The notes under the pieces: model-generated
What the model saw: the letters and a program-made list of their open reading frames with translations, nothing else
The model's database searches: none
Told to the model about the DNA's origin: nothing
Shown here: positions 1-64,000 of the stretch, piece after piece
Position numbering within the stretch: position 1 is the first letter of the stretch
How the letters are laid out: the number at the start of each line of letters is the position of its first letter
Translations under genes and position numbers: made by a program
DNA from: Candidatus Omnitrophota bacterium
Lineage (GTDB): Bacteria > Omnitrophota > Gorgyraeia > JABMRG01
NCBI GenBank assembly: GCA_030593065.1
Contig: JAUVHV010000002.1
Coordinates: forward strand, 104,098-168,097
Length of the DNA stretch: 64,000 bases
Reading direction: 5' to 3'

Positions 1-357
1 CTTGTCTGTTAACGTATTAAAAGAGTTGGCCAGATCACCAATCTCACCCCGGTCATTTACCTTTACTTTCTGGCTATAATTTCCGCTGGCTATCTGTTTC
101 GCATTGCTGCTAAAACTTGATAAAGCTACCATGCTTCTCCTGATAAGATCAAATGAAGCCAGGCTCAAAAGGACCACAAGTAAAACAGTAAGCTTAAAAA
201 AAGGCAACTGTTTATCTATTATAGGTGTTAAATATAAAAAATTTACAATATAAAGTAATAGGACAATGGGTACAAGCGACATAAATACAAAAGCAATACT
301 AAATTTTCTATATAAGCTTGTTTGCGCAAGCCCATCTATCTTAGCGTTAGCATCCAT
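1..357 (-). CDS. HAMP domain-containing membrane protein; N-terminal part only, the gene runs off the 5' edge of the window
   Basis: Minus-strand ATG at 355-357 preceded by AAGGAG. Translation MDANAKIDGL... has a TM segment followed by a HAMP-like motif (DRGEIGDLANSFNTL). No stop before the window edge. Confidence 0.5.
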   Translation of the reverse strand, partial: MDANAKIDGLAQTSLYRKFSIAFVFMSLVPIVLLLYIVNFLYLTPIIDKQLPFFKLTVLLVVLLSLASFDLIRRSMVALSSFSSNAKQIASGNYSQKVKVNDRGEIGDLANSFNTLTDK

Positions 358-383
358 CTATAAGCTCCTTAAATAAGCTCTCA

Positions 384-1250
384 TTATATGCCTGAGGAAT
401 CTATAATCTCAGGCACAAGGCGCTCCCACCCTATCGGCATTATATGAACACCTCGGCAGAGCCCCTTAAGCTCGTTAATCATCCTAACAGCTATCTCAAT
501 CGATTTCTTCTGCTTATCTGAAGCGCTCTCTACCTCTTTTATTAACTTAGCGGGTACATATATACCCGCTACATTTTCGTTCATATACCTTGCCATTTTT
601 CCGGACTTAAGCAGTATAATACCCGCTATAATTGGAATATTATATTGTGTAACTTTAGTAATAAACTCTTTAAATCTTATTATATCAAATACACCCTGTG
701 TCTGGAAAAATTGTACCCCGCAAGCTATCTTCTTCTCCATCTTTATGAGCTCCGGTTCCAATGGGTCTGCACAGGGATTTACTACCGCTCCAACGCAGAA
801 TTCCGGTTTGCCTTTAAGCTTATTGCCTGAACTGTCTTTACCTTGCTGTAAAGTCTTTATAATCTCTAACAATTGTATGGAATCGAGATCGAATACCGGT
901 TTTGCCTGCGGATGATCTCCTTTCAAAGGATGATCCCCGGTCAAAGCCAGAATATTTTCTATGCCAAGACAGGCAGCTGAGAGAATATCTGATTGGAGCG
1001 CAAGCCTGTTTCTGTCACGGCATGTTATCTGGAAAATAGGATCTATGCCCATCTGTTTAAGAAGATAAGAACCTGCCAGAGACCCCAATCTCATAACAGC
1101 GCTCTGAAGGTCTGTAACATTAATCGCGTCCACTTTACCGATAAGCGGCTTTGCCGTATCAAGCATCTTTGTTATATCGGTTCCCTTCGGAGGGCCCACT
1201 TCGCTTGTTACTATGAACTTATTTGATCTTATAGCTTTTTTCAAATCCAT
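384..1250 (-). CDS. metF: 5,10-methylenetetrahydrofolate reductase (MetF-type)
   Basis: 288 aa with MTHFR TIM-barrel motifs (TSEVGPPKG near the N-terminus; DAINVTD). Co-located with an MTHFR C-terminal-domain protein, folD, fchA and fhs. Confidence 0.85.
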   Translation of the reverse strand: MDLKKAIRSNKFIVTSEVGPPKGTDITKMLDTAKPLIGKVDAINVTDLQSAVMRLGSLAGSYLLKQMGIDPIFQITCRDRNRLALQSDILSAACLGIENILALTGDHPLKGDHPQAKPVFDLDSIQLLEIIKTLQQGKDSSGNKLKGKPEFCVGAVVNPCADPLEPELIKMEKKIACGVQFFQTQGVFDIIRFKEFITKVTQYNIPIIAGIILLKSGKMARYMNENVAGIYVPAKLIKEVESASDKQKKSIEIAVRMINELKGLCRGVHIMPIGWERLVPEIIDSSGI

Positions 1251-1294
1251 TACGCCTGATCCCTTTTTTAAATACTATAATCTGATAAAATAAA

Positions 1295-1939
1295 CTACAA
1301 AATAATCTTCTGCGGCTTAAGTTGTTTTGAATAATCGAGCGGCTTATAGATCTTTCTCATATTGTCCAAATCCCCTGACTCTTTCAAGCTTTTATATATT
1401 AATATCCAGCCGCAATCTTTCTCTTTATCGACCTCACATTTCTCGTTCTTTGAACCACCGCATGGGCCATTGAGCAGGCCTTTCGAACAGACAGTCAAGG
1501 AGCATATTGTGCCTGTCCTGTCAATAATGCAATCACCACAAAGTATACATTTCTGTGTAAAATGGCCTGCGCGCTCTACCTCACCGAGAAACAGCGTCTC
1601 AAGCGCGGGTAAAACCCTTTCTGCCTTGGTGCCATCTTTTATAACCTGCGCACCGTCACCACAGGCTAAGACCAGTACTGCATCTGTCTGTTTGAACGTC
1701 TCCTTATTCTTATGAAAAAGCTGTTTTACCTTAACCAGGTGGCATGCAGGGTCAAGTATCGCCTTGCCTGTAATCTTTAAACCTTCCTTTCGCAGATCGC
1801 TCTCCATCTCATCAACCTGATCCTCACCTCCTGTTTTACAGACAGTCGCGCATTGAGCACATCCTATAAGAAATACTGTTTTGTTTCCTTTAAGTGAATT
1901 AAAAATCTGCTTACGCGATCTCTTCTCTGTTATTATCAT
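1295..1939 (-). CDS. metV: Methylene-THF reductase C-terminal-domain protein (MetV-like zinc-ribbon / FeS small subunit)
   Basis: 214 aa, Cys-rich (CAQCATVC, CGDC, CxxC clusters). Lies immediately upstream of metF, as in acetogen metVF pairs. Confidence 0.7.
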   Translation of the reverse strand: MIITEKRSRKQIFNSLKGNKTVFLIGCAQCATVCKTGGEDQVDEMESDLRKEGLKITGKAILDPACHLVKVKQLFHKNKETFKQTDAVLVLACGDGAQVIKDGTKAERVLPALETLFLGEVERAGHFTQKCILCGDCIIDRTGTICSLTVCSKGLLNGPCGGSKNEKCEVDKEKDCGWILIYKSLKESGDLDNMRKIYKPLDYSKQLKPQKIIL

Positions 1940-2802
1940 CTTACACCTTTCTGTTTCTGAAAAAGCTCAACACAGTTGCGCATCAATATAGTAGTAGTAA
2001 GCGGCCCAACGCCACCAGGCACAGGCGTAATATAAGATGCTCTCTCACTTGCCTTATCAAACTCTACATCACCTACAATCTTACCGTCGACCCTGTTAAT
2101 CCCTATATCTATTACAACGGCGTGTTCTTTTATCCATTCTCCTTTAATAATCTTTGGCTTTCCCACGGCAACGATAAGCACCTCCGCACGGCTTATATGT
2201 TCTATTAGGTTGCCTTTCTCACTGGTTGCAACATGGCATACAGTAACTGTCGCGAATTTATCCAAAAGAAGCATTGCGAGAGGTTTGCCAACTATACCGC
2301 TATGGCCTATTATGACTGCCTCTTTGCCATATAGATCAATACCACTAAGATTTATAAGCTCCATCGCGGCCGATGCTGTAGGCGGTACCACTTTGTAAGC
2401 GTTAAGCAGCAGCTTTCCCTTATTCTCAGGGCTGATACCCTCTACATCTTTATCCGATGATATAAATGACGTTATTTTTATAATATCAAACCCCTCGGGT
2501 AAAGGGGACTGCAGTATAATCCCATTAACACTTTTGTCCTTATTCAACTGAGTTATCTTCTCTATAAGATCCTGCTCTGAAATGCAGCCGGCAAGTTTAA
2601 CAAGCTCATAGTCCATATTAATGGTATTGGCGATTCTTTTCTGTGAATTAGTATAAACTGAAAAAGCGCCCCCCTCACCTATCTGCAAAGCTATCAACCT
2701 CGGGACAGAGCCGATTGAATGCTTTAAAAATTTTATCTTGTCTTTCAACTTGTGCTTTATTTCATCAGCTTTTTTACCGCCATCAAGTATTATTGCACCC
2801 AT
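1936..2802 (-). CDS. folD: Bifunctional methylene-THF dehydrogenase / methenyl-THF cyclohydrolase FolD (start probably the internal MGAIILDGG)
   Basis: Motifs GHSGIVGKPLAMLL and PVPGGVGPLTTTILMRN. ORF-track start 2841, but the FolD-typical N-terminus begins at M14 (2802), which removes the overlap with fchA. Confidence 0.9.
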   Translation of the reverse strand: MGAIILDGGKKADEIKHKLKDKIKFLKHSIGSVPRLIALQIGEGGAFSVYTNSQKRIANTINMDYELVKLAGCISEQDLIEKITQLNKDKSVNGIILQSPLPEGFDIIKITSFISSDKDVEGISPENKGKLLLNAYKVVPPTASAAMELINLSGIDLYGKEAVIIGHSGIVGKPLAMLLLDKFATVTVCHVATSEKGNLIEHISRAEVLIVAVGKPKIIKGEWIKEHAVVIDIGINRVDGKIVGDVEFDKASERASYITPVPGGVGPLTTTILMRNCVELFQKQKGVR

Positions 2803-2803
2803 C

Positions 2804-3415
2804 TTATGTATGCATCCTTTCCCGAGCTTTAGATAAAACATGCGTCTTAAGCTTCTTCATTTCACGGTGAAGGGCCCTGTACCTTTCTGTGTTATTGATA
2901 ACATATTTCTTGTCTCTTACACGTTCTAAGTTAATATTGATATTTGCCAGGGCTGATTCAAACGCGGCATCAAGTGTATATACTGCTACAATCACATCTG
3001 ATAATATATTTTTATTTCCGACATATGCCAGTTCAAGCGCGACTAGAGTTACTTTGTAAGCATAATTACAGACATTAGATGGCGGCGTTATGGCTCTTTT
3101 TAGAGCTGGCTGCTGACTAATAATATTATCCTTATATTTTTTAAGCGCACTTGACAAATTTTCATACGCCTTTATATCTTTATCAATAAGGTCTGTCAGC
3201 TTTTTTCTTATGTTTTCGGATTTTTTCAATGCCTTTTGAGACCTCTCTTTATATCCATTAAAACCTTTTCCAGCTAAGGTAAAATTAGCTACCATGCTTA
3301 AAAGTCCGCAACCTAATACTCCTAACAGGGCGGATGTACTTCCTCCGCCGGGAATAGGTGTCTTCGCGGCCAGTTGATCCGCATAATACCTCATACTCTT
3401 ATCTATAAATTTCAT
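2804..3415 (-). CDS. fchA: Methenyl-THF cyclohydrolase / formimidoyl-THF cyclodeaminase family protein (FchA-like)
   Basis: 203 aa with the PIPGGGSTSALLGVLG motif of the cyclodeaminase/cyclohydrolase family. Positioned between fhs and folD. Confidence 0.8.
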   Translation of the reverse strand: MKFIDKSMRYYADQLAAKTPIPGGGSTSALLGVLGCGLLSMVANFTLAGKGFNGYKERSQKALKKSENIRKKLTDLIDKDIKAYENLSSALKKYKDNIISQQPALKRAITPPSNVCNYAYKVTLVALELAYVGNKNILSDVIVAVYTLDAAFESALANININLERVRDKKYVINNTERYRALHREMKKLKTHVLSKARERMHT

Positions 3416-3435
3416 AATATTTTCTCCTTACATTC

Positions 3436-5043
3436 CTAAAACAACCCTTTAATCTTACCATGGTTATCAGCAGTAATGTTACATGCTGCCGGTTTTTTAG
3501 GCAGCCCCGGTAAAAGCAGTATGTCACCGCAGACAGGAACAATAAAACCTGCGCCTGAAAATATCCTTATCTGGTGTATATTCAATTTCCATTCCTCAGG
3601 CCTGCCTTTCAAAAGGTGGTTATCAGATAAAGAAAACTGTGTCTTAGCAATATTGACAGCAAGCCTGTTCAAGCCAAGATCCTCTATAACCTTGAGGTCT
3701 TTCTTTGCCTGCAGACTAAAATTTACCCCTTTCCCACCGTATATTCTGGTAGATATAAGCTCTATCTTGCCCTTTATACTTAATTCTTCATTATAGAGAA
3801 GCTTAAACCCGCATTCGCCTTTTTTAAGCTGGCGCATGCATCCTTCTGCCAACTCTATCGCACCGCAGCCTCCTCTAGCAACAGCATCCGATATATAGCT
3901 CTCCACCCCAAGCTCCTGGCAACAGGCCTTTATCTGTTTAAGAGCCTTAGGTGGATCATTGGGAAATTTGTTTATCGCAACTATGGGTTCTATACCGAAA
4001 CACCTTATTATATTGATATGCTTCTTAAGATTAGGCAACCCATGCAGCCTCATAGCTCTACGAGAGACAACTATAACCGCCAGTTCCGGCCTTAATCTGC
4101 CTTGCCGGCATACAACATTAAAAAATTTCTCCGCACCGAGATCAGCGCCAAAACCACTTTCCGTTATTACATAATCCGCTAGTTTCAATCCCATAAGTAT
4201 TGACATAAGGCTATTTGCGCCATGGGCAATATTTGCGAAAGGCCCGCAATGAACAAAGGCGGGATTACCTTCTATCGTCTGGACAAGATTGGGCATAATA
4301 GCGTTAACCAGAAGCGCGCTCATTGAGCCAACAGCATTTAAGGTTTTAGGCGTAACAGGTTTCTTCTTCTTTGTAAAAGCAACTATCATACGTGAAAGCC
4401 TGTTTTGCAGATCCGCTATATTTCTGCTTAAGGCGAGGATTGCCATTGTTTCGGATGCGGCTATAATATCAAAGCCGCTCTCATAAGAAACTTTTTTGTC
4501 GATATTAAAACGTATCTTCCGAAGTGTCCTGTCACTTATATCTATGGTTCGCCGCAATAGTATATTGTTTATATCAATATTGAGCTTGTTATTAAAATAG
4601 ATACTGCTATCGAGCATGGCGCAAAGTAGGTTATTCGCTCCGGATACCGCATAACTATCACCTGTAAAATGGAGATTTATATCCTCCATTGGTATCACCT
4701 GGGAATATCCTCCGCCACAGGCGCCGCCCTTGATACCAAACATAGGCCCCAGTGAAGGTTCACGTAAACAGAGAAAAGCTTTTCTCTTCAATCTTCCGAA
4801 TGCCTGTGCCAGGCCTATAGCGGTCGAGGTCTTTCCTTCTCCATGTTTTGTAGGTGTTATAGAAGTGACAAGTATAAGTTTTCCATCGGGCTTGCTTTTT
4901 AATCTTGAGAGAAGTGAAGGGGATACTTTAGCTATATGGTTACCGTAAGGTATAAGTTCTTCATTCTTTATACCTGCGGATTTTGCTACCTCAGTTATCT
5001 GCTTCGGCTTTACACGCTGAGCTATCTCTATATCAGAAAGCAT
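3436..5043 (-). CDS. fhs: Formate--tetrahydrofolate ligase
   Basis: 535 aa; TPTKHGEGKTSTAIGL P-loop region; full-length FTHFS architecture. Confidence 0.92.
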   Translation of the reverse strand: MLSDIEIAQRVKPKQITEVAKSAGIKNEELIPYGNHIAKVSPSLLSRLKSKPDGKLILVTSITPTKHGEGKTSTAIGLAQAFGRLKRKAFLCLREPSLGPMFGIKGGACGGGYSQVIPMEDINLHFTGDSYAVSGANNLLCAMLDSSIYFNNKLNIDINNILLRRTIDISDRTLRKIRFNIDKKVSYESGFDIIAASETMAILALSRNIADLQNRLSRMIVAFTKKKKPVTPKTLNAVGSMSALLVNAIMPNLVQTIEGNPAFVHCGPFANIAHGANSLMSILMGLKLADYVITESGFGADLGAEKFFNVVCRQGRLRPELAVIVVSRRAMRLHGLPNLKKHINIIRCFGIEPIVAINKFPNDPPKALKQIKACCQELGVESYISDAVARGGCGAIELAEGCMRQLKKGECGFKLLYNEELSIKGKIELISTRIYGGKGVNFSLQAKKDLKVIEDLGLNRLAVNIAKTQFSLSDNHLLKGRPEEWKLNIHQIRIFSGAGFIVPVCGDILLLPGLPKKPAACNITADNHGKIKGLF

Positions 5044-5060
5044 ATTGTCATTACCTTATC

Positions 5061-5702
5061 TTATTTTACCCGAAAGCTGCGCCTGTGTATAGGCGAAAAT
5101 CCCTTTTCGATAATTGCGCTCATATGCTCTTTAGTAGCATAACCTTTATGGCGGTAAAAACCATACCCCGGAAAGATGCTATCATAAAACTGAAGCAACC
5201 GATCACGGGTAACCTTTGCAACTATTGAGGCGCATGCTATGGATAAACTTTTCTGATCACCATTGATAATAGTAGACTGCTTCGTATCAAACCGTAACCG
5301 CATATTTCCATCTATAAGTAAAAGGTCTGGCTGAGCACAGAGCTCAAGTACTGATCTCTCCATTGCGAGCATTGTGGCCTGATATATATTAATATCGTCA
5401 ACAACAGCCTCTGAGACTATCCCGATACCTATTATAGCCCTATCAAAAATTTCCTTATACGCGCGTCTTCTTGCAAAAGGAGTCAGTTTTTTAGAGTCAT
5501 CTATCCTGACCGAAAAATCATGCCGTTTAAGCACAATAGCGGAGGCAACAACCGGGCCCGCTAAAGGCCCTCTGCCGGCTTCATCAATACCAGCTATAGA
5601 CCTGTAACCCCGGCTTCTGGCAATATCTTCTTTGTGAAGCAGCCTATTTCTCTTTCTTTGAAATCGATCCAATCTTTTCTTCAACCGTTGTCTTTTTACC
5701 AA
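5061..5702 (-). CDS. rnhB: Ribonuclease HII
   Basis: [17 protein letters not shown] motif. The annotated start overlaps the rplS 3' end by 59 bp; the true start is uncertain. Confidence 0.85.
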
Positions 5703-6009
5703 CCTTTTTTCTCAAATAATAAAGTTTGGCACGCCTTACTTTTCCCCGCCTTGTTATCTCTACTTTGTCTACACTGGGTGCGTGAAGAGAGAATGTCCTT
5801 TCAACCCCTTCTCCATAAGAAACGCGCCTTACAGTAAAAGATTCCCTCACTCCGGAGCCTTTCTTTGATATAACTATTCCTTCAAATGCCTGAAGCCTCT
5901 GCTTCTCTTCTTCAATAATCCTTATAAATACCTTTACTGTATCACCCACTGAAAATTTAGGGGCGTCTTTCTTCATATATTTCGCTTCTGTTTCCTCGAT
6001 TTTATTCAT
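5644..6009 (-). CDS. rplS: 50S ribosomal protein L19
   Basis: 121 aa; [10 protein letters not shown]...[14 protein letters not shown] is typical of L19. Confidence 0.92.
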
Positions 6010-6082
6010 GCCGCTGTCTCCTTCCTATTATAATATCTGATCAATATTAGGTTCTCTTAAATTTGTAGTTATACAATTATAG

Positions 6083-6775
6083 CTATGCCTCTAACTGGCT
6101 TATATGTTTTATCAGATCAGGCCTCTGATCAATGGTCTTTAGAACAGACTCTTTTTTTCTCCAGGACTTTACAAGATTATGGTTACCTGAAATAAGCAGT
6201 TCCGGAACCTTTTTACCTCTGTAATCCGCGGGGCGTGTATATTGTGGATATTCCAATAACCCGTCGGTAAAGCTTTCATCTATATTAGACTTTTCATGGC
6301 CCAGTACACCGGGTAAAAGCCTCACCACGCTGTCTATCAACACCATAGCAGGTAATTCACCCCCGGTCAATACATAATCTCCGATTGATATCTCCTGGTC
6401 TATAAAATCCATAATCCTCTCATCTACGCCCTCATAATGTCCGCACACAAGTATAAGCCCCGCTGCTTTCGAAAGAGATAAACAGATGGAATGATTAAGC
6501 ATCTTCCCTTTTGGACTCATAAGTATTACCTTTGCGCGTGGCGATAACCTCTTTATACTGCTGAGCGCGTCAATAACAGGCTGGCACTGCAATACCATCC
6601 CCGGGCCCCCGCCAAAAGGCTTGTCATCTACCTTGTGGTGTTTATTGGCCGCAAAATCCCGTATATTATGTGTGCGTATCTTTACTTTCGCGAATCGCTG
6701 AGCACGCTCAATAATCGATTCTGAAGTTAATGCCTTAAACATACCTGGAAAAAGTGTCAATATATCTATATTCAT
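6083..6775 (-). CDS. trmD: tRNA (guanine37-N1)-methyltransferase
   Basis: 230 aa; begins MNIDILTLFPGMF, with the SPOUT knot region; adjacent to rpsP and rplS. Confidence 0.9.
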   Translation of the reverse strand: MNIDILTLFPGMFKALTSESIIERAQRFAKVKIRTHNIRDFAANKHHKVDDKPFGGGPGMVLQCQPVIDALSSIKRLSPRAKVILMSPKGKMLNHSICLSLSKAAGLILVCGHYEGVDERIMDFIDQEISIGDYVLTGGELPAMVLIDSVVRLLPGVLGHEKSNIDESFTDGLLEYPQYTRPADYRGKKVPELLISGNHNLVKSWRKKESVLKTIDQRPDLIKHISQLEA

Positions 6776-6813
6776 AGGATTATTACGTTATTGTGTTATA
6801 GCGCAACGGCCTG

Positions 6814-7047
6814 CTATGCTTTTGCCGCAATACTCTTTACTGTATCGCTCATCTGCGCACCGACACCTATCCAATAATTGACGCGCTCTTTGTCTATCTT
6901 GACAAAAGCAGGGTTCTTTGAGGGATCGTAAAAACCGAGTTCCTCTATAGCCCTCGCATTTCTGCTCCTACGCTTATCACAGACTATTATTTTAAAATGC
7001 GGTTTTCCCTTTGTTCCCATCTTTTTTAACCGTATCATTACTGCCAT
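6814..7047 (-). CDS. rpsP: 30S ribosomal protein S16
   Basis: 77 aa; MAVMIRLKKMGTKGKPHFKIIV...YDPSKNP. Confidence 0.92.
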   Translation of the reverse strand: MAVMIRLKKMGTKGKPHFKIIVCDKRRSRNARAIEELGFYDPSKNPAFVKIDKERVNYWIGVGAQMSDTVKSIAAKA

Positions 7048-7109
7048 TGTATCATCTCCTTATGCTCCATGCCTGCCTGCCTGTAGGCAGGCATATAACG
7101 CATGATGGT

Positions 7110-8375
7110 TTAAGATTTTACCCTTTTGATTTTTGCTCCCAACAACGAAAGCTTCTTTTCCATGTCTTTATACCCCCTGTCAAGGTGATATATCCTTGAG
7201 ATAGTAGTCTTGCCTTTAGCAACCATACCTCCTATCACCAGAGCTGCTGATGCCCTGAGATCTGATGCCATTACTTCCGCTCCGCTTAAGTTCTTAGCGC
7301 CATGTACAATAGCGCTGTTTCCTTCAAGGCTTATCTGCGCACCCATCCTGTTAAGTTCTCCAACATGCATAAACCTCTCTGGATATATCTTCTCTGTAAT
7401 AATTGCTATACCTTTTGATACAGCCATAAGTGACATCATCTGTGCCTGTAAATCTGTAGGAAAACCAGGATATGGCAATGTAGTCAAAGCTATCGTCTTT
7501 AGTCTTCGATTGGCTCTTACTCTTATAGCTCCGTTAGGTTTTTTAGTAATCACTGCTCCTGCCTCAATAAGAATATCTATAAGGGCTCTCAGATGATTGA
7601 TATTAGCTCCCTTAATAGTAATATCTCCTTTTGTAGCGCAAGAGGCGATCATGTAAGTAGCCGCTTCTATCCGGTCAGGTATAATCTTATGTGTAGCTCC
7701 ATGCAGGCGCTTCACACCGTCAATCTCTATTGTATGAGTCTTATGGCCTTTGATCCTGGCACCCATCTTTATAAGAAATTCGGCTAAATCGATAATCTCC
7801 GGTTCACATGCAGCATACTCTATTATTGTTTTGCCTTTAGCCAGTGTTGCTGCCATCATAACATTTGCCGTAGCCAACACAGAAGAGCCAAAAGGCCCCC
7901 CTAGATATATTGTGTTGCCTTTCAATCCTTTTGTCTTTGCTATCAGATAACCGTGCTCAACCTTTATATCAGCTCCAAGTGCGTTCAGGCCTTTAGTATG
8001 TATGAATATCGGGCGTGGGCCTATTATACAGCCGCCTGGCAGTGATACTTTGGCATAGAGCTGCTTCGCAAGAAGGGGGCCAAGAATACATATAGAGGCG
8101 CGCATTGTACTTACATAATCATAAGCAGCGGTATTACCTGTATAACCGCCGGGATGTATTTCAAGAGTATCATTTAAAAAGCTTACCTTGACCCCAACTG
8201 TTCGCAATATTTTACACATAGTAAATACATCGCTAAGTTGAGGAACACCTTTAATAACAGATTTGCTTTCAGTAAGCAGGCATGCTGCTATTATTGGCAA
8301 TGCGGCATTTTTTGAGCCATCAATCCTAACCTGGCCTGATAATCGCGTAGGGCCTTCTATTATAAGTTTATCCAT
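7110..8375 (-). CDS. murA: UDP-N-acetylglucosamine 1-carboxyvinyltransferase
   Basis: 421 aa; MDKLIIEGPTRLSGQVRIDGSKNAALPI N-terminus; EPT fold. Confidence 0.92.
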   Translation of the reverse strand: MDKLIIEGPTRLSGQVRIDGSKNAALPIIAACLLTESKSVIKGVPQLSDVFTMCKILRTVGVKVSFLNDTLEIHPGGYTGNTAAYDYVSTMRASICILGPLLAKQLYAKVSLPGGCIIGPRPIFIHTKGLNALGADIKVEHGYLIAKTKGLKGNTIYLGGPFGSSVLATANVMMAATLAKGKTIIEYAACEPEIIDLAEFLIKMGARIKGHKTHTIEIDGVKRLHGATHKIIPDRIEAATYMIASCATKGDITIKGANINHLRALIDILIEAGAVITKKPNGAIRVRANRRLKTIALTTLPYPGFPTDLQAQMMSLMAVSKGIAIITEKIYPERFMHVGELNRMGAQISLEGNSAIVHGAKNLSGAEVMASDLRASAALVIGGMVAKGKTTISRIYHLDRGYKDMEKKLSLLGAKIKRVKS

Positions 8376-9267
8376 TATTTCGGTTTTGAGCCACTATAAC
8401 CCGTTCTATATAATTTAAATCTTTAAAAGTTTTTATATTACCAAAATTACCCGTACTCTCAATAAATCTTTTTACATCTTCGCTTAAATCGTCAGCAAGC
8501 TCTAATACTAAAAAACCGCCATCTATCAAGAAATCCGGGGAGGCCGCTATAATACGGCGATAAAAACTCATTCCATCACTACCCCCGTCTAATGCCTCTA
8601 TGGGATCTCTCTTGACTTCTTCCGAGAGGCCCTTAATCTTCCCGGAACTGATATACGGAGGATTAGAAACTATTATATCTAAAGTGTCCCTGTATTTTTC
8701 CGGAATATCAAAAAGATCGGCCTTAATAAACTCTATTCTTTCAGAAACAGAATTCAAATCTGCGTTTTCAGCCGCTACCTTTAAAGCCTTAACTGAAATA
8801 TCAGAACTTATTATTTTACACCGAGTTAAGGCTTTTGTCAATGAGACAGCGACATTGCCGCTTCCTGTGCACAGATCGAATATAGTCAGCTGCCTGCCCC
8901 CCGAAGCCAATTCTATTACAGTATCAACCAGGATCTCGGTTTCAGGCCTTGGTATAAAGACTCCTTCCCTGACAATAAAGTCATTGCCATAAAAATTTAC
9001 CTTACCAATTATATGCTGCAAAGGTTCACCATCTATACGGCGGCTTATCATCTTCTTAAGAGACTCGATATGTTTTAGGCTTAATACGATTTCATCCAAA
9101 TATAGATCGATTATACGGCATCCTAAGATATCACTCAACATAATCTCCGCGTTAATACGGCTTGAGGCTATACCTGCCTTTTTAAGCCTGGACGCAAGCT
9201 CTAGAACAGGGCTCTTCACTTTTAGTAATTCTTTCCTCTCTTCAGCTAAAGCGCTAACTGCATTCAT
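8368..9267 (-). CDS. prmC: Release factor glutamine N5-methyltransferase (PrmC/HemK)
   Basis: 299 aa; IVSNPPY motif and SAM-binding DLCTGSGNVA; downstream of prfA. Confidence 0.88.
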   Translation of the reverse strand: MNAVSALAEERKELLKVKSPVLELASRLKKAGIASSRINAEIMLSDILGCRIIDLYLDEIVLSLKHIESLKKMISRRIDGEPLQHIIGKVNFYGNDFIVREGVFIPRPETEILVDTVIELASGGRQLTIFDLCTGSGNVAVSLTKALTRCKIISSDISVKALKVAAENADLNSVSERIEFIKADLFDIPEKYRDTLDIIVSNPPYISSGKIKGLSEEVKRDPIEALDGGSDGMSFYRRIIAASPDFLIDGGFLVLELADDLSEDVKRFIESTGNFGNIKTFKDLNYIERVIVAQNRNNG

Positions 9268-9273
9268 AATCTT

Positions 9274-10338
9274 TTACAGCCTTTCAATCCTTGCCTTTTT
9301 ATCCGCAACCATAAGCCCGGTTATTATCTCTTCCAGATCGCCGCCAAGTATGGCTTCTAATTTATGCAGCGTCAAACCTATCCTGTGATCAGTAATTCGC
9401 CTGTCTGGAAAATTATATGTTCTTATCTTCTCACTTCTATCACCAGTGCCAACCTGGCTTTTTCTATGCTTAGAGATCTTATCCGCGTGCTCCTGCCTTG
9501 CTTTATCGAAAATTCGCGAACGTAATACCTTCATCGCTTTTATTTTATTCTTTAGTTGTGAACGTTCATCCTGACATATAACAACTATATCTGTCGGAAT
9601 ATGGGTTATGCGTACAGCGGAATCTGTTGTATTTACGCTTTGCCCCCCGTGCCCACCTGAGCGGTATACATCCATACGTATATCCTTTGGGTCAATACTA
9701 ACATCTATCTCTTCAGCTTCAGGCAATACCGCGACAGTTACAGCAGACGTATGAATCCTGCCCTGTGACTCTGTAGTTGGTACACGCTGGACTCTATGGG
9801 TTCCGCTCTCATACTGAAATCTTTTGTAAACATCGCTGCCTTCTACGGCGAAGACCACTTCTTTTATACCACCTGCCTCTGAAGTCGATGTATTCATTAC
9901 ATCGACTTTCCACCCTCTGTTCTGCGCATATTTAGAATACATCCTGAAAAGATCCGCGGCAAATAGAGACGCTTCAAGGCCCCCTGTACCAGCGCGTATC
10001 TCCATTATTACATTACGATCTGCATCAGGGTCATCCGCTATCAGCATCTGTTCTAACTCGGATTTAAGTCTGCCAAGCTTAATCTCAAGCTCGCCTATTT
10101 CTGACTTTGCCAATTCCATAAAATCTGGTTCGTGTTTTTCAGCAAGCATCGACTCAAGCTTAGATTTCTCCTGTTCACATAAAAGATAATCATCGTATTT
10201 CTGCACTATAGAGGAGGTGGAAGATAGCTCTTTAGCATACCGTTGATAAAGAGTCCTGTCTTTCAAGACTTCGTGATCCGCTAAAAGCTTCTCTAGCTCT
10301 TCCGCGCGATTTTTTTTCCGTGATAGTGATTCAAACAT
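9274..10338 (-). CDS. prfA: Peptide chain release factor 1
   Basis: 354 aa; SGGHGGQSVN (GGQ) motif; RF1-type. Confidence 0.93.
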   Translation of the reverse strand: MFESLSRKKNRAEELEKLLADHEVLKDRTLYQRYAKELSSTSSIVQKYDDYLLCEQEKSKLESMLAEKHEPDFMELAKSEIGELEIKLGRLKSELEQMLIADDPDADRNVIMEIRAGTGGLEASLFAADLFRMYSKYAQNRGWKVDVMNTSTSEAGGIKEVVFAVEGSDVYKRFQYESGTHRVQRVPTTESQGRIHTSAVTVAVLPEAEEIDVSIDPKDIRMDVYRSGGHGGQSVNTTDSAVRITHIPTDIVVICQDERSQLKNKIKAMKVLRSRIFDKARQEHADKISKHRKSQVGTGDRSEKIRTYNFPDRRITDHRIGLTLHKLEAILGGDLEEIITGLMVADKKARIERL

Positions 10339-10375
10339 ACTCAGTTATTGGTTATCTGCTGTTAACCATCTTCTC

Positions 10376-10576
10376 TTACTTCTTGCCATACTTCTTCATA
10401 AACTTCTCGACTCTGCCCGCGGAATCAATAAGCTTATGCTTGCCTGTAAAAAACGGGTGGCACTTAGAACAGATCTCCACCTTTATGTTAGGCTTTGTGC
10501 AACGGGTATGTATAACCACGCCGCATGCGCATGTTATTGTTGTCTCTTTATACTCGGGATGTATCTTCTTCTTCAT
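10376..10576 (-). CDS. rpmE: 50S ribosomal protein L31
   Basis: 66 aa; [19 protein letters not shown]...C..CHPF. Confidence 0.9.
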
Positions 10577-10593
10577 TGTATTATCCTCCTTTT

Positions 10594-11850
10594 TTAAACC
10601 TTATTCATACTCATTAAAAATTCCGCGTTTGTCTTTGTCCTGGCCAGCTTTTCAATAATAAGCTGCATCGCCTCATCTGATGGTAATTCATTCAATACTT
10701 TACGGAGTATCCATACGCGTTTGAGTTCATCGGGATCAAGCAAAAGCTCTTCTTTTCTTGTATTTGAACGTTTTATATCTATTGCGGGGTAGATTCTTTT
10801 CTGAAAAAGGCTTCTATCCAACTGCAATTCCATATTGCCCGTTCCTTTAAATTCCTCAAAGATAACCTCGTCCATCCTGCTGCCAGTATCGATTAAAGCG
10901 GTCGCTATGATTGTAAGGGATCCACCCTCCTCAATATTACGTGCCGCGCCAAAAAACCGTTTAGGCTTATGGAGCGCGTTTGAATCAACACCGCCTGAAA
11001 GTATCTTTCCGCTATGAGGTACCACCGAGTTGTAAGCACGAGCAAGCCGCGTTATGCTATCAAGCAGAATAAGAACATCCTTCTTATGCTCTACGAGCCT
11101 TTTCGCCTTTGCAAGAACCATATCAGCCACTTGTACATGCCTCTCTGCCGGCTCATCAAAAGTTGAGCTTACTACTTCTCCCTTAACAGAGCGCTGCATA
11201 TCCGTAACCTCCTCAGGCCTCTCATCAATCAATAGTACTATAAGTATGGTATTAGGCGCGTTCTTAATAACCGCATTAGCGATCTTTTGCAAAATAACTG
11301 TCTTTCCGCTATAAGGCGGCGCTACTATCATACCACGCTGCCCTTTTCCTATAGGTGTTAAAAGATCCATGACCCTGGTCGATAGATCCTTTGGGTCATT
11401 TTCAAGTAAGAACCTGTCGGTTGGATAAAGAGGAGTAAGATTATCAAAGACTATTTTATCCTTTGCTTTTTCAGGATCAGTGAAATTAACACTCTCCACC
11501 TTAAGAAGCGCAAAATAGCGTTCTCCCTCTTTAGGGGAGCGTATCTGTCCATGTATGGTATCGCCGGTCTTTAAATCAAACTTTCTTATCTGGCTTGGAG
11601 ATACATATATATCATCCGGGCACGGAAGGTAATTATAGTTAGGTGATCTCAGAAAACCAAAGCCATCCGGCAGCACCTCAAGCACGCCGCCACCACTTAT
11701 GACCCCTTCGCCCCGCGTCTGCGACTGAAGTATCTTGAATATAAGATCCTGTTTCTTAAGGCCGCTTACTTCATTAACTTTAAGATCGTTTGCGATCTTA
11801 TTTAATTCCAACACCTTCATCTTTTTTAGTTCCGCGGCATCTATAGCCAT
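10594..11850 (-). CDS. rho: Transcription termination factor Rho
   Basis: 418 aa; N-terminal RNA-binding domain plus RecA-like core ([15 protein letters not shown] Walker A). Confidence 0.93.
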
Positions 11851-11851
11851 T

Positions 11852-12463
11852 TTATCTTCTCCTTATTTTTCTGATTTTAAATTCACTGGTAATTTCCACG
11901 CATTTTTGCCTTAGCTTTGCTAAGGCCGCGTTATTATCTATTATATAATCTGCGTATCGTACCTTTTCATGGAGGGGCATCTGTAAACGTATACGCGATA
12001 AAGCATCCTTACGCCGTATCTTCTTCTTTATCCAGGCACGTTCAAGCTGTAATGGTAAAGAAGAAGTAACAACTATCAATAGATCGCATTCTTTGTAAAA
12101 ACCGGATTCTATCAGGACCGGGCCGTCAATAACAAAATCGGAGATACCTTGTTTATAAATCTCTTCTCTAATGCTATCTATCTCAGCTATGATAACAGGG
12201 TAGATGATATCGCATAATTTTTTATAACTGTGTCTATTCGCGAAGGCCTTCTCTGCTAATTTAGTCCTGTCAACCTTACCTTCCTTGTCAAGTATCTCTT
12301 TTCCGAAATTCGAAACAATCCGTTTTATCAGACTGGTATTTTTGCTAACCTGACTGCGCGCGACTTTATCCGCGTCTATTAATTTTGCGTTCAGATCAGC
12401 TGCTATATATCTTGCTGCGGTTGATGTACCCGTTCCAAGGCTTCCTGTAACTCCAATAATCAT
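11852..12463 (-). CDS. coaE: Dephospho-CoA kinase
   Basis: 203 aa; [18 protein letters not shown]-loop. Confidence 0.88.
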
Positions 12464-12478
12464 AAATTTTATGCGTGT

Positions 12479-13858
12479 TTAGCTTAAAACTTTCTTATAT
12501 ATCTCTATGTACTTTTTGGCAGATCTATCCCATGAAAAATCGTACGCCGCTATTTTTTTAATAAGCTTAAGCCAACTCTGCTTATCCTTATATACAGATA
12601 CTGCCTTTCTTATCGCTTTGAGCAAATGCTCTGGCTTGCAGTCATTGAACAAAAAGCCATTACCTTCTCCGGTTTCAGTATTATATTCGATTACCGTATC
12701 TGCCAACCCACCTGTCTTTCTGGCAACAGGAACAGTCAGATATTTAAAACTTATTAACTGCCCCAAACCGCATGGCTCATACCTTGAAGGCATAATAAAT
12801 ATATCACTTGCTGCGTATATTTTCTGGGCAAGATCCGCATTAAAAGTCAGATTTACAGAAGTATTTGACGGATGTTTTTTCGCGACCTTTTTGAAGATAC
12901 GCTGGTAACGCTCTTCGCCAGCGCCTAATAATACAAAACCTATATCCATATCGCAAAGCCTATTTACTATCTCAGCTAAAATATCATAGCCTTTCTGCTC
13001 AGCAAGCCTTCCTACGGTTCCTATCAAAGGTGAGTTGATACCTGTCTTAAGGCCGAGTTCCTTTAGCAACATCTCTTTATTCACATATTTTGCCTTGATA
13101 TCATCGACAGAATAATTTTTATAGAGAGCTTTATCCGTTAAAGGGTCCCATATATCATAATCTATACCATTCAAAACACCGTGCAAGCTATATGCGCGGG
13201 ACTTCAATATGCCCTCCATGCCGCATCCAAACTCTTTGGTTTGAATCTCCTTTGCGTATGTAGGACTTACTGTAGTAATAACATCTGAAAAGATAAGTCC
13301 TCCCTTTAACAGGCTAAACCTTCCGTAATATTCCAAGCCGTTTATATCGAATAAGCTTTTATCAAGCCCTGTTTTACCCCATTCGCCCTCATCAAAACTT
13401 CCGGTATAGGCGAGGTTATGTATGGTAAATACTGTTTTTGTATCTTTAAAAAAATCATCCTTCCTATACAAGGTTTTAAGATATACAGGGACAAGCCCTG
13501 TCTGCCAGTCATTACAGTGTATAATATCAGGCTTAAAACCATCTCTTTTTACAGACTCAAGTGCCTCTTTACAGTAATATGCAAAGCGTTCTAAATTATC
13601 AGAATGGTCTTTGCCTTCTTCATCAACATATATACCATCCTTATTATAAAGATTATCGTTTACTATAAAATAGACCTTTATTCTTTTACCTATCTGCGCA
13701 AAATTACCTTCAGCTTTTATTTCTTTATATTTAGGCAAGGCTATCCTTACCTCAGCACCCTGATGCTCCAGGGCAACAGGCAAGGCACCGGCTACATCAG
13801 CCAGGCCGCCTGTCTTTGCAAACGGTACAACTTCACTCGATAAAAAAAGTATCTTCAT
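12479..13858 (-). CDS. glgA: Glycogen synthase (ADP-glucose type, GT5)
   Basis: 459 aa; KTGGLADVAGALP N-terminal motif and the ...VARKTGGLADTV C-terminal motif. Confidence 0.88.
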   Translation of the reverse strand: MKILFLSSEVVPFAKTGGLADVAGALPVALEHQGAEVRIALPKYKEIKAEGNFAQIGKRIKVYFIVNDNLYNKDGIYVDEEGKDHSDNLERFAYYCKEALESVKRDGFKPDIIHCNDWQTGLVPVYLKTLYRKDDFFKDTKTVFTIHNLAYTGSFDEGEWGKTGLDKSLFDINGLEYYGRFSLLKGGLIFSDVITTVSPTYAKEIQTKEFGCGMEGILKSRAYSLHGVLNGIDYDIWDPLTDKALYKNYSVDDIKAKYVNKEMLLKELGLKTGINSPLIGTVGRLAEQKGYDILAEIVNRLCDMDIGFVLLGAGEERYQRIFKKVAKKHPSNTSVNLTFNADLAQKIYAASDIFIMPSRYEPCGLGQLISFKYLTVPVARKTGGLADTVIEYNTETGEGNGFLFNDCKPEHLLKAIRKAVSVYKDKQSWLKLIKKIAAYDFSWDRSAKKYIEIYKKVLS

Positions 13859-13882
13859 AATTAAGTAAATGTTCGAGGCTGT

Positions 13883-16543
13883 TTAAGCTTCCATCCAGTT
13901 TTTACCACTTGAAATATTTACCTTCACCGATGCCTTTAACCTTACCACCTCTTCCATGCCCCCTTTAACAACATCGCTCATCTCTGCAAGCTCATCCTTT
14001 GGTATATCAAAGACAAGCTCATCATGAACCTGGAGAACCATCTTTCCTTTTAAATTTTTATTTATTATCTCATCATGTATATATATCATAGCCATCTTTA
14101 TTATATCAGCGGCTGAACCTTGTATGGGTGTATTTATAGCTATTCTTTCCGCAAACTGCCTTATATTATGATTTTCTGAATTTATCTCAGGTATATAACG
14201 CCTGCGATTAAACATGGTAAGCACATACCCATTCGCTTTGGCAAACTCAATCTGATTCTGCATATATTCATTTACTTTGGGATATCGCAAAAAATAAGCA
14301 TCTATAAAACTCTTCGCAACTTCAGGACTGATACCAAGTTCTTTTGAAAGCCCATAAGGGCTCATGCCATATACAATACCAAAATTTACGGTCTTTGCCT
14401 GGCTGCGCATCTCCTCATCCACAGCTGTAATATCGCAACCGAATATAAGCGATGCTGTAAATGTATGTATATCCATGTCATGCCTGAACGCGTCCAGCAA
14501 TATCTCATCTTCACAAAGGTGTGCCAAAATACAAAGCTCTATCTGCGAATAATCAGCTGAGAGTATAAACCCGTCATTAAAAGACGATATAAATGCCTTT
14601 CGGATCTCTTTCCCAATCTTCGTCTTTATTGGTATATTTTGCAAATTCGGCCTTGATGAACTCAAGCGGCCTGTAGCTGTTACTGTCTGATTAAATGATG
14701 TGTGTACTTTTCCGGTATTCCGGTTTATCAATTCCGGTAATGCATCAACATAAGTGGTGGTAAGCTTTGCCAACTCTCTGTATTCAAGTATAACTCTTGG
14801 AAGCGCGTGCTGAAGAGCTAATTTTGTCAAAACCTCCGCATCGGTTGAAAAGCCTGTCTTTGTCTTCTTTATAACAGGAAGTTTAAGCTTCTCAAATAAA
14901 ACATTGCTAAGCTGTTTAGGTGAATTTACATTAAATTCGCATTCAGCGATTTCATATATCTGACAGCTTAAATTATCGAGTTTTTTTCGCATATTTTTTG
15001 ACATATTCGCAAGAAACTTTTCGTCAATCTTTATACCTGAAAACTCCATATCAGAAAGCACGTTAATAAGAGGCAGCTCAATATCATTAAAAAGTTTATC
15101 AAGCCCTTTCTCTGCAAGCAGCTTTGCCAGGATAGACTTTAACCGAAATGCCGCCTCAGAATCCTGGCAACAATATCTTGATATCTCAGGTATAGGTACC
15201 TCAGCCATGGTAATCTTCATTTTGCCTTTACTTATCAACTCGCTTATAGGTGTCATCCTGATACCAAGATACTCCATGCTTATGTCTGAAAGGTTATGAT
15301 TAGGTTTGGATGGGTTCAGGAGATACGACGCAACCATAGTATCAAAGCATATCCCCTTTAACTCTATACCAAGATTTTTAAGAAGCAGCTTTTCATATTT
15401 TATATTTTGGCCTATCTTTTTGATAGATGGGTTTTCAAAGATCGGTTTTAAAGTTTTTAATATATAATCTCTTTGCGAGTAAGCAGCGGAGGCCTTGATA
15501 AAACTTACATATCGCGCAGCATGCTTCTTCCAGCAGAATGATACTCCCACGATCTCGCATTCTAAAGGAAAAGTTGATGTAGTCTCAAAATCAAAAGCCC
15601 ACTCTTTCTCTTTTTTTAACAAAGATACAAGTTTATCAAACTCATCTTTTGAAGATATAACCTCATAAGAACCTTCCAGCTCTTTCCTGGGAGCAAACTC
15701 CCCTATCAGCTTGCGAAATTCAAGCTCTTTAAATATAATCAGCAACTTTTCGTTGTCAGGCTCTTTTATTCGCATATCTTTAAAATTTATGTCAATATCA
15801 ACATTCTTGTCGATTGTCGCGAGTTCGCGGCTAATATATGCGCTTTCTAAATTATTTTTTATTATCTTTCTCTTAGCCTCACTCTTTATGCCTTCTATAT
15901 TCTCAATAAGGTTATCAAGGCTGTTAAATTCGGATATAAGCTCTATCGCCGTCTTTTCTCCTATACCCGGAATACCGGGAATATTATCGCTTGAATCTCC
16001 CATAAGCGCCATGATATCTACTATTCTTTGAGGCCCAACACCATAACGCTCTTTTACTCTCTTCTCATCATAGATAAGGCCTTCTTTATGCGTTGAATAT
16101 ACTTTTACATTCTTAGATACAAGCTGAAGAGCATCTTTGTCGCCTGTTACTACAAATGTCATTAAACCCCTCTCTTCAGCCTGTAAAGCTATTGTGCCTA
16201 TTATATCATCAGCTTCGAAACCACCCTTCTCATATATAGGTATGTTATATGCCTTAAGAACCTTTTTTATAATCGGCATCTGAGCAACAAGATCTTCGGG
16301 CATCGGTTTTCTATGCGCTTTATAGTCTTTGTATCTCTTATGCCTGAATGTGGGTTCTTTCAGGTCGAATGAGACAGCAATAAAATCCGGAGACTCCGAC
16401 TCTATCAACTTCTTAAGCATAATCACAAAACCATATACAGCATTAGTCGGAAACCCTTTAGAATTCGTAAGGCTCTTTATGGCATAATAAGCACGATAAC
16501 AGAACGCGTTACCGTCTATTAAAAAAAATCTCTTCTTTCTCAT
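13883..16543 (-). CDS. polA: DNA polymerase I
   Basis: 886 aa; 5'-3' exonuclease N-terminus, 3'-5' exo-like middle, and family A polymerase motifs (RRxAKxxNFGxxYG-like KTVNFGIVYG; QVHDELV). Confidence 0.93.
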   Translation of the reverse strand: MRKKRFFLIDGNAFCYRAYYAIKSLTNSKGFPTNAVYGFVIMLKKLIESESPDFIAVSFDLKEPTFRHKRYKDYKAHRKPMPEDLVAQMPIIKKVLKAYNIPIYEKGGFEADDIIGTIALQAEERGLMTFVVTGDKDALQLVSKNVKVYSTHKEGLIYDEKRVKERYGVGPQRIVDIMALMGDSSDNIPGIPGIGEKTAIELISEFNSLDNLIENIEGIKSEAKRKIIKNNLESAYISRELATIDKNVDIDINFKDMRIKEPDNEKLLIIFKELEFRKLIGEFAPRKELEGSYEVISSKDEFDKLVSLLKKEKEWAFDFETTSTFPLECEIVGVSFCWKKHAARYVSFIKASAAYSQRDYILKTLKPIFENPSIKKIGQNIKYEKLLLKNLGIELKGICFDTMVASYLLNPSKPNHNLSDISMEYLGIRMTPISELISKGKMKITMAEVPIPEISRYCCQDSEAAFRLKSILAKLLAEKGLDKLFNDIELPLINVLSDMEFSGIKIDEKFLANMSKNMRKKLDNLSCQIYEIAECEFNVNSPKQLSNVLFEKLKLPVIKKTKTGFSTDAEVLTKLALQHALPRVILEYRELAKLTTTYVDALPELINRNTGKVHTSFNQTVTATGRLSSSRPNLQNIPIKTKIGKEIRKAFISSFNDGFILSADYSQIELCILAHLCEDEILLDAFRHDMDIHTFTASLIFGCDITAVDEEMRSQAKTVNFGIVYGMSPYGLSKELGISPEVAKSFIDAYFLRYPKVNEYMQNQIEFAKANGYVLTMFNRRRYIPEINSENHNIRQFAERIAINTPIQGSAADIIKMAMIYIHDEIINKNLKGKMVLQVHDELVFDIPKDELAEMSDVVKGGMEEVVRLKASVKVNISSGKNWMEA

Positions 16544-16648
16544 GTATGTAACCTTATTCCATATGTATTACGGATTAAAAATTCAGAAAGGGTTAGTTAA
16601 AAAGGATAATAGTAAAAATAAGAAAAACTTAACAATATCCAAAAGAGG

Positions 16649-17284
16649 TTAATTTAGAGAGGATATAAGTTTCTCCATTCCCCTGCTCTCTTCATCCAGT
16701 TGCTTATACAGTGTGATTAAACCGTGTGTAGCCTTTACAAACCACTCGATCTTGACCTTACTGCTGGGGTAAATCTTATAACATAGGTTGTAGCGTTTTT
16801 CAGCAGCCTTAAAATTACCAAGCTGGCAGTCCTTCTGCGCCTGCTCTAAAAAATATTTTACCGCCAGGCTATCCATGCGTTTTGTACGCCTATCATACTC
16901 TGCCAGGATATTAGCCATCTTAAGCTTTACAACTTCAATCCTACCGCGAGCCTCTACTATACCTTCCTGTATAACAACGCATTCCAGATAAAGTTTAGCA
17001 GGCTCGTATGACGGCTCTATTTTCAAAATCTGTTCAAAACAGGCCTTGGATTTTACATATTTCTTAGAACGATAATATGACTTACCATCGTTAAAATACT
17101 TATTAATAGAGGTTGCCCTCTTCTGCGCCTGCTTCTGCTTCATATCCGCTATTCTGGCAAATTCCTCCGTAGATCCGTCTCGCATAAATACAGGGGCAGC
17201 TTGTAAAGTGGCGGGCAGTAACAGTATAAGTAGTATGCAATAATAAATTAATATATGTATATAAGCTCTATACCTGCTTTTCAT
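16649..17284 (-). CDS. Hypothetical secreted protein (signal peptide, TPR-like helical repeats)
   Basis: 211 aa; hydrophobic N-terminus ending AA-PVF; Lys/Tyr-rich helical repeats. No recognisable catalytic motif. Confidence 0.4.
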   Translation of the reverse strand: MKSRYRAYIHILIYYCILLILLLPATLQAAPVFMRDGSTEEFARIADMKQKQAQKRATSINKYFNDGKSYYRSKKYVKSKACFEQILKIEPSYEPAKLYLECVVIQEGIVEARGRIEVVKLKMANILAEYDRRTKRMDSLAVKYFLEQAQKDCQLGNFKAAEKRYNLCYKIYPSSKVKIEWFVKATHGLITLYKQLDEESRGMEKLISSLN

Positions 17285-17343
17285 TTATATATAATATACA
17301 CAAATTGATATGGCTTGTCAAGAATAAACACTGAAAAAAGTTT

Positions 17344-17955
17344 CTAATGCTTACTGTAATCTCCTAGAGACCTTTTGAGGTCATTCGATATCTCATGCAT
17401 CTTAGAGATAAGTAAATTTATCTTCATCGCGTCTACAGGCTGTTTTTGAAGCTCTTGCTCAATAGTATTTAACAAATCATCCATAGCCTTTGTATGCCCT
17501 ATATTTTTTTGCGCCGTTTCTCTTAAATTTCGTATTACCATATTCAGAGAACCTGCCAAACTTTGAAGCTCATCACTTTTTCTTAAAGTTATCTCTGAAG
17601 TAAGGTCTCCTTCCGCTATCTTCCTCAATATAGCCTCCATCCTATACCATGGCCCCGCAATACGATGGGAGATTATAATACTAAACCATGCTGCAAAAGG
17701 TATTATAACAATTGCGGAAGAGAGAGCTTTTATATTCGCTATTCGCAAAATTGTGATAAGCCTGCCCTGTGGGTAAACATTCGCCAGCATCTTGGAAAGA
17801 TAAGGAAAGACCGCTAAGTATGTTATAATGCTTGATATACCAACTGTCAATAATATAAATAACGATATAATAAAAGCATACCGGAATTGAAAGGCTCTCT
17901 TTATAAGATAAGTTCTTCTCGGCACAACAGCCATCCCTATACTTCCTTTCTCCAT
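17344..17955 (-). CDS. HAMP domain-containing membrane protein (no output domain)
   Basis: 203 aa; two TM segments then a HAMP-like stretch (IAEGDLTSEITLRKSDELQSLAGSLNMVIRNL). The start may be the internal Met at 17934. Confidence 0.5.
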   Translation of the reverse strand: MEKGSIGMAVVPRRTYLIKRAFQFRYAFIISLFILLTVGISSIITYLAVFPYLSKMLANVYPQGRLITILRIANIKALSSAIVIIPFAAWFSIIISHRIAGPWYRMEAILRKIAEGDLTSEITLRKSDELQSLAGSLNMVIRNLRETAQKNIGHTKAMDDLLNTIEQELQKQPVDAMKINLLISKMHEISNDLKRSLGDYSKH

Positions 17956-18911
17956 AAAGCCAAATCTCTTGCTATATCAAGGTTAACGCTGCCCCTCAAA
18001 AGAGAATTAGATATCTTATTTTTTACACTATTAAAAGGGGTATAACGTACCGGAGCCCCATCAATATGAGTGATAATATCCCCTTCCATAAGGCCGCTAC
18101 GTACTCCCACAGAATTACGCTTCAGCGCTGCAACCACCAACCCGCCTTCCTGCATCTTTAGTGACAAACCAATATTATCAAGGCCTTTATCCTGCTTACC
18201 CGACGCAGGAATTGTTACCATTCTCTTTATGTTCAAAATAATCTCCGGCGAAGAACTTTCCATAATCATGTCCATTATCGTGTCAAGTGCAAGATAGCCG
18301 GTCAACTTTCCCCATATAGAGATGATTATATCGCCTTTTCTTATGCCGGATTCTTCTGCCGCGGAAAAAGGCGTAACCTTTACAATCTTTGGCATACCCT
18401 TATCTGAAGCGAGAACTAATCCCGTCGCTTTTTTAAAACGTTCTTCTTCTGTAATGGTGGTTTTTTTGACTTTTGGATTATAGAGTCTTCCTGATTCCTT
18501 AAAGAGCGCCTGCTTTCTCGCCATGTCATCTTTAAACTGCTTCTCAGGATTCCTTAAAAGTGTTGAACGCATATAAATAAATTTATCTTTCGCTTCCTTG
18601 TAATCCGGGTTAAGCTCATACGCCTTCTTATAATAGGTGTATGCCTTTGCTAAATTTCCATTCCGCTGGTAATAATCCCCAAGCTTTACCAGATTCTGTT
18701 CTTTCCTATCATAAAGAATATCTTTTATATCAGATTTATCAAAGTGTTTTTCACCATAAATAGTGCTTAAGACAATGCTCTGGTAATAATTTTCCACTAC
18801 AATACCTTTTACCTTACTGCCGTCTTTTAGGCATACCGTGTCCGCAACTGTTGTAAATTGAAACAGTAAAACCGAACAGATAATTAATAGAAAAAAAATA
18901 AATAGTTTCAT
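17937..18911 (-). CDS. Secreted TPR + tandem PDZ domain protein
   Basis: 324 aa; signal peptide; TPR-like YYKKAYELNPDY; two PDZ-like segments (GIRKGDIIISIWG; GLMEGDIITHIDG). Confidence 0.55.
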   Translation of the reverse strand: MKLFIFFLLIICSVLLFQFTTVADTVCLKDGSKVKGIVVENYYQSIVLSTIYGEKHFDKSDIKDILYDRKEQNLVKLGDYYQRNGNLAKAYTYYKKAYELNPDYKEAKDKFIYMRSTLLRNPEKQFKDDMARKQALFKESGRLYNPKVKKTTITEEERFKKATGLVLASDKGMPKIVKVTPFSAAEESGIRKGDIIISIWGKLTGYLALDTIMDMIMESSSPEIILNIKRMVTIPASGKQDKGLDNIGLSLKMQEGGLVVAALKRNSVGVRSGLMEGDIITHIDGAPVRYTPFNSVKNKISNSLLRGSVNLDIARDLALWRKEV

Positions 18912-19244
18912 CTATCTAATAGACTTTAATATTAAATATATAAGAAATGTTATCGTGCCAGCTGATATAAAATAAAAATCATTAAAATAGAAAAAATCTT
19001 TTATGTTTGATAAAAAAGTATCTGAATATCCCTGCTCCTCAGGCCTGTTTTTCTTAACATCCATTCTAACGCAGCCCCCATATTTACCTCTCAAGGAAAA
19101 TATATTCTCCTCCTTAAACCTGAGGTATATTCCACCAATATGATACGCGGGAATCTTACCCTTATTGGCAAGATCGCGTACCTCTTTTTCAGAGAGCCTA
19201 AGGCACTCCGCCGCCTCTTTAAGAGTTAAAAGCTTATCCGACAT
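18912..19244 (-). CDS. Excisionase-family HTH (HTH_17-like) DNA-binding protein with a C-terminal TM segment
   Basis: 110 aa; LLTLKEAAECLRLSEKEVRDLANKGKIPAYHIGG matches excisionase/MerR-superfamily HTH; hydrophobic C-terminus. Confidence 0.55.
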   Translation of the reverse strand: MSDKLLTLKEAAECLRLSEKEVRDLANKGKIPAYHIGGIYLRFKEENIFSLRGKYGGCVRMDVKKNRPEEQGYSDTFLSNIKDFFYFNDFYFISAGTITFLIYLILKSIR

Positions 19245-19250
19245 GGCCTG

Positions 19251-19805
19251 TTATTTGCTGACCCTCTCTTTTGCTATCCAGCTGTCTATCTCCTCTTTGT
19301 GAAATTTCCATGCATTATTCTCTTTTATTGCCGGGATCTTTTTCTGCGCAGCCCATTCTTTTACAAGCGAGGTATCTACTTCAAGATAACGCGCGACCTC
19401 ATCAATGGCCATTACCTTAGAATTACCGGATGTTATGGTCTGTTCTGATAAAGAAGACATTTTACAATTTCCATTGAGAATTGCGCCATCTGACACAGTA
19501 AGCATAGGAGTTACTATATCACCTATGATATTTGCGGGAGCAATAAGATTGAGCCTTTTGGTTGCTATGATATTGCCGGTAACCTTTCCAGCTATAGTAA
19601 TATTCTCACCATTTATATCAGCCATTACATGGGCATTCTCTCCTATAATAAGATTTCCTTTTGTATCGAGCTTGCCTTCAAATTCACCATTTATTCTAAG
19701 GTCTACAGGATCCTTAAATATCATCGTTCCCTGCATTGTCGCATTTATATCTAATACTTTCTCTACTGGCTGATCATCTTTTTTCGGCCTTCTTAAACTT
19801 ACCAT
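19251..19805 (-). CDS. Bactofilin domain protein fused to a C-terminal excisionase-family HTH
   Basis: 184 aa; bactofilin beta-helix repeats (INGEFEGKL...IGENAHVMADINGENITIAGKVTGNIIATKRLNLIAPANIIGDIV), then MAIDEVARYLEVDTSLVKEWAAQKKIPAIK, an HTH_17-like segment paralogous to the neighbouring gene. Confidence 0.65.
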   Translation of the reverse strand: MVSLRRPKKDDQPVEKVLDINATMQGTMIFKDPVDLRINGEFEGKLDTKGNLIIGENAHVMADINGENITIAGKVTGNIIATKRLNLIAPANIIGDIVTPMLTVSDGAILNGNCKMSSLSEQTITSGNSKVMAIDEVARYLEVDTSLVKEWAAQKKIPAIKENNAWKFHKEEIDSWIAKERVSK

Positions 19806-19867
19806 ATCGCCTCTCCTTTCCTTACCCTGCTTTTTAAGGGTATACGCGGTTAACTTTTCCTACTTAT

Positions 19868-20302
19868 TCATTTCTTGCGGCTTACCTTATCATGTACCTT
19901 ACTCAAAACTAAAAGGCTTGCCAATATAAGTACAGTTGCAAATGCTGATACAATAAAAAGTCCTGAACCCACTGCCAGGCCGATACCCGCTATAGACCAT
20001 AAACTGGCAGCTGTTGTCAGGCCTACTATTGAAACACGGGACCTTATAATAGTACCTGCTCCGAGAAAACCGATTCCGCTTACAACCTGAGCAGCTATTC
20101 TGCCTGGATCCGCATCCGCAATGCCTTTATAAATATCAAATATATGCATTGAGGTAAGCATTATAACACATGAACCAATGCAGACTAATATATGCGTTCT
20201 AAAGCCCGCTGCTTTTTCATGAACCTCTCTTTCTATACCAACTACCCCCCCTAAAAAAGCGGCATATATAAGTCTTATTATCATTTGCACCTCTGTAAGC
20301 AC
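19868..20302 (-). CDS. MgtC/SapB family membrane protein
   Basis: 144 aa; IEREVHEKAAGFRTHILVCIGSCVIM ... GIGFLGAGTIIR, typical of MgtC. Confidence 0.8.
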   Translation of the reverse strand: MLTEVQMIIRLIYAAFLGGVVGIEREVHEKAAGFRTHILVCIGSCVIMLTSMHIFDIYKGIADADPGRIAAQVVSGIGFLGAGTIIRSRVSIVGLTTAASLWSIAGIGLAVGSGLFIVSAFATVLILASLLVLSKVHDKVSRKK

Positions 20303-20383
20303 CTGTAACTCCTTTCTTATATATTAATTATTATACCATAAGTAGGCGGTTCTTTGCAGCAAAAAATGGCTGTATTTGGAATT

Positions 20384-21385
20384 TTACAAATTCAGATTGG
20401 CCTGAGCTGTAAATGAATAATCACCAAATTTTTCTCTCTTATACATGTAACAGCCTAAACCTGCTATCATCGCAGCATTATCCAGAGACATACCCTTAGG
20501 AGGGAAGAGAATATCAATACCCAAATCACTACTTAAATCCTCAAGCCTTTTTCTTAAACTCCTATTTGCGCTTACCCCTCCGCCTATTAATAAGCTTTTT
20601 GCTCCTCTATTTTGGCAGCAGGCTCTTGTCTTGTTAAGTAGCATATCAAAAACAGCTTTTTGAAAACTCGCGCATATATCTGCGACCGGTAACCTCTGCC
20701 CCTTTCTCTTAAGGCTCTCTACAAAATATAATACAGCTGTCTTTATACCGCTAAAACTGAAATCAAGCGTATCCTTGCTAAGATATGAACGTGGAAACTC
20801 TATTTTTTCGCAATTGCCTCCTTTAGCCTGCTTCTCTATAATAGGCCCGCCTGGAAATCCCAGGCCCAATATCTTTGCTACTTTATCAAATGCTTCACCG
20901 CATGCGTCATCTCTGGTCTGCCCAAGAAGTTTCAGGTTTCCAATATCTTTGATATCGACCAGGCTAGTATGCCCACCTGAAACAATAAGGCCAATGGATG
21001 GAAATTTTACTTCTCTTTCATTAATCGTAGCTGCGTAAAGATGCCCGTGGAGATGGTTTAATGGTATGATAGGTATCTTAAGGCTATAAGAGAGTGCCTT
21101 TGCTAATGATATACCAACAAGCAGCGCGCCTATTAAACCAGGGCCTTGGGTTACGCTTATAGCGTCTATATCGTTTAAGCTGGTTTTTGCTCTCTTTAAT
21201 GCTTTATCCAGAACAAAATTTATAAGTTCTGTGTGATGGCGGCATGCTATCTCAGGGACTATACCCCCATATCTCTTGTGAAGATGGAGGCTTGATACAA
21301 CAATATTTGAAAGTATCTGCCTTTCACCTGAAGCTATTGCAATTGATGTCTCATCACAGGATGTCTCAATGCCAAGCACAAGCAT
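20384..21385 (-). CDS. tsaD: tRNA N6-adenosine threonylcarbamoyltransferase
   Basis: 333 aa; MLVLGIETSCDETSIAI N-terminus; Kae1/TsaD family. Confidence 0.92.
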   Translation of the reverse strand: MLVLGIETSCDETSIAIASGERQILSNIVVSSLHLHKRYGGIVPEIACRHHTELINFVLDKALKRAKTSLNDIDAISVTQGPGLIGALLVGISLAKALSYSLKIPIIPLNHLHGHLYAATINEREVKFPSIGLIVSGGHTSLVDIKDIGNLKLLGQTRDDACGEAFDKVAKILGLGFPGGPIIEKQAKGGNCEKIEFPRSYLSKDTLDFSFSGIKTAVLYFVESLKRKGQRLPVADICASFQKAVFDMLLNKTRACCQNRGAKSLLIGGGVSANRSLRKRLEDLSSDLGIDILFPPKGMSLDNAAMIAGLGCYMYKREKFGDYSFTAQANLNL

Positions 21386-21394
21386 ACGCTCTCC

Positions 21395-22162
21395 TTATAT
21401 CCTGACTAATTCCGAAATCAATACAAATTCAATATTACTACCTTCAAGCTGCCGGGCCTTCTCTTTGATGGTTTCGAGTGTAAGGCTCTTGTCATGCCCG
21501 ATACCTATGGCTGATCCCTTTTCCAGAGCTGAGGCTATAAGTTGGTCAAATTGGGTAGATATATATTCCTTGTCCGCGACATTATCAAGAAATACATCTC
21601 TTTTGGCAAAAGCTATGCCATATTTCTCTGCTACTTGTTCACAGATAGTACCTGAAACTGCCACAGCATCTAAAAAAAACATACCCCTTGACCTTAACTC
21701 TTTCATAACAGCGCCAATAACCTCTCTGTTCTGTGTTACCCTGGAACCCATATGGTTGGAGATACCTTTTGCGAAAGGTACTGTTATAAGCGCCTCTTCA
21801 ATCAGGCTTGATATTTTAGCGCTATCCATTGAGACCAGTATAGTATCCTTCTCAAGGCGCAGAGAATCATTCTCAGGTTCCATGGGCATATGAAGTATCA
21901 ATTCCCTATTAACATATTGATGTTCAATAGATGCGATTTCTTCTGAAAAAGAAAGATTAGGCAATATAGCGAGGGTTAGTGGTATCTCAATCGAACCGAG
22001 TAGGTTTATATTATTTAAATTATAACCCCAATCATCAATTACTATAGCTACCTTTACTGAACTCTTCTTATCAGAAACATCCCTTCGGCAAAATAATACT
22101 GATACAATAGTTATAAATACAAAAGCTATAATATATAAAGGTATCAGGCCTCTTTTATACAT
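21395..22162 (-). CDS. Divergent polysaccharide deacetylase family protein (YibQ-like)
   Basis: 255 aa; N-terminal TM; VAIVIDDWGYN motif. Confidence 0.7.
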   Translation of the reverse strand: MYKRGLIPLYIIAFVFITIVSVLFCRRDVSDKKSSVKVAIVIDDWGYNLNNINLLGSIEIPLTLAILPNLSFSEEIASIEHQYVNRELILHMPMEPENDSLRLEKDTILVSMDSAKISSLIEEALITVPFAKGISNHMGSRVTQNREVIGAVMKELRSRGMFFLDAVAVSGTICEQVAEKYGIAFAKRDVFLDNVADKEYISTQFDQLIASALEKGSAIGIGHDKSLTLETIKEKARQLEGSNIEFVLISELVRI

Positions 22163-23421
22163 CAGGATTCCATTAAGGACACGTATCTTGTCTTGTCTTC
22201 AAGCAAACTGATAGCCTCTTTTACCTGATTATCATTAGCCAAAGCTTCTTTTTTCGAAATCTTTTTCATTTTTTTAGTATCCCCGTTCTCTACTGGTTCC
22301 GGAGCCTTTGCTTCTACAATAATATCAGGGCTTATACCCTTCTCATGTATAATAGCTCCTGACGGAGTATAATAGTAACTTGTTGTCAATCGTATCGCAG
22401 AACCGTCTTTCATGGGCATAACAGTCTGTATGGAACCTTTTCCAAAACTTTTTTCACCTACAATGAGGGCCCTCTTGTTATCTCTTAACGCGGCTACGAC
22501 TATCTCTGAGGCGCTGGCAGAACCTTTATTAATCAGCGCTACAATCGGGAAATCTGTATACGGCTTTAAAGAATTTGACCTGAAAACAACATCCTGATGT
22601 TTGCCCCTTCCTTTGATAGATACTATAATCTTCGGTTTTTTCAAAAACACTTTTGACACCATAACAGACGCATCCAAAAGCCCCCCAGGATTATTTCTCA
22701 AATCGATTATTAACGCTTTCATATTTTTTTTAATAAGGCGTTTGAGGGCCTTATTAAAATCTGAGCCTGTACGTCGCTGAAAATCCGATATCTTTATATA
22801 CCCTATGCTCTCATTGACCATCAAGGCGTCTTTTATCGATTTTATCCTTATGATAGCACGTCTTATAGTAAATTCCCGCAGCCTGCTCTCCTGCTCTCTT
22901 ATAATAGTAAGTTTTACTCGCGTTCCGGGTATTCCGCGCAAAACCTTTACCGCATCATCCAGAGTAAAATCCTTTGTAGGCTTATTATCTATCTTTAAAA
23001 TTCTATCACCAGAGATTATTCCCGCTTTATGTGCGGGTGTTCCTTCAAGGGGGCTAATCACGGTAAGTACATTATCCCTTAGTGTTACTTTTATTCCAAG
23101 GCCGCCAAATTCGCCAAGAGTATCGGTCTTAAGATCTATATATTCTTTCGGAGTTAAAAAAGAGCTGTGAGAATCGAGAGAAGAGATCATACCGTCTAAC
23201 GCGCCGTATATCATCTCCTTCGCGGTTACCTCTTTTACGTAATTAGCGTCTACCAATGTAATCGCGTCGGCAAAAAGCCCAAGCTCATAAAAAATATCTT
23301 CTTTGGTAATAAAGGATTTAGATAATTCATCACCTGCCTTATCCCTTGCTGCAAAGACTACCGGCAGACTGAGAGCAATAAGGATTAGAAATGTTACGCA
23401 TAAAAAAACAGTCTTTCTCAT
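22162..23421 (-). CDS. ctpA: S41 family C-terminal processing peptidase
   Basis: 419 aa; signal peptide, PDZ, and catalytic region with LRNNPGGLL and GSASASEI. Confidence 0.88.
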   Translation of the reverse strand: MRKTVFLCVTFLILIALSLPVVFAARDKAGDELSKSFITKEDIFYELGLFADAITLVDANYVKEVTAKEMIYGALDGMISSLDSHSSFLTPKEYIDLKTDTLGEFGGLGIKVTLRDNVLTVISPLEGTPAHKAGIISGDRILKIDNKPTKDFTLDDAVKVLRGIPGTRVKLTIIREQESRLREFTIRRAIIRIKSIKDALMVNESIGYIKISDFQRRTGSDFNKALKRLIKKNMKALIIDLRNNPGGLLDASVMVSKVFLKKPKIIVSIKGRGKHQDVVFRSNSLKPYTDFPIVALINKGSASASEIVVAALRDNKRALIVGEKSFGKGSIQTVMPMKDGSAIRLTTSYYYTPSGAIIHEKGISPDIIVEAKAPEPVENGDTKKMKKISKKEALANDNQVKEAISLLEDKTRYVSLMES

Positions 23422-24860
23422 GGCCTTTTCTTTCCAAGCCCCTTTTTAATGGCAGAATTTGCAAGCTGCGGGTCTGCTCTTCCCTTACTCTTTTTCATTA
23501 GCTGGCCCACAAGAAACCCGAGCGCATTAGTCTTGCCTGAAAGGTAATCATCCGCCACTTTAGGATTTTCATTTATAATATCATCCGCAAGTTTTTCAAT
23601 AACACTTTTATCGCTTATCTGGAGGAGGCCTTTCTTTTTTACGATATCATCGGCTGAATCCCCGGTTGCAAGCATCTCATGGAGCACTTCTTTTGCCATC
23701 TTGCCGCTTATTGTTTTATTATCCATCAGTTCAAACATACTTATAAGGCGCTGGGGAGTTGTTTTTACACTGTTAAATTCAATATTATTCGCATTCAGAT
23801 ATTTCAGTATATCACCTGTAAGCCAATTGACTATCATCTTGGGCTTAGGGTATAGCTTGATACAACATTCAAAAAAGCAAGCCATAACTTTGTCCGATAC
23901 CAGCACAGAAGCATCGTATTTAGAAAGGCCGCAGTCTCTAATAAACCTTTCCTTTTTCTGTTCAGGCATCTCCGGCAACTCTGAGGAGATCTCTTCTATC
24001 AGGGTTGCGTCAATACTAACAGTCGGGAGATCAGGATCAGGAAAGTACCTATAATCATGCGCTTCTTCTTTTGTGCGCATAGGCTCTGAAACCTGTTTCT
24101 CCTCATTCCAAAGCCTTGTCTGTTGCGCTATCGGCTCATCGGCTGATAGCGCTTTTGCCTGCCTCTTCTCTTCATATATAAGAGCGTCTCTTACGCCTTT
24201 AAAGCTGTTCATATTTTTCAACTCTACCTTGACACCAAGCTCTTTCTGGGATTTAGGCCTTATTGATATATTCGCGTCACAACGCAAAGAACCTTCTTCC
24301 ATATTACAATCTGAAACATCAAGATATTCAATAATAGATTTAATAGCAATTAAATATCGGTACGCCTCCTCCGGAGAAGATATATCCGGCTCACTGACTA
24401 TCTCTAAAAGAGGTGTTCCCGTGCGATTAAAATCCACATAACTGGATAATGCCCTCTTGTTGTGTACAAGCTTTCCGGCATCCTCTTCCATGTGGACGCG
24501 TGTTATGGCTATTCTTTTAGGCTTATTATCACTTATTATATCGACATAACCGCCTAAAGAGAGGGGCATATCATACTGTGATATCTGATAATTCTTAGGT
24601 AGATCCGGATAGAAATAGTTTTTTCTATCAAACTTCATCATGCCTGATACATTAGAACTTAATGCCAGGGCTACCTTTATAGCATACCTTAGATATTGGC
24701 TATTTAACACGGGTAAAGAACCTGGAAAACCAAGGCATACAGGACAGACAAATGTATTGGGCTCTCCGCCAAAACAATTAGAACAACCACAAAAAGCCTT
24801 GGTTTTAGTTAAAAGCCGAAGATGTATCTCCAACCCTATTGTTGTAAGATAATGGCTCAT
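23418..24860 (-). CDS. gatB: Asp-tRNA(Asn)/Glu-tRNA(Gln) amidotransferase subunit B
   Basis: 480 aa; GatB N-terminal and GatB/YqeY C-terminal domain; 4-bp overlaps with both neighbours. Confidence 0.93.
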   Translation of the reverse strand: MSHYLTTIGLEIHLRLLTKTKAFCGCSNCFGGEPNTFVCPVCLGFPGSLPVLNSQYLRYAIKVALALSSNVSGMMKFDRKNYFYPDLPKNYQISQYDMPLSLGGYVDIISDNKPKRIAITRVHMEEDAGKLVHNKRALSSYVDFNRTGTPLLEIVSEPDISSPEEAYRYLIAIKSIIEYLDVSDCNMEEGSLRCDANISIRPKSQKELGVKVELKNMNSFKGVRDALIYEEKRQAKALSADEPIAQQTRLWNEEKQVSEPMRTKEEAHDYRYFPDPDLPTVSIDATLIEEISSELPEMPEQKKERFIRDCGLSKYDASVLVSDKVMACFFECCIKLYPKPKMIVNWLTGDILKYLNANNIEFNSVKTTPQRLISMFELMDNKTISGKMAKEVLHEMLATGDSADDIVKKKGLLQISDKSVIEKLADDIINENPKVADDYLSGKTNALGFLVGQLMKKSKGRADPQLANSAIKKGLGKKRP

Positions 24861-26338
24861 AATTTAGGCCTTACCTTCTGCCATCCCGCGTTCTGTTCAT
24901 AAGTATACGCGGCTCGTATAAGTGCCTCTTCGTCAAAATGCTTTGCCATAAATTGCAGCCCTATGGGTAAACCATTAGAATCATACCCGCATGGCAAAGA
25001 TAGGGCCGGAATACCCGCAAGGTTTGCGGGTATTGTAAAAATATCCGAAAGATACATCGAAAGAGGGTCTTTAGTCTTCAGCCCCTTAGGCCAAGCTGTC
25101 TCCGGAGAGGTTGGAGTCAATATAATATCACACCTGCTAAAAGCATCTTCGAAATCCTGTTTTATAAGATTCCTTACTTTTTGAGCCTTCAGATAATACG
25201 CGTCGTAATATCCGCTGCTCAATGTATAGGTACCAAGGATTATCCTTCTCTTTGCCTCGGCGCCAAAACCTTCCCCCCTGGTCTTCTTATACATATCGAG
25301 TAAAGAACCCGGCTGTTTTTGCCTATAACCGTATTCAACGCCGTCAAAACGCGCCAGGTTTGATGAAGCCTCAGAGCAGCCCACAATGTAATATACACTT
25401 ACCGCGTATTTTGTATGGGGCAGAGAGATATCTACAAATTGAGCGCCAAGATCTTTCAACATGTCTACCGCTTCTCTGATTTTAATTCCGGTTTCATTGA
25501 CCGGCGCTGCCTCATCAATAATCGGGCCTGTTATGCTGCCAGGATTATACTCCTTAGGGATCCCTATCCTGAGGCCTTTGATATTAGCTATAAGTGATCC
25601 TGTGTAATCCGGAACAGGCATATCTGCTGATGTTGAATCCATAGGATCATAACCTGAGATAATATTAAGCAGGCCTGCGCAATCAGTAACATCCTTTGCT
25701 ACAGGGCCTATCTGATCCAGGCTTGAACCAAAAGCTATTAAACCATATCTTGAAACCCTGCCGTATGTGGGCTTAATTCCTACAACACCGCAAAGTGACG
25801 CCGGCTGCCTTATTGATCCGCCTGTATCTGAACCAAGGGCAAGTACTGTCTCATCAGCGGCTACAAGAGCTGCTGAACCACCGCTTGAACCTCCTGGTAT
25901 TTTTTCAAGGTCATAAGGATTATTTGTAGGCGCGTAACATGAGGTTTCGCATGAAGAGCCAAACGCGAATTCATCCATATTTGACTTTCCAAGTAAAAGC
26001 GCTCCTGCCTGCTTCAGCTTTGTCACTACCGTAGCATCGTAAGGGGGTTTAAAACCGGCGAGTATCTTTGATGAACACGTTGTAAGCTCATCCTTAACGC
26101 ATATATTATCTTTTATTACAACAGGTATTTTTGAGAGGTTTCCCGCGCAGCCTTTCTTATCCAGCTCTTTCGCGCGTTCTGACAATAGCGTCTTATCAAA
26201 ATGAGCAAACCCTTTTACTTTATCTTCAACTTTATCATAGCGATCTGCTACAGAAGAGGCTATATCAGATGCTGCTAAATTATCCTGCGCTATCTTCTTC
26301 TTCAGTTGCGATGCGGTATATTTAACAAATTCTTCCAT
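24857..26338 (-). CDS. gatA: Glu-tRNA(Gln) amidotransferase subunit A
   Basis: 493 aa; amidase signature (GGSSGGSAALVAA). Confidence 0.93.
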   Translation of the reverse strand: MEEFVKYTASQLKKKIAQDNLAASDIASSVADRYDKVEDKVKGFAHFDKTLLSERAKELDKKGCAGNLSKIPVVIKDNICVKDELTTCSSKILAGFKPPYDATVVTKLKQAGALLLGKSNMDEFAFGSSCETSCYAPTNNPYDLEKIPGGSSGGSAALVAADETVLALGSDTGGSIRQPASLCGVVGIKPTYGRVSRYGLIAFGSSLDQIGPVAKDVTDCAGLLNIISGYDPMDSTSADMPVPDYTGSLIANIKGLRIGIPKEYNPGSITGPIIDEAAPVNETGIKIREAVDMLKDLGAQFVDISLPHTKYAVSVYYIVGCSEASSNLARFDGVEYGYRQKQPGSLLDMYKKTRGEGFGAEAKRRIILGTYTLSSGYYDAYYLKAQKVRNLIKQDFEDAFSRCDIILTPTSPETAWPKGLKTKDPLSMYLSDIFTIPANLAGIPALSLPCGYDSNGLPIGLQFMAKHFDEEALIRAAYTYEQNAGWQKVRPKL

Positions 26339-26341
26339 TAA

Positions 26342-26629
26342 TTACTCTATAATTTTAGGAACCCTGAAAAAACCTTCTTCTTTTTCAGGTGCGTTTTTGA
26401 GAGCATCATCATTTGAAAGCGGGCTCTTTACCATATCTTCGCGCAGTATATTACCAGTAGATCCAGCCCGGCTCATAGGTTCAATATTCTCAGTATCAAG
26501 CTTGTTAAGTTGCTCCATATAAGCAAGGATATGGTTTAATTGTTCGGCAAAGAGCTCTTCCTCTTGCCGGGTTAAACTTATCCTTGCCAGGCCTGCTGCA
26601 TATCTTATCGCGTCTTTCTTAATCGTCAT
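26342..26629 (-). CDS. gatC: Glu-tRNA(Gln) amidotransferase subunit C
   Basis: 95 aa; immediately upstream of gatA; GatC-like sequence. Confidence 0.85.
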   Translation of the reverse strand: MTIKKDAIRYAAGLARISLTRQEEELFAEQLNHILAYMEQLNKLDTENIEPMSRAGSTGNILREDMVKSPLSNDDALKNAPEKEEGFFRVPKIIE

Positions 26630-26692
26630 ATATATTTATTCCCAAGATTTTCAAGAACTGTTCTATATTATTACATAGATTAACATAAAGTA

Positions 26693-27535
26693 TTATTTAT
26701 GTAAAGAGCTAAGAGCCTCAGATAAGCAGGCAAATTTCTCCAAATTCAGATCTTCTGCTCTAATATTGCTATCTAAGCCAGAGATCTCAAACGCTTTTTC
26801 CAAAAGGCGCCTATCGATAGATATAATACCACCTTTGCAGAGCGCGTTAAAGAAAGTTTTTCGGCGCCGGTTAAAACCTGCTTTCATGATCATGAAAAAG
26901 AGTCTCTCATCCCTGACATTTACCGGGGGTTTTTTTCTTATCATAAGAGATAGAAATATTGAATCTACTGAAGGTACAGGAAAAAAACACCCTTTAGGAA
27001 TAGCGCAAAGTTTTAAAGGTTGGCAGTAATACTGAACATTCAAACTTAAAAGGCCATAATTCCTGTTACCGGGAGCGCTTAATATGCGTTGGGCAACATC
27101 CTTTTGAACTGTAATAAAAATCGAACTTATATTATCTCTATTTTTAAGCAGATGAAATATAATCGGTGAGGTTATATAGTAAGGCAGGTTTCCAATCACT
27201 TTAATTTTGCTTGATAAAGCAGGCAGGGGGTATTTCAGAATATCCATGTTTAAGATCTCAAGCCCCTTACTTTCCTTGTAAAAACTCTTGAGGATATTTA
27301 CAAGGCCTCTATCCTTTTCTATAGCAATTAATCTTGAGCATCCGGGTAAAATGGATTCTGTAAGAGCGCCGAGGCCAGGGCCTATCTCAAGCACCAAATC
27401 AGTACTTCTCATACCGCACAGGCTGATCATTCTGTCTCTTTTACCTTTATCAATAAGAAAATTCTGGCCAAACCTCTTGTTGATACACAGGTTATTTTTG
27501 CTTATTAACTCTTTTATCTGATGGGGATTATACAT
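26693..27535 (-). CDS. rsmA: 16S rRNA (adenine1518/1519-N6)-dimethyltransferase
   Basis: 280 aa; RFGQNFLID motif and EIGPGLGALT SAM site. Confidence 0.9.
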   Translation of the reverse strand: MYNPHQIKELISKNNLCINKRFGQNFLIDKGKRDRMISLCGMRSTDLVLEIGPGLGALTESILPGCSRLIAIEKDRGLVNILKSFYKESKGLEILNMDILKYPLPALSSKIKVIGNLPYYITSPIIFHLLKNRDNISSIFITVQKDVAQRILSAPGNRNYGLLSLNVQYYCQPLKLCAIPKGCFFPVPSVDSIFLSLMIRKKPPVNVRDERLFFMIMKAGFNRRRKTFFNALCKGGIISIDRRLLEKAFEISGLDSNIRAEDLNLEKFACLSEALSSLHK

Positions 27536-28544
27536 TTTTGGGAATAGATAACTTAACAGCTTCTCTTATGGCCTGTTTCATGCTTCCGGAATCAGCTTTT
27601 CCATATCCTGCTATATTAAGCGCTGTCCCATGGCCGGGAGATGTGCGTATAAAAGGCAAACCCAGAGTAATGTTCACGCATTGGTTACGGCCTATCATCT
27701 TGAGCGCGACCAGGCCCTGGTCATGATACATACAGAGTACAGCATCATAATCGCCCTTTAACAGGCCATAGAAAAGTCCGTCCGCAGATAAGGGGCCGTT
27801 AATATTCAGGCCTTTTGCTTTTGCAAGCTTAATAGCGGGGATTATAATTCTCTTCTCTTCATCACCGATCAATCCACTCTCACCTGCATGAGGATTTAAA
27901 CCGCACACCGCTATCTTGGCCCTCTTCACTCTATTGTAATACCTAAGATGGTAATCCGCCAGCAAGAGCTTATCTACTATCTCTTTGGATTGTAATCTGC
28001 GTGATACATCTTTTATGGGAATATGTGTTGTAGCCAGAATAACCTTAAGCGGGCCTGCCGTAAGCATCATAGCATACTTTTTAGTCTTTGTAAGATAGGC
28101 CAGGTATTCTGTATGGCCGGGATATTTAAAACCTGAAAGCTCCGCTGCATGCTTATGAATAGGCCCTGTAATAAGCAACCCTGCTTTTTTTGCCTGAATC
28201 AATGAAACCGCTTTATCAATATAAGATATAGACGCCCTGCCGTAATCCGGCGATACTTTTCCAAAAGAAAAACTATTGCCGGATATATTTGAGAGAGCAT
28301 AAAAGAGTATATTGCTTACTGAAAAATCTATATCACTATCACGCTCTATTACATGATAATTTAATCTCTTTTGGGTTCGCTTTAAGGCTTTCTTAAATAC
28401 AGGCTCATCTCCTATGATTAAAAAATTGGCAAGCCTTTTTATGCCCGGGCTTGCCAATGACTCTGATATAATCTCAGGCCCTATACCAGCTGGATAACCC
28501 ATGGTTATACAGGCTAAAGGCCTATTTGATTCTAATATATGCAT
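27528..28544 (-). CDS. pdxA: 4-hydroxythreonine-4-phosphate dehydrogenase
   Basis: 338 aa; PdxA family (GYPAGIGPEII; HTEYLA). surA-pdxA-rsmA synteny. Confidence 0.85.
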   Translation of the reverse strand: MHILESNRPLACITMGYPAGIGPEIISESLASPGIKRLANFLIIGDEPVFKKALKRTQKRLNYHVIERDSDIDFSVSNILFYALSNISGNSFSFGKVSPDYGRASISYIDKAVSLIQAKKAGLLITGPIHKHAAELSGFKYPGHTEYLAYLTKTKKYAMMLTAGPLKVILATTHIPIKDVSRRLQSKEIVDKLLLADYHLRYYNRVKRAKIAVCGLNPHAGESGLIGDEEKRIIIPAIKLAKAKGLNINGPLSADGLFYGLLKGDYDAVLCMYHDQGLVALKMIGRNQCVNITLGLPFIRTSPGHGTALNIAGYGKADSGSMKQAIREAVKLSIPKNV

Positions 28545-29502
28545 CCTTTTTCAACTTACCTATAAATTCTCTCAATGTTAATTCAGACTCTCTCTGGTAT
28601 AATCTTTCCCTTATCATATCTTTTACTTCAGAAAGCGGGACAGTTCCCGCTTCTTTCTTGTCAATAACCTTTATTATATAAAATCCCGTGTCTGTCTTTA
28701 TGATACCGGATGTATCACCTGCATCAAGCAACTCAATCTGGTCATCCAGCTCCTTTATAATACCGCCTGCCGGCACATAGCCCATATCCCCACCCTTATC
28801 AATATTAGGCCCCTGTGAAAATTGTTTAACAAGCATATCAAAATTCTGGCCATCATTTATCCTGCCTAAGATTTGCAATACAATCTTTTGGGTTTTAGCC
28901 ATGCTGCTATCAGGTAAAGGTTTGACCAAAAGCACCTTAAACCTCGCCATCTTTGGCACTGAAAAATCCTTGATGTTCCCGTTATAATACGCCGCGATCT
29001 CGGTTGGGCTGATATTTACATTTGTGTTGATCAGGCCCCTGACCAGGTTCCGCATCATAATCTGCTCTTTATACTTCTCCTTAAGCCTTGCCATGGTTAT
29101 GCCAGAATCCTTTATTGCCAGATAAAATTCTTCTTCGCTATTGAATCTTTTTTTTACATGTTCAAGGCGCTCTTTAATCTCGGAATCGCCCGCTGCTATT
29201 TTCCTCTTTTTAGCTTCTTGCAGAATAAGCCTTTCTTCTATTAAACGGTTAAGAGCATCCTGCCTTACCTCACCCATCTTACCTTCCAGCTCCCCTTCCT
29301 CATACCGCAGCTTATAATCCGCGATAAATGGGAGCATGGATTCCTGAAGCTCGCTCTGAGTTATAACATCTTCATCAACAACAGCTACAATCCTGTCGAT
29401 AACTTGAGCAGCAGTAACTACAGCTGCCCGCATACAGATAACCATGCATAATGGAAGCCCTAAACAAGCTATAACCCTTAAAACCATTTTCCTATTTATC
29501 AT
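28522..29502 (-). CDS. surA: SurA-like periplasmic chaperone / peptidyl-prolyl isomerase
   Basis: 326 aa; signal peptide, SurA N-domain-like helical region, and a parvulin domain (GGDMGYV...GFYIIKV). Confidence 0.75.
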   Translation of the reverse strand: MINRKMVLRVIACLGLPLCMVICMRAAVVTAAQVIDRIVAVVDEDVITQSELQESMLPFIADYKLRYEEGELEGKMGEVRQDALNRLIEERLILQEAKKRKIAAGDSEIKERLEHVKKRFNSEEEFYLAIKDSGITMARLKEKYKEQIMMRNLVRGLINTNVNISPTEIAAYYNGNIKDFSVPKMARFKVLLVKPLPDSSMAKTQKIVLQILGRINDGQNFDMLVKQFSQGPNIDKGGDMGYVPAGGIIKELDDQIELLDAGDTSGIIKTDTGFYIIKVIDKKEAGTVPLSEVKDMIRERLYQRESELTLREFIGKLKKDAYIRIK

Positions 29503-30374
29503 TCATTGCCTTTTTGAACGGGTTGCCCTATCACATCCTCTTTCCTTTCAAGAGAAGATAGAAGTTTATCATTTATTGATATCTTTGCCTTCTCTTTAAG
29601 CTTATCTGTAAACTCATCAAATCTTTGCCGTTGCCGATCTCTGATTATAGATGTCCTTACAGTATCCTTCACCTCATCAAAACTCTGGTATACTGCTGGT
29701 TTACGCTCTGTAAGCTTGATTATATGATATCCAAATCTTGTCTTTATAATACCGCTCGTCTGGCCTACATTAAGGCTAAACGCGGCTTTTTCAAACTCAG
29801 GTATCATCTGATCTCTACCAAAATAACCGAGGTCTCCGCCCCTGTCTTTAGTAAGATCTTTAGAATATTGCTTTGCAACCGCAGCAAATCCCGCTCCTCT
29901 ATCTAATTCCCCTTTTGCCGCCTCCGCTTCCTCTTCGGTACTGGTCAGAATATGCGAAGCCCTAACCGTCTCCGGTACCATATATTTTTCCTTATTTTCC
30001 TCATAATATATCTTTACATCATCCTCAGAGACAGGTGTACTCTTTTTTGCTTCTTCTTCAATAACCCTTGAAATAAGTATCTTTTTTGTAGCATCATTTA
30101 TAAGTTCTTTTATATCAGGGTCAAGATTCAATTTCCGCTTTCTTGCTTCATCATACAACAACTTTTCCACTATCATCTCGTTTACTATCTCTTTTTTATG
30201 CTGTACAGCAAACGTCTGATAATATTTTGGGAGCTTCTCTATCTTGGCTTCTATCATGGATAAGGTAATAGGCACTCCATTTACAGTAGCGACTACATCC
30301 CCCGTCTCTTTTTTCGCGCAGCCGGATACTACACTGATAGATAATATCATAAAAATCAAAACCCATCTCTTCAT
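29499..30374 (-). CDS. Peptidyl-prolyl cis-trans isomerase (parvulin/PpiC-type, PrsA-like lipoprotein)
   Basis: 291 aa; lipoprotein-like signal (VVSGC); parvulin motif (SHILT...GGDLGYFGRDQM...GYHIIKL). Confidence 0.78.
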   Translation of the reverse strand: MKRWVLIFMILSISVVSGCAKKETGDVVATVNGVPITLSMIEAKIEKLPKYYQTFAVQHKKEIVNEMIVEKLLYDEARKRKLNLDPDIKELINDATKKILISRVIEEEAKKSTPVSEDDVKIYYEENKEKYMVPETVRASHILTSTEEEAEAAKGELDRGAGFAAVAKQYSKDLTKDRGGDLGYFGRDQMIPEFEKAAFSLNVGQTSGIIKTRFGYHIIKLTERKPAVYQSFDEVKDTVRTSIIRDRQRQRFDEFTDKLKEKAKISINDKLLSSLERKEDVIGQPVQKGNE

Positions 30375-30490
30375 GCATACCTCCTTTTAATATTACATTG
30401 TATATAAGTTTAAGTATTATATCATATAGCTACCACCTGCTCAAGCAAAATCGAGATTAATCCGCATTAACTCATAATTAAAGGTTACTA

Positions 30491-30900
30491 GCAGCCAGCT
30501 TTTGAGCAATTTCGCAGAAGCACAAAATTTTTCCCTGCGAGAAAATTTTGCTCCGTTTTTTTGCTCTCTCCCACTGCTATTTTACTTTGTAAAACAGCAG
30601 TGGTCCATGCCCGTTCGCAAAAAAGAGGTTCTGCTCCATTACTCAAAAAGCTGGCTTTCAGAACGGTTCTTAATTAAAACCACACTTGCAAAACTATGCC
30701 AAGGTTTGCTAACTAAGGGAGAGTTTTGTTGCAACTGGAGCGGGACTTTGGTGGTGCGAGCGGGCAAGGTTCGCCCTGATTAAGTCATATGCGAGAGCGA
30801 GCGCCAACTCGGAGTGAAATTCCCACGCTGGGGGAATTTCACGTTCCTGCGAAAGTTGCTACGAAACTCTCAGCTTAGATGAAGGTAGCGGATAAGGAAT
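30491..30900. repeat. Mosaic GC-rich intergenic repeat, copy A (modules shared with copies at 56296-56715 and 62512-62722)
   Basis: About 150 nt of 30700-30900 is the reverse complement of 56320-56530 at roughly 90% identity. Palindromes at 30520-30552 and 30814-30842 share arms and loop with the hairpin at 56401-56430. Confidence 0.8.
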
Positions 30901-30916
30901 CATAGATAACGTTTGA

Positions 30917-32836
30917 TTATGAGCTGACTGGAAGTTTCCTTCCGGCTTTATGTTCGTTTATGGTGTTTCGCAAGAGCCTGCAATAGAGGTCAAATCCTAC
31001 AGCGGCAATATATCCATGCTGTTGGGTCCCTAATATATTGCCGGCACCCCTTATCTGAAGGTCTTCCATAGCTATCTTAAAACCTGAACCCAGTTCTGTA
31101 AAACGTCCTACAGCCTTGAGCCTTCTCTTTGCGTCTCCTGCAAGCGGGTAATTCTTTGGCACCAGGCATATCGCGTAAGCTTTTATATTAAACCTGCCTA
31201 CCCTGCCTCTAAGCTGATAAAGATCTGCTAAACCAAACCTATCCGCGTGATTTATAATAATAGTATTTGCATTCGGTATATCTATACCTGATTCGATAAT
31301 AGTTGTAGAGACCAAGACATCTATTTCACCTTTTATAAACTGGAGCATTATCTTTTCAAGCTCTTTAGCCGGAATCTTACCGTGGGCAACAGAGATACGT
31401 ACACTCTCTCCCATAAGCGCCTTTAGTCCTAACACGATCTTCTCTATCCCCTTAATCCTATTATTCACAAAAAAGACCTGGCCTCGCCTTTTAAGCTCAC
31501 GCTCAATAGCTTCTTTAATCAGCTTATCGTTATATGAACTTATAATAGTCTTGATAGGAAGCCTGTCAAGGGGTGGTGTGTTGATTGCGGACATATCTCT
31601 TGCACCGGTAAGCGACATGTATAGCGTACGCGGTATAGGTGTAGCTGTCATTGTAAGGACATCTATAAGAAGCCTGATCTTTTTCAATTTCTCTTTTGCC
31701 TTTACGCCAAAACGCTGTTCCTCATCTATAATTACGAGCCCGAGATCCTTAAATACTATATCATCCGACAAAAGCCTGTGTGTTCCTATTACAATATCGA
31801 CAGAACCCTCTTTCAACCCCTTCAAAACCTCTTTCTGTTCAGATTTTGTCTTAAAACGTGAAAGCATCTGTATATTTACAGGAAACTCCTTCATTCTTTC
31901 GCAAAATGTATTATAATGCTGTTCCGCCAATATAGTAGTAGGAACTAATATACCAACCTGCTTGTTATCCATTACAGCCTTGAATGCGGACCTTAAAGCA
32001 ACTTCCGTCTTACCATAACCTACGTCACCACATAAGAGCCTATCCATAGGCTTTGGCTTTTCCATATCAGAGATTACGTCAGAAACGGCCTTTGCCTGAT
32101 CGATCGTATCTCTATAAGGAAAACTTTCTTCCAGTTTATATTGCCAATCAGTATTTTTGGAGAAAGCAAAACCCTTGAGTTTCATTCGATCTGCCTGCAT
32201 CTGAAGCAGTTCCATTGCATAAGAGGCTGCTATCTTCTTGGTCTTCTGTTTTAATCTTTTCCAGGAACCTGTTCCCAGCTTGCTCAGTCTTGGAACACAC
32301 TTATAAAAACTTAAATATTTTTGTATAAGATTTATCTCCCCGACAGGCAAATACAACTTATCTCTATCCGCGTACTCGATTAGAATATAATCTTTCTCAT
32401 GGCCACTCTTTTCCTTTATTTTCTTTATGCCTTTGTATATACCTATACCATAATCAATATGTACGACTAAATCGCTAATCATTATATCAACAAAGTTATC
32501 TATAGGCACCTCTTCTCCCATACCGTGAAATATAGCGGGCTTGGCAGAAGAGTGTAATGTTTTTCTTGGAAGTATTATTACCATCTGGTGGACAGAAGTA
32601 ATCTCAGAAGTGACCAGGCTAAAAGATCGTATAGAATGAACCTTATCCTGAAAAAGCTCTAATCGCACAGGAGACTCAAAGCCGCTGGGAAAGATATCGA
32701 TAATCCCTCCCCTGTGCGCAAAGTCTCCTTCCTGCGCTACAAAATCTGTTATCTTATAACCCAGCAGGATTAAATCTTTAAGAAGCGGTTCTTTCTCCTG
32801 GTTTTGATTGGTATAAAGCTTGGCCGATTTAAACAT
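30917..32836 (-). CDS. mfd: Transcription-repair coupling factor (Mfd) homolog; short form lacking the N-terminal UvrB-homology region (D1a/D2 side) and the C-terminal D7
   Basis: 639 aa. Contains RGGIIDIFP...RLELF (UvrB-like motif), a CarD/TRCF RNAP-interaction domain (VVHIDYGIGIYKG...KLYLPVGEINL), SF2 helicase motifs (GDVGYGKTEVALR; DEEQRFGV; TATPIPRTL; QLRGRVGR) and a TRG region. Only 45 bp separate it from argS. Confidence 0.75.
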   Translation of the reverse strand: MFKSAKLYTNQNQEKEPLLKDLILLGYKITDFVAQEGDFAHRGGIIDIFPSGFESPVRLELFQDKVHSIRSFSLVTSEITSVHQMVIILPRKTLHSSAKPAIFHGMGEEVPIDNFVDIMISDLVVHIDYGIGIYKGIKKIKEKSGHEKDYILIEYADRDKLYLPVGEINLIQKYLSFYKCVPRLSKLGTGSWKRLKQKTKKIAASYAMELLQMQADRMKLKGFAFSKNTDWQYKLEESFPYRDTIDQAKAVSDVISDMEKPKPMDRLLCGDVGYGKTEVALRSAFKAVMDNKQVGILVPTTILAEQHYNTFCERMKEFPVNIQMLSRFKTKSEQKEVLKGLKEGSVDIVIGTHRLLSDDIVFKDLGLVIIDEEQRFGVKAKEKLKKIRLLIDVLTMTATPIPRTLYMSLTGARDMSAINTPPLDRLPIKTIISSYNDKLIKEAIERELKRRGQVFFVNNRIKGIEKIVLGLKALMGESVRISVAHGKIPAKELEKIMLQFIKGEIDVLVSTTIIESGIDIPNANTIIINHADRFGLADLYQLRGRVGRFNIKAYAICLVPKNYPLAGDAKRRLKAVGRFTELGSGFKIAMEDLQIRGAGNILGTQQHGYIAAVGFDLYCRLLRNTINEHKAGRKLPVSS

Positions 32837-32881
32837 GGGGGGATTCTAAGTGTTCGAAACTGTTTCAATGCTTATTTAAAT

Positions 32882-34558
32882 TTACATCTCCTCAGGGCAA
32901 GATACGCCTAAGAGCGCGAGAGCTTTTGAAAAGACAACTTTAAGCGATTCAATAAGAACCAAACGCGCGGATGTGAGGTTAGCGTCATCACTTACAACAC
33001 GGTGTTTTGAATAAAAAACATGGAAAGCGGCTGCCAGCTCCATAAGGTATGATATAAGCCTATGCGGTTCCATATCTTGTGCCGACTCTTCTAATATTTC
33101 AGGAAACTCTCTCAATATCCTCAGAATACTCAGTTCTTCTTCTGCATGGAGTAATTCCAGGGTTTTACCCTTATCTTTACCTATACCCTGTTTATTCTTA
33201 TGCTCTAGTATGCCGCAGATCCTGGCATGAGCATACTGTATATAATATACAGGGTTTTCCATAGACTCCTTCTTGGCAAGTTCAAGATCAAAATCAAGAT
33301 GACTGTCTCTACGTCTTGTCAAAAAGAAGAATCTTGTCACATCTTTACCTACCTCATCTATTACCTGGCGCAAGGTTATGAATTCTCCTTCCCTGGTAGA
33401 CATGCGTACAGGCACGCCTGATCTTGAAAGAGTAACAAGTTGAATTATCAAAATAGATAATAGATCCTTATCTTTACCTATCGCCTGGCATGCGGCCTTT
33501 ATTCGTGGTATATAACCATGGTGATCCGGGCCCCAGAGGTTAATAAGCATATCAAAACCTCTCTTAAACTTATCTTCATGATAAGCAATATCTGGTGTAA
33601 TATATGTATAAGACCCATCGCTTTTACGCAAAACCCTGTCTTTATCATCGCCAAATCTTGTGGAAGAGAACCAAAGAGCCCCATCCTTTTCATACAAAAA
33701 CCCTTTCTCTTTAAGATGTGTTAAAGCTTTTTCTACCTTTCCTGACCTGCTAAGCTTATGTTGTGAATAATAGTTATCAAATCTTACGCTAAAATCTGAC
33801 AAATCTTTTCTAATACCGTCCATTATGTACTTTATGCCAAAATCACGGAAAAAAAAGATATTTTTATCATCAAGTGCTACTAAAGCCTTATTATGTTTTT
33901 CTATAACAACCTTTGCAATATCATATATATAATCTCCCTTATACCCTGCTTCAGGAAAGAGGCAAGCCTCTCCAAGCAATTCACAGTATCTCGCATGGAT
34001 AGATCTTCCAAGAAGCTCTATCTGGTTTCCTTCGTCATTAAGATAATATTCTCTTGCTACTTTATAACCCGCAAATTCCAAAATATTAGCAAGCACATCA
34101 CCTATAGCGGCCTGCCTCCCGTGGGCTATGCTTAAAGGCCCCGTTGGGTTAGCGCTGACAAACTCTATTAAGACTTTTTTACCTTTACCCTGTATGCTTC
34201 GCCCAAAACCGATGCCTTCAGATATTATCCGGTCAATAACATCATGAAGATAGTTATTTGAAAAGCGAAAGTTTATAAAACCCGGAGGCTTTACTTCAAC
34301 CGTGAAAATATTCTCTTTAAAACCGGTTTTCTCAATACCTTCTTTTATAAGCTTTAGAACCTCTTCCGCTACCTCAAGAGGTTTCAGTCCTTTTTTAGCC
34401 TTACAGATCTGCATAGCAATATTGGTAGATAGATCCGCAAGCTTTCTGTTTCTAGGCACCTCAAGCATAATCTCTGGTACATGCTTTATAGCCAATTTAC
34501 CAGCTACGTTGTAAACAGCGGTCTTTATGATACCAATTAACTGAAACTTAATATCCAA
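32882..34558 (-). CDS. argS: Arginine--tRNA ligase
   Basis: 558 aa; class I HIGH-type (ANPTGPLSIAHGR); anticodon-binding DALR domain at the C-terminus. Confidence 0.92.
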   Translation of the reverse strand: MDIKFQLIGIIKTAVYNVAGKLAIKHVPEIMLEVPRNRKLADLSTNIAMQICKAKKGLKPLEVAEEVLKLIKEGIEKTGFKENIFTVEVKPPGFINFRFSNNYLHDVIDRIISEGIGFGRSIQGKGKKVLIEFVSANPTGPLSIAHGRQAAIGDVLANILEFAGYKVAREYYLNDEGNQIELLGRSIHARYCELLGEACLFPEAGYKGDYIYDIAKVVIEKHNKALVALDDKNIFFFRDFGIKYIMDGIRKDLSDFSVRFDNYYSQHKLSRSGKVEKALTHLKEKGFLYEKDGALWFSSTRFGDDKDRVLRKSDGSYTYITPDIAYHEDKFKRGFDMLINLWGPDHHGYIPRIKAACQAIGKDKDLLSILIIQLVTLSRSGVPVRMSTREGEFITLRQVIDEVGKDVTRFFFLTRRRDSHLDFDLELAKKESMENPVYYIQYAHARICGILEHKNKQGIGKDKGKTLELLHAEEELSILRILREFPEILEESAQDMEPHRLISYLMELAAAFHVFYSKHRVVSDDANLTSARLVLIESLKVVFSKALALLGVSCPEEM

Positions 34559-34602
34559 CCCCTTAAACCTCCTATTAATTTTCTAATTTCCCATACTATA
34601 AA

Positions 34603-34648
34603 ATAGGGACATATCCTATTAATTTAAGTGGTTAGGACCTGTCCCTAT
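34603..34648 (-). terminator. Candidate stem-loop between rsfS and argS (9-bp stem ATAGGGACA/TGTCCCTAT, about 27-nt loop)
   Basis: Inverted repeat seen directly; on the minus strand it is followed by TTTATAGTAT. Weak intrinsic terminator or attenuator. Confidence 0.25.
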
Positions 34649-34683
34649 ATAATATATCTCTAATAGTCACAACGCTTCACTAC

Positions 34684-35061
34684 TTAAGATTCCACCCCGG
34701 TACTCACCTTTACCTGCTTCGCATCACCCCAAAGCCTTTCCAGATCATAAAAACGCCGTGCATCCTCATGAAAAATATGCACAATCACATCAACATAATC
34801 CAGAAGTATCCAGTGGTTATTCGTTTTACCCTCTGAGTGGTAAAGTTTTATCTTCTGCTTGGCAAGTGAATCCTCTATGTGGTTTGCTATAGCTCCTGCC
34901 TGCCTGGAAGAACCCGCACCAGCAATTACAAAATAATCGCAGAAGGCTGCTACCTTCTGCATATCAAGTATTCTTATATCTTCAGCCTTCTTTTCTAATG
35001 CCAGATTACTTATCTTTAAGGCTTTTTTCCTCGAATCTGTATTGATCATTACTGCTGGCAT
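34684..35061 (-). CDS. rsfS: Ribosome silencing factor RsfS (Iojap)
   Basis: 125 aa; ILDMQKVAAFCDYFVIAGAGSSRQAGAIANHIE matches RsfS. Confidence 0.85.
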   Translation of the reverse strand: MPAVMINTDSRKKALKISNLALEKKAEDIRILDMQKVAAFCDYFVIAGAGSSRQAGAIANHIEDSLAKQKIKLYHSEGKTNNHWILLDYVDVIVHIFHEDARRFYDLERLWGDAKQVKVSTGVES

Positions 35062-35077
35062 AAGTTGTGAGCGGACT

Positions 35078-35221
35078 TCACTTGCCCATTATTCTGTACA
35101 TACCTGTTGAACAAGCAGGGCATTTACCCTTCATAGCCTTTCGGCCATTCTTCATTGTTACCTCTTTCGCATCCTGCATCTCTTTCTTTGCTTTACACTT
35201 AACACAATACCCTTCTACCAT
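35078..35221 (-). CDS. Small zinc-ribbon protein (47 aa; DUF5679-like CxxC...CxxC); not in the supplied ORF track
   Basis: Minus-strand ATG at 35221 preceded by AGGAGGAGATA. Translation MVEGYCVKCKAKKEMQDAKEVTMKNGRKAMKGKCPACSTGMYRIMGK; stop TGA at 35080-35078. Fills the rsfS-secretin gap. Confidence 0.55.
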   Translation of the reverse strand: MVEGYCVKCKAKKEMQDAKEVTMKNGRKAMKGKCPACSTGMYRIMGK

Positions 35222-35290
35222 ATCTCCTCCTATTGTTTTTGGTATTTTAGCATACTGTCGTTACTTAGTCAAGATAATTAGATAGACTTG

Positions 35291-37186
35291 TTACTCATAG
35301 CTAATCGCGATCTGCAATGTTTCTGTATACTTATTAATACTTTTTGGAAATCGTGGAAATGGCGCTGCGCTTACTACGCTCTGCACGCCCAGTTCAAAGA
35401 GGTTATGATCCTTGCCTTTATAAATTTTTGGGGTTGATAGGAGCCTGCCGTAACGGTCTATTTCAAAAGATATTGAGACTTCACCATATACAGGTATATT
35501 TGGCCTTCTTTTCTCAACCTCTTCATTTATCATAGATACTATGAGGTTATAGTATTCATCCGGAGCCATATTCTTTGTATCAATCTCCTTGCTTTTGTTC
35601 ATTTTACCAAAAAAATCCTTTACAGCTATATCCTGTGCTACCTTATCAACTGTAAGCAGGTCTGCAGGCTCTTCCCCACTGATAATATGCGGAGTAAGAA
35701 ATATAACCAACTCTGTTTTCTCAGGATTTGTATTGTCACCGCTGCCTATAGTCCTGGACCGAAATAGATTCCCGATCAGAGGAATATCAGCAAGCCCTGG
35801 AACTTCTCTCACGCTCTCTCTTACATTCTCTTCTATAAGGCCCCCTATCAATACCGTTGCCCCGGATTTTACCATGACAGTTGTCTCTGTTGTGGTAGTC
35901 TTTACTATCGGTATAGTATTCTTGCTACTCTCTATGGTAAAGTCGCCTAATTTTGAACTTACCTCTGGTTTTATCTTCATAGTAACAAAATCATGGTCAT
36001 TAATAGTCGGTTTTACAATAAGTTTTATACCTAAATCGATAAAGGTTACATTTTCCGCTTCAATATTTCCTGTTCCACCACTGCCCTGGCTTATTGTACG
36101 CGTGGCATAGGGCTGGTTTGTACCTACCAGGATACTTGCCTCTTCATTATTAATGACAGCGATTCTTGGTGAAGAGAGCAGTTTTGTCTCTCCATACTCT
36201 TTTAATACCTGAATAACGGCCTGATATCCTTCAGTACTCAAGTTGCCTATCTGCAGGGCTCCACCAGCACCGGTTGCTGTGGTAGTTGGCATGATATTAG
36301 TCTGATCCGAATATTTTAAGCTCACACCAAACGTTGCTATGTTATGCAGGGTATGGTTCATTTTTACAAATACCGCGTCCCAGTTAATACCTGTCCTGTA
36401 ATCATCGTTCAATGTGATCTGTAATATCTTTGCCTCTATAATCACTTCTTTATGTTTTTCATCAAACGCGGCTATAACCTGATCAAATAGAGGTATCCTT
36501 TCCACAAGATCTGTTACAATTACTTTATTCGTACGCTCATCAATACGCAGGTTTCCGACACCATCTGTTAGCATCTCGCTCAGCCTGTCTTTCATCTCAT
36601 CTACTCTTGCATACTGCAGGGAATAGACCCTTGTCTCAAGTGGGATATCGAGGCCTTTGATTATCTTTTCCATTTCAGCTACAACTTTTGGAATATCCAT
36701 AAGTACTATTGTATCAGACGTGTTATCCGCGACAACCCTTCCTATATTAGTCTTAAATTGGGAAATTGCCTTTGATACATCCTCTGCTGCAGCGTACTGA
36801 AGTTTTATAGACTTTACGATGCGCCTGTCCTCATACTTTTTGCCGTAGATTAATTCATAATCACGCTCTGTCATAACATATATAATATTGTCGCGTTTTT
36901 CAAATGCCAGGCCATTTGCCGCTATAATTATCTCAAAGGCCGCCCATGTATCCACATCTTTTAAAAAGAGGGTTACCTTGCCTGTCACGTTCTTTCCCGC
37001 GATAATGTTGAGATTGCCTCTCATAGATAATAACCTGAAAACATCCAGTATATCCATACCTTTGATGTCGAGTGAAAGTTTCTCTATAGGCTCAGGCGCA
37101 ATTGAAACGCTTGCTTGAGCAAAGAGATAACTTTGTGAAGTAACTATTAATGATAAGATCAATATTCCCATTGATATCTTTTTCAT
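35291..37186 (-). CDS. Secretin (GspD/PilQ family) with a C-terminal TonB-C-like domain
   Basis: 631 aa; signal peptide, N0/N1-like domains, secretin core (VLIGGLIEENVRESVREVPGLADIPLIGNLFRSRT), then a C-terminal roughly 90 aa GEVSISFEIDRYGRLLSTPKIYKGKDHNLFELGVQSVVSAAPFPRFP resembling TonB_C. Confidence 0.8.
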   Translation of the reverse strand: MKKISMGILILSLIVTSQSYLFAQASVSIAPEPIEKLSLDIKGMDILDVFRLLSMRGNLNIIAGKNVTGKVTLFLKDVDTWAAFEIIIAANGLAFEKRDNIIYVMTERDYELIYGKKYEDRRIVKSIKLQYAAAEDVSKAISQFKTNIGRVVADNTSDTIVLMDIPKVVAEMEKIIKGLDIPLETRVYSLQYARVDEMKDRLSEMLTDGVGNLRIDERTNKVIVTDLVERIPLFDQVIAAFDEKHKEVIIEAKILQITLNDDYRTGINWDAVFVKMNHTLHNIATFGVSLKYSDQTNIMPTTTATGAGGALQIGNLSTEGYQAVIQVLKEYGETKLLSSPRIAVINNEEASILVGTNQPYATRTISQGSGGTGNIEAENVTFIDLGIKLIVKPTINDHDFVTMKIKPEVSSKLGDFTIESSKNTIPIVKTTTTETTVMVKSGATVLIGGLIEENVRESVREVPGLADIPLIGNLFRSRTIGSGDNTNPEKTELVIFLTPHIISGEEPADLLTVDKVAQDIAVKDFFGKMNKSKEIDTKNMAPDEYYNLIVSMINEEVEKRRPNIPVYGEVSISFEIDRYGRLLSTPKIYKGKDHNLFELGVQSVVSAAPFPRFPKSINKYTETLQIAISYE

Positions 37187-37230
37187 TATTTTAAACCCCC
37201 GATTTTAACTTTTTATTTTTATATATTTTA

Positions 37231-37944
37231 TTATAATGAGAGCGTTACGGTCTCATCATTACACTCAAGTATAACTCTGCCGTTTAGTATGTCCTTTACT
37301 CGTATGTTATCAATCATATCACCCTTTTTAAGAAAGAGTGTCTGCCCATTTCTCTTATCCTCTATTATTACCTGTGGTTGGTTTCCAGGTATTATACCAA
37401 CGAGGCTTAAGCCTTTCACTAAATCACGAAGGCCGGGCCCCTCTATCGCCTTTACCTTACCGTTACTTCTGGCAGGCGGCGCGAATATAGCTTTTTTATT
37501 AAGCAGTTTCTGGTAGTCTTCAAATGAAGATGCGGGCTTCTCATTATTAGAGGCCTCTTTTTTTTCAGTAAGCGCCTTCTCCGCCTCAAATTCTCCGGGC
37601 TCTTCTGTCTCTGAAAATGATTTTATAAGAAGCTTTAAATTCTCTACCTCTTGATCTTCTTTGTAAATTAAGGCGGTAAATATAAAATATCCTGCTAAGA
37701 AAACCAGAACAATAAATGCCCCAAGAATCAGATAATTTACATTAAAAGCGGGCTTTAATTTTTGCTTTTTTTTATGGGTTTTCTCCACCGGCGCTTCATC
37801 AGAACTGGGCGCAACCTGTCCGGCCTTCTGCGAGATTGCTTGCGCCACAGGCGGAACAGCCTTTGTCCGGGCAGGAACAACAGAATTCTGTTTTCCTTTT
37901 ATCAGATGAAGTAATTTTTCTTCGGGCGAAAACTCATTTACCAT
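37231..37944 (-). CDS. Bitopic membrane protein, GspB/PilP-like candidate secretin-assembly factor
   Basis: 237 aa; cytoplasmic Lys-rich N-terminus, one TM (ILGAFIVLVFLAGYFIF), periplasmic C-terminal beta-domain (IIEDKRNGQTLFLKKGDMIDNIRVKDILNGRVILE). Sits between the ExeA-like ATPase and the secretin. Confidence 0.4.
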   Translation of the reverse strand: MVNEFSPEEKLLHLIKGKQNSVVPARTKAVPPVAQAISQKAGQVAPSSDEAPVEKTHKKKQKLKPAFNVNYLILGAFIVLVFLAGYFIFTALIYKEDQEVENLKLLIKSFSETEEPGEFEAEKALTEKKEASNNEKPASSFEDYQKLLNKKAIFAPPARSNGKVKAIEGPGLRDLVKGLSLVGIIPGNQPQVIIEDKRNGQTLFLKKGDMIDNIRVKDILNGRVILECNDETVTLSL

Positions 37945-37945
37945 A

Positions 37946-38770
37946 TCACCTTACCTCGCGTGCCATTATCTCTTCAATCAGGCTCTCATCCACAATTTTT
38001 CTTTCCCGCATAATAAGCATCTCAAGCGCATCATGACAAAGCATTGATATCTTTCTCGGATACCCCTGAGTATGCTCATATATATGCCTTATAGCGTTAT
38101 CAGTAAATAACTGCTCATCCTTCGTATGGCCTGCTTGTCTTAATCTAAATTCTATAAGCGCCTTGGTCTCATTCTCATCAAGCGGATTAATAATATATTT
38201 AAGATTTACCCTGTCCATAAAATTTCTTATTCTTCGTATCTTCGGTAACAACTCTATCTGTGAAAGTATGACAAGTTGTAACAGCTTATACTGGTTAGTT
38301 TCATAATTCAAAAGAGTCCTTAATATCTCAATCTGTGTGGGGGTAAGTTTCTGGCCTTCATCTATAAGAAGGATTATAGTTTTATTCTCATCAACCCCTT
38401 TTTGGAATAAATATTTTTCCAGTGCGTCCTTATAATCAAGAGTTGACCGAAATGCCGGAGTCACGCCAAACATCTTACCTAAGCTTGAAATAAACTGAAA
38501 TTCCGTCTTGTAACTGGGATCAAGTACCATGTGGAATATAAAATCAGGCTCATCCTTAAAAATTTGAACTAACATCCTGCTTAAAGTTGTCTTTCCCGTC
38601 CCTACATCCCCTAATATTACATTCAGCCCCCTGCGCAGACGTATTGCTATCTCTAATCTTTTTAATGCCGCGTTATGTGAGAAAGATGGATAAAAAAATT
38701 GCGGGTCCGGGCTTGTTGAAAACGGCTCTGATTTCAGGTATAATGCTTCATAATAACTCATCTTCACCAA
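37946..38770 (-). CDS. AAA ATPase, ExeA/GspA-like
   Basis: 274 aa; Walker A VILGDVGTGKTT; ExeA-family architecture without a periplasmic PG-binding extension. Confidence 0.7.
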   Translation of the reverse strand: MVKMSYYEALYLKSEPFSTSPDPQFFYPSFSHNAALKRLEIAIRLRRGLNVILGDVGTGKTTLSRMLVQIFKDEPDFIFHMVLDPSYKTEFQFISSLGKMFGVTPAFRSTLDYKDALEKYLFQKGVDENKTIILLIDEGQKLTPTQIEILRTLLNYETNQYKLLQLVILSQIELLPKIRRIRNFMDRVNLKYIINPLDENETKALIEFRLRQAGHTKDEQLFTDNAIRHIYEHTQGYPRKISMLCHDALEMLIMRERKIVDESLIEEIMAREVR

Positions 38771-38844
38771 TCCTAAGGTTTACAAGTTACCTCGTCGCTT
38801 TGCAATAACTTTATTACGATTTTCAGTGAGGCCTGATTGAAATT

Positions 38845-39069
38845 TCATACTGCAAGCTTCTTTTTTATATGTTCCAGAGATTTACCTTCTTTTCTTAAAT
38901 TTCTAATATGCTTAAGCATGTCAACTGTTGAATCATCAAAAAACCTAAAATTCGTCTCTATACCTCTGCTTATCTCTTTTATAAGTTTTATCTTTAGATA
39001 GAACTTTAACGTGTCCACAGAATAGCCTGTTACTTGCGCAAGATCTCTTATTAAATATATATTCCTCAT
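38845..39069 (-). CDS. MerR-family HTH transcriptional regulator (short); ORF track gives 38845..39132, internal Met start more likely
   Basis: MRNIYLIRDLAQVTGYSVDTLKFY is a MerR-type HTH; embedded in the secretion-system cluster. Confidence 0.5.
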   Translation of the reverse strand: MRNIYLIRDLAQVTGYSVDTLKFYLKIKLIKEISRGIETNFRFFDDSTVDMLKHIRNLRKEGKSLEHIKKKLAV

Positions 39070-39242
39070 TCTTATCAGCCTACGTTTTCTGCAACTATTA
39101 ATATCGCGTTCATTAAAGGTGGATATTATCACTCCATGGGTAAGGAGCCCACCTTCTCCCTACTCATAGAGTTAGTTTATAATGTTTTTGCACTATTGTC
39201 AACTTGTGAGTATAAAAAAATTGGAAAAATAACAGATATTGC

Positions 39243-39258
39243 TCCCTATGCAGGGAGT
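39243..39258 (-). terminator. Small GC hairpin (CTCCCT-ATGC-AGGGAG) downstream of the pilO-like gene
   Basis: Perfect 6-bp stem seen directly; a U-rich tract follows on the minus strand after a short gap. Possible attenuator or terminator ahead of the MerR gene. Confidence 0.25.
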
Positions 39259-39276
39259 GAGAGCAGGTGATTGAAA

Positions 39277-39810
39277 CTACTTCATAACCAACCTAGATAT
39301 AAGCATAGAAGCCCTTATAGCTACGCCTTGTTGGCTACTTCTTGTACTTATATTCAGCTTTTCAATCTTGAGTATTTGTGAAGAATTTTTAATATCATAT
39401 ATAAACCTCATAAGAGAGTCCATATCAGATTCGGTATCTATCTTAACAGCAAACCTGCTATAGTAATCTTTCTGTTCTGGAGGGTTTGGCCTCATGCTTG
39501 TAATCTTAAGGCCTGAACGGCTAGCAATCTTCTCAATCTCATCAAGTATTAATGTTATGTCCTGTTCATTACTCCCTTTTGACTTAAGCTTTTTCTCATA
39601 GGTTGAATATTCCGCATCCACCTTCTGCTTCTCCTTTATAAGAGAGAGGGACTTCTTCAATTTTACTTTGATAAGCTCTATCCTGCTATTAACACTCCTC
39701 CATCGCATAAAGAGTGGTTCTACTAAAAGATTATAGCATAGCCCTATAATAATTACCGCAATTACGCTAACAAGTATTCTCTTTTCTCTCTTTGAAAGTT
39801 TTTCCAGCAT
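39277..39810 (-). CDS. PilO/GspM-like inner-membrane platform protein
   Basis: 177 aa; N-terminal TM, coiled-coil, C-terminal ferredoxin-like domain; follows the pilM-pilN fusion. Confidence 0.55.
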   Translation of the reverse strand: MLEKLSKREKRILVSVIAVIIIGLCYNLLVEPLFMRWRSVNSRIELIKVKLKKSLSLIKEKQKVDAEYSTYEKKLKSKGSNEQDITLILDEIEKIASRSGLKITSMRPNPPEQKDYYSRFAVKIDTESDMDSLMRFIYDIKNSSQILKIEKLNISTRSSQQGVAIRASMLISRLVMK

Positions 39811-41283
39811 CTAATCTAATAAGCCTTTCTTAAAATTACATCTTATCTGAAAATCTATCACAGCAGATCCTCTTGTACGCTTTTCAGTAACAGATCGCGT
39901 CTGCACATTACTAAAACTTACTGAGCTCTCAAGCAGAGTTACTAACTTAAATACATCCGAAATTTTACGCGCCATGCCGCGAAATCGAACAACTCTTGAT
40001 GGGTCATCATAATTAAAATCGAGCAAAAAGATATTCTCCGGTATAAGGTTATGCAGGCTATATATAACATGCAGTGATGAGGCTTCTCCTGAAAGCTGCT
40101 CTTTGATACTCCGCAACTTTTTAAATTTTATCTCTACCCGGCTGGCTGCCGGCTCTATCTGCCCATACATCAATTCAAGCTCATTCAAAAGCTTCTCTTC
40201 CTGGTATATCTTTAAGCCTATTAATGCAAGTACAACTGAAAAGATAAGAAATGAAGTAATTGTAATGCCTATAATTTTCCTGATTGCAACATTTTGGCTC
40301 TGCTTTTTTTTCTCATCCTGCGAAATAAGGTTGATACCTTCCCCGGCAAACGGGCCTCCACACACTGCGCACATCGAAACATCCTGGGGTATCCCTGTTT
40401 CAGCTAATGCTTCGTCCGCAAGAAAGGCTCCGTGCAGCACATTTACCGCTTTGCAGGGAGTCTCGACAGCAATCGCGAAAAATTCCGCGAAACTTTTAAT
40501 AACAGAATTAGCGCCTGTTACAACAAACTCAGATATATCTCTTGCTTCCGTAGTCTTCTCTTTAAGATACGCGGCTATTGAACGCTTTATCTCATCTACA
40601 AGCCTTGTTTTTGATGAATCGTCTTGCCACTCCTGCTCCAATATATCCAGCGCGCCTATAGAAATAGATCTACTAAAACTGAGTTTTCCACCGGAAACTA
40701 TTATTATCTCAGTATCATCACTATCTATATCTATGAGGCAAATGTTCTTCTCTTTTGTTAAAGTTACTCCGGCTGTATCCAGCCACCCGATTATAACCTC
40801 TGAACTCAATCTTATCCGCTTAAGCCTGTTACCTGATATACCTAATATATGGTTAATCCGTACAATCTCGTTTTTTGGGGAAACAACCAGCATAACCCTG
40901 GAATAGCCTTCCGCGTCCCTACCCAATACCTCGTAATCTGAGATAATCTCATCCTGGGAATATGGCGTCTGCTTTGTGATCTCAAATGATACCATCTTCT
41001 CTATCTCTGACTTATCCAGAGCAGGAAGGCGTATATACCTTACCATTGTCCGCTCTCTGGAGATGATAAAAGTAACAGAATCGAGTTTTATACCGTTACT
41101 GCTTGCGGTATCATTTAGCAATTTAGCTATCTCTTCCTCAGATAATCCGAATACAGGTTCAATTAAAAGTTTAGTTACAACAGGCCCATTAGGGGTAATC
41201 TCTGACTGCAGGATCTTGAGATATTTTTTATCTACCTCTATATACAGATTCGGTTTTTTAGATAGGATAAACGGAAGATTCAA
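39811..41283 (-). CDS. Type IV pilus assembly PilM-PilN fusion protein
   Basis: 490 aa; actin-like PilM region (ICLIDIDSDDTEIIIVSGGKLSFSRSISIGALDIL), then a TM segment (IIGITITSFLIFSVVLALIGL) and a PilN-like periplasmic domain. Confidence 0.7.
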   Translation of the reverse strand: MNLPFILSKKPNLYIEVDKKYLKILQSEITPNGPVVTKLLIEPVFGLSEEEIAKLLNDTASSNGIKLDSVTFIISRERTMVRYIRLPALDKSEIEKMVSFEITKQTPYSQDEIISDYEVLGRDAEGYSRVMLVVSPKNEIVRINHILGISGNRLKRIRLSSEVIIGWLDTAGVTLTKEKNICLIDIDSDDTEIIIVSGGKLSFSRSISIGALDILEQEWQDDSSKTRLVDEIKRSIAAYLKEKTTEARDISEFVVTGANSVIKSFAEFFAIAVETPCKAVNVLHGAFLADEALAETGIPQDVSMCAVCGGPFAGEGINLISQDEKKKQSQNVAIRKIIGITITSFLIFSVVLALIGLKIYQEEKLLNELELMYGQIEPAASRVEIKFKKLRSIKEQLSGEASSLHVIYSLHNLIPENIFLLDFNYDDPSRVVRFRGMARKISDVFKLVTLLESSVSFSNVQTRSVTEKRTRGSAVIDFQIRCNFKKGLLD

Positions 41284-41289
41284 TTTCAG

Positions 41290-42426
41290 TTACTCCTGAT
41301 ACCAATATTTAATTAAAGGCGGCCTATTCTTATTTTTAAAGCTATATACCGCTTCCAATTTTATCTTTACTTTTTTTACCTGGGCCGATACTATTGCGCG
41401 ATATGTATCTGAAGTTACGCTAAACTGTGGATCAAAGCCTGAAATAAGATCCCTTATCCTGCTGTATTCATCGATTGTTATACCATAGATATTAGCATAC
41501 CATTCGGCATCTTGCAAATTCTTTATTTCAACAAGCCCTTCTTTTCCTCTGTCAATTATAGTTGAACCGAAAGAAAACCACGCGTCATCACTTGTACCGA
41601 TAAGGCCATCTTCACCAGACCTGAAATTCGCTATCTTAGATGGGAGATTAGTAAAAACAGGGCCTATCAGGGCACTCAGAACCGGTTCGCTCGCGCTATT
41701 TATATTTATTTTTCCACTACCAAAAATTGTAATATACGGTTTAATCATATTCAGAATCCGCGGCGCAATACCCCTTACAAGCAAAAGTTCATATATCGTA
41801 TCGAAATCTGAATTCTTACAATCATATCCCTGTAAAAGGCCTTGATAGTAGGTGTTTTCAGCGCCATAGAGAAGCCTGTCTTCAGAAGAGGCGACATCAT
41901 TATCCATATCACGCCAATCTATTATAGCACCCGCTATATCCATGGCGTCATCTTCATCAATATCAAAATATAATAAGAGGTTGCTTATTGTCTCGTCACT
42001 AGCTGTATTAATATTTATTTTTGACTCTTCATCCATGAACCCATATAGCGTAACAGGAATATCGTCACTTTTTTTGGGTAAAGGATATTCATACCCCACT
42101 GTATAGCTTCCATCTCCAAAACGATGCCTGTCAAACAACTTCGTATTATTTGCCCAGGGTTGGCTTAAAGCATCCACGCCTATCGAAAGGTTATTTTTGT
42201 ATTCAAGCCTTTTCTCTGCCAATACGCGTATAATACCGGCACGGGCTATAAAATAGGCCTTTAGTTTATCAATATCATAAGATGTAAGCTTAAGTGAAAT
42301 AGCTGACTGCCTTCCTATGCTTACTGCAAATACAGCAAGTATAGCGACCATCCAAAGAGTGGTTATAAGTATTAGTCCTTTTTTGGTATTAGGCCCGCAA
42401 TTACCGGTTATCGGCTCGTAATTCAT
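41290..42426 (-). CDS. GspK-like minor pseudopilin (T2SS K / PilX-like)
   Basis: 378 aa; N-terminal hydrophobic helix; KININTASDETISNLL HhH-like motif typical of GspK. Confidence 0.6.
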   Translation of the reverse strand: MNYEPITGNCGPNTKKGLILITTLWMVAILAVFAVSIGRQSAISLKLTSYDIDKLKAYFIARAGIIRVLAEKRLEYKNNLSIGVDALSQPWANNTKLFDRHRFGDGSYTVGYEYPLPKKSDDIPVTLYGFMDEESKININTASDETISNLLLYFDIDEDDAMDIAGAIIDWRDMDNDVASSEDRLLYGAENTYYQGLLQGYDCKNSDFDTIYELLLVRGIAPRILNMIKPYITIFGSGKININSASEPVLSALIGPVFTNLPSKIANFRSGEDGLIGTSDDAWFSFGSTIIDRGKEGLVEIKNLQDAEWYANIYGITIDEYSRIRDLISGFDPQFSVTSDTYRAIVSAQVKKVKIKLEAVYSFKNKNRPPLIKYWYQE

Positions 42427-42438
42427 AATTACTTATTT

Positions 42439-43155
42439 TTATTCCTCTCTTGCCAACATATTAAGTTCTGCTAATACTGTATTAGAAAGCCTGCCCACAG
42501 GGATACATATCTGCCTGTAAAACTTTTTCTGGCTACTATCTTCAAAGCCTGATACTGACAACTTGACCTTTATTCCAAGCGGTAATCCATTTTCCGTTTC
42601 CCAGAAATCGAGCCACTCATATTCTATGATTCTTTCTTCTTCCTCAGTATCTCCGGCTGCTTTATCCACGTTGGAATATAGATAAGTGAATTTAAGATCA
42701 GTAACTCCGTAAAGTATAACGGGCTTTTCTTTTATAGGAGTTTTTAAGGCGTCTTCTTCAATATTCTCTTCAGTTACTGAAAGCAGGCCAAGAGCGTCTT
42801 TTAAGGATTCCACTTTTCTTATCAGGGCATGGCCTTTGTTACCCTGTTTTAAATAATAACTTACACGTCCAACATTTACATCCGCATTATCATTTTCAGT
42901 AATTGTAGTTACAAAAGAGGCCCTATTGCTATAGCCTTCAAAGGGTATATTGGATACATATACCATATTTTTAAAATCCTTTGTCATCTTTAAAAAGACG
43001 TGCCTTATTCTTTGCTGAAATTCCGCTTCAGTTTCAATGCGCTTATAGGATATAATACCACCTCTAAAACATGAATATAGCACAACAGCTATCGCGGAAA
43101 ATATAGCCACAGATACCAGAAGTTCAATTAATGTAAAAGCCTTCGCCCTATTCAT
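42439..43155 (-). CDS. Prepilin-type N-terminal cleavage/methylation domain pseudopilin (GspJ-like)
   Basis: 238 aa; KAFTLIELLVSVAIFS class III signal. Confidence 0.65.
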   Translation of the reverse strand: MNRAKAFTLIELLVSVAIFSAIAVVLYSCFRGGIISYKRIETEAEFQQRIRHVFLKMTKDFKNMVYVSNIPFEGYSNRASFVTTITENDNADVNVGRVSYYLKQGNKGHALIRKVESLKDALGLLSVTEENIEEDALKTPIKEKPVILYGVTDLKFTYLYSNVDKAAGDTEEEERIIEYEWLDFWETENGLPLGIKVKLSVSGFEDSSQKKFYRQICIPVGRLSNTVLAELNMLAREE

Positions 43156-43577
43156 TCTTCCTCATTTTCAATAACAATCGGCACGTATGTCAATATATCT
43201 ATCTTTCTTTCAGCTCCTCTTGCCTGCCAGGTTACGGAAGTGATAAATCGTTCTATTTCAAGGTCTTCCTGGCCATATTCATCATCCATATCATCCCTGG
43301 TAAGGGGAAGCGTCTGGCTTTTTAATAGGAAGCCTATGTCCATAAACTCTTCTTCCTTGAAAAAAGATAGGCCGACTCTCTCTGAACCGGGATCAAGCTC
43401 AAGTCCGAAAGTCCTGTTCTTTAAAAAAAGAATAGCCCCACGGTAACTGTTAGATAACGAAACTGCTTTTAGCGATGAGGTAAATGCGTGGTTAATAAAA
43501 ATAATAGAAACGGCTACAATGACAACTGTTATCAGTACTTCAATTAACAAAAATGCCTTATTCTTCGATATAATCAT
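43152..43577 (-). CDS. Minor pseudopilin (GspI-like)
   Basis: 141 aa; KAFLLIEVLITVVIVAV prepilin-like N-terminus. Confidence 0.55.
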   Translation of the reverse strand: MIISKNKAFLLIEVLITVVIVAVSIIFINHAFTSSLKAVSLSNSYRGAILFLKNRTFGLELDPGSERVGLSFFKEEEFMDIGFLLKSQTLPLTRDDMDDEYGQEDLEIERFITSVTWQARGAERKIDILTYVPIVIENEEE

Positions 43578-44043
43578 AAACTTTTATTGAGCCTGTGCCT
43601 GCCTCTATTGAGACTGCGATGGTTCTATTTTCTTTATTAGTAAGGTATACAGTCACGGAATTCGTATCACCGTCAGGTAAAAAGTCTATTGTCGCCTTAT
43701 CTGCCTTAACCTCTATACCATCCGGTATCTTAAAAGGCCTTCCCCACCTCTCCTTTAGCGGCTTAAAAGTATTATCCCCTTCATCTTCAACAGATATCTG
43801 GTACAAATTATTATCAATATCTATAGTAAGCCTGTATTTTATTCTTTCAAATACCGCTCTTTCACGACAAAAATTTGCTATATATGCAATATTTTTAGCG
43901 GAAGTTGTAATCCTGAGATCCTCATAGGTTCTTCTAAAAAGCGGGGTAGACAACACAACAAGGGCAAGAATAATTGCGGCAACCAACATCAATTCCAGGA
44001 GAGTAAAAGCGTATTTTGATTTTAAAATTTTTACCTTCCTCAA
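43558..44043 (-). CDS. Minor pseudopilin (GspH-like)
   Basis: 161 aa; YAFTLLELMLVAAIILAL prepilin signal. Confidence 0.6.
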   Translation of the reverse strand: MRKVKILKSKYAFTLLELMLVAAIILALVVLSTPLFRRTYEDLRITTSAKNIAYIANFCRERAVFERIKYRLTIDIDNNLYQISVEDEGDNTFKPLKERWGRPFKIPDGIEVKADKATIDFLPDGDTNSVTVYLTNKENRTIAVSIEAGTGSIKVYDYIEE

Positions 44044-44108
44044 TAAAATAGCTGTTTCATAACTATTTTATGGCTGTATGAAAATTTTGCAAATTTCTAT
44101 ACTATAAG

Positions 44109-44531
44109 CTACTCCTCTGCAACTTCCCAATTTACAATATCATCTGAGCTCTCTATGCCATCGGCTCCGCATGAAAATAGATCGTAATCCTGGGTATTAT
44201 GCACGCCTGGAGATATATAGTTATAGGGATTTCCCCAGGGATCTTTAGGGGTCTTTTTTATGTATGGGCCTTTCCAGTTAGGGGGAACCGGGGGAGAAGA
44301 GGGCATCTTTCTTAAAGCCGCAAGCCCCTGTTCAGTCGAAGGATATATACCATTATCAAGCTCATAAAGATCGAGCGCGGTTGCAAGATGTGCTTCTATC
44401 TGAGCTTGGGCTGCCGCAAAACGCGCCTCTTGTGATCTGCCAACAAGCCGCGGTACAACCAAGGCAACAAGTACGCTTATGATAATAACAACAAGCATAA
44501 GTTCTATTAAAGTAAAACCTCTTTTTTTCAT
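44109..44531 (-). CDS. gspG: Major pseudopilin GspG-like
   Basis: 140 aa; KRGFTLIELMLVVIIISVL, then ...LYELDNGIYPSTEQGLAAL...KDPWGNPY typical of GspG. Confidence 0.82.
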   Translation of the reverse strand: MKKRGFTLIELMLVVIIISVLVALVVPRLVGRSQEARFAAAQAQIEAHLATALDLYELDNGIYPSTEQGLAALRKMPSSPPVPPNWKGPYIKKTPKDPWGNPYNYISPGVHNTQDYDLFSCGADGIESSDDIVNWEVAEE

Positions 44532-44539
44532 TTCTCCTC

Positions 44540-45547
44540 CTATCCTAATTTAGCGCAGGATTTTCGCTCTATAAGTTTTGTTTCTAATAGAATCTTCAGA
44601 GGCTGCTTCTTCTTTCCTGTTACTATCTGATTTAATAATTCTACACCCATCCTTCCCATCTCCGCAATAGGCTGCCAGACTGTTGTTAAGGCAACAGGCG
44701 AATATGAACAAAGCGGATTATCATCAAAACCTACAATCGATATATCATCCGGAATCTTTAACCCCTTATTCCTTGCAACATCCATAGCTTCCATAGCCAT
44801 TACATCACTAGCGCAGAATATCGCGGTAGGGGGCTCTTTGAGTGATAAAAGATGCTCCATGGCCTTTTTAGCGGGTGAACGAAGATAATGGCCTACTGTA
44901 ATATAATTTGCGCTCAGCCTTAAACCATTTGACTTAATAGTAGATTTAAAACCCTCAAGCCGTTTTTTGCCGCTCTCTGTTGAAAGATCCCCCGCGATAG
45001 TAGCAATATTCTTATGGCCTAATTTCACAAGATACTCTATCACATTTATAGCTGCTTTTTCGTTATTTATGGCAATAGAATTTACAGGTTCTTTTTCAAA
45101 AGAATTGTTCAGTACCATACAAGGTACTTTTCGCGCAAGAATCTTCTTAAGCTGCTGCCTGTCACCATTTATATCAGCGAAAAGTATACCATTTATATAC
45201 TCGGGACTTAATGCGCTGCTTGTAAGCCAGTCCTCGTGTTTCTGCTTTTCACTTATATGGATTATAATGTCGATCTTTAACCTGCTTGCCGCAAGCACTA
45301 CCCCCTTTATAACCTTTGTGGCATAGAAAGAGTGGAATATATCTTCAAACTGCGGAACAATAAGGCCAAAGACCTTGCCTGTTTTACGTTTTATAGCTGG
45401 GCTTACAAAAGCATTAAGCTTTATACCTTTTATCGCGTCTTCGACTTTTTTTCTGTCACGTGATTTTACATTAGGAGCCCCGTGGATAACTCTTGAAACA
45501 ACCATGGATGAAACATTTGCCTTTTTTGCTATATCACTTATCTTCAA
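44540..45547 (-). CDS. LacI-family transcriptional regulator
   Basis: 335 aa; N-terminal HTH (MKISDIAKKANVSSMVVSRVIHG) and a periplasmic-binding-like sugar-binding fold; placed between gspF and gspG. Confidence 0.8.
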   Translation of the reverse strand: MKISDIAKKANVSSMVVSRVIHGAPNVKSRDRKKVEDAIKGIKLNAFVSPAIKRKTGKVFGLIVPQFEDIFHSFYATKVIKGVVLAASRLKIDIIIHISEKQKHEDWLTSSALSPEYINGILFADINGDRQQLKKILARKVPCMVLNNSFEKEPVNSIAINNEKAAINVIEYLVKLGHKNIATIAGDLSTESGKKRLEGFKSTIKSNGLRLSANYITVGHYLRSPAKKAMEHLLSLKEPPTAIFCASDVMAMEAMDVARNKGLKIPDDISIVGFDDNPLCSYSPVALTTVWQPIAEMGRMGVELLNQIVTGKKKQPLKILLETKLIERKSCAKLG

Positions 45548-45575
45548 TTTTTACTCCTCCGTTAATAAGCATTAT

Positions 45576-46793
45576 TTATCGTATCATCAAATTTAACTGA
45601 AATATAGGTAAAAGCATAGCAATTACTATAAAACCAACTGCCATACCCATAAAAAGTATGAGTCCCGGCTCAAGCAATGATGCAATTGTCTTTATTGTGC
45701 GGTCAATCTCAGTATCATAAGCATCCGCAATCTTGAAAAGTGACCTCTCCAGCGTACCGCTCTCTTCACCAACAGCTATCATATTTGTTACCATTGCCGG
45801 AAAATATTTACTCTTTTTTATGCTTTCTGATAAAGAAGCACCCTCTACAATATCCTTTCTAGCCACCTCCATATCCTGCTTTATAAGAGTGTTTCCTAAC
45901 GTACCGGCAGCTACACCCAATGCTCGAATAATAGGTACGCCATTTTCAATAAGCGTACCTAATGTCCTGCCAAACCTTGCTATCTCTACTTTCCGGATAA
46001 AGGAGCTTATAAGCGGAACTTTAAGTTTTATTGCGTCAAAAACAGCTTTGCCATCTTTTGTTTTTAACCACCTCTTAAAAACAGTTATAGCAATTATTAT
46101 GATAATTATTATTGATACCCAAAACCTTGCGAAAAAACTACTTACGGCAATAAGTATTTTTGTAGGCAATGGCAGCGCCTGGCCAAGGTCGATAAATATA
46201 GCTGTAAGCCTGGGAGCTACAAAACTTAAGAGAACAAATATCGTAATAAATCCTACAAACACCATTAATGCAGGATATGCCATACTGGCACGTACTTTTG
46301 ATATGCTCTCTTCATCCTTTTCCATAAAATCGCTTAGCCGCCTTAAAACATCCTCCATGCTGCCGCTTATTTCACCGGACGCAACCATATTAACATATAA
46401 GACAGAGAATACTTTAGGATGTTTTGCCAAAGCTGCTGAAAATGTAGTGCCACCTTTTACATCATCCCGTATAAGTCCTATTGTATGCCTTAAGTGCGGG
46501 TTTTCACTCTGCTCTATCAATACACTTAAACCACTTAGCATGGTAAGGCCTGAATCGAGAAGATTTGAAAGCTGCCTGGTAAAATTACTCAAATCTCGTA
46601 ATGGGATAGACTTAAAAAACAAGAGCCTTCCTTTTGATTTTTTTATAAAAGCAGCTGTCTCCTCTTCAATAGAAAGAACAAAAAAACCCATTGAGCTAAG
46701 CTTCGCGGCCGCCTGGTTCTGGCTTTCAGCTTCTATTTTTCCTTCCTTGACTTCAGCAGGCCCACGCTTTGCTTTATAGATAAACCTTGGCAT
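45576..46793 (-). CDS. gspF: Type II secretion system F-family inner-membrane platform protein
   Basis: 405 aa; duplicated GspF domains with three TM segments. Confidence 0.85.
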   Translation of the reverse strand: MPRFIYKAKRGPAEVKEGKIEAESQNQAAAKLSSMGFFVLSIEEETAAFIKKSKGRLLFFKSIPLRDLSNFTRQLSNLLDSGLTMLSGLSVLIEQSENPHLRHTIGLIRDDVKGGTTFSAALAKHPKVFSVLYVNMVASGEISGSMEDVLRRLSDFMEKDEESISKVRASMAYPALMVFVGFITIFVLLSFVAPRLTAIFIDLGQALPLPTKILIAVSSFFARFWVSIIIIIIIAITVFKRWLKTKDGKAVFDAIKLKVPLISSFIRKVEIARFGRTLGTLIENGVPIIRALGVAAGTLGNTLIKQDMEVARKDIVEGASLSESIKKSKYFPAMVTNMIAVGEESGTLERSLFKIADAYDTEIDRTIKTIASLLEPGLILFMGMAVGFIVIAMLLPIFQLNLMIR

Positions 46794-46795
46794 GT

Positions 46796-48496
46796 CTAGC
46801 CTTCAGTTTCTATCTCAGTAACACGCAAAACTTCTCTTATTGTAGTTATGCCCTTTTCAACCTTCGCCATGCCATTGTTAAATAAAGTTCTCATGCCATT
46901 TTTAAGGGCTCGTTCTTTTATCTCATTTATAGAGGCTCTTCTTAGCACAAGGTCACGTATCTCATCATTCATAACGAGTATTTCATAAATTGCGGTTCTG
47001 CCCTTAAACCCGGTAAATTTGCATGATTCACAACCCTTGCCCTCAAAAAAAACTCTCTTCTGATTAAGATCAAGCTTAAGCTCTTTAAAGAGTTCCTTAT
47101 CCGGCACAACTTCCTTTTTGCATTTATCACATATTACCCTTACCAGCCTCTGCGCGATAGCCGCTTCTGTTGAACTTGAAACGAGATATGGCTCAATACC
47201 CATATCGAGTAACCTTGTTATCGCTCCAGTTGCGTCATTAGTATGTAATGTTGAAAATACAAGGTGCCCGGTCAGAGCAACCCTTATGGCTATCTCAGCT
47301 GTCTCAATATCTCTTATCTCTCCAACCATCATGATATCCGGATCATGGCGTAACATTGAACGTAACCCCGCACCAAAGGTGAGGCCGATTTTTGTGTTTA
47401 CCTGTATCTGGGTAATACCTCGTAACTGATATTCAATAGGATCCTCTATAGTTATGATATTCTTGCTTGCGTCATTAATCTTACTCAAACAGGCATAAAG
47501 CGTTGTTGTTTTTCCGCTTCCCGTAGGGCCCGTAACAAGTAACATGCCGTGGGGTTTCCTTATTATCTCTTCAATAACATAAAGGTCATTTCCAAAAAGG
47601 CCCAACTTCTCAAGCCCCATCAGTATACTGCCGCTTAATATCCTGATATGAACACTCTCACCATATGATGTTGGAATAACCGATATCCTGAAATCAAGTT
47701 CCGCGCCTGCTATTTTTAATTTTATCCTGCCATCTTGCGGAAGACGTTTTTCCGCGATATTTAGCGCAGACATTATCTTTATGCGTGAAACTATAGCTGA
47801 ATGAAGGTATTTTATTGTTGGTGGTATACTAGCGTTGAATAAAACACCATCTACGCGATACCTTATACGGAGCTCTCCTTCAAATGGTTCTATATGTATA
47901 TCTGTTGCCCTTTCGGTAACAGCCTGATGAAAAACCTGATTTACAAACTTTATAATTGAGGCGTCATCCGCCATATCATCGATATTGCCGGATGCCTCAA
48001 GTTGCGTAGGCCCGGAGCCCCCCACATCTGCCTGGCCTATAATCTTTTCTACTGTCTCAGCGCCAACTCCGTAATATTTCTTTATAGACTCGAGTATATC
48101 CTTTTCACTTGATAAAACAGGCTCTATATCATACTTAAGGATCAGCTTTATATCATCTAATACCCCAAGATCAAGGGGGTTTGTTACCGCGATTGTCAAT
48201 TTTATGCCTTCAAGGCTTATTGGAATTATTTTGTAGTAACAGGCGAATTTGGCAGGAACCTTTTCAATAATCTCTGGTTTAATATCAAAATCTTTTAATC
48301 TTTTGTATTGAACGCCTATCTGACGGGAGAGCGCAATAAGGACATGCTCTTCGGTTGCAAAACCCAGATTGACAATCGTGCTGCCGATTAAGCCACCTGT
48401 CTTTTGCTGATCTGAAAGTGCCTTCTCAAGCTGCTCAGCAGTGATTACCTTATCCTCAAGAAGCATCTCACCCAGTTTTCTATCAGCCATTGCCAT
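46796..48496 (-). CDS. gspE: Type II secretion / type IV pilus assembly ATPase (GspE/PilB family)
   Basis: 566 aa; N-terminal T2SSE_N domain, Walker A GPTGSGKTTTLYA, tetra-Cys zinc motif (CDKC...CESC). Confidence 0.9.
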   Translation of the reverse strand: MAMADRKLGEMLLEDKVITAEQLEKALSDQQKTGGLIGSTIVNLGFATEEHVLIALSRQIGVQYKRLKDFDIKPEIIEKVPAKFACYYKIIPISLEGIKLTIAVTNPLDLGVLDDIKLILKYDIEPVLSSEKDILESIKKYYGVGAETVEKIIGQADVGGSGPTQLEASGNIDDMADDASIIKFVNQVFHQAVTERATDIHIEPFEGELRIRYRVDGVLFNASIPPTIKYLHSAIVSRIKIMSALNIAEKRLPQDGRIKLKIAGAELDFRISVIPTSYGESVHIRILSGSILMGLEKLGLFGNDLYVIEEIIRKPHGMLLVTGPTGSGKTTTLYACLSKINDASKNIITIEDPIEYQLRGITQIQVNTKIGLTFGAGLRSMLRHDPDIMMVGEIRDIETAEIAIRVALTGHLVFSTLHTNDATGAITRLLDMGIEPYLVSSSTEAAIAQRLVRVICDKCKKEVVPDKELFKELKLDLNQKRVFFEGKGCESCKFTGFKGRTAIYEILVMNDEIRDLVLRRASINEIKERALKNGMRTLFNNGMAKVEKGITTIREVLRVTEIETEG

Positions 48497-48575
48497 AAAA
48501 TTACCTTTGCTATATTTTATCTAATATATCACAAAGTATTATAAGTTGCAACCAGAATTCAAAAGCTATTCTCTT

Positions 48576-49781
48576 TTACGCAGATTGTGTTTGCAGAGAT
48601 TTATGATAATTGACGAAACGGCCAATATATTCATCAGGCCCGTCAATGAGCATCTTTACATATGTATCTGTATAACCTGTCAGCTTAGCTGTATCCTTAT
48701 CTCTTGTTGTCTCGATCAATATTCTCTGATTCTTGTTATATGATGACAATTTAAACTGTTCCGCAAATTTATCAGTTATTACTTTTAATCGCTTGTACCT
48801 ATCACTTTTCTCCGAAGGTGAGACTGTCTCTTTGACATCAAAGGCCTTTGTGCCTTTACGCGGGCTGTAAGTAAAGATGTGAGTTCTTGAGGGTTTTATA
48901 CTTTTTATTATTTTAAGCGTATTATTAAAATTCTTATCTCTCTCTTGGGGAAAACCTATTATGACATCTGTTGTTATCGCTACTCCAGGTATTTTGGACC
49001 TAATAAATTTTATCCTGTTTACAAATTCCTTGCTTGTATACCTGCGATTCATCTTGCGGAGGATATCATTATCGCCGCTTTGCAAAGGGATATGAAAGTG
49101 ATGGCATATCTTTTCAGGCAGCGCCATCTTATCGATAAGTTCGTCTGTAACATCCGGAAGCTCTATAGAACTTAAGCGTATTCTGAAATCCCCATCTAAA
49201 CCAGCTATCTCTTTGATAAGCCGTGTAAGCGTTATACCTGTACCGAGATCTTTACCAAAATCACCAAGGCATATTCCTGTTAATATCAATTCCCTGTAAT
49301 TTTTACTAATCAGGTTACCTGCTTCTTTCAATATCTCTTCCATGTTCCTGCTTCTCGATCTTCCCCTTACATATGGCACCTTGCAATATGAACAGAAGTT
49401 ATTACAGCCATCCTGGATCTTTACAAATGCCTTTGCATGGCCTTTAAAATATGATATCCCCTTACCGTCATTCAGCTTATCAGAATTATTAAGAACCCTG
49501 ATCTTTGAATCTATAGCCCCAATAGTATCCGCGTCTTTTTCGATATAACATCCTGCCGCTATAATCTCCGCTTCAGGATTTTCCCTGATAAACCGACGTA
49601 AAATTTCACGGCATTCCTTATCTGCCTTGGCAGTTACGGTACAGGTATTTACAATACAGAGATCCGCCTTTTCTTTACCCCCTGCCTCCTTATAACCCGC
49701 CAAAATCAACCTCTCTCTTATAACCTGGGTTTCGTACTGGTTTACCTTACATCCCAATGTCTTTATTTTAAATCTTTTCAT
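48576..49781 (-). CDS. Radical SAM methylthiotransferase, MiaB/RimO/MtaB family
   Basis: About 401 aa from MKRFKIKTLGCKVNQYE (UPF0004 domain); radical SAM CxxxCxxC (CNNFCSYC); TRAM-like C-terminus. Likely start at the internal Met (49781). Confidence 0.85.
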   Translation of the reverse strand: MKRFKIKTLGCKVNQYETQVIRERLILAGYKEAGGKEKADLCIVNTCTVTAKADKECREILRRFIRENPEAEIIAAGCYIEKDADTIGAIDSKIRVLNNSDKLNDGKGISYFKGHAKAFVKIQDGCNNFCSYCKVPYVRGRSRSRNMEEILKEAGNLISKNYRELILTGICLGDFGKDLGTGITLTRLIKEIAGLDGDFRIRLSSIELPDVTDELIDKMALPEKICHHFHIPLQSGDNDILRKMNRRYTSKEFVNRIKFIRSKIPGVAITTDVIIGFPQERDKNFNNTLKIIKSIKPSRTHIFTYSPRKGTKAFDVKETVSPSEKSDRYKRLKVITDKFAEQFKLSSYNKNQRILIETTRDKDTAKLTGYTDTYVKMLIDGPDEYIGRFVNYHKSLQTQSA

Positions 49782-49814
49782 TGTTAATCCATTTTCCGCC
49801 AATATATAAGAGAA

Positions 49815-49891
49815 TGGCGCGCCTGACAGGATTCGGACCTGTGACACCCAGTTCCGGAAACTGGTGCTCTATCCAGCTGAGCTACAGGCGC
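49815..49891 (-). tRNA. tRNA-Arg (anticodon CCG)
   Basis: Minus-strand cloverleaf folded by hand: acceptor GCGCCUG/CAGGCGC, D-arm UAGCUCAGCUGGAUAGAGC, anticodon arm CCAGU-UUCCGGA-ACUGG, T-arm ACAGG-UCCGAAU-CCUGU, 3' CCA encoded. Position 55 reads C rather than the usual U. Confidence 0.8.
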
Positions 49892-49964
49892 GCGATTTTT
49901 AAATAGCAATTAGCAATAAGAGACACTGTCCTGCTCAAATTAGTGACAGTGTGGTGCTCAACTT

Positions 49965-50699
49965 TCAAAACGTCTGTATACGGAGTATACGGAACGCGGA
50001 GATTGCGAAGATAACGGCTGTATCAACCTTCAGGACCAACTCTCCTAAAGAGGCTGTTTTAAAATTATAACGCTTCGCGAGGCCTACCTCTTTTTTACTG
50101 AAATCACCTTCAGGGCCGATAAATATTGCTACGCTATTTAAACTTTGAAGCAAAATATCCTTAATATATACCGCTCCTTCGCAGACATAAGGCATTATCC
50201 TGTCTTTGTAATTCAGTTTCTCAACCAATTTAAGCGCGTCTTTAAAATTGGTTATGCCATATATCTTCGGCAGAGTATCTCTGCCGCACTGCTTGGATGC
50301 CTCAAGCGTGATTCTTTCCCATCTTTTTTGCTTGTTCGCGTAGGATGCTTTATCAATCTTCATAATGGTATGCTCTGTAACCATAGGTATTATATCTGTG
50401 ACTCCAAGCTCCGTTGCTTTCTCTATAATATAATCCATCTTACTCTTTTTTGGCAAAGCACAAGCCAGGAGAACCTTTGGCATGTTAATCTGCTGTAATG
50501 ATACTTTTTCTATCTCTGCTCTTATGCCGGCCCCTGTCTCTGTTATTCGCAGGGTATAGTTTTTTCCTTCTCCATCAAAACCAATAAATCTGTCTCCTGG
50601 TTTTAATCTTATTACATCTTTTATATGATGCGCCTCTTTACCGCTTATAATTATCTTGCCTGTTTTTACAGCGTTCTTATTGATATAAAATCTTCTCAT
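49965..50699 (-). CDS. rsmE: 16S rRNA (uracil1498-N3)-methyltransferase
   Basis: RsmE family (PUA-like N-terminus and SPOUT C-terminus). Start taken at the internal MRRFYI (50699), giving ATGA coupling with the upstream gene. Confidence 0.8.
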   Translation of the reverse strand: MRRFYINKNAVKTGKIIISGKEAHHIKDVIRLKPGDRFIGFDGEGKNYTLRITETGAGIRAEIEKVSLQQINMPKVLLACALPKKSKMDYIIEKATELGVTDIIPMVTEHTIMKIDKASYANKQKRWERITLEASKQCGRDTLPKIYGITNFKDALKLVEKLNYKDRIMPYVCEGAVYIKDILLQSLNSVAIFIGPEGDFSKKEVGLAKRYNFKTASLGELVLKVDTAVIFAISAFRILRIQTF

Positions 50700-51373
50700 G
50701 CCATACCTGTAAATTTTATTAACGCGTTGACTACCACATGTGCTCCCAAAAAAAACAATACCAGGCCGCATATCTTCTGGAATACAATCAAAGCCCCATG
50801 ATACTGCAGTAATTTAAGCTTAGGGATAGCGCCTGCTGCCATAGCCAGTAGAGCAAGGGGTGAAATAGCTGCGCCAAGCCCAAAAGCCGCACTCATTAAA
50901 ATACCGTGAGTATAATGCGTAGAGGTCATTGTTATATAGGAAATAACCCCTATCAATGGAACACACGGCAATACCCCTGTCAGTATGCCGAGTGTTATAA
51001 GGCTTTTCGTATCATGCTGTATTAAAGATCGATTCAGAAAGCCGCATACCCTAAACTTTGTGTGTATACCAAAAAAGATCAATATGCCTAAAGAAGATAT
51101 AAAGATCCCCGTTACAAACCAGATAATAGAACCCGGAATTCCGTAGTAGAACCTGCTGAATAATCCCGCGCCGGCAATGCCGGCTATAAATCCTAAAAAA
51201 ACAGTGACCGAAAACCTGCTCAATGAGAATATAAACCAGCTCTGCAGCCCCTGCAGGGCTGATCTCTTGGTACCGGCAATATAGCTTATAAGTACGGGCC
51301 CGCAACTTATTAAGCATGGGCCGGCACCCATCAGCAGGCCTGTTATAAATAGACTAAGACAAATTCTTAACAT
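50696..51373 (-). CDS. Polytopic membrane protein with a paired-Cys motif (DsbD_2 / CcdA-like transmembrane-region family)
   Basis: 225 aa, about 6 TM segments; GAGPCLISCGP motif in TM1. Confidence 0.45.
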   Translation of the reverse strand: MLRICLSLFITGLLMGAGPCLISCGPVLISYIAGTKRSALQGLQSWFIFSLSRFSVTVFLGFIAGIAGAGLFSRFYYGIPGSIIWFVTGIFISSLGILIFFGIHTKFRVCGFLNRSLIQHDTKSLITLGILTGVLPCVPLIGVISYITMTSTHYTHGILMSAAFGLGAAISPLALLAMAAGAIPKLKLLQYHGALIVFQKICGLVLFFLGAHVVVNALIKFTGMA

Positions 51374-51393
51374 TTATATATATTACTATGTAA

Positions 51394-51422
51394 TTGACCT
51401 TTTGTCAAAAAAATAGTAGAAT
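51394..51422 (+). promoter_or_regulatory. Candidate sigma70-type promoter for the plus-strand gene: TTGACC - 17 bp - TAGAAT; inverted repeat TTGAC/GTCAA overlaps the -35
   Basis: Read directly: -35 at 51394-51399 and -10 at 51417-51422; GGAAAGG RBS before the ATG at 51453. Confidence 0.35.
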
Positions 51423-51452
51423 TACATTTGTGGAAAGGTATTATTCGAAAAT

Positions 51453-53693
51453 ATGAAAAAATTGCCCTATATGGCTGCTTTCCTGGTGGGCGTAAATGCC
51501 CTATTAAGCCAGGTAATGATTATAAGAGAGCTTCTGGTAAATTTTTCCGGCAATGAACTCTCTATGGGAATTATTATTGCCACATGGCTTGTTGGCGCGG
51601 CAATAGGCAGCCTTGTCTTAGGGCGCTATTTTATTGAAAAGATAAAAACACCCACATATACCTTTTCCATACTACTTTTAGTAATATCAGCGCTAATTCC
51701 AATCAGCATCTTCCTGTCCAAAACCGTAAGATACATGTTCCAAATACCCATATATGAGACTCTGGGGCCATTACATATGCTTTCGATATGCGCGATACTG
51801 CTCTTGCCTCTATCCGGGCTGCTTAGTTTCTGCTTTATATTATCCTGCAAAATGCTAAAAATCGCTGTCTCAAAAAATAATACCCCTGGTACCACTTATA
51901 TGCTGGAAGCGCTTGGAGCAACCGCGGCCGGCGCGGTCTTCACATTCCTGCTTATAATATACTTTAATCATTTCCAGATAGCCTTAGGCCTAATATTTAT
52001 AAATATTCTATTTGCCTCATACATTGCTTGCAGAAAAAAGTTTTTCCTCTATCTCCTGCTGTCAATTTTTATTGCTGTTTTTTCGGCAAACAGCATAAAA
52101 TGGCTGCAAAAAATATCAGAAACACTGCAATGGCACCCCTATGAAGTGGTATATTACGCAAGTTCTCCATATGGCAATATAAGCGTCACAAAATCAGCCG
52201 ATACATTCAATGTTTACGAAAACGGCGCCTTGCTATTTACCACTCAGGATGAGGTCTTTAATGAAAACTTTTCGCATCTAGTAATGTTACAGCACTCTGC
52301 TCCAAAGAATGTGCTTCTTTTAGGCAACGGCATAGGTGGAATATTAAGGCAGATACTTAAACATAACCCCCAATCTTTAACATATCTCCAACTCGATTCG
52401 GAAATTTTAAGAGCAAGTAAAAAGTTCCTGCCGCAGAAAGAGAAAAATATTCTTTCAGACCCGCGCCTTAAAATAATACATGAAGATGCGGGTTTTTTTA
52501 TAAAAAGGACAAAAGAGAGGTTTGACCTGATAATAATAAATATGCCGGATCCCGTTACGCTTAGCATTAACCGTTTTTACACAAAGGAGTTCTATGAAAT
52601 AGCCCGTTCCCATCTTAAAAAAGGCGGTATACTGGCTACGCGCATCTCATCCAAAGAGTCTATAATAAGCAATGAGCTGGCCAGGTATAACGCATCTGCT
52701 TACAATACCCTTAAGAACGTATTTCACTATGTAGAGTGCATACCCGGTGAAAACCTTATCTTCATAGCTTCCGATGACTTAAATATTACAACAGATAGGC
52801 CTGAAATCTTAGTAGAAAGATTCAGCAAAAGAGCTATCAAGACAGATTTCCTTACAGAATACCATATAAGAGACAGATACTATCCGGACATGCTAAACTA
52901 TCTCGCAGGCCAGCTTGAAAAAGGGCGTAGAGATGCCGGTATCAATACAGATTTTCATCCTATCTGCTTCTACTACGGCTTTATCCTCTGGAACATTAAA
53001 TTTCAGCCGCATATAGCGGGGCTGTTTAATTCTATTGTACAGATAAACATCTTAGGCATAATCTGTATAATGATTCTGTTTTTTTTATGGGGGCTTTTTG
53101 CAATCAGATTTAAAAAAGATTCTGCGGTCTATTTTATACGTTCCGCGATAGCTGTAAGCGGAGCAGCTGGTATTACTCTCGAAATTATAATATTACTCTC
53201 TTTTCAAATAAGTTATGGGTACGTATATAGCAAGGTAGGATTTTTAATAGCGCTCTTTATGCTGGGGCTGGCATCGGGAAGCTATATCATAAATCAGAGA
53301 TTATATAAATTCAAAAATCTGCACAATCTGCTCTGCGGGATAATACTGATATTCTGCTTGTATATAACCTTAGCGCCTCTGATTATAAGGTTTGCGGCAT
53401 CGATACCCCTGCAAGCTTCTGAGTATATATTCTATCTTATGATACTTATAACCGGTATGTTTACGGGATGCCAGTTTCCTGTTGCAGTGGCATTACTGCA
53501 AAAAAGATATTCGCCAAGCTATTCTGCGTCGATTATATGGGGATCTGATCTTCTGGGCGCGGCAACAGGTGTACTTATATCAAGCCTTATAATCATTCCT
53601 GTTCTCGGAATGTTTACTGCCTGCTTCATAGCCGCGACATTCTGCGCAATAAGCCTTATCCTGCTTCTTTTTCGCCAAAGACTTCAGCGCTAA
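51453..53693 (+). CDS. Fused polytopic membrane / spermidine synthase-like (class I SAM-dependent aminopropyltransferase fold) protein
   Basis: 746 aa; about 7 N-terminal TM segments, a central spermidine-synthase-like core (LLLGNGIGG...DLIIINMPDP...), and further C-terminal TM segments. Confidence 0.7.
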   Translation: MKKLPYMAAFLVGVNALLSQVMIIRELLVNFSGNELSMGIIIATWLVGAAIGSLVLGRYFIEKIKTPTYTFSILLLVISALIPISIFLSKTVRYMFQIPIYETLGPLHMLSICAILLLPLSGLLSFCFILSCKMLKIAVSKNNTPGTTYMLEALGATAAGAVFTFLLIIYFNHFQIALGLIFINILFASYIACRKKFFLYLLLSIFIAVFSANSIKWLQKISETLQWHPYEVVYYASSPYGNISVTKSADTFNVYENGALLFTTQDEVFNENFSHLVMLQHSAPKNVLLLGNGIGGILRQILKHNPQSLTYLQLDSEILRASKKFLPQKEKNILSDPRLKIIHEDAGFFIKRTKERFDLIIINMPDPVTLSINRFYTKEFYEIARSHLKKGGILATRISSKESIISNELARYNASAYNTLKNVFHYVECIPGENLIFIASDDLNITTDRPEILVERFSKRAIKTDFLTEYHIRDRYYPDMLNYLAGQLEKGRRDAGINTDFHPICFYYGFILWNIKFQPHIAGLFNSIVQINILGIICIMILFFLWGLFAIRFKKDSAVYFIRSAIAVSGAAGITLEIIILLSFQISYGYVYSKVGFLIALFMLGLASGSYIINQRLYKFKNLHNLLCGIILIFCLYITLAPLIIRFAASIPLQASEYIFYLMILITGMFTGCQFPVAVALLQKRYSPSYSASIIWGSDLLGAATGVLISSLIIIPVLGMFTACFIAATFCAISLILLLFRQRLQR

Positions 53694-56205
53694 ATATATA
53701 TATATCACACCCCTTGTTTTTCCAGCTGTCTCGAGATAATCCTGCCTTATGCATACACAGAGAATCCATAAACTCTTCTCTGCTCCAGCCTGTCTCAACA
53801 GCTACCTGCGGAAGATACACACCACTTTTGAACCCGCTTCTTATCAGCACACCGTGTTTACCCATAATAATCTCATCAGGGCTATCTATCTTCTTAAGCG
53901 GTGAAAGAACCGATACCTCTATATCTATATCCTCAAGTTCTTTTGGGCCTACAGGCGAAAATCTCGGATCCTGTGTACCTGCCTGTATAGCCATGTCACT
54001 AACTGTCTGATAGAGCGGCCCCTTACCTATAATATTACCTATACATCCTCGCAAATGCCCATTCTTATGCAACGTGACAAATACCCCCATCTCTTTGTTT
54101 AAAATCGGATTATCCTCATTGATAACCAGCTTCTCGCCATTATCTACATAGGCCTTGAGCGTCTCTCTTGCAATCTGAAGAAGGCGTTTTTTCTCTTCCG
54201 CATTAAGTAGTTCTTCCATATTTTTCTCCACTTTATGTTTTTCTATTACCTGATGATCATCGGCCAATAATTTATAAATTACAGCAGAGGCATATCCCAC
54301 AACAGCGCTGCCATCACCTGTTACATCAGCTGATGTCGTGTATCTGAGTATACTGATCTTATCAGCTCCCAACTTACGCGCTGCCATCATAGCACCGATT
54401 ATAGCTGTGCTCCCGCATGGCTTCTCTTTACCCGGCATTTTGGAAAGCTTTAAAAACAGCTCTTCAGGATTAAATTTCTTGATCTCATCCAGGACAGCGG
54501 AATCTATAATACGTGCTCTCTTATCAGAATTGTAATGAGACATATCACTGCTGGCAATAATAACTATATCTTTTCTCTCTCCTATCACGGCGTAGAGCGC
54601 GTCACGTAAAAGCGTACATGTATCATATGAGCTGTTGCCTGTCAGGATAAGAACTATCCTTGCCTTAGGCAGTGATTCCTGCACAAATGGTATCTGGGTC
54701 TCTGTTGAATTTTCATTTAAAAATGGCTTGTTATAATAATTTACGTTTTTATTAAAAGAGAAGAGTCTCTGGGTTACATCCCTATCTATGGCCACCTTTC
54801 CAAGCGGAGTAAGATAAAAATCCTTATCAAGTACGGCTATCCCTTCGAAAGAATGGCGGTGGCTTGGAGCAACAATAATTGCTGTATTAAATCCTTTATC
54901 TTTAATAGCCTTGAAGCCGTAACCCGCGGCTTCTCCAGAGTACCTAAAACCTGCATGCGGTGATATAATAGCAATTATATCACCAGCTATCAGTTCAGGT
55001 TCTGCATTACCGATAAAATCGCCTACTACTTCCTTAAGTACCGCGGGATCTTTGGGATAAAAAGAGCCTGTAAGCGACGGCTCCTGTATATCTTCCGCAT
55101 CTTTCCATATACCTGCAATCTCTTTTTGGCAATATTTGCATTTTCCGCTTTCTATATTGTTTTCCACAACATTATACCCTAATCGTTTTATCAAAAGTTT
55201 TTTGCAACCAGGGCAATATGTAGATTCACCCTTGCTACCTGGTATATTACCGATATAAACATAATTAAGCCCCGCGGATACAGCTATATTATACGCGGCT
55301 TTCAGGGCAGATACCGGTGTCGGAGAAATATTCTTAAGCTTATACATTGGCCAGAAACGTGAGATATGCAAAGGTGTATCAGGGCCAAGATTTTCCTTTA
55401 TCCATAGGCATGTCTCTTTTATATAATCAGGATTATCATTTATAGTAGGTATTAGAAGATAAGTAATCTCAAGCCACACGCCTTCTTCCTTCAATATCCG
55501 TAAAGTGCGCAGTACATCTTCTCTGTTCCCAAGGCAGAATTCATTATAGAATCTATCTGAACCCTTGAGATCTACATTGGCGGCATCCATATATTCGCAC
55601 AACTGCCTTAAAGGTTCTTCACTTATAAAACCGCATGAATGCATTACATTCATTATGCCTGCCTGATGCGCCAATTTTGCTGTATCTAACATATATTCAT
55701 AAAAGATTGTGGGTTCAGTATAGGTATATGCGATACTTGGGCAGTTATTCGTATTAGCAAGCATCACTACTCTTTCAGGCGGTACATCTTCATAAGGAAC
55801 ATCTTCAGGCCAGGCTTGAGATATCTGCCAATTCTGGCAGAACTTACATTCAAGGTTACACCCTGCGGTTGCTATGGAGAATGATTTCGTACCCGGAAGA
55901 ACATGGAATAATGGCTTCTTTTCAATAGGGTCAACATGAAGAGCGCATGGCTTTGCATATACAAGGCTATATAGCACTCCATCCCTGTTCTCTCTCACCC
56001 GACAGAAACCTCTCTTCTTATTCGGAATAATACATTTGCGAGGGCATAACAGGCAACCCACTCTCTTATCATCCAGTCTCTGGTAATAAAGCGCTTCTTT
56101 CAGTTCCGGTCTTTGGGCTAAAACATTCGAAGCAAGATATGATAATGATTGGCATAACAGGAGTATCGCGACAAGAATTGACACAGATATAAATATCTTT
56201 TTCAT
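53656..56205 (-). CDS. AmmeMemoRadiSam system triple fusion: radical SAM enzyme (AmrS) + Memo-like protein (AmrB) + AMMECR1-domain protein (AmrA), with N-terminal hydrophobic anchor
   Basis: 849 aa uninterrupted ORF. AmrS part: CPRKC...GFC N-terminal Cys cluster plus CNLECKFCQNW (Cx3Cx2C). Middle CPGCKK...CKYC zinc-ribbon-like linker. Memo part: IISPHAGFRYSGEAAGYGF. AMMECR1 part: HLRGCIGNI...DPRF. N-terminus MKKIFISVSILVAILLLC is hydrophobic. Confidence 0.82.
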   Translation of the reverse strand: MKKIFISVSILVAILLLCQSLSYLASNVLAQRPELKEALYYQRLDDKRVGCLLCPRKCIIPNKKRGFCRVRENRDGVLYSLVYAKPCALHVDPIEKKPLFHVLPGTKSFSIATAGCNLECKFCQNWQISQAWPEDVPYEDVPPERVVMLANTNNCPSIAYTYTEPTIFYEYMLDTAKLAHQAGIMNVMHSCGFISEEPLRQLCEYMDAANVDLKGSDRFYNEFCLGNREDVLRTLRILKEEGVWLEITYLLIPTINDNPDYIKETCLWIKENLGPDTPLHISRFWPMYKLKNISPTPVSALKAAYNIAVSAGLNYVYIGNIPGSKGESTYCPGCKKLLIKRLGYNVVENNIESGKCKYCQKEIAGIWKDAEDIQEPSLTGSFYPKDPAVLKEVVGDFIGNAEPELIAGDIIAIISPHAGFRYSGEAAGYGFKAIKDKGFNTAIIVAPSHRHSFEGIAVLDKDFYLTPLGKVAIDRDVTQRLFSFNKNVNYYNKPFLNENSTETQIPFVQESLPKARIVLILTGNSSYDTCTLLRDALYAVIGERKDIVIIASSDMSHYNSDKRARIIDSAVLDEIKKFNPEELFLKLSKMPGKEKPCGSTAIIGAMMAARKLGADKISILRYTTSADVTGDGSAVVGYASAVIYKLLADDHQVIEKHKVEKNMEELLNAEEKKRLLQIARETLKAYVDNGEKLVINEDNPILNKEMGVFVTLHKNGHLRGCIGNIIGKGPLYQTVSDMAIQAGTQDPRFSPVGPKELEDIDIEVSVLSPLKKIDSPDEIIMGKHGVLIRSGFKSGVYLPQVAVETGWSREEFMDSLCMHKAGLSRDSWKNKGCDIYIFSAEVFGEKEAG

Positions 56206-56295
56206 GGTTGTATTTATTATACCACCTTAGACAGGATTTCCAAAAAGAAAAAATCACCACATCACTCTGCGCATCAACTCACAAAAAATATCATC

Positions 56296-56715
56296 TATGA
56301 TCTCTTCTGCCTTCTCTAAGCTGAGAGTTTCGCTGCAACTTCCTCAGGAGCGACCGAGGACGAAATGTCCAAGGGAGTGCCGAGAGCTCCGCGAACGACC
56401 GTGAAATTTTTCCCTGCGAGAAAATTTCACTCCGAGTTGGCGCTCGCTCTCGCGTAGAACTCAATCAGGGCGAACCATGCCCGCTCGCACCACCAAGGTC
56501 CCGCTCCAGTTACTACAAAACTCTCTCTTAGTTAGCAAATCTAAATATGGCTTTCGGGCATTTCGTCATCGGTAGTTTCGCGGAGGATAGCTGGTAAGAA
56601 TATCTCTTATGCCTTTGCCTTTTAGCAGCGCTTTGGATTTTTTTGCTACGAACGTAAATAGACGGCAAAAATACCTGCGCTGCGAAGGCAGAAGGCAGAA
56701 GAGATTGCAGGTGAT
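56296..56715. repeat. Mosaic GC-rich intergenic repeat, copy B
   Basis: 56320-56530 is the reverse complement of copy A (30700-30900) with an extra roughly 57-nt module. 56560-56710 is the reverse complement of 62512-62640 in copy C at roughly 85% identity. Perfect 10-bp hairpin at 56401-56430. Confidence 0.8.
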
Positions 56716-56740
56716 ATTTTTTGGTCAATACGTAATAATC

Positions 56741-57412
56741 TCATGCTAAATACGCGTGTATAGACATAAAACGCTGGATAAAACGTTTCTCTGTGCCGGC
56801 GCCTAATGATGTATTGTAATAACGTTTCCATAATACCGCCAAACCGGATGGATTTGACGGTACAATATTTATACCCTTGCGCTCAAATATCTCTTTATAA
56901 ACAAGCAGTGAAATAAGAGCTGCAAAATCATAATCATCCGCGCAAAGATTTCTAAGTTTCTCCCTGTCCATCACGGCAAGGCTACTCCATGCAAGCCTGC
57001 CTTTGGTAACTTTGGCAAAGAGCGGTATTAACTTCTCGCGTTTTGCTATTTTTTCGCTACCCTTGATAGAATATGTTACATATCTATGCATAACTCCATA
57101 TACAGTTTCACCGATAACCTGGTATGGCCCGCTTCCGTTTCTGGATACCCCTGAATATCTATCTAAAAAATTGCTCTCTACAGCGGCTGTTCCAAGAAGC
57201 AGCATAACCCAGGAAGTTTTTTGAGTTTCACCCATATCAGGAAAGACAAGGTCAATGATTCTCCTGACCCTCTTATTGTGGTCCTGATAATTTCTGAATT
57301 GTTCTCGGTTAAAACCGGTATTGATAGGAATGGCACAATCTCCTACTGAAAAAGAGAAAACAGCGTTTAGAGCAATGGTAATAATAATCCATATAACCGT
57401 CGGCTTTAACAT
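56741..57412 (-). CDS. Exported protein with a lytic transglycosylase (SLT)-like motif pattern
   Basis: 223 aa; signal/TM N-terminus; GTAAVESNF ... GPYQVIGETV ... YYNTSLGAG resembles the ES / G(L/P)MQ / YN.G motifs of SLT domains. Weak. Confidence 0.4.
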   Translation of the reverse strand: MLKPTVIWIIITIALNAVFSFSVGDCAIPINTGFNREQFRNYQDHNKRVRRIIDLVFPDMGETQKTSWVMLLLGTAAVESNFLDRYSGVSRNGSGPYQVIGETVYGVMHRYVTYSIKGSEKIAKREKLIPLFAKVTKGRLAWSSLAVMDREKLRNLCADDYDFAALISLLVYKEIFERKGINIVPSNPSGLAVLWKRYYNTSLGAGTEKRFIQRFMSIHAYLA

Positions 57413-57599
57413 CGGCTATAATCCTTTATTTTTAAATACTTTTTAAAACTAAATAGTAAGTATGAATAAAAAAAGAGCCTTTACTTAGACTTATCCCTTT
57501 AAATTAAATATGCCATACAATGCGGGTAAAATCAAGGGGCCAGAGCATAAAATAATAATATTTTATGCTCTGGCCCTGAATAAATATGTCAAGTGTTTC

Positions 57600-57908
57600 T
57601 TAAACAGTTCTGCCTATCCAGTCGAGATAATCCTGGCTGCCTTCAGATATCGTTATACTTATTATCTCTGGCGTATCATAGTTATGAAGTTTTTTAACCA
57701 TGTCTTTCAATTTTTTAAAATGGCTTCTCCTGGTTTTCGCTATCAATAGATGTTCACCAGATACCTCTTTCTTTCCTTTCCATATAAAAATAGACTTGAT
57801 ACCCGGTATAATATTTACGCAGGCAGCTAATTTAGAGTCAACGAGTTCATTCGCTATTCTTTCCGCGTCTTCCTCTGACGATACTGTAATAAAAACCATT
57901 ATATACAT
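57600..57908 (-). CDS. cutA: Divalent-cation tolerance protein CutA
   Basis: 102 aa; MYIMVFITVSSEEDAERIANELVDSKLAACVNIIPGIKSIFIWKG is characteristic of CutA1. Confidence 0.85.
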   Translation of the reverse strand: MYIMVFITVSSEEDAERIANELVDSKLAACVNIIPGIKSIFIWKGKKEVSGEHLLIAKTRRSHFKKLKDMVKKLHNYDTPEIISITISEGSQDYLDWIGRTV

Positions 57909-58147
57909 TATAAAGCATTTCCCTTTCGCTTGTTAAAACTTCCGCATTGCGGGCATTTTGATATTATATCATGCTGGTTGTCTATATAGGTAAATGTGCA
58001 TACTTCACATTGCCATATAGATTTCTTCTCTGAGGCATACTGTCTAGGTTTTGTCTCTCTGTCCAGAAACAACCATAAAAGCAACAGAGTTATTACTGTT
58101 AAACATAAATACAACGCAACTGCCGTAGCTATATCAAGTTCAATCAT
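57908..58147 (-). CDS. Small membrane protein with a C-terminal CxxC...CxxC zinc ribbon
   Basis: 79 aa; one TM, then WQCEVCTF...CPQCGS. Confidence 0.4.
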   Translation of the reverse strand: MIELDIATAVALYLCLTVITLLLLWLFLDRETKPRQYASEKKSIWQCEVCTFTYIDNQHDIISKCPQCGSFNKRKGNAL

Positions 58148-58176
58148 GATTTAATACAACTTATTTTAAAATATGT

Positions 58177-58881
58177 TTATCGTCCAAATTCAATCTGAAC
58201 AATGCCTTCCTGATCCTCTTGCGCCTGATCAGGTTTAAGAGGAATAAATTTCCATTTCTTGACATATCTTACAGCAATAAGATTTATATCAGGATAACCT
58301 GAACTCTGTAAGATGTCAGCTGCCTTTACTGTACCATCTTTTGTAATAATAAGCCTTAATTTCACACTACAGGAAATAAGTATATTATCTTTATGGCGCG
58401 CGGATAGAGTTACTTTGTAATCAGGAAAAGGCGGCTTAAACAGAACAATCCTGTCTTTGGCTTTGCCGCTTATTTCTGAAAAACTGCTATCAGGTTCTAA
58501 GTAAACACGTTCCTTTTTCACCATATCAGGAAAAAGCTTTTCTGTGCCGATAATCGAATCTATGCCCATAATCTCTGATGAATTCTCCAAAAAGAAACCT
58601 CTCTCCCTGCCAAAACCAATACGCTTAACAGGGATTACCTGCTGGTCATCTAAAAATAATCCAGCTGTTGCTTTTCGCCTATTTTTAGAAAAAGTATCAA
58701 GATCTCTAAATTCATGTTTAAAAAACTTTTTGTCAAGCAAAGAGCCCAGGAAGTATATACCTGAAAGCCTCTTTTGCATTACGCCTACAGGCACTATGAT
58801 AATCGTAACCATAAAAAAACAGAGTAGGTGCCACAGGAAAGACATTATAAGCGCGCGATTAAAATTAATCTTGAATTGCAT
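58177..58881 (-). CDS. TonB-family energy transducer (TonB/TolA-like C-terminal domain)
   Basis: 234 aa; N-terminal TM; C-terminal KLRLIITKDGTVKAADILQSSGYPDINLIAVRYVKKWKFIP is TonB_C-like. Confidence 0.65.
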   Translation of the reverse strand: MQFKINFNRALIMSFLWHLLCFFMVTIIIVPVGVMQKRLSGIYFLGSLLDKKFFKHEFRDLDTFSKNRRKATAGLFLDDQQVIPVKRIGFGRERGFFLENSSEIMGIDSIIGTEKLFPDMVKKERVYLEPDSSFSEISGKAKDRIVLFKPPFPDYKVTLSARHKDNILISCSVKLRLIITKDGTVKAADILQSSGYPDINLIAVRYVKKWKFIPLKPDQAQEDQEGIVQIEFGR

Positions 58882-58895
58882 TTTATTGTTTAGCC

Positions 58896-59303
58896 CTAAT
58901 CGGTTGTCTGGGTAGTAGCTATATTTACCTGCTGAACACCTTCCTGCCTGCAGATATCCCAGACTATTACGATGCGCCCCAAAGAAGCCTTTCTATCAGA
59001 TTTTATAAGGACCGGAAGCCTGGCAGCGGCTATACCTTTTAACAAAGAAGAGAGCTCCTTAATAGTAACCAACTTCTGCTTGTAATATATAAGGTTCTCT
59101 GCCGTAATGCTGATTACAGCATTATCTTCGCTCAACATCTCTGATGTTATGGCACGGGGAAGATTAACCCTGATGCCGGGTTGAAATATAAAACTGGATG
59201 TAAGCATAAAGAATATGAGAAGTAAAAAAACAACATCTATCAAGGGGGCTATATCTATAGTACGAAGTGTTTTTTCTAATTTAAGATGCCTTTTAAGCCT
59301 CAT
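58896..59303 (-). CDS. exbD: Biopolymer transport protein ExbD/TolR
   Basis: 135 aa; IDIAPLIDVVFLLLIFFMLTS TM motif. Confidence 0.85.
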   Translation of the reverse strand: MRLKRHLKLEKTLRTIDIAPLIDVVFLLLIFFMLTSSFIFQPGIRVNLPRAITSEMLSEDNAVISITAENLIYYKQKLVTIKELSSLLKGIAAARLPVLIKSDRKASLGRIVIVWDICRQEGVQQVNIATTQTTD

Positions 59304-59925
59304 AGTCTTTGCCTCTCTGGGTAAGTATGTTTATAAGATCTGTGGAACTTCTCTCCATATCAAGCACAAGGCCGTTAACCCTGCTTACCAGGTAGTTATA
59401 TGCTACATATACAGGAATCGCGACTGTAAGGCCCGCGACTGTAGTAATAAGCGCTGCCCATATACCGCCTGCCAGATCACCCGGTGAAACCGGATTGAAC
59501 GAAGTAGATTTCTGCTGTATAACCTGGAAACATCCTACCATACCAACAACTGTACCAAGAAGGCCTAATAACGGCGAGATATGAGCGATAGTCGCAAGAG
59601 CTGTAAGATTCTTCTCCATCCTGGGCACCTCATACAAACCCGCTTCTTCTATCGCTTCTTTTATCTCAGGCTTTGGACGGTCATGCTTCAGGATACCTGC
59701 CTTCAGAATATGCGCAATCGGGCCGGGAGTCTTATCGCATGTCTCAATAGCTTCCATAATCTTGTTGCGGCGTAAAATGTTAGCAATCTCATCCATAAAT
59801 TTGCGCGTATCTATCTTTGCCCTATGAAGGTGGTAAACCTTTTCTATGGCAATAGCTAAAGCGATTATGGAACATAAGATTATCGGGTACATTACTGCCC
59901 CACCTTTTACAATCAGACTAAACAT
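59293..59925 (-). CDS. exbB: MotA/TolQ/ExbB proton channel protein
   Basis: 210 aa; three TM segments; ...ALATIAHISPLLGLLGTVVGMV motif region. Confidence 0.85.
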   Translation of the reverse strand: MFSLIVKGGAVMYPIILCSIIALAIAIEKVYHLHRAKIDTRKFMDEIANILRRNKIMEAIETCDKTPGPIAHILKAGILKHDRPKPEIKEAIEEAGLYEVPRMEKNLTALATIAHISPLLGLLGTVVGMVGCFQVIQQKSTSFNPVSPGDLAGGIWAALITTVAGLTVAIPVYVAYNYLVSRVNGLVLDMERSSTDLINILTQRGKDYEA

Positions 59926-59981
59926 AAAAATACCTCCTTTGTTAACTGTTAAATAAAAAATAGGTTCTTTGCGTAACTATT

Positions 59982-62465
59982 TTACTCAAGCCCTGTTTTA
60001 TGCTTATCTATCCAACGCAACCTTTCACGGGCATGTTTAGCTTCCTGTACATCCTCCAGAGCTATCTCCTCGTATATCTTTCGCGCGTCAAGCCATCTTT
60101 CCTGTGCCTCAAATATCTGTGCCGTTCGTAAACGCGCGCGCATGGCCCAATATCTGCTATTAGGGTAGAGATAGCCGACTTTCAGGTATTCTGAAATCGC
60201 GCTGTCAAAACGAGATTCATCTTCCATGCATTCAGCAATTCTAAACTGCAATTCCGCGTTAAAATCATTATCATCGGCTGTAAGCGCCTTTCTATAATAG
60301 CTGACAGACTTGCCATAAAAACCTTTTGACTGATATATAAGTCCTATCTTTTTATTCATTATCTTTTGAAATTGCCTGTCCTTATAATTCGCGATAAGAC
60401 GCTCAAGCGTCCTTACAGCCTCCTTATATTTTCCTGATTCTGTCAGGATATCACCAAGTGCTATCGCAGCACTATATGCTGAATCACTATTCGGATAACG
60501 AATTATAACACTTTCGAATTGATCAAGAGCAAGCTTAAGCTTACCTTCACGATAAAATGTCCACCCCAACAGATAATTCGCATCATCCACCAGCCCGCTC
60601 TTTGGAAAACCTGCTATAACCCTGTTTAAACTGATCTTTGTCCTTGGGTAAAGGCCTTTGCTGTAATAGTTCTGCGCAAACCAAAAAATAATATCCGCAG
60701 TTATATCACTATCCGGATAACGCATAAGATAATCATCAAATATCTTTGTAGCGACCTTCTCTTTTCCCATCCGGTAATAACACCAACCCAATTCATACCT
60801 CGAGAGCCTTTCTAACTCCGTATCGGAAGTCTTGCTTATTATATTTTTAAAAATTTTAACTGCTCCCGCATAATCCCTGGTATTATAATGGCAGCTTCCT
60901 ATCTGATATAGAGCCTTATCCTTAAATTCACTGTTATAAAATTCTTCCACTATTTGATCATACTTCTGTATAGCAAACTTATAGTTAGCCTGTTTGTAAT
61001 ATATATTACCTAATTGGAATATTACCTTATCCATAAGCTTACTCTTGGGAAAATTACTCATAAAACTCTTAAATGTAATTATCGCGTTAGCAAGTTCATT
61101 TATGTTAACAAAGGTTTCTCCGAGCCTATACTGAGCGTAATCAGCATAATAATTATCAGGATATTCGTTCAGCACATTATCATAATACTGCTGGGCCTGT
61201 TCATAATCACCTATGTCAAAATAGATGTCACCGATGCGGCACATTGAGCTTGCCTTAAAATTATTGTTATCTGAAAGCTCTTTTGCCTGCTTGAACTGAA
61301 GTATAGCCTCCTTTGGCTCATCAAGGCGCAGAAGAGTCCATGCAAGGTTATAGTGTGTCTCTGGCAAAAGTTCACTTTTGGGAAAATAGTTTAAAAGCTC
61401 TTTATATGCCGCTACCGCGTCTTGGTAGTTACCAATATTATAAAGGGATTCCGCTTTCTGGAAATATGCTTCCTCCACGTACTTGCTGGTAGAGTATATA
61501 TCTAATAAACGGTCATAGGCGATTACAGCTTCCTTATTTTTACCTTCCATGCTATAAGAACGGCCTAAACCAAAAAGCGCGTTATCTTCATAGCCATTGA
61601 GTGAATCATCCTCAATAATACCTTGAAATTCCTTAATAGCATCGCCATATTCAGCCATCTTAAAATAAGACCAGCTTATACCGAGCCGGGCATGCGGTAT
61701 CCATTTTTCCGCGCCTGAAAACTCCAGTGAATCTTTGTATAAAGCAATAGCACCTTCATAATCCTTAAGCTGATAAAGTATCTCCGCATTTAAATATAGC
61801 GCATCCTTTGCCTCATTTGCCAATGAAAATCTCTTCAGATAATATTCCACCCTCTCTTTTGCCTTGTTAAGTTCAGAAAGGTCATAATAGGATTCTGCTG
61901 CTTTGTAGATAGCTGATGGTAAAATTTTTGAATTTGAATATTTATCTATTATCTTTTCAAAATCCTGCAGCGCCTGTCGCATATCATTCTTTTTATAATA
62001 AGCCCAACCGCGTGAGTAATAAGCGTATGGGATATATGCAGAATGCGGATACTTATCGATAAGGCGCTGATAGAATGATATCGCGCTATCATACTCAGCA
62101 ACCTTGAAATTAACTTCACCGCACCAGTATAACGCGTCATCCTTGAATTTAGAATTATCAAGACCAAGCACGCTTTCAAACCGGTTCAGTGCTTTGGAAT
62201 ATTCGCCTTTGTAAAAATAGGATTTCCCGATAAGCATACGAGCTTCGGCAGTACGGGGGCCTGTTGGATAATGCGCAAGAAACTGGTTTACCTGCTCTAT
62301 TGTCAGATCATATAAGCCATCGGCAAAAGTCTTCCGCGCGAGTAAAAGCTGGGTATCTTTTTGTTCATTATCTGCGTAAAGATTAATTGGCATGCAAACA
62401 GAACAAAAAAGCATGATTAGTATAATAGGATTATATATGGTTTTCATATCTGATAAGTATATCAT
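59982..62465 (-). CDS. Large secreted tetratricopeptide-repeat protein (YbgF/CpoB-like TPR arrays)
   Basis: 827 aa; signal peptide; about 15 TPR units (recurrent W/Y..G.....G.Y..A...F pattern); immediately upstream of exbB-exbD-tonB. Confidence 0.7.
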   Translation of the reverse strand: MIYLSDMKTIYNPIILIMLFCSVCMPINLYADNEQKDTQLLLARKTFADGLYDLTIEQVNQFLAHYPTGPRTAEARMLIGKSYFYKGEYSKALNRFESVLGLDNSKFKDDALYWCGEVNFKVAEYDSAISFYQRLIDKYPHSAYIPYAYYSRGWAYYKKNDMRQALQDFEKIIDKYSNSKILPSAIYKAAESYYDLSELNKAKERVEYYLKRFSLANEAKDALYLNAEILYQLKDYEGAIALYKDSLEFSGAEKWIPHARLGISWSYFKMAEYGDAIKEFQGIIEDDSLNGYEDNALFGLGRSYSMEGKNKEAVIAYDRLLDIYSTSKYVEEAYFQKAESLYNIGNYQDAVAAYKELLNYFPKSELLPETHYNLAWTLLRLDEPKEAILQFKQAKELSDNNNFKASSMCRIGDIYFDIGDYEQAQQYYDNVLNEYPDNYYADYAQYRLGETFVNINELANAIITFKSFMSNFPKSKLMDKVIFQLGNIYYKQANYKFAIQKYDQIVEEFYNSEFKDKALYQIGSCHYNTRDYAGAVKIFKNIISKTSDTELERLSRYELGWCYYRMGKEKVATKIFDDYLMRYPDSDITADIIFWFAQNYYSKGLYPRTKISLNRVIAGFPKSGLVDDANYLLGWTFYREGKLKLALDQFESVIIRYPNSDSAYSAAIALGDILTESGKYKEAVRTLERLIANYKDRQFQKIMNKKIGLIYQSKGFYGKSVSYYRKALTADDNDFNAELQFRIAECMEDESRFDSAISEYLKVGYLYPNSRYWAMRARLRTAQIFEAQERWLDARKIYEEIALEDVQEAKHARERLRWIDKHKTGLE

Positions 62466-62511
62466 TTAGTAAATATAAATTCAATAACAAAATACTCAGA
62501 AAAGCCAATAT

Positions 62512-62722
62512 AATCTCTTATGCTTTCTGCCTTCGCAGCGCAGGTATTTTTGCCGTTTATTTACACTCAGCGCAAAAAAATCCAATGCGCTGCTAAAAGG
62601 CAAAGGCATAAGAGGTGTTCTTATCTGATAGCTACTGAGGACAAAATATCCGAGCGACCAAAGGAAGTCCCTTTAGGCAGAAGTACCGAGAGCTTCGCGA
62701 ACGGTGCAACAAAACTCTTATG
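62512..62722. repeat. Mosaic GC-rich intergenic repeat, copy C
   Basis: 62512-62640 is the reverse complement of 56560-56710. 62640-62705 resembles 56345-56400 (CCGAGAGCT(C/T)CGCGAACG core). The tail GCAACAAAACTCT matches the A/B module end. Confidence 0.8.
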
Positions 62723-62724
62723 AG

Positions 62725-64000
62725 TCACTTAGCCATTACTTTTCTGAGATAGGCTCCTGTATAGGAATATCTGTTTTTGGAGATTTCGGAAGGAGAACCA
62801 CAGGCAACTATCTTACCGCCTTTTTCACCGCCTTCCGGGCCTAAGTCTACAATATAATCCGCGGACTTTATCACATCAAGATTATGTTCTATAACCAATA
62901 CCGTATTACCCTGGGTAACTAACCTATTTAAAACCGATAAGAGCTTACTTACATCCGCAAAATGTAACCCGGTAGTAGGCTCATCCAGGATATATAGAGT
63001 TCTGCCTGTTGCCGATTTTGAAAGTTCTGTCGCCAGTTTTATTCTTTGAGCCTCACCGCCGGAAAGAGTTGTAGCGGGCTGGCCAAGTTCAATGTAACCT
63101 AAACCAACATCAGAAAGAGTCTTCAATTTTTTACGTATAGGGGGGATATTAGCGAACAGCTCTAAGGCATCATCAACAGCCATCTCTAACACATCTGATA
63201 TAGACTTACCCTTATATCTTACCTCAAGCGTCTGATGATTAAAACGTTTTCCCTTGCAAGCCTGGCACTGGATATAAACATCCGGAAGAAAATGCATCTC
63301 TATTTTCTTTACTCCATCACCCTCGCAAATTTCACACCTACCACCTTTAACATTAAAACTAAACCGGCCTGCTTTATATCCCCTTATCTTTGATTCAGGA
63401 AGTTTGCTGAATAGATCTCTTATATGGCTAAAAGCACCTGTATAGGTCATGGAGTTGGAACGCGGCGTACGTCCTATAGGCGCCTGATCCACAACTATTA
63501 CCTTATCTATATGCTCACTTCCTAAAATCGTTTTATGCTTGCCTGGGACTTGAGTTGAATTATAGAATTTTCTCGCAAGTGCCCTGTAGAGTATCTCATC
63601 TACTAATGTAGATTTTCCCGAACCGGAAACACCTGTTACACAACTGAATATACCCAAAGGCAAAGAGACATCAATCCCTTTTAGGTTGTGCTCACTCGCT
63701 TCTTTAATAATAAGTTTCTTTCTATTTTTATAATCTCTGGGATTACCAGATGAGGCTACTATCAAGCTGCCGTTTAAATACTTTGCGGTCAGGGAAGCCT
63801 TATTTTTAAGAAGGCCTTTTATTCGGCCGCTATATATAAGCTCCCCGCCGAATTTTCCGGCGCCAGGGCCTAAATCCACAACAAAATCCGCGCTTCTGAT
63901 CATAGCCTCATCATGCTCTACAACAAGAATAGTATTACCAAGATCGCGCAAAGCCTTAAGCGTAGAAAGAAGCTTGAAATTATCCTTCTGGTGAAGGCCT
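62725..64000 (-). CDS. uvrA: Excinuclease ABC subunit A; C-terminal portion only, the gene continues beyond the window end
   Basis: Second ABC ATPase module and zinc finger (CEICEGDG; [12 protein letters not shown]; [10 protein letters not shown]). The N-terminal half lies off-window; the ORF-track Met at 63951 is internal. Confidence 0.9.

Follow-up and report, generated by a model that had tools for sequence, protein, structure and literature searches.

Five close-set genes on the minus strand of a contig from an uncultivated Omnitrophota bacterium, at 384-5043 of the window (that is, the whole 64,000-nt stretch of DNA analysed here), encode Fhs, FchA, FolD, MetV and MetF. These products would lead from formate to methyl-THF, and the question raised by the locus is whether they feed acetyl-CoA synthesis, towards which an earlier note on this DNA had leaned, or serve the cell in another way.

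Gene content and layout of the module

Profile matches to Pfam (E-values from 1e-32 to 1e-210) and NCBIfam agree with each of the five identities assigned in the earlier note, in the order fhs-fchA-folD-metV-metF (Table 1), and the formate-to-methyl-THF gene set is real and intact in this Omnitrophota genome. The genes are separated by 20 nt (fhs-fchA), 1 nt (fchA-folD) and 44 nt (metV-metF), and the folD stop overlaps the metV start by 4 nt. The proposal of one 5-kb operon thus holds for the tight, co-oriented packing but not for a separate unit: the flanking genes are close too, with rnhB ending 17 nt 5' of fhs and the next gene lying 26 nt past metF, and promoter and terminator scans gave no signal above shuffle background, so that the operon limits were not found. 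No riboswitch was detected by an Rfam scan of the locus, and the GC content of the five-gene module is that of the remaining window.

Table 1. Features of the fhs-metF region, in window coordinates
Feature	Position	Strand	Remarks
fhs, formate-tetrahydrofolate ligase	3436..5043	-	535 aa; PF01268 (FTHFS) 6e-210; NCBIfam NF010030 equivalog 683 bits vs 652 cut-off
fchA, methenyl-THF cyclohydrolase, FTCD_C family	2804..3415	-	203 aa; PF04961 9e-44
folD, methylene-THF dehydrogenase	1936..2802	-	from Met14 (longest ORF to 2841); PF02882 + PF00763
metV, Fe-S/Zn subunit of type II methylene-THF reductase	1295..1939	-	214 aa; PF12225/DUF5981 3e-32
metF, methylene-THF reductase catalytic subunit	384..1250	-	288 aa; PF02219 (MTHFR) 4e-38
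HAMP-GAF-HD-GYP signalling gene, 5' part	1..357	-	478 aa in full; rest cut by the window edge
rnhB, rplS, trmD, rpsP, murA, upstream syntenic flank	5061..8375	-	gene order matches relatives

The cyclohydrolase assignment of FchA stands at the family level, the FTCD_C match (9e-44) being above the Pfam cut-off while the score against the NCBIfam FchA equivalog is 121 bits, under its 275 cut-off; within the clade of the window FchA changes fast, with 34% identity to its counterpart in L007, one of the related loci, vs 57% for Fhs. For folD, the start backed by homologues is Met14 at 2802, which results in a product of 288 aa, when the first ATG would give 301 aa. Both FolD domains were found (THF_DHG_CYH_C, 3e-59, and THF_DHG_CYH, 2e-25) and the best PDB match is E. 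coli FolD (1b0a, 6e-62). Tyr50 and Gln98 are conserved. According to two independent alignments, however, Gln replaces the catalytic Lys in the YxxxK motif (K54 in E. coli and K56 in human; its role has been described in PMC3368264), with a Lys moved to position 55, and the Asp121/125 position carries Glu at 121, so that the Lys and Asp residues marking a bifunctional FolD are both missing. The same Gln and Glu occur in all 12 Omnitrophota FolDs that adjoin an FchA, whereas Actinomycetota FolDs without FchA keep Lys and Asp. Because its catalytic Lys is replaced, FolD has probably lost cyclohydrolase activity and acts as a dehydrogenase only, which fits the retention of FchA; the Lys-to-Gln change common to the Omnitrophota loci thereby offers a testable explanation for keeping that gene.

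In the case of the reductase, metV (PF12225) and metF lie on the same strand 44 nt apart, and neither the window nor L001, a public Logan contig extending it (see below), contains partner genes of type III (RnfC2) or of type IV (HdrCBA-MvhD). Judged by this gene organisation, as laid out in PMC8760232, MetVF is of type II. All 13 Cys of MetV are at least 97% conserved among 128 homologues, including a CxxCxxC...C motif; the protein matches 1330 clusters (50% identity) at E<=1e-3, and a PDB search with it gave no sequence match. Among NCBIfam models, MetF is matched best by the YitJ-type PRK08645, in its MTHFR half (244 bits), and the MetF scores against the E. coli-type equivalogs are far too low (74 vs a 294-bit cut-off for TIGR00676, and 27 vs 382 bits for another). 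The conserved Cys, PF12225 and these low scores bear out the earlier view of an acetogen-type rather than an E. coli-type pair. The purified type II enzyme contains FMN and takes its electrons from reduced ferredoxin, not NAD(P)H (PMC8760232).

The metF-panB interval in Omnitrophota

Only 383 nt lie downstream of metF inside the window. L001 (15.9 kb, identical sequence) extends this side by 10 kb, which brings the DNA covered to 74 kb, itself part of a 204-kb contig. On L001 the signalling gene is found in full (L001:6002-7438; Pfam HAMP, GAF_2 and HD_5, with a c-di-GMP phosphodiesterase-like NCBIfam match of 1e-42), so that metF is followed by the string GAF/HD-GYP-panB-panE and then, four genes from metF, by a pterin-binding methyltransferase. 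Genes for ApbE and for a Na+/H+-pyrophosphatase also occur downstream on L001; the former is a possible sign that Rnf or Nqr is encoded elsewhere, a complex which would give a ferredoxin link.

No gene for CODH/ACS (including the Prismane and CooS/AcsA families), Hdr, Rnf, formate dehydrogenase or the glycine system (gcv, lpd, grd, sda) was found in the 74 kb. Pfam searches of 40 further window ORFs yielded no C1-catabolic or electron-transfer genes, and tblastn with Omnitrophota AcsB, AcsC, AcsD, AcsE, RACo and CooC against the window and L001 returned only an AcsE paralogue; the earlier observation that CODH/ACS, Hdr/Mvh and Rnf genes are lacking beside the module in the window was therefore confirmed. 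The pterin-binding protein itself was considered as a candidate AcsE (253 vs 259 bits for NF005719; AcsE structures matched at 1e-38) and rejected, since another Omnitrophota locus, L008, has both proteins side by side: with 46% identity to the second copy in L008 vs 30% to L008 AcsE, it is by sequence an AcsE paralogue. Among solved structures, it is closest to the methylcorrinoid:THF methyltransferase belonging to the O-demethylase of Desulfitobacterium hafniense (4o0q, 1e-41).

Comparison with other Omnitrophota gives this negative result a position. At least 17 acs-bearing loci are collinear, with the order fhs-fchA-folD-metF-(cooS)-acsB-acsC-RACo-cooC-acsD-acsE-panB-panE, acsE being followed by panB-panE-Pter2-DRTGG, and wherever an acs-bearing locus was recovered together with its metF (at least 17 cases), the acs block lies directly downstream of metF: in L022, acsB comes straight after metF, while in L064 metF is followed by cooS-cooF-oxidoreductase-acsB. 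The murA...rnhB order ahead of fhs is common to the clade of the window and to the acs-bearing L022, L023 and L026, and MetF is 61-68% identical to the acsB-adjacent MetF of other Omnitrophota. Based on gene order and sequence, a gene block is conserved across the phylum, and the module makes up its methyl-branch half. In the clade of the window, the GAF/HD-GYP gene stands in place of the whole acs block and metV is located between folD and metF. This arrangement was recovered from independent assemblies (MetV identity of 87% in L003, 64% in L011 and L093, 63% in L005 and 52% in L007), all five with the GAF/HD-GYP gene at the same position; that gene was not found in the acs-bearing loci, and no acs remnant was detected in the 26-nt gaps of five lineages of the clade. 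Patterns of metV linkage are no proof of presence or absence, because two other Omnitrophota loci (L094 and L095) carry metV away from metF.

Named homologues and the tree both place this DNA in Omnitrophota. In the tree, Omnitrophota form a clade (bootstrap 100) in which the acs-less loci are monophyletic (bootstrap 100); the acs-bearing set is recovered as a clade with a bootstrap of only 31, and loss and gain of acs are both compatible with this topology. A scan of contigs from species-representative genomes, with a probe joining MetV to the AcsB core, retained 80 loci, every one of them through the AcsB half of the probe; the genome of the window and its close relatives are not in this set (a 100% MetV match would rank first). 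Relatives with accessions (GCA_028716165.1 and GCA_043797125.1) are newer than Seymour et al. 2023. A published Omnitrophota genome that is 94% complete has fhs, metF, metH, gcvPT and glyA and no acs KOs in its table.

Overall, one collinear Omnitrophota locus occurs in three states: with CODH and ACS, with ACS only, or with no acs but a linked metV. Taken by itself, the operon consists of textbook genes, in a phylum with the pathway already documented, and the useful result is comparative: the state of the locus provides a simple positional marker by which Omnitrophota MAGs can be sorted into likely acetogens and non-acetogens, and it warns against inferring acetogenesis when the only evidence is a MetVF pair or methyl-branch genes.

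Predicted role of the module

Since the acs block is absent from its usual slot between metF and panB, the module most likely serves ordinary C1 supply. In our reading, to which we give a probability of roughly 0.58, it is a methyl-branch remnant providing and interconverting C1 units for biosynthesis (purines, pantothenate, methionine) and not for acetyl-CoA synthesis. Fhs would activate formate at the expense of ATP, FchA would close 10-formyl-THF to methenyl-THF, and FolD, probably as a dehydrogenase only, would yield methylene-THF, which MetVF would reduce to methyl-THF with electrons entering via the Fe-S subunit MetV, presumably from a low-potential carrier such as reduced ferredoxin and not from NAD(P)H. 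Purine synthesis could then draw on formyl-THF, thymidylate synthesis and the pantoate route of the adjacent panB and panE on methylene-THF, and methionine synthesis on methyl-THF, in the last case possibly via the conserved pterin-binding methyltransferase. Flux is expected to run towards C1 supply, and acs genes to be lacking genome-wide.

The lean towards acetogenesis in the earlier note was not borne out, as the slot holds the GAF/HD-GYP gene in this genome and in four related lineages. A full or partial Wood-Ljungdahl pathway, with acs located elsewhere in the genome and methyl-THF passed on to CFeSP/ACS, so that acetyl-CoA synthesis or acetogenesis would depend on formate and CO, is unlikely. 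It would agree with the gene order and type II MetVF, both as in clostridial acetogen clusters (PMC8760232), with the fact that the genome was seen in part (74 kb), and with the formate-fed pathway already published for Omnitrophota, where it is common in the classes Gorgyraia and Velamenicoccia (Seymour et al. 2023, PMC10066038). Yet acs, placed directly after metF in all recovered acs-bearing loci with metF (at least 17), is missing there in five lineages of the clade, and the nearby methyltransferase is the paralogue and not AcsE itself. That same protein, through its O-demethylase match, is what would favour an oxidative C1 catabolism, in which methyl groups (via a corrinoid methyltransferase) or C1 units of serine and glycine are oxidised through MetVF, FolD and FchA, and Fhs runs in reverse to give ATP and formate. 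All steps of the module are reversible in principle; however, the 74 kb encode neither a corrinoid protein nor an activator or a methyltransferase specific for a substrate, and the pair formed by the pterin-binding and DRTGG proteins also occurs in acs-bearing relatives, which makes such a role highly doubtful. Least probable is the reductive glycine pathway, in which methylene-THF would enter reversed glycine cleavage and then glycine reductase or a serine route: Fhs, FchA and FolD are its entry steps and some Omnitrophota have gcvPT and glyA, but its other genes were not found in the 74 kb, and it has no part for MetVF, which the 4-nt overlap couples translationally to folD.

Against a purely biosynthetic C1 supply stands the fact that catabolic Wood-Ljungdahl flux is the typical setting for a dedicated FchA and for a MetVF of the ferredoxin type; that both persist across deep divergence might mean more than anabolic demand. 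A broader proposal, which is speculative and rather improbable, is that a deep Omnitrophota lineage deleted the whole carbonyl branch from the Wood-Ljungdahl gene block conserved in the phylum, kept the catabolic-type methyl branch (FchA, a dehydrogenase-only FolD and a ferredoxin-type MetVF) and drew metV into the operon beside a c-di-GMP-type sensor gene, the module taking on a new role. If so, either a reduced, host-dependent cell might scavenge formate derived from the host or the community and obtain most of its C1 units and methyl groups from it, or the module might run in reverse with the AcsE-paralogue methyltransferase as methyl entry point, making ATP and formate.

Comparison with known systems

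Among the closest known systems are the Omnitrophota Wood-Ljungdahl loci (PMC10066038; e.g. L064, family JABMSB01, and L022), which belong to the same phylum and have the same flanks, the same FolD Lys-to-Gln replacement and likewise no FDH; they differ by a cluster devoid of metV and by an acs block that separates metF from panB and may or may not include cooS-cooF. E. coli-type (type I) MetF has the MTHFR fold (PF02219) in common with the present enzyme, which differs by its Fe-S partner subunit and by scores far too low for the type I equivalogs. Types III (RnfC2-MetVF of Acetobacterium woodii) and IV (HdrCBA-MvhD-MetVF of Moorella thermoacetica) are built on the same MetF and MetV core; here no RnfC-like, Hdr or MvhD gene occurs in the 59 kb of upstream and the 10 kb of downstream sequence. 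A segment of the Wood-Ljungdahl cluster of Clostridium ljungdahlii and C. autoethanogenum has all five genes, ordered as here and with a type II MetVF (PMC8760232, PMC8515935). There also, metV adjoins metF with no rnfC2 or hdrCBA-mvhD, and a separate FchA stands beside FolD. In the clostridia, the segment sits within a cluster of CODH/ACS, acsCDE, cooC, lpdA and gcvH genes. The module of the window, in contrast, with no acs in 74 kb, is flanked by housekeeping genes on one side and by GAF/HD-GYP-panB-panE on the other.

Gene content of the window and its downstream extension

The five-gene set is close to the window's left edge, so that just 383 nt 3' of metF are included. The earlier note had placed five co-oriented methyl-branch genes at 384-5043, an interval matched exactly by five minus-strand ORFs whose identities are borne out by Pfam (see table). 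FolD probably starts at Met14 (position 2802), because its homologues are of 288 aa and the family alignments start there; this start is 1 nt past the fchA stop. folD and metV overlap by 4 nt, the remaining gaps are of 20 and 44 nt, and the GC content of the set is that of the remaining window. Although the spacing is tight, the boundaries of a separate operon are not definable since the flanking genes are also close (17 nt from the rnhB end to fhs and 26 nt from metF to the next gene start) and promoter and terminator scans gave signals at background level only. An Rfam search found no riboswitch.

Coordinates of the genes and features discussed (window positions unless a homologous contig or locus, L, is named)
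Feature	Location	Strand	Description
fhs	3436-5043	minus	Pfam FTHFS 6e-210; NCBIfam score above equivalog cut-off
fchA	2804-3415	minus	Pfam FTCD_C 9e-44
folD	1936-2841	minus	two FolD Pfam domains, 3e-59 and 2e-25
metV	1295-1939	minus	Pfam PF12225/DUF5981 'MTHFR C-terminal' 3e-32
metF	384-1250	minus	Pfam MTHFR 4e-38
MetV residue 147	1498-1500		Ser after Cys146
Mfd-like gene	30917-32836	minus	639 aa; UvrB-interaction, CarD/TRCF RID and helicase domains
Type II secretion/type IV pilus-like cluster	35291-48496	minus	secretin, PilM/N/O-like, GspK-like, pseudopilins, GspF, GspE
LacI-family regulator gene	44540-45547		embedded in the preceding cluster
Exception to minus-strand orientation	51453-53693		
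Radical SAM-Memo-AMMECR1 fusion	53656-56205	minus	one 849-aa ORF
Pter2 and DRTGG pair	L001:9257-11177		about 3.3-5.2 kb beyond the left edge; also in L003, L005, L007, L008, L009, L011, L023, L064
ORF between acsE and panB	L022:16673-19000		775 aa, no Pfam match
metV beside nifU (Omnitrophota)	L094:10001-11656; L095:10001-11647		pheST...fusA-like-metV-nifU-5-formyl-THF cyclo-ligase-rny-ymdB
Nitrospirota Wood-Ljungdahl clusters	L054:185-2010; L065:683-3058		panB directly after (metV-)metF, before cooC-acsE-acsD-acsC-acsB

The Logan contig L001, identical in sequence, adds 10 kb downstream of the window edge with, in order, HAMP-GAF-HD-GYP, panB, panE, a 274-aa pterin-binding methyltransferase (Pter2), a 364-aa AAA_26/DRTGG protein, apbE, a membrane pyrophosphatase and mnmA. 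The other 59 kb, upstream, hold housekeeping genes, assigned in part by orthology (rnhB, rplS, trmD, rpsP, murA, prmC, prfA, rho, coaE, glgA, polA, tsaD, gatCAB and others), together with the secretion/pilus cluster and TonB-ExbBD. Side features of the window include the fusion in one ORF of the three AmmeMemoRadiSam components, which are usually separate proteins, and a Mfd-like protein, canonical Mfd being of ca. 1150 aa. Gene orientation is strongly one-sided over 1-64000, nearly all genes being on the minus strand, and GC skew is negative in all 2-kb bins, which places the whole window in one replichore.

One collinear locus in three states

Independent assemblies from NCBI, ENA, JGI and Logan show the same arrangement as the window (L003, L011, L093, L005 and L007, with MetV identities to the window of 87%, 64%, 64%, 63% and 52%, respectively), in the order rho-rpmE-prfA-prmC-murA-rpsP-trmD-rplS-rnhB-fhs-fchA-folD-metV-metF-[GAF/HD-GYP]-panB-panE-Pter2-DRTGG-(apbE)-hppA. 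At L008, found via relatives of the pterin protein, a complete acsB-acsC-RACo-cooC-acsD-acsE block occurs directly 5' of panB-panE-Pter2-DRTGG. Scanning genomes for the AcsB core returned at least 80 loci, and their mapping by tblastn placed metF just upstream of acsB in at least 17 Omnitrophota loci, the order on long enough contigs being fhs-fchA-folD-metF-acsB-acsC-RACo-cooC-acsD-acsE-panB-panE-Pter2-DRTGG. The murA-rpsP-trmD-rplS-rnhB flank is common to the window and acs-bearing loci (L022, L023 and L026). By Pfam, acsB directly follows metF in L022, and in L064 (Gorgyraia family JABMSB01) the two genes are separated by cooS, a cooF-like ferredoxin and a pyridine-nucleotide oxidoreductase. 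Comparison of the window with these two acs-bearing variants indicates a single collinear locus in three states: CODH and ACS (state A), ACS only (state B) and, in the window (state C), acs genes absent, with a GAF/HD-GYP gene in place and metV between folD and metF. A tblastn search with Omnitrophota AcsB, AcsC, AcsD, RACo and CooC gave no match in the window or L001.

The state A and B loci gave no metV match, even with a threshold as lax as E = 1e-3. L094 and L095 show a second conserved location of metV in Omnitrophota, alone beside nifU and with no metF found nearby, suggesting that metV may be unlinked, not absent, in state A/B genomes; MetV may also have a role or partner beyond the adjoining MetF. 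In a neighbour-joining tree built from 1097 columns of Fhs+FolD+MetF with 100 bootstraps, the Omnitrophota and the state C clade are each monophyletic with a bootstrap of 100, and support for the acs-bearing set as a clade is just 31%. Since ACS and linked MetV are both present in outgroup phyla, the more parsimonious, though tentative, reading is that the window's clade lost acs. Eight loci of Omnitrophota type belong to binchicken MAGs titled 'uncultured Planctomycetia bacterium' (L013, L015, L017, L021, L025, L027, L067 and L068), titles that are probably taxonomic mislabels; L015, L021, L027 and L067 pair with Omnitrophota MAGs in the tree. The position of panB in Nitrospirota shows that the metF-panB link reaches beyond Omnitrophota.

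Pter2 (265-277 aa) is translationally coupled to panE and followed by the AAA_26/DRTGG protein, which resembles the E. coli Pta N-terminal domain. The pair is conserved in Omnitrophota with or without acs genes, and occurs beside a genuine AcsE in L008. Pter2 is an AcsE paralogue. Its best matches are a D. hafniense methylcorrinoid:THF methyltransferase and AcsE, the MetH pterin module being more distant; it is not a dihydropteroate synthase, a frequent mis-annotation.

Predicted properties of MetV-MetF and FolD

MetF scores 244 bits against the NCBIfam model for the MTHFR half of YitJ-type proteins and 74 bits against that of E. coli-type MetF (cut-off 294); with the PF12225 partner MetV present, the earlier distinction from the E. 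coli type holds. All 13 MetV cysteines (C27, C30, C34, C66, C93, C131, C134, C137, C146, C151, C160, C168 and C176) are at least 97% conserved in 128 homologues from several phyla. Residue 147, next to Cys146, is Ser in the window and Pro in 98% of these homologues, where the CP pair belongs to a ferredoxin-like cluster motif. The family is widespread (1330 clusters at 50% identity), and in some of its members MetV and MetF are fused (about 540 aa); MetV had no sequence match in the PDB. Of the four MTHFR types defined by Öppinger et al. (PMC8760232), the window's MetVF is by organisation type II, since MetV and MetF occur without rnfC2 and without hdrCBA-mvhD. Purified type II enzymes carry FMN and Fe-S and use reduced ferredoxin in vitro but not NAD(P)H, their physiological electron donor being still debated (PMC8760232).

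The alignment of FolD with its E. coli counterpart is gap-free around the YxxxK motif, with Gln replacing Lys54 and Glu replacing Asp121. Both changes are found in 12 out of 12 Omnitrophota FolDs adjoining FchA, and two Actinomycetota FolDs whose clusters lack FchA keep Lys and Asp. In the human enzyme, Lys56 substitutions abolish cyclohydrolase activity and leave that of the dehydrogenase, and monofunctional dehydrogenases, such as that of Acetobacterium woodii, pair with a separate cyclohydrolase. The FolD lysine is catalytic for both activities and is the proton shuttle of the cyclohydrolase step (PMC3368264). Its substitution, together with these precedents, suggests that the window's FolD is dehydrogenase-only and that FchA would provide the cyclohydrolase step.

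Proposed role and comparison with known systems

The reading we favour, with a confidence of 0.58, is that the module serves biosynthesis by converting formate and the formyl-, methenyl-, methylene- and methyl-THF pools into one another. The adjoining panB would consume methylene-THF, methyl-THF would probably lead to methionine, possibly via Pter2, and electrons for MetVF would come from ferredoxin; the downstream apbE is a hint that an Rnf or Nqr complex may be encoded at another place in the genome. The earlier note leant towards acetogenesis, a lean weakened by the lack of an acs block at its syntenic position. Its observation that CODH/ACS, Hdr/Mvh and Rnf genes are absent near the set extends to the 74 kb of window and L001, over which no FDH, glycine-cleavage or glycine-reductase genes were found either. 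Location of acs genes elsewhere in the genome is a less likely alternative; oxidative catabolism of methyl or C1 groups, yielding formate and ATP, appears more doubtful still, and a reductive glycine pathway the least likely.

The nearest named homologues of MetV and the pterin protein are from Candidatus Omnitrophota, and an NCBI contig of 203,899 bp encodes an identical MetV. In this phylum, Wood-Ljungdahl pathways have been reported for the classes Gorgyraia and Velamenicoccia (Seymour et al. 2023, PMC10066038), with a complete methyl branch (Fhs, FolD, MetF) that is formate-fed, formate dehydrogenase being absent, and a carbonyl branch with or without AcsA/CooS (PMC10066038). The published, 94%-complete Omnitrophota genome DG02-5-26 has fhs, metF, metH, gcvPT and glyA, and no acs KOs among those tabulated for it, so that methyl-branch-only genomes are already among published data. 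The main interest of the system lies in the comparison of the three locus states and in the shared FolD substitution; the system itself belongs to a known type, in a phylum where it has already been described.

Follow-up and report, generated by a model that had tools for sequence, protein, structure and literature searches.

Bactofilins are widespread, mechanistically thin scaffolds, and the known examples contact their clients either by short peptides or by way of separate adaptors. Canonical members, including BacA of Caulobacter, TtBac, and CcmA, comprise a full PF04519 beta-helix core with a hydrophobic polymerization residue and short disordered termini, and attach to the membrane via an N-terminal MFSK-type peptide or an N-terminal transmembrane segment, without any folded accessory domain (PMC12448750). 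The MFSK-type sequence is typical of bactofilins, although not universal (PMC12448750). In Myxococcus xanthus, a BacNOP bactofilin polymer provides the platform on which DNA-bound complexes are positioned, and organizes ParB/ParA (PMC5703909); the link to DNA is indirect, via PadC, which has a ParB-like CTPase fold, and ParB-parS. In Bacillus subtilis, the helix-turn-helix (HTH) protein BacR (YhbD, DUF4004) is encoded beside the bactofilins BacE and BacF in the order HTH-bac-bac; this soluble protein binds the bactofilins and is recruited to the membrane, and bactofilin turns off its DNA binding (PMC13649987). RacA of B. subtilis (PDB 5i41/5i44) and pSK1 Par (8csh) combine a MerR-like winged helix, a flexible linker, and a self-associating domain, and tether DNA to a landmark; RacA anchors the chromosome in this way (PMC4914108), by means of a coiled coil that binds DivIVA, and its conserved Lys15 and Arg19 read GC-rich ram sites. 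BldC of Streptomyces (PDB 6ama/6amk) is a transcription factor of 68 aa that consists of a stand-alone MerR-type winged helix with no coiled coil; it is free, being neither polymer-fused nor membrane-anchored, and forms head-to-tail multimers along DNA. BldC, RacA, pSK1 Par, Xis, and RdfS are all architectural DNA binders that oligomerize on DNA. The substitutions R30A in BldC and R19A in RacA abolish DNA binding (PMC5859096, PMC4914108).

The locus described here lies in a 64,000-nucleotide stretch of DNA (the window) from a Candidatus Omnitrophota bacterium, in which a bactofilin fused to a winged helix (Bac-HTH) is followed by a gene for a predicted tail-anchored winged-helix protein (the partner; Table 1). 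Distinctive of this system are a folded domain of DNA-binding type on each bactofilin subunit and an obligatory membrane-anchored partner with the same fold. The fusion is encoded by at least 528 species-level genomes, and all of the named ones belong to Omnitrophota; 510 homologues of Bac-HTH were found, the best 120 of which all carry both domains. The architecture is thus common within one phylum, although it is annotated with generic names only ("polymer-forming cytoskeletal protein" and "excisionase family DNA binding protein"), and a literature search found no paper on the bactofilin-winged-helix family. Within this uncultured phylum, Bac-HTH and its partner form a conserved pair of core genes that is as yet unstudied. 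A relative of the Bac-HTH bactofilin clade carries a fused ParA-type ATPase.

Table 1. Features of the Bac-HTH/partner locus and its immediate neighbors (positions refer to the window).
Feature	Position	Strand	Description and basis
TPR + 2x PDZ exported protein	17937..18911	(-)	Start abuts partner stop; Pfam; context
Partner gene	18912..19244	(-)	110 aa + stop; predicted tail-anchored winged-helix membrane protein; ORF, HTH_17
C-terminal transmembrane helix	18915..18980	(-)	aa 89-110; conserved S94, I98, Y103, I105, K107
Juxtamembrane helix	18981..19022	(-)	aa 75-88; AF2 helix 75-87, kink at N88
Partner linker	19023..19079	(-)	aa 56-74; disordered, variable; pLDDT <50 at 60-73
Partner winged helix	19080..19244	(-)	aa 1-55; AF2, Foldseek, profile vs PDB, columns
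Spacer, Bac-HTH stop to partner start	19245..19250	(-)	6 nt; both ORFs share frame
Bac-HTH gene	19251..19805	(-)	184 aa + TAA stop; bactofilin fused to winged helix; ORF + Pfam
BldC/RacA-like MerR-type winged helix	19254..19412	(-)	aa 132-184; HTH_17, Foldseek, column statistics
Ser/Thr-rich flexible linker	19413..19457	(-)	aa 117-131; pLDDT <50 at 120-128
Bactofilin beta-helix core	19458..19757	(-)	aa 17-116; first two windings nearly invariant
Bac-HTH N-terminal tail	19758..19805	(-)	aa 1-16, MVSLRRPKKDDQPVEK; basic, disordered; pLDDT <50
Intergenic region upstream of Bac-HTH	19806..19867	(-)	Short; Shine-Dalgarno-like AAGGAAAGGAGAGG
MgtC-family membrane protein	19868..20302	(-)	Pfam MgtC E 1.7e-40; context

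The original prediction had read Bac-HTH as a bactofilin core followed by an HTH_17-like domain and had proposed an HMM check with DUF583 and HTH_17. Both domains scored above their cut-offs, and the C-terminal segment passed the HTH models. The Pfam Bactofilin model (PF04519) matched residues 18-115 (E 1e-23, 83.8 bits, cut-off 27.9) over positions 3-98 of its 98, that is, over the whole bactofilin model, and HTH_17 (PF12728) matched residues 134-180 (E 1.3e-10, 41.8 bits, cut-off 27). In the AF2 model (pLDDT 78.9), a beta-helix (residues 17-111) is followed by a disordered linker (120-128) and then the winged helix. The core (pLDDT 82-93) resembled BacA (2n3d, TMt 0.82 at rmsd 2.0 Å) and TtBac (6rib, TMt 0.75) in Foldseek. 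L110 occupies the polymerization-interface position, aligned with BacA F130 and TtBac F105, and its column is hydrophobic in 138/138 sequences (L84, F29, I19, M3, V3). Bac-HTH is like the canonical bactofilins in its core, and would polymerize through it. In contrast to them, the family has a basic N-terminal tail without Phe2, in addition to the folded C-terminal winged helix. The tails read M-x-x-(L/I)-R-R or are M-R/K-rich, with A, R, Q, L, or P as residue 2 and a mean net charge of +2.3 over the first 10 aa, and no canonical MFSK-type membrane-targeting sequence was found among the family tails inspected. The linker between core and winged helix has a median length of 15 aa across the family (range 5-22) and is enriched in S, T, and K.

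The partner was likewise found to be what had been predicted from its reading frame, an HTH domain with a C-terminal transmembrane helix. HTH_17 matched residues 5-45 (E 1.8e-10, 41.3 bits, cut-off 27), and a homology search recovered 106 homologues. The AF2 model placed a C-terminal helix at residues 89-109 with a pLDDT of about 90, and 19-aa Kyte-Doolittle maxima at this helix ranged from 1.6 to 3.2 among homologues. A near-invariant motif, DFFYFNDFY (residues 83-91), begins in the juxtamembrane helix with DFFYFN and runs into the transmembrane segment; D83, Y86, F87, N88, D89, F90, and Y91 are invariant (alignment A4). The linker differs in length among homologues by about 20-60 aa. The partner contains neither a sensor nor a periplasmic domain, and in homologues the protein stops 1-4 residues past the anchor helix.

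Both proteins display the winged-helix topology alpha1-alpha2-beta1-beta2-alpha3 in the AF2 secondary structure; in Bac-HTH the helices span residues 134-141, 145-153, and 170-183, and the strands 160-162 and 165-169. The nearest solved structures for both are BldC, RacA, pSK1 Par, Xis, and RdfS, and BldC is the best match of both (TMt up to 0.86, rmsd 1.1-1.8 Å, 22-30% identity). The Foldseek values against BldC were TMt 0.74-0.80 at rmsd 1.4-1.8 Å for Bac-HTH, which also retrieved RacA, RdfS, and Xis, and TMt 0.84-0.86 at rmsd 1.1-1.5 Å with 29-30% identity for the partner; RacA was a Foldseek neighbor of both. Scores against the BldC family model (NCBIfam NF033787) were only 13.8 and 16 bits (cut-off 77), so the fold alone is shared. 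A PDB search with the single Bac-HTH winged-helix sequence gave no match; RacA surfaced in the profile search as the best PDB match, at an E value of 0.066 that is not statistically significant. The partner profile matched Xis gp37 (4.7e-5) and BldC (6e-4) in the PDB.

The original prediction had described the two HTHs as paralogous, on the basis of a common K(K/G)KIPA string. The string is indeed present, as QKKIPA at residues 154-159 of Bac-HTH and KGKIPA at residues 28-33 of the partner, and the profile-profile alignment of the two domains reached an hhalign probability of 97.9%, consistent with the same BldC-like fold. However, HMM scores across the two families were 21 and 14 bits, weaker than the 41-42 bits to generic HTH_17, so a recent, specific paralogy is not supported. 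Conservation in the two domains is complementary. Bac-HTH has an invariant "head" (L141, V143, and W151, corresponding to BldC F21, V23, and W31), whereas the invariant residues of the partner lie in the wing and "tail" (Y34, G37, G38, and R42, corresponding to BldC I40, L43, G44, and R48).

A DNA-tethering module had also been proposed originally, and the BldC/RacA-like folds are in keeping with it. On the other hand, the base-reading Arg and Lys of the known proteins are lost. E150 of Bac-HTH occupies the position of the essential BldC R30/RacA R19, S146 that of BldC K26/RacA K15, and E142 that of BldC R22. In the R30/R19 column, 138 sequences show E, D, S, G, N, or Q, and neither K nor R occurs. 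The recognition-helix face is acidic (E142, D144, and E150) and the wing basic (K156, K161, K167, and K170), with K/R167 kept in 124/138 sequences; the mean net charge of the domain is -3.2, whereas that of the aligned BldC segment is about +5. Because the domain is acidic and has Glu or Asp at the essential base-reading Arg position, DNA binding by the Bac-HTH winged helix is not assured as judged from its residues. The partner domain is about neutral (net charge -0.55) and its recognition-helix positions are variable, so no conserved sequence specificity is evident there either, although R42 is present in all 177 partner sequences.

These substitutions bear on the main alternative, in which DNA plays no part, and which is possible but somewhat doubtful. 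The winged helices would have been exapted as interaction domains of a protein-protein adaptor: the cytoplasmic domain of the partner would dock on the acidic winged helix or the beta-helix, and the scaffold would position another client, for instance envelope or cell-wall enzymes, like most characterized bactofilins. Bactofilins usually have bitopic membrane proteins as clients (PMC12448750), and BacR binds BacE/F apparently near its HTH and loses DNA binding in the process (PMC13649987). The DNA-facing surface of Bac-HTH is conserved and acidic with its base-reading Arg/Lys lost, and the head of Bac-HTH and the wing and tail of the partner are conserved in a complementary manner, both of which favor an adaptor; furthermore, the protein-binding MerR-like winged helices CbpM (3ucs) and DafA (9dvi) are among the structural neighbors in Foldseek. 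However, the basic residues of the wing and the Gly-Gly turn for DNA docking have been conserved, and the variable gene neighborhood yields no identifiable client. The large majority of HTH_17/MerR-type winged helices bind DNA, and a recognition-helix Glu can still read cytosine, as does Glu181 of CRP, which also counts against a role confined to proteins.

The pairing of the two genes, part of the original prediction, proved to be phylum-wide. The partner lies directly downstream of Bac-HTH in the same orientation in 78/78 related loci with room downstream, and such adjacency is far beyond chance. The pair sits in a housekeeping run (gatA-gatB-ctpA-yibQ-tsaD-mgtC, the pair, and, further along, polA) that is syntenic across Omnitrophota in 80 genomes. 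Since the flanking synteny, e.g., gatA-gatB-ctpA-tsaD, is also long and conserved, gene order alone does not prove a functional link, and the two proteins could be independent neighbors inherited together in small, slowly rearranging genomes. This is very improbable, given that the pair is the sole linkage that is never broken while its flanks vary: MgtC is directly upstream in 57/74 loci, which makes it frequent but not obligatory, TPR-PDZ/HAMP genes are directly downstream in only 16/70 and are thus lineage-specific, and elsewhere larBC, exbBD, acpS, greA, or secretion ATPases are inserted directly after the partner. In other loci, a segment of about 2 kb between the pair and the TPR-PDZ/HAMP genes is presumably larB-larC, as recognized from its sequence. 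Moreover, the two genes are tightly spaced or overlapping among loci, and both hold the same rare BldC-like domain.

Pfam supported the identities first given to the neighbors, i.e., MgtC, a TPR protein with two PDZ domains, and a HAMP-only protein, a TM-HAMP protein with no output domain. Their interpretation as an envelope-sensing island was not borne out in view of the housekeeping synteny and the infrequent TPR-PDZ/HAMP linkage. A palindrome shared by the upstream regions of both genes, which had been suggested as well, is not applicable because only 6 nt separate the two genes, which belong to a single operon. The repeat scan revealed no meaningful palindromes or operator-like repeats near either gene, the promoter and terminator scan gave nothing above shuffled expectation and no convincing promoter or operator upstream of Bac-HTH, and the promoter scan of the locus found no separate promoter.

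The same observations weigh on a BacR-type regulatory switch, in which the partner, the bactofilin-borne domain, or both would be transcription factors and the polymer or membrane state would sequester or free the HTH; targets could include their own operon or envelope genes. ToxR and CadC exemplify the known class of membrane-tethered HTH regulators. BacR, an HTH protein whose gene accompanies those of bactofilins, provides a precedent in that it is recruited to the membrane and switched in its DNA binding, and in the lineage of the window the PDZ/TPR and HAMP genes follow the pair with abutting or overlapping reading frames. A switch is nevertheless improbable, for the partner has no sensor or periplasmic domain, the recognition helices are variable (partner) or acidic (Bac-HTH) and suggest no conserved operator, neither operator-like repeats nor a separate promoter was detected near the genes, and the PDZ/HAMP linkage is sporadic. 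In addition, the DUF4004 model of BacR found no match in either protein at E values up to 1 in the Pfam search.

A mobile-element origin was considered because of name-level matches. TIGR01764 ("excise") scored above its cut-off of 28.8 bits with both Bac-HTH (32.3 bits) and the partner (31.1 bits), PHROG excisionase families matched at E 1e-7, NCBIfam MADS1 gave 56.1 and 33.1 bits, and PADLOC mad1 matched at an E value of about 1e-6, at the domain level only. An excisionase, a recombination directionality factor, or a MADS-type anti-phage HTH fused to a bactofilin is nonetheless effectively refuted. The MADS1 (NF047737) scores fall short of the cut-off of 80 bits, and the vicinity holds no further MADS genes; it also lacks integrase genes, att repeats, and phage genes, and the housekeeping position is the same in 80 genomes.

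The explanation tentatively preferred is a bactofilin scaffold that is anchored to the membrane and weakly tethers DNA by means of its arrayed winged helices. The co-transcribed genes would form a two-component scaffold module of the Omnitrophota core genome. Bac-HTH would polymerize via its beta-helix core, with a winged helix attached to each subunit by a flexible linker about 15 residues long, and the partner would be a tail-anchored inner-membrane protein with its own BldC-type winged helix facing the cytoplasm. The partner is proposed to fix the filament to the membrane, the usual MFSK membrane-targeting peptide being absent from the bactofilin. Contact may be BldC-like and head-to-tail, with the invariant L141, V143, and W151 of Bac-HTH against the likewise invariant L5/L6, Y34, I36, G37, and G38 of the partner. 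A strictly BldC-like contact is disfavored by one detail, the replacement of the R22-E16' salt bridge by a repulsive E142-E10 pair. The winged-helix array might then retain DNA at the membrane by numerous weak, mostly sequence-independent wing and backbone contacts, the avidity of the polymer substituting for per-domain affinity. There is precedent for cooperative binding by peptides of low affinity when bactofilin polymers display them in arrays (PMC12448750). The retention of basic wing residues, K/R167 and R42 in particular, is suggestive of such contacts. The pair probably connects the scaffold with the membrane and may connect it with DNA as well. Whereas the domains, the predicted folds, the conservation, the strict linkage of the genes, and their phylum-wide occurrence are observed, polymerization, membrane insertion, contact between the two proteins, and DNA binding are inferred, DNA binding least securely. 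The occurrence in so many genomes and the housekeeping context fit a basic cell-biological role.

The result would be a chromosome or nucleoid tether similar to RacA or pSK1 Par on a bactofilin base. The likeness to RacA is one of functional analogy only. Self-association here would rely on the bactofilin beta-helix rather than on a coiled coil, which is absent, the domain order is reversed, and a dedicated transmembrane partner would take the place of DivIVA. Unlike in the Myxococcus system, the bactofilin polypeptide itself carries the fold of DNA-binding type, and no ParB-like domain is present. Unlike BacR, which is a separate, soluble polypeptide, one HTH is fused to the bactofilin and the second is borne by a tail-anchored partner.

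Bac-HTH and the partner are small (184 and 110 aa) and their expression should be straightforward, so the question can be tested directly, with no need for a culture of the organism. In addition, the pair marks Omnitrophota contigs cleanly for phylogenetic purposes and can flag MAG contigs that are likely mis-binned or mislabelled. In its most specific form, which is speculative and rather unlikely, the interpretation is that a bactofilin filament with one winged helix per subunit, clamped by a tail-anchored partner, acts as a minimal, nucleotide-independent tether of the nucleoid or chromosome to the membrane (a "bactofilin kinetochore"), or else that the winged helix has been turned into a head-to-tail protein "handshake". 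The handshake, if true, would be a previously unknown, third mode of bactofilin membrane attachment, and an adaptor without DNA would be a clear re-purposing of the winged helix for protein-protein coupling and a new way of fixing a polymer to the membrane. If the DNA tether is true, Bac-HTH would be the first bactofilin to contact DNA directly, with a bearing on chromosome organization and segregation in ultra-small, uncultured PVC bacteria.

Bac-HTH (a bactofilin core with a C-terminal winged helix) and its partner (a winged helix with a C-terminal transmembrane helix, encoded directly 3' of it) were recovered by ORF calling and Pfam with the positions and domain types of the original prediction. 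The Pfam Bactofilin domain of Bac-HTH covered the full model at aa 18-115 (E 1e-23; 83.8 bits, with a gathering threshold of 27.9), and HTH_17 matched aa 134-180 (E 1.3e-10; 41.8 bits against 27); the cut-off of TIGR01764, "excisionase family DNA-binding," was also exceeded. The AlphaFold2 model (32-sequence alignment, mean pLDDT 78.9) contained a disordered basic tail (aa 1-14), a beta-helix (aa 17-111, pLDDT 82-93), a disordered linker (aa 120-128), and a winged helix (H134-141, H145-153, E160-162, E165-169, H170-183). The linker was rich in Ser and Thr (median length 15 aa), and core windings 1-2 (aa 16-55) were near-invariant phylum-wide. Foldseek against the PDB matched the core to BacA (2n3d, TMt 0.82) and TtBac (6rib, 0.75). 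Residue L110, hydrophobic in 138/138 sequences, aligned with the polymerisation-critical F130 of BacA and F105 of TtBac; BacA F130R is polymerisation-deficient (PMC12448750), and the TtBac F105R mutant has been crystallised (PDB 6ria). Profile, predicted fold, and interface residue all agreed on bactofilin membership, as did profile and predicted fold on HTH_17 membership. Across the family, the N-terminal tails averaged +2.3 in net charge over their first 10 residues and lacked Phe2, a residue of the canonical MFSK-type membrane-targeting sequence (PMC12448750).

Coordinates of the gene pair and other features of the window
Feature	Position	Strand	Description
Bac-HTH	19251-19805	-	184 aa; bactofilin core, C-terminal winged helix
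Partner	18912-19244	-	110 aa; winged helix, C-terminal transmembrane helix
Bac-HTH/partner junction	19245-19253		Bac-HTH stop TAA and partner ATG in frame, two codons between (CAG GCC)
Partner motif D83-F-F-Y-F-N-D-F-Y91	18972-18998		helix-kink-helix junction
TPR-PDZ-PDZ gene	17937-18911	-	begins on the base directly following partner stop codon
TM-HAMP gene	17344-17955	-	overlaps TPR-PDZ-PDZ gene by 19 nt
Mfd-like ORF	30917-32836	-	639 aa; UvrB-interaction, CarD/TRCF RID, DEAD, Helicase_C
Folate-dependent C1 cluster	384-5043		MTHFR, its C-terminal-domain protein, FolD-type dehydrogenase/cyclohydrolase, FTCD_C, formate-THF ligase
Other housekeeping genes			RNase HII, TrmD-type tRNA methyltransferase, PrmC-type methyltransferase, RF-1, Rho, CoaE, starch/glycogen-synthase-type glycosyltransferase, rRNA adenine dimethylase, PdxA, SurA-type proteins, Mfd-like helicase, arginyl-tRNA synthetase

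The partner carried HTH_17 at aa 5-45 (E 1.8e-10) and a hydrophobic helix at its C-terminal end. Its AlphaFold2 model (pLDDT 74.8) comprised a winged helix (aa 5-55), a disordered segment (aa 56-74), and a helix (aa 75-87) that continued beyond a kink at N88 into a second helix (aa 89-109, pLDDT about 90). The membrane helix is followed by no more than a few residues, from which we infer a tail-anchored partner whose winged helix faces the cytoplasm. Column counts over 177 homologues, complemented by alignment A4 of partner homologues, showed that Y34, G37, G38, and R42 of the wing were invariant and that E10, L15, and E19 were conserved, and linker length differed by about 20-60 aa. The DFFYFNDFY motif was near-invariant in the 177 homologues, and the membrane helix had a conserved face (S94, I98, Y103, I105, and K107). 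As judged from these alignments, such conservation is far above the needs of a passive anchor.

ORFs were called in 80 related loci, which were then searched with the proteins of the window. In 78/78 loci with room downstream, the next gene after Bac-HTH, on the same strand, was the partner; mgtC was directly upstream in 57/74, and tsaD was located within 1.2 kb upstream in 53/68. The order gatA-gatB-ctpA-(yibQ)-tsaD-(mgtC)-pair-...-polA recurs phylum-wide. Pfam identified the neighbours that had been listed for the window, namely MgtC, a protein with TPR and two PDZ domains, and a TM-HAMP protein without an output domain. The reading of these genes as an island did not hold: TPR-PDZ directly followed the pair in only 16 of 70 loci (farther downstream in 14 more), and Bac-HTH and its partner instead belong, as a pair in housekeeping surroundings, to the conserved core genes of Omnitrophota. 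That the two proteins function independently and merely inherited their synteny seems improbable. The rest of the window (G+C 39.8%) consisted of housekeeping genes, and the minus strand carried nearly every ORF of 150 aa or longer. Identity as an excisionase of a mobile element or as a MADS defence protein is exceedingly improbable; both are effectively excluded by this genomic context and by scores under the cut-offs. Membership tests for BldC, MADS1 (an anti-phage HTH), DUF4004/BacR, a genuine excisionase, and RacA failed.

Elsewhere, the genes after the partner, as we would name them from their sequences, are larB-larC, exbB-exbD, acpS, greA, or secretion ATPases. Two genes (~247 and ~390 aa) were inserted as a pair between partner and TPR-PDZ in many Omnitrophota (L010, L015, L016, L025, L033, L038, L049, L052, L054, L061, L064, L069, L079, and others), and from sequence these are presumably larB and larC (nickel-pincer cofactor synthesis). 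C-terminal peptides are the ligands of PDZ domains; the partner C-terminus would be periplasmic, and a lineage-specific contact between PDZ protein and partner is conceivable. Read-through of the single stop codon at the Bac-HTH/partner junction would yield a Bac-HTH-HTH-TM fusion; this in-frame arrangement is probably incidental because spacing and overlap differ in other loci. The Mfd-like ORF is shorter than expected of a transcription-repair coupling factor and had no Pfam match at E ≤1e-6 after Helicase_C (aa 442-550); truncation or splitting of the gene is possible.

Among 5.8 billion proteins searched, 510 relatives of Bac-HTH were found, and all of the best 120 contained both Pfam domains. 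The named relatives were from Candidatus Omnitrophota/Omnitrophica, a phylum placed in the PVC group by NCBI. The 106 relatives of the partner included many on contigs of equal size to those with Bac-HTH matches. Scanning one genome per GTDB species identified 528 genomes that encode a Bac-HTH relative; the best 80, which were the ones inspected, were Omnitrophota MAGs/SAGs or entries that bulk submitters had named "uncultured Planctomycetia" or "uncultured bacterium." When 1.84 billion cluster representatives were scanned exhaustively with HMMER, 12,654 matched at the bactofilin level, of which only 21, mostly full-length fusions, reached an E of 1e-30 or better; by this measure the fusions thus form a compact clade. 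Records with the name "Dehalococcoidia bacterium" or "uncultured Planctomycetia bacterium" also contained close homologues of the two genes (57-85% identity; P0017, P0151, loci L001-L005, and others). Because the distribution is otherwise exclusively Omnitrophota, these are probably mislabelled or mis-binned contigs, for which the gene pair could act as a marker.

The K(K/G)KIPA string was indeed common to Bac-HTH and its partner. Their HTHs, predicted to be paralogous, represent one type of domain (hhalign probability 97.9%, 29% identity), whereas a recent duplication was not demonstrated, as cross-family HMM scores (21 and 14 bits) were below the generic HTH_17 score of each domain. The Bac-HTH winged helix resembled BldC (6ama/6amk; TMt 0.74-0.80, rmsd 1.4-1.8 Å), and Foldseek also matched RacA (5i44), RdfS, Pukovnik Xis, pSK1 Par, MerR-family regulators, and the protein-binding MerR-like CbpM (3ucs) and DafA (9dvi). 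The partner was closer to BldC (TMt 0.84-0.86, rmsd 1.1-1.5 Å, 29-30% identity). Profile searches of the PDB gave RacA (E 0.066) and BldC (E 0.11) for Bac-HTH, and Xis gp37 (4.7e-5), BldC (6e-4), and Tn916 Xis for the partner.

Gap-free alignment at the invariant Trp (BldC TVTRWAKAGKL, RacA TVQRWVKQLNL, Bac-HTH SLVKEWAAQKKI) allowed known contacts to be mapped onto Bac-HTH. BldC reads bases with Lys26 and Arg30 (R30A abolishes binding), contacts phosphates through Thr27, Thr29, and Lys33, and enters the minor groove with His46, Arg47, and Arg48 (PMC5859096); R19A abolishes binding by RacA (PMC4914108). At the BldC-Arg30/RacA-Arg19 position, Bac-HTH had Glu in 106, Asp in 10, Ser in 8, Gly in 4, Asn in 3, and Gln in 3 of 138 sequences and a basic residue in none; the base-reading Lys was mostly Ser, and the BldC Arg22 position was Glu in 130/138. 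The mean net charge of its winged helix was -3.2, versus about +5 for the aligned BldC segment, and wing-side basic residues (K156, K/R161, K/R167, and K/R170) were kept. In the partner (mean net charge -0.55), R42 (BldC R48) and the Gly-Gly including G38 (BldC G44, where G44E abolishes DNA binding) were invariant, and recognition-helix positions were variable (R30 position: Arg 46, Lys 35, Asp 31, Glu 22; n = 177). Because base-reading residues are lost or variable and the charges are negative, DNA binding by either winged helix should not be presumed; any binding would probably be wing- and backbone-mediated, weak, and without conserved sequence specificity.

In BldC, a head (F21, V23, and W31) packs against a tail (L11', I40', T42', L43', and G44') (PMC5859096). 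Bac-HTH had an invariant BldC-like head (L141, V143, and W151) with a polar wing one residue shorter (E162, N163, and N164), and the partner had an invariant BldC-like tail (L5/L6, Y34, I36, G37, and G38). This complementarity suggests a directional contact from Bac-HTH (head) to partner (tail), although the BldC R22-E16' salt bridge would become E142-E10. We tentatively favor a membrane-anchored bactofilin scaffold in which the partner would provide the anchor missing from the bactofilin N-terminus, and winged helices arrayed on the polymer would tether DNA through avidity. Weak ligands on bactofilin polymers bind cooperatively, as established for the membrane-targeting peptide (PMC12448750). 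The main alternative, only somewhat less likely, is that the winged helices are protein-protein adaptors and DNA is uninvolved, for which the acidic face of Bac-HTH, the head/tail conservation, CbpM and DafA among the structural neighbours, and the precedent of BacR, the DUF4004 HTH protein of B. subtilis, all argue: bactofilins bind that protein, apparently near its HTH, draw it to the membrane, and inhibit its binding to DNA (PMC13649987). A regulatory switch of the BacR type is unlikely. The proposed DNA-tethering scaffold resembles RacA and pSK1 Par in joining a winged helix, a linker, and a self-associating domain, and it is also analogous to the Myxococcus bactofilin-PadC-ParB platform (PMC5703909).

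The same clade-specific bactofilin N-terminus (…INSSMQGRLAFKDPVLLRIS…) occurred outside the window in P0346, a 468-aa protein with a C-terminal ParA/MinD-type ATPase (AAA_31, E 2.5e-51; also CbiA and MipZ). This fusion hints at a Rosetta-stone link of the bactofilin clade to DNA or cargo positioning. Fusions of related bactofilins to PilZ (P0265) and to a 3D cell-wall domain (P0298) were seen as well.

Relatives carry generic database names ("polymer-forming cytoskeletal protein" or "excisionase family DNA binding protein"). Full-text searches for bactofilin with excisionase found zero papers, those for bactofilin with Omnitrophota found nothing relevant by title and abstract, and "FtsZ," "MreB," and "cytoskelet" were absent from the main Omnitrophota genomics paper; the fusion family is thus visible in databases yet uncharacterised. 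Bactofilins are already known as modular platforms, hence the system would not shock a specialist. What we consider new is the fusion of a winged helix to a bactofilin scaffold, together with an obligatory partner that is probably tail-anchored; the system is clean, phylum-wide, and easy to test.

Follow-up and report, generated by a model that had tools for sequence, protein, structure and literature searches.

Three intergenic loci (regions A, B and C) in the 64-kb stretch of DNA analysed here (the window) were found to be mosaics of two conserved non-coding unit types, termed core and H, together with fragments. The loci lie upstream of the ppiC-surA-pdxA operon, the gene for an AmmeMemoRadiSam protein and the TPR-exbBD-tonB operon, respectively. 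The core unit is about 155 nt long and was present in three copies in the window, as determined with a covariance model (R1) and by alignment, and the H unit, a hairpin of about 108 nt, was present in two. The coordinates of all features are listed in Table 1.

An earlier note on this DNA had reported modules shared by the three loci. These were borne out by blastn at about the same positions and identities, and a repeat search found the same arms. Region A (30702-30846) matched the reverse complement of region B (56397-56542) with 87.7% identity over 146 nt (E 2e-47), and B 56595-56706 matched the reverse complement of C 62512-62623 with 90.2% identity over 112 nt (E 3e-39). A further blastn match linked C 62682-62703 to B 56376-56397 (91%). 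While the copies proved to be real, they resolved into two unit families plus fragments, and not into one element. The high GC content ascribed to the modules held for the beta cores (54–55%, compared to 39.8% for the window) but not for the alpha core (43%) or the H units (42–44%).

Table 1. Repeat units, fragments and promoters of regions A, B and C in the window.
Feature	Coordinates	Strand	Description
Promoter of ppiC-surA-pdxA operon	30416..30444	-	sigma-70-type, TTGAGC-17-TATAAT with TG; downstream of the repeat and outside it
Conserved 3' tail of alpha unit	30470..30491	-	minus-strand sequence CTAGTAACCTTTAATTATGAGT
Core copy 1, alpha subfamily	30492..30657	-	166 nt; closing stem P1, stem P2, three-way junction with arm P3/P4 and hairpin P5
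Region A spacer	30658..30717		60 nt between divergent (5'-to-5') core units; contains palindrome AGAACGGTTCT
Core copy 2, beta subfamily	30718..30872	+	155 nt; antisense to every neighbouring gene
3' extension of core copy 2	30873..30910	+	H-arm-like; homologous to left terminal inverted repeat of the B composite
Promoter of AmmeMemoRadiSam gene	56216..56243	-	sigma-70-type, TTGGAA-16-TATAAT with TG; downstream of the repeat and outside it
B composite insertion	56282..56723		442 nt; plus-strand order: left inverted repeat, beta core with insert, linker, H hairpin, right inverted repeat
Core copy 3, beta subfamily	56318..56530	-	insertion of about 48 nt (56350-56397 on the plus strand) between P5 and the 3' strands of P2/P1
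H copy 1	56599..56708		108–110-nt hairpin; 68 nt 5' of core copy 3, in the sense direction of that core
H copy 2	62510..62619		orientation opposite to H copy 1
Decayed beta-type remnant (C-right)	62630..62720	+	variant of the B insert module and one P1 strand, TGCAACAAAACTCTT, retained

Core and H units in the window

Region A consists of two diverged core units arranged head to head, which were 52% identical in the model alignment. Core copy 1 was matched by R1 over its full length (cmsearch, 128 bits, E 1.5e-29), with a predicted RNA fold of -71.4 kcal/mol (z -7.3), and was 88% identical to positions 7774-7959 of L002, a related but non-orthologous locus. Its 3' tail was also found behind the alpha copies of L002 and L013, which lie at other loci, and behind an alpha remnant in L022. 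Core copy 2 gave a still higher score (145.8 bits, E 2e-34; fold z -6.0), and its 3' extension stops 7 nt short of the mfd stop codon. By blastn, B 56274-56349 matched A 30927-30845 with 75.9% identity over 83 nt.

Core copy 3 was 82% identical to copy 2 in the model alignment (87.7% by blastn) and was matched by R1 at 56372-56526 (95.1 bits, E 9e-22). This match places the 3' strand of P1 wrongly inside the insert, and the true 3' strands of P1 and P2 (56318-56349) were read off a sequence alignment. The insert module has an inverted copy at 56556-56590. The remnant in region C, to which the stretch 62682-62703 belongs, gave no R1 match in cmsearch and is devoid of the conserved junction, P3/P4 and P5.

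Two hairpins (30520-30552 and 56401-56430) had previously been noted for a common centre, TCCCTGCGAG, and for stems that differ by two pair-preserving changes. Both observations were confirmed, with a direct match of 93.5% between A 30525-30555 and B 56404-56434 (blastn), and the first of these hairpins is helix P5 of core copy 1. A palindrome at 30814-30842 that had been described as reusing the same arms is the same helix, P5, in the second core copy of region A.

With the H model (R2, cmsearch), H copy 1 scored 105.8 bits on the plus strand and 53.4 bits on the minus strand. H copy 2 scored 106.9 bits on the minus strand, and its identity to 56595-56706, taken as reverse complement, was 90%. 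The sequence of H is nearly palindromic. Its ends, like P1 of the core, covary among copies and retain no single sequence. The terminal inverted repeats of the B composite (56282-56315 and 56690-56723) are 34 nt long and 88% complementary, and the composite as a whole had a fold z-score of -6.5.

Compensatory change and strand polarity in the core fold

On one strand the core forms two stems, the long closing stem P1 and the stem P2, and a three-way junction from which two arms extend. In the P3/P4 arm an internal loop is conserved in sequence (UGCGAGCGGGCAWGG opposite GAGCGAGCA) and may contain a tandem G·A. The P5 arm is a hairpin rich in AU, with GC at its tip. Conservation extends to the junction nucleotides and to a U·G pair. 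The alpha and beta cores of the window have this fold in common even though they are only 52–56% identical.

RNAalifold predicted 53 base pairs from 13 copies, 32 of them with double changes. When 19 copies were aligned to the model, a procedure that leans towards structure, 94.3% of base-pair positions were paired, compared to 40–48% with shifted partners. In the same alignment 41 of the 53 pairs were changed on both sides, a count that overstates the number of independent events because related organisms contributed many of the 19 copies. The observed paired fraction, the number of pairs changed on both sides and the covariation score were not reached in any of 500 shuffles. The earlier note had held that an absence of further copies and of significant covariation would argue for fragments of a single ancient duplication; further copies and covariation were both found.

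The fold was also polar with respect to strand. G·U pairs outnumbered A·C mismatches by 56 to 12 on the inferred strand, regardless of the orientation of neighbouring genes, and P1 itself showed this polarity. In independent MAFFT alignments the counts were 33 versus 9 on the inferred strand and 10 versus 21 on the other, and the consensus energy was -68.4 kcal/mol on the inferred strand versus -59.4 kcal/mol on the other. These results show that the core fold has been kept through compensatory change, with a fixed polarity that is independent of the neighbouring genes.

Three further features were considered and rejected. A pseudoknot between the P5 loop and a junction strand showed no consistent covariation on inspection of the alignment. 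The tandem G·A did not fit the geometry of a kink-turn, since the bulge is not adjacent. Some gamma copies have a Shine-Dalgarno-like motif and an ATG on the complementary strand, but a 1-nt indel shifts the frame and one copy has no ATG, which argued against coding.

Distribution and turnover among related genomes

The covariance model detected 19 core copies in all, in the window and in 12 related loci (given L numbers here) from metagenomes and MAGs, and additional copies beyond these were seen in L023 and L031. R2 matched at least 13 H units in the window and related loci. Metagenome pattern matches L006, L007, L016, L019 and L020 were dropped as chance matches in coding sequence. Four subfamilies (alpha, beta, gamma and delta) are common to different genomes at 78–94% identity, and head-to-head pairs of different subfamilies occurred at four loci (region A, L012, L010 and L013), with spacers of 41–76 nt. 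H-core composites were present at eight loci; where H adjoins a core it lies on the 5' side in 8/8 cases and in the same relative orientation in 7/8, with a gap that varies from 28 to 100 nt. The core neighbours are unrelated housekeeping genes (dapF/dapA, mnmG, ftsW, hppA, mnmA, a heptosyltransferase and others), relative to which nine cores are sense and nine antisense. Across about 158 kb of related contigs, the only cores were a full one in L031 and a partial one in L023. Contigs from short reads terminate within the repeats, which explains assembly breaks at these spots in such genomes.

A search of the whole window against Rfam 15 at the gathering threshold returned only a tRNA-Arg. Regions A and B searched at E up to 10 gave only noise, with HEARO not matched, and the five loci with the best core copies, searched at E up to 5, gave only weak miRNA-like matches on the H hairpin. 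The earlier remark that the repeats do not look like tmRNA or tRNA was borne out by ARAGORN, which found only the tRNA-Arg at 49815-49891 and nothing tRNA- or tmRNA-like within the repeats. There was no blastn match among the PLSDB plasmids or INPHARED phages, and the core and H patterns had no match in viral contigs. Full-text literature searches with conserved sequence words and for Omnitrophota repeats retrieved only unrelated primer matches and general reviews. Core and H are two well-supported, undescribed structured non-coding families that are absent from Rfam 15, and the repeat units are specific to a lineage of uncultured Omnitrophota-like bacteria.

Orthologous spacers differed widely in content. 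The mfd-ppiC spacer is 542 nt long in this genome, with a beta and an alpha unit. In L022 it is 239 nt long and holds the fused outer strands only, in L023 it contains beta and H, and in L025 and L029 it is empty (94 nt). Downstream of the gene at 56741..57412, H and beta were found here, alpha and delta in L010, and beta and H, inverted as a whole, in L031. In L030 the same spacer is empty (83 nt), and the alignment of its flanks ends precisely at the 34-nt terminal inverted repeats. The apbE-hppA spacer contains a lone H in this genome (L021) and an alpha core in L002. L025 has an H insertion between overlapping genes of an operon, a site that is empty in this genome. Decayed copies include C-right, a deletion variant in L010 and the insertion-bearing core of region B. 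These comparisons show that, among close relatives, the same intergenic spots have gained, lost or exchanged units, and that units there have been truncated and nested.

Target-site duplications at the element borders, which the earlier note had proposed to look for, were not found: the mean longest flanking direct repeat was 4.39 nt for 18 cores and 4.38 nt for 13 H units, compared to 4.17 nt at random positions. The flanks of the B composite (TTGAC and TGAGT) likewise showed no duplication. A possible TAAGG duplication at the H insertion in L025 was left uncounted, as it had no inverted-end support. No gene for a transposase, integrase, reverse transcriptase or Cas protein was found in the window, no transposase was found in the flanks checked, and no candidate mobilising enzyme was seen at any locus examined. 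Like MITEs, the units are small, non-coding and multi-copy, with filled and empty orthologous sites, and the proposal of a mobile repeat of the MITE/REP kind agrees with their mosaic arrangement in both orientations. A classical cut-and-paste MITE is unsupported, because the flanking direct repeats are no longer than expected by chance. Turnover could also proceed by recombination and deletion.

Relation to known repeats and possible roles

Three groups of known bacterial repeats resemble the units described here. One is bcr1, a transcribed repeat of about 155 bp in the Bacillus cereus group, whose genomic distribution is not conserved and whose RNA structure has been maintained by compensatory changes (Klevan et al. 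2007 and Kristoffersen et al. 2011, as summarised in PMC3184786). Going by that summary, the core is similar in being an intergenic, dispersed, non-coding unit of about 155 nt whose distribution is not conserved between close relatives, and in having a stable multi-helix structure maintained by compensatory changes, with some copies structure-less. According to the same summary, bcr1 is flanked by 5-bp direct repeats, whereas none were found at the cores. The two also come from different phyla with no evidence of sequence relatedness, and the core differs in its three-way junction with a conserved junction sequence, its several subfamilies and its companion hairpin unit.

The REP/BIME and REPIN repeats of Proteobacteria share with these units a GC content above that of the surroundings, mosaic clusters in which unit types alternate in orientation and are joined by specific linkers, a lack of target-site duplication, frequent inverted doublets and a location at the ends of transcription units. 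In contrast, a REP is a simple imperfect palindrome of about 35 nt with a conserved 5' tetranucleotide (GTAG-type motif) and is tied to RAYT transposases, whereas the units here are 108 nt and, for the branched core, 155 nt long, and no RAYT gene was seen in the window or at the loci examined. ERIC (IRU), Correia, RUP and BOX elements are likewise intergenic, 100–160 nt long and found in either orientation, with copy number and occupancy varying between relatives; they fold as RNA and are known to influence how stable mRNAs are or how they are processed (PMC3184786). Their terminal inverted repeats are conserved, and they come with duplications of TA or of another target. Here, in contrast, the terminal stem covaries, duplications were not seen and the fold is strand-polar.

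The reading that we favour, with moderate confidence, is that the loci belong to a new interspersed structured repeat family of the BIME/ERIC/bcr1 type that is selected on a single strand, probably as RNA, and is mobile in a non-autonomous manner. The units would be non-autonomous mobile or recombining elements of the REP-BIME, ERIC or bcr1 kind, with selection acting on a single-stranded form of one polarity. The selected strand would most likely be RNA from source copies or from read-through, and less likely single-stranded DNA during mobilisation. Non-orthologous alpha copies are 88% identical, while hppA and mnmA of the same genomes are 83% and 77% identical at the DNA level; so much identity, like the conserved junction, would not be required of passive junk and suggests that the folded strand has a function. 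The lack of target-site duplications and of a candidate mobilising enzyme, and the scarcity of cores in the related contigs, speak against the favoured reading. Individual copies, including those of the window, would mostly be passengers, whose role would at most be that of stable RNA structures where transcription units end.

The main rival is an independent family of sRNA genes, which we regard as a minor but real possibility. The cores would then be multi-copy genes for trans-acting stable sRNAs of about 155 nt, with alpha to delta as paralogues, each having its own non-canonical or unrecognised promoter and being trimmed to the closing stem, while H would be a module upstream of them that is accessory or supplies a promoter. 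Processed stable RNAs typically have paired 5' and 3' ends, as the core does. A strand-specific fold whatever the orientation of the neighbours, an RNA-like architecture (three-way junction, U·G pair, possible tandem G·A, conserved junction sequence), the high identity of the subfamilies across genomes and the constant placement of H 5' of the core would also suit such genes. However, a sigma-70-like promoter within 80 nt upstream was found for only 1/18 core copies, versus 3/18 on the control side, although neighbouring genes of this lineage have near-consensus promoters. H contained or adjoined no conserved sigma-70 match, and no intrinsic terminators were found at regions A and B. Moreover, the H-core spacing is inconstant, divergent pairs leave just the 41–76 nt of their spacers for two promoters, and the loci are not conserved, as seen from the remnant in L022 and the empty sites in L025 and L030. 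What stands of the earlier suggestion of small-RNA genes is the strand-specific, RNA-like fold.

It is unlikely that the units are the ncRNA part of an RNA-dependent mobile element (an ORF-less IS200/IS605 derivative with a TnpB/IscB guide-RNA scaffold, or an IS110 bridge RNA) served in trans by a protein encoded elsewhere, with H and core as element ends. HEARO/IscB RNAs are structured and strongly covarying, with many ORF-less copies, and the units resemble these and TnpB scaffolds in being strongly covarying, dispersed and free of an adjacent ORF or target duplication. The precisely empty site in L030 and the fixed H-to-core polarity, which suggests a composite with distinct left and right ends, point the same way, and the absence of promoters when integrated is compatible with such elements. 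On the other hand, none of about 21 core copies adjoins a gene for TnpB, IscB, TnpA or a DEDD recombinase, no associated nuclease or transposase gene was present at any locus, and HEARO or any other Rfam family was not matched at E up to 10. In addition, no guide segment is evident, since P1 joins the two extreme ends of the unit, and the internal loops are conserved, unlike variable programmable loops. The 9:9 orientation relative to strongly co-oriented genes argues against lagging-strand-biased insertion.

A role of core and H as cis-regulators of the downstream operons was not supported. It had been proposed that the regions are cis-regulatory RNAs or operator sites. As leaders, riboswitch-like elements or operators they would control ppiC-surA-pdxA, the AmmeMemoRadiSam gene and TPR-exbBD-tonB, and their upstream position, GC-richness and structure agree with this. 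That they lie directly upstream of the operons holds as to position, but at regions A and B strong promoters stand between the repeat and the gene, so that the units are upstream of the promoters and not within leaders. The ppiC-surA-pdxA promoter is also present in L022, L023 and the empty site of L025, and that of the AmmeMemoRadiSam gene is kept in L010, L031 and the empty site of L030, indicating that relatives lacking the units still have the operons and promoters. Of the three window cores, one is antisense, units elsewhere flank unrelated genes in either orientation (9:9 for the cores), and an operator acting purely as double-stranded DNA is hard to reconcile with the strand asymmetry. 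We consider cis-regulation very improbable. The presence of only three loci inside the 64-kb window might suggest a single old local duplication that left similar remnants, or palindromes that arose by chance, and no wider family. The probability of this is negligible given homologous units on at least 12 other contigs from different metagenomes, and chance is excluded by the E-values, the fold z-scores (-6.0 to -7.3) and the covariation over 19 copies.

The repeat units carry no genes and are placed outside the promoters of neighbouring genes, and GC-rich spacers of this sort should not be annotated as riboswitches or leaders. Two structured non-coding families are added to a poorly known candidate phylum, with calibrated models and an alignment ready for curation. 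Owing to its strand-specific covariation, conserved junction, cross-genome subfamilies, lack of target duplications and lack of a nearby enzyme, the core is a good test case for REP/ERIC/bcr1-type spread and for selection at the RNA level. As a speculative extension, to which we give a small probability, the 155-nt unit may represent an unrecognised class of functional RNA (an RNP scaffold, a guide- or bridge-type RNA, or a ribozyme) that drives or licenses its own spread as a non-autonomous element, with UGCGAGCGGGCAWGG opposite GAGCGAGCA as a candidate active or protein-binding site. If this were true, it would be a bacterial repeat family selected at the RNA level and not via protein-bound DNA ends, and, if the RNA had an activity of its own, it would represent a new kind of RNA-based mobile element.

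Two unit families in three spacers

The three intergenic regions A, B and C, which an earlier note had described as a mosaic of shared modules with hairpins, were compared with each other within the window (G+C 39.8%), and the similarities were borne out. A 30702-30846 matched the reverse complement of B 56397-56542 (87.7%, E 2e-47), B 56595-56706 matched the reverse complement of C 62512-62623 (90.2%, E 3e-39), 30525-30555 was a direct 31-nt match of 56404-56434, and a short match linked 62682-62703 to 56376-56397. The hairpins named in that note are real.

With 22 nt of the shared hairpin as query, one genome contig was retrieved (L002, from a MAG labelled uncultured Planctomycetia), and a degenerate pattern of the most conserved stretch retrieved 18 metagenome contigs. 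A clearly homologous element of ~155 nt was present in 13 of these; the other five were chance matches inside coding sequence. Alignment of foreign and window copies gave a single common unit, the core, with a long terminal stem as its boundary. The modules are repeated, as proposed, but resolve into two unit families, the core and a hairpin unit (H), the latter also present in many of the foreign contigs that carry cores.

Repeat-bearing spacers of the window and the units assigned within them
Feature	Position	Strand	Description
Spacer A	30375-30916		flanked by mfd-like helicase gene and ppiC
Core copy 1	30492-30657	-	alpha subfamily
Core copy 2	30718-30872	+	beta subfamily
Spacer B	56206-56740		flanked by 223-aa hypothetical gene and AmmeMemoRadiSam fusion gene
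Core copy 3	56318-56530	-	beta subfamily, interrupted by ~48-nt insert
H unit	56599-56708		~108-nt hairpin
Spacer C	62466-62724		flanked by uvrA-like gene and TPR-exbB-exbD-tonB operon
H unit	62510-62619		~108-nt hairpin
Rest of C	62630-62720		gutted beta-type remnant

By pairwise identity the cores fall into four groups (L numbers denote compared contigs): alpha (window copy 1, L002-7774, L013-168, L010-1832), beta (window copies 2 and 3, L017, L012-5967, L018, L002-4005), gamma (six metagenome copies) and delta (L010-2009 and L013-409, with L012-6158 more distant, 65-70% identical and in a separate cluster). The window alpha and beta cores are just 52-56% identical and have the fold in common. 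Head-to-head (5'-to-5') pairings of cores from differing subfamilies recur, namely alpha with beta in region A, alpha with delta in both L010 and L013, and beta with delta in L012. In the eight cases where a core has an H neighbour (window B, L004, L009, L011, L014, L018, L023, L031), H is always on the 5' side of the core, at a gap of 28-100 nt, and the relative orientation is identical in seven. Solitary H units are present in window C, L021, L025, L014, L009, L011 and L030.

Several features of the surrounding genes were also recorded. All but one of the ~59 long ORFs in the window (1-64000) are on the minus strand, an extreme gene-strand bias, and the plus strand has a negative GC skew around 29.5-32 kb; the entire window is therefore placed on a single replichore, its genes running in the direction of replication. 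The mfd-like gene (30917-32836) encodes 639 aa with UvrB-interaction, CarD/TRCF RID and helicase domains; all relatives have a product of 636-650 aa, and these lengths are far below that of typical Mfd. Radical-SAM, Memo and AMMECR1 domains are joined in one 849-aa ORF (53656-56205), where the related contigs L030, L031 and L032 have two genes instead, one for radical SAM (371-420 aa) and, after it, one for Memo-AMMECR1 (502-519 aa). Between cutA (57600..57908) and the 223-aa gene, a perfect 19-bp stem closes a 6-nt loop (57535-57578); this hairpin has no T-run, may be terminator-like and scored weakly with the core model as a generic hairpin only. The mechanically listed start of a radical-SAM methylthiotransferase ORF (48576-49847) overlaps tRNA-Arg(CCG) (49815-49891), so the true gene start must be further downstream.

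Fold, covariation and strand polarity

RNAalifold predicted an identical 53-pair structure on both strands of the core. In this prediction an 18-bp P1 closes the unit and is followed by a 3-nt bulge, a 6-bp P2 and a three-way junction; arm P3/P4 ends in a variable hairpin and is conserved in its internal-loop sequence, and P5 is the AU-rich hairpin that had been seen from the sequence alone. Compared with shuffled sequence, the copies in the window form much more stable folds (z -6.0 to -7.3). Search with the covariance model of the core detected 19 full or near-full copies (75-178 bits) in the window and 12 loci, so that the further copies sought were found.

In the model alignment, which is biased towards structure, 94.3% of base-pair positions pair, compared with 40-48% after a 1-3-column shift of the 3' partners, and the covariation score is 0.556 against 0.10-0.13 in these shifted controls. 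Changes on both sides occur in 41 of the 53 pairs, although such position counts overstate independent events since several copies come from related organisms or orthologous positions. The shifted control preserves this relatedness yet fails, independent MAFFT alignments agree with the model alignment, and 500 shuffles never reached the observed paired fraction, covariation score or count of pairs with changes on both sides. The compensatory stem changes first noticed in two hairpins are supported across the core. In the H unit, 13 of 31 pairs showed compensatory changes.

Non-Watson-Crick pairs in the core are mainly G·U on one strand and mainly A·C on the other. Separate MAFFT alignments gave G·U to A·C ratios of 33 to 9 on the inferred strand and 10 to 21 on the other; the model alignment gave 56 to 12 on the inferred strand. 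Consensus energy was -68.4 kcal/mol on that strand versus -59.4 on the other, and the polarity is the same whether a copy is sense or antisense to its neighbours. Together these results indicate selection as a single strand of fixed polarity, most likely RNA rather than single-stranded DNA. A conserved U·G pair and a possible tandem G·A in P3 would likewise be RNA-like features. This asymmetry is absent from the H unit, which has 7 G·U and 5 A·C.

Turnover at orthologous sites

The neighbours of the cores are unrelated housekeeping genes, with nine cores in sense, nine in antisense and one in unknown orientation to them. The bacterium is Omnitrophota-like: PpiC homologues 59-67% identical carry the name Candidatus Omnitrophota. 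The MAG source of L002 and L025 shares 94% (HppA), 77% (MnmA) and 77% (PpiC) identity with the window genome.

Orthologous spacers of relatives differ sharply in content. The mfd-ppiC spacer is 542 nt in the window, with beta (antisense) and alpha (sense) cores; in L022 (PpiC 90% identical) it is 239 nt and contains only the fused outermost two strands of the pair, as if the interior of a quasi-palindrome had been deleted. It holds beta and H in L023 (PpiC 86%), where the contig ends inside the core, and is 94 nt and empty in L025 (77%) and L029 (73%). Downstream of gene 56741..57412, the window has H and beta, L010 a truncated antisense alpha with delta, L031 a degenerate beta-like core with H, the whole composite in opposite orientation, and L030 an empty 83-nt spacer. 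The flanks of this empty site align with the window exactly to the 34-nt inverted repeats bounding the 442-nt composite 56282-56723. At apbE-hppA, a lone H in the window genome (L021) corresponds to an alpha core in L002, and at the polysaccharide-deacetylase/tsaD junction L025 has ~175 nt containing H while the genes are 9 nt apart in the window (21386-21394) and L022.

Short-read contigs end in core or H repeats again and again. Independent assemblies of the window organism and relatives (L001, L023, L024, L026) end inside or just beside units upstream of ppiC, as would fit repeats present in several copies at k-mer scale.

In relatives, these hot spots also hold other small elements with inverted repeats. 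At the uvrA-TPR spacer of L030 (4719-4935), orthologous to spacer C, a different ~190-nt element is bounded by ~30-nt perfect inverted repeats (AAGGGGACGGTCCTAAAGGGGACACCCTTAC), so the same intergenic sites gather several repeat families. A 280-nt insertion at the deacetylase-tsaD junction of L023 (9405-9686) comprises two 47-nt direct repeats and two hairpins, is unrelated to core or H, and is not repeated in the window or at the other loci. Directly after mfd in L022 (9766-9809) is a perfect palindrome with a 22-bp stem (AAGAACGGTTCTCAAGCACGAG/CTCGTGCTTGAGAACCGTTCTT), whose outer motif AGAACGGTTCT recurs between the two cores of region A (30661-30671). In L002 (3423-4235) a beta core and a MarR-family gene lie between mnmA and the next gene, which abut in L021 (15534-15555) with neither present; core unit and regulator gene therefore differ together.

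Nature of the repeats

The core and H units behave as bacterial interspersed structured repeats: they are dispersed in both orientations, form mosaics, turn over and decay, carry no genes and lie at transcription-unit edges. The earlier suggestion of a MITE/REP-like mobile repeat holds to this extent, but not for a classical cut-and-paste MITE: the target-site duplications looked for were not found, flanking direct repeats being no longer than chance, and in the terminal stems covariation takes the place of a single conserved transposase-binding sequence. We lean towards non-autonomous repeats that would spread through a single-stranded form of one polarity, most likely RNA, which would also be the form under selection. 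Single copies would afterwards decay, or recombination among the many inverted segments would reshuffle them.

An independent sRNA gene family, also put forward earlier, would account for a fold selected on one strand of fixed polarity. It is considered unlikely, because the units differ from ordinary sRNA genes: only 1 of 18 cores has a sigma-70-like match on the sense strand in the 80 nt upstream, against 3 of 18 on the control side, and no intrinsic terminators were found at the repeats of spacers A and B. Still less probable is that the units form the RNA part of a mobile element that depends on RNA and is served in trans. Neither in the window nor adjoining the copies checked was there a gene for a transposase, integrase, reverse transcriptase or Cas protein. 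Chance and the proposed cis-regulation of downstream operons are effectively excluded, the latter because near-consensus promoters lie between repeat and gene in spacers A (TTGAGC-17-TATAAT, 30444..30416) and B (TTGGAA-16-TATAAT, 56243..56216) and are retained by relatives with empty sites.

Of described elements, bcr1, REP/BIME clusters, REPIN doublets and ERIC come closest in kind. Among these, bcr1 of the Bacillus cereus group is ~155 bp, variably distributed and transcribed, with RNA structure kept by compensatory changes (PMC3184786). The present family departs from all of these: its core is branched, with conserved junction sequence and clear strand polarity, distinct subfamilies are common to several genomes, a second hairpin unit accompanies the core in fixed polarity, and target duplications are lacking.

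The family has good covariation support and had no matches in Rfam 15, ARAGORN, IMG/VR, PLSDB or INPHARED. Of moderate interest as it stands, it would be of high interest if the conserved junction were an active or specific protein-binding site mediating spread.
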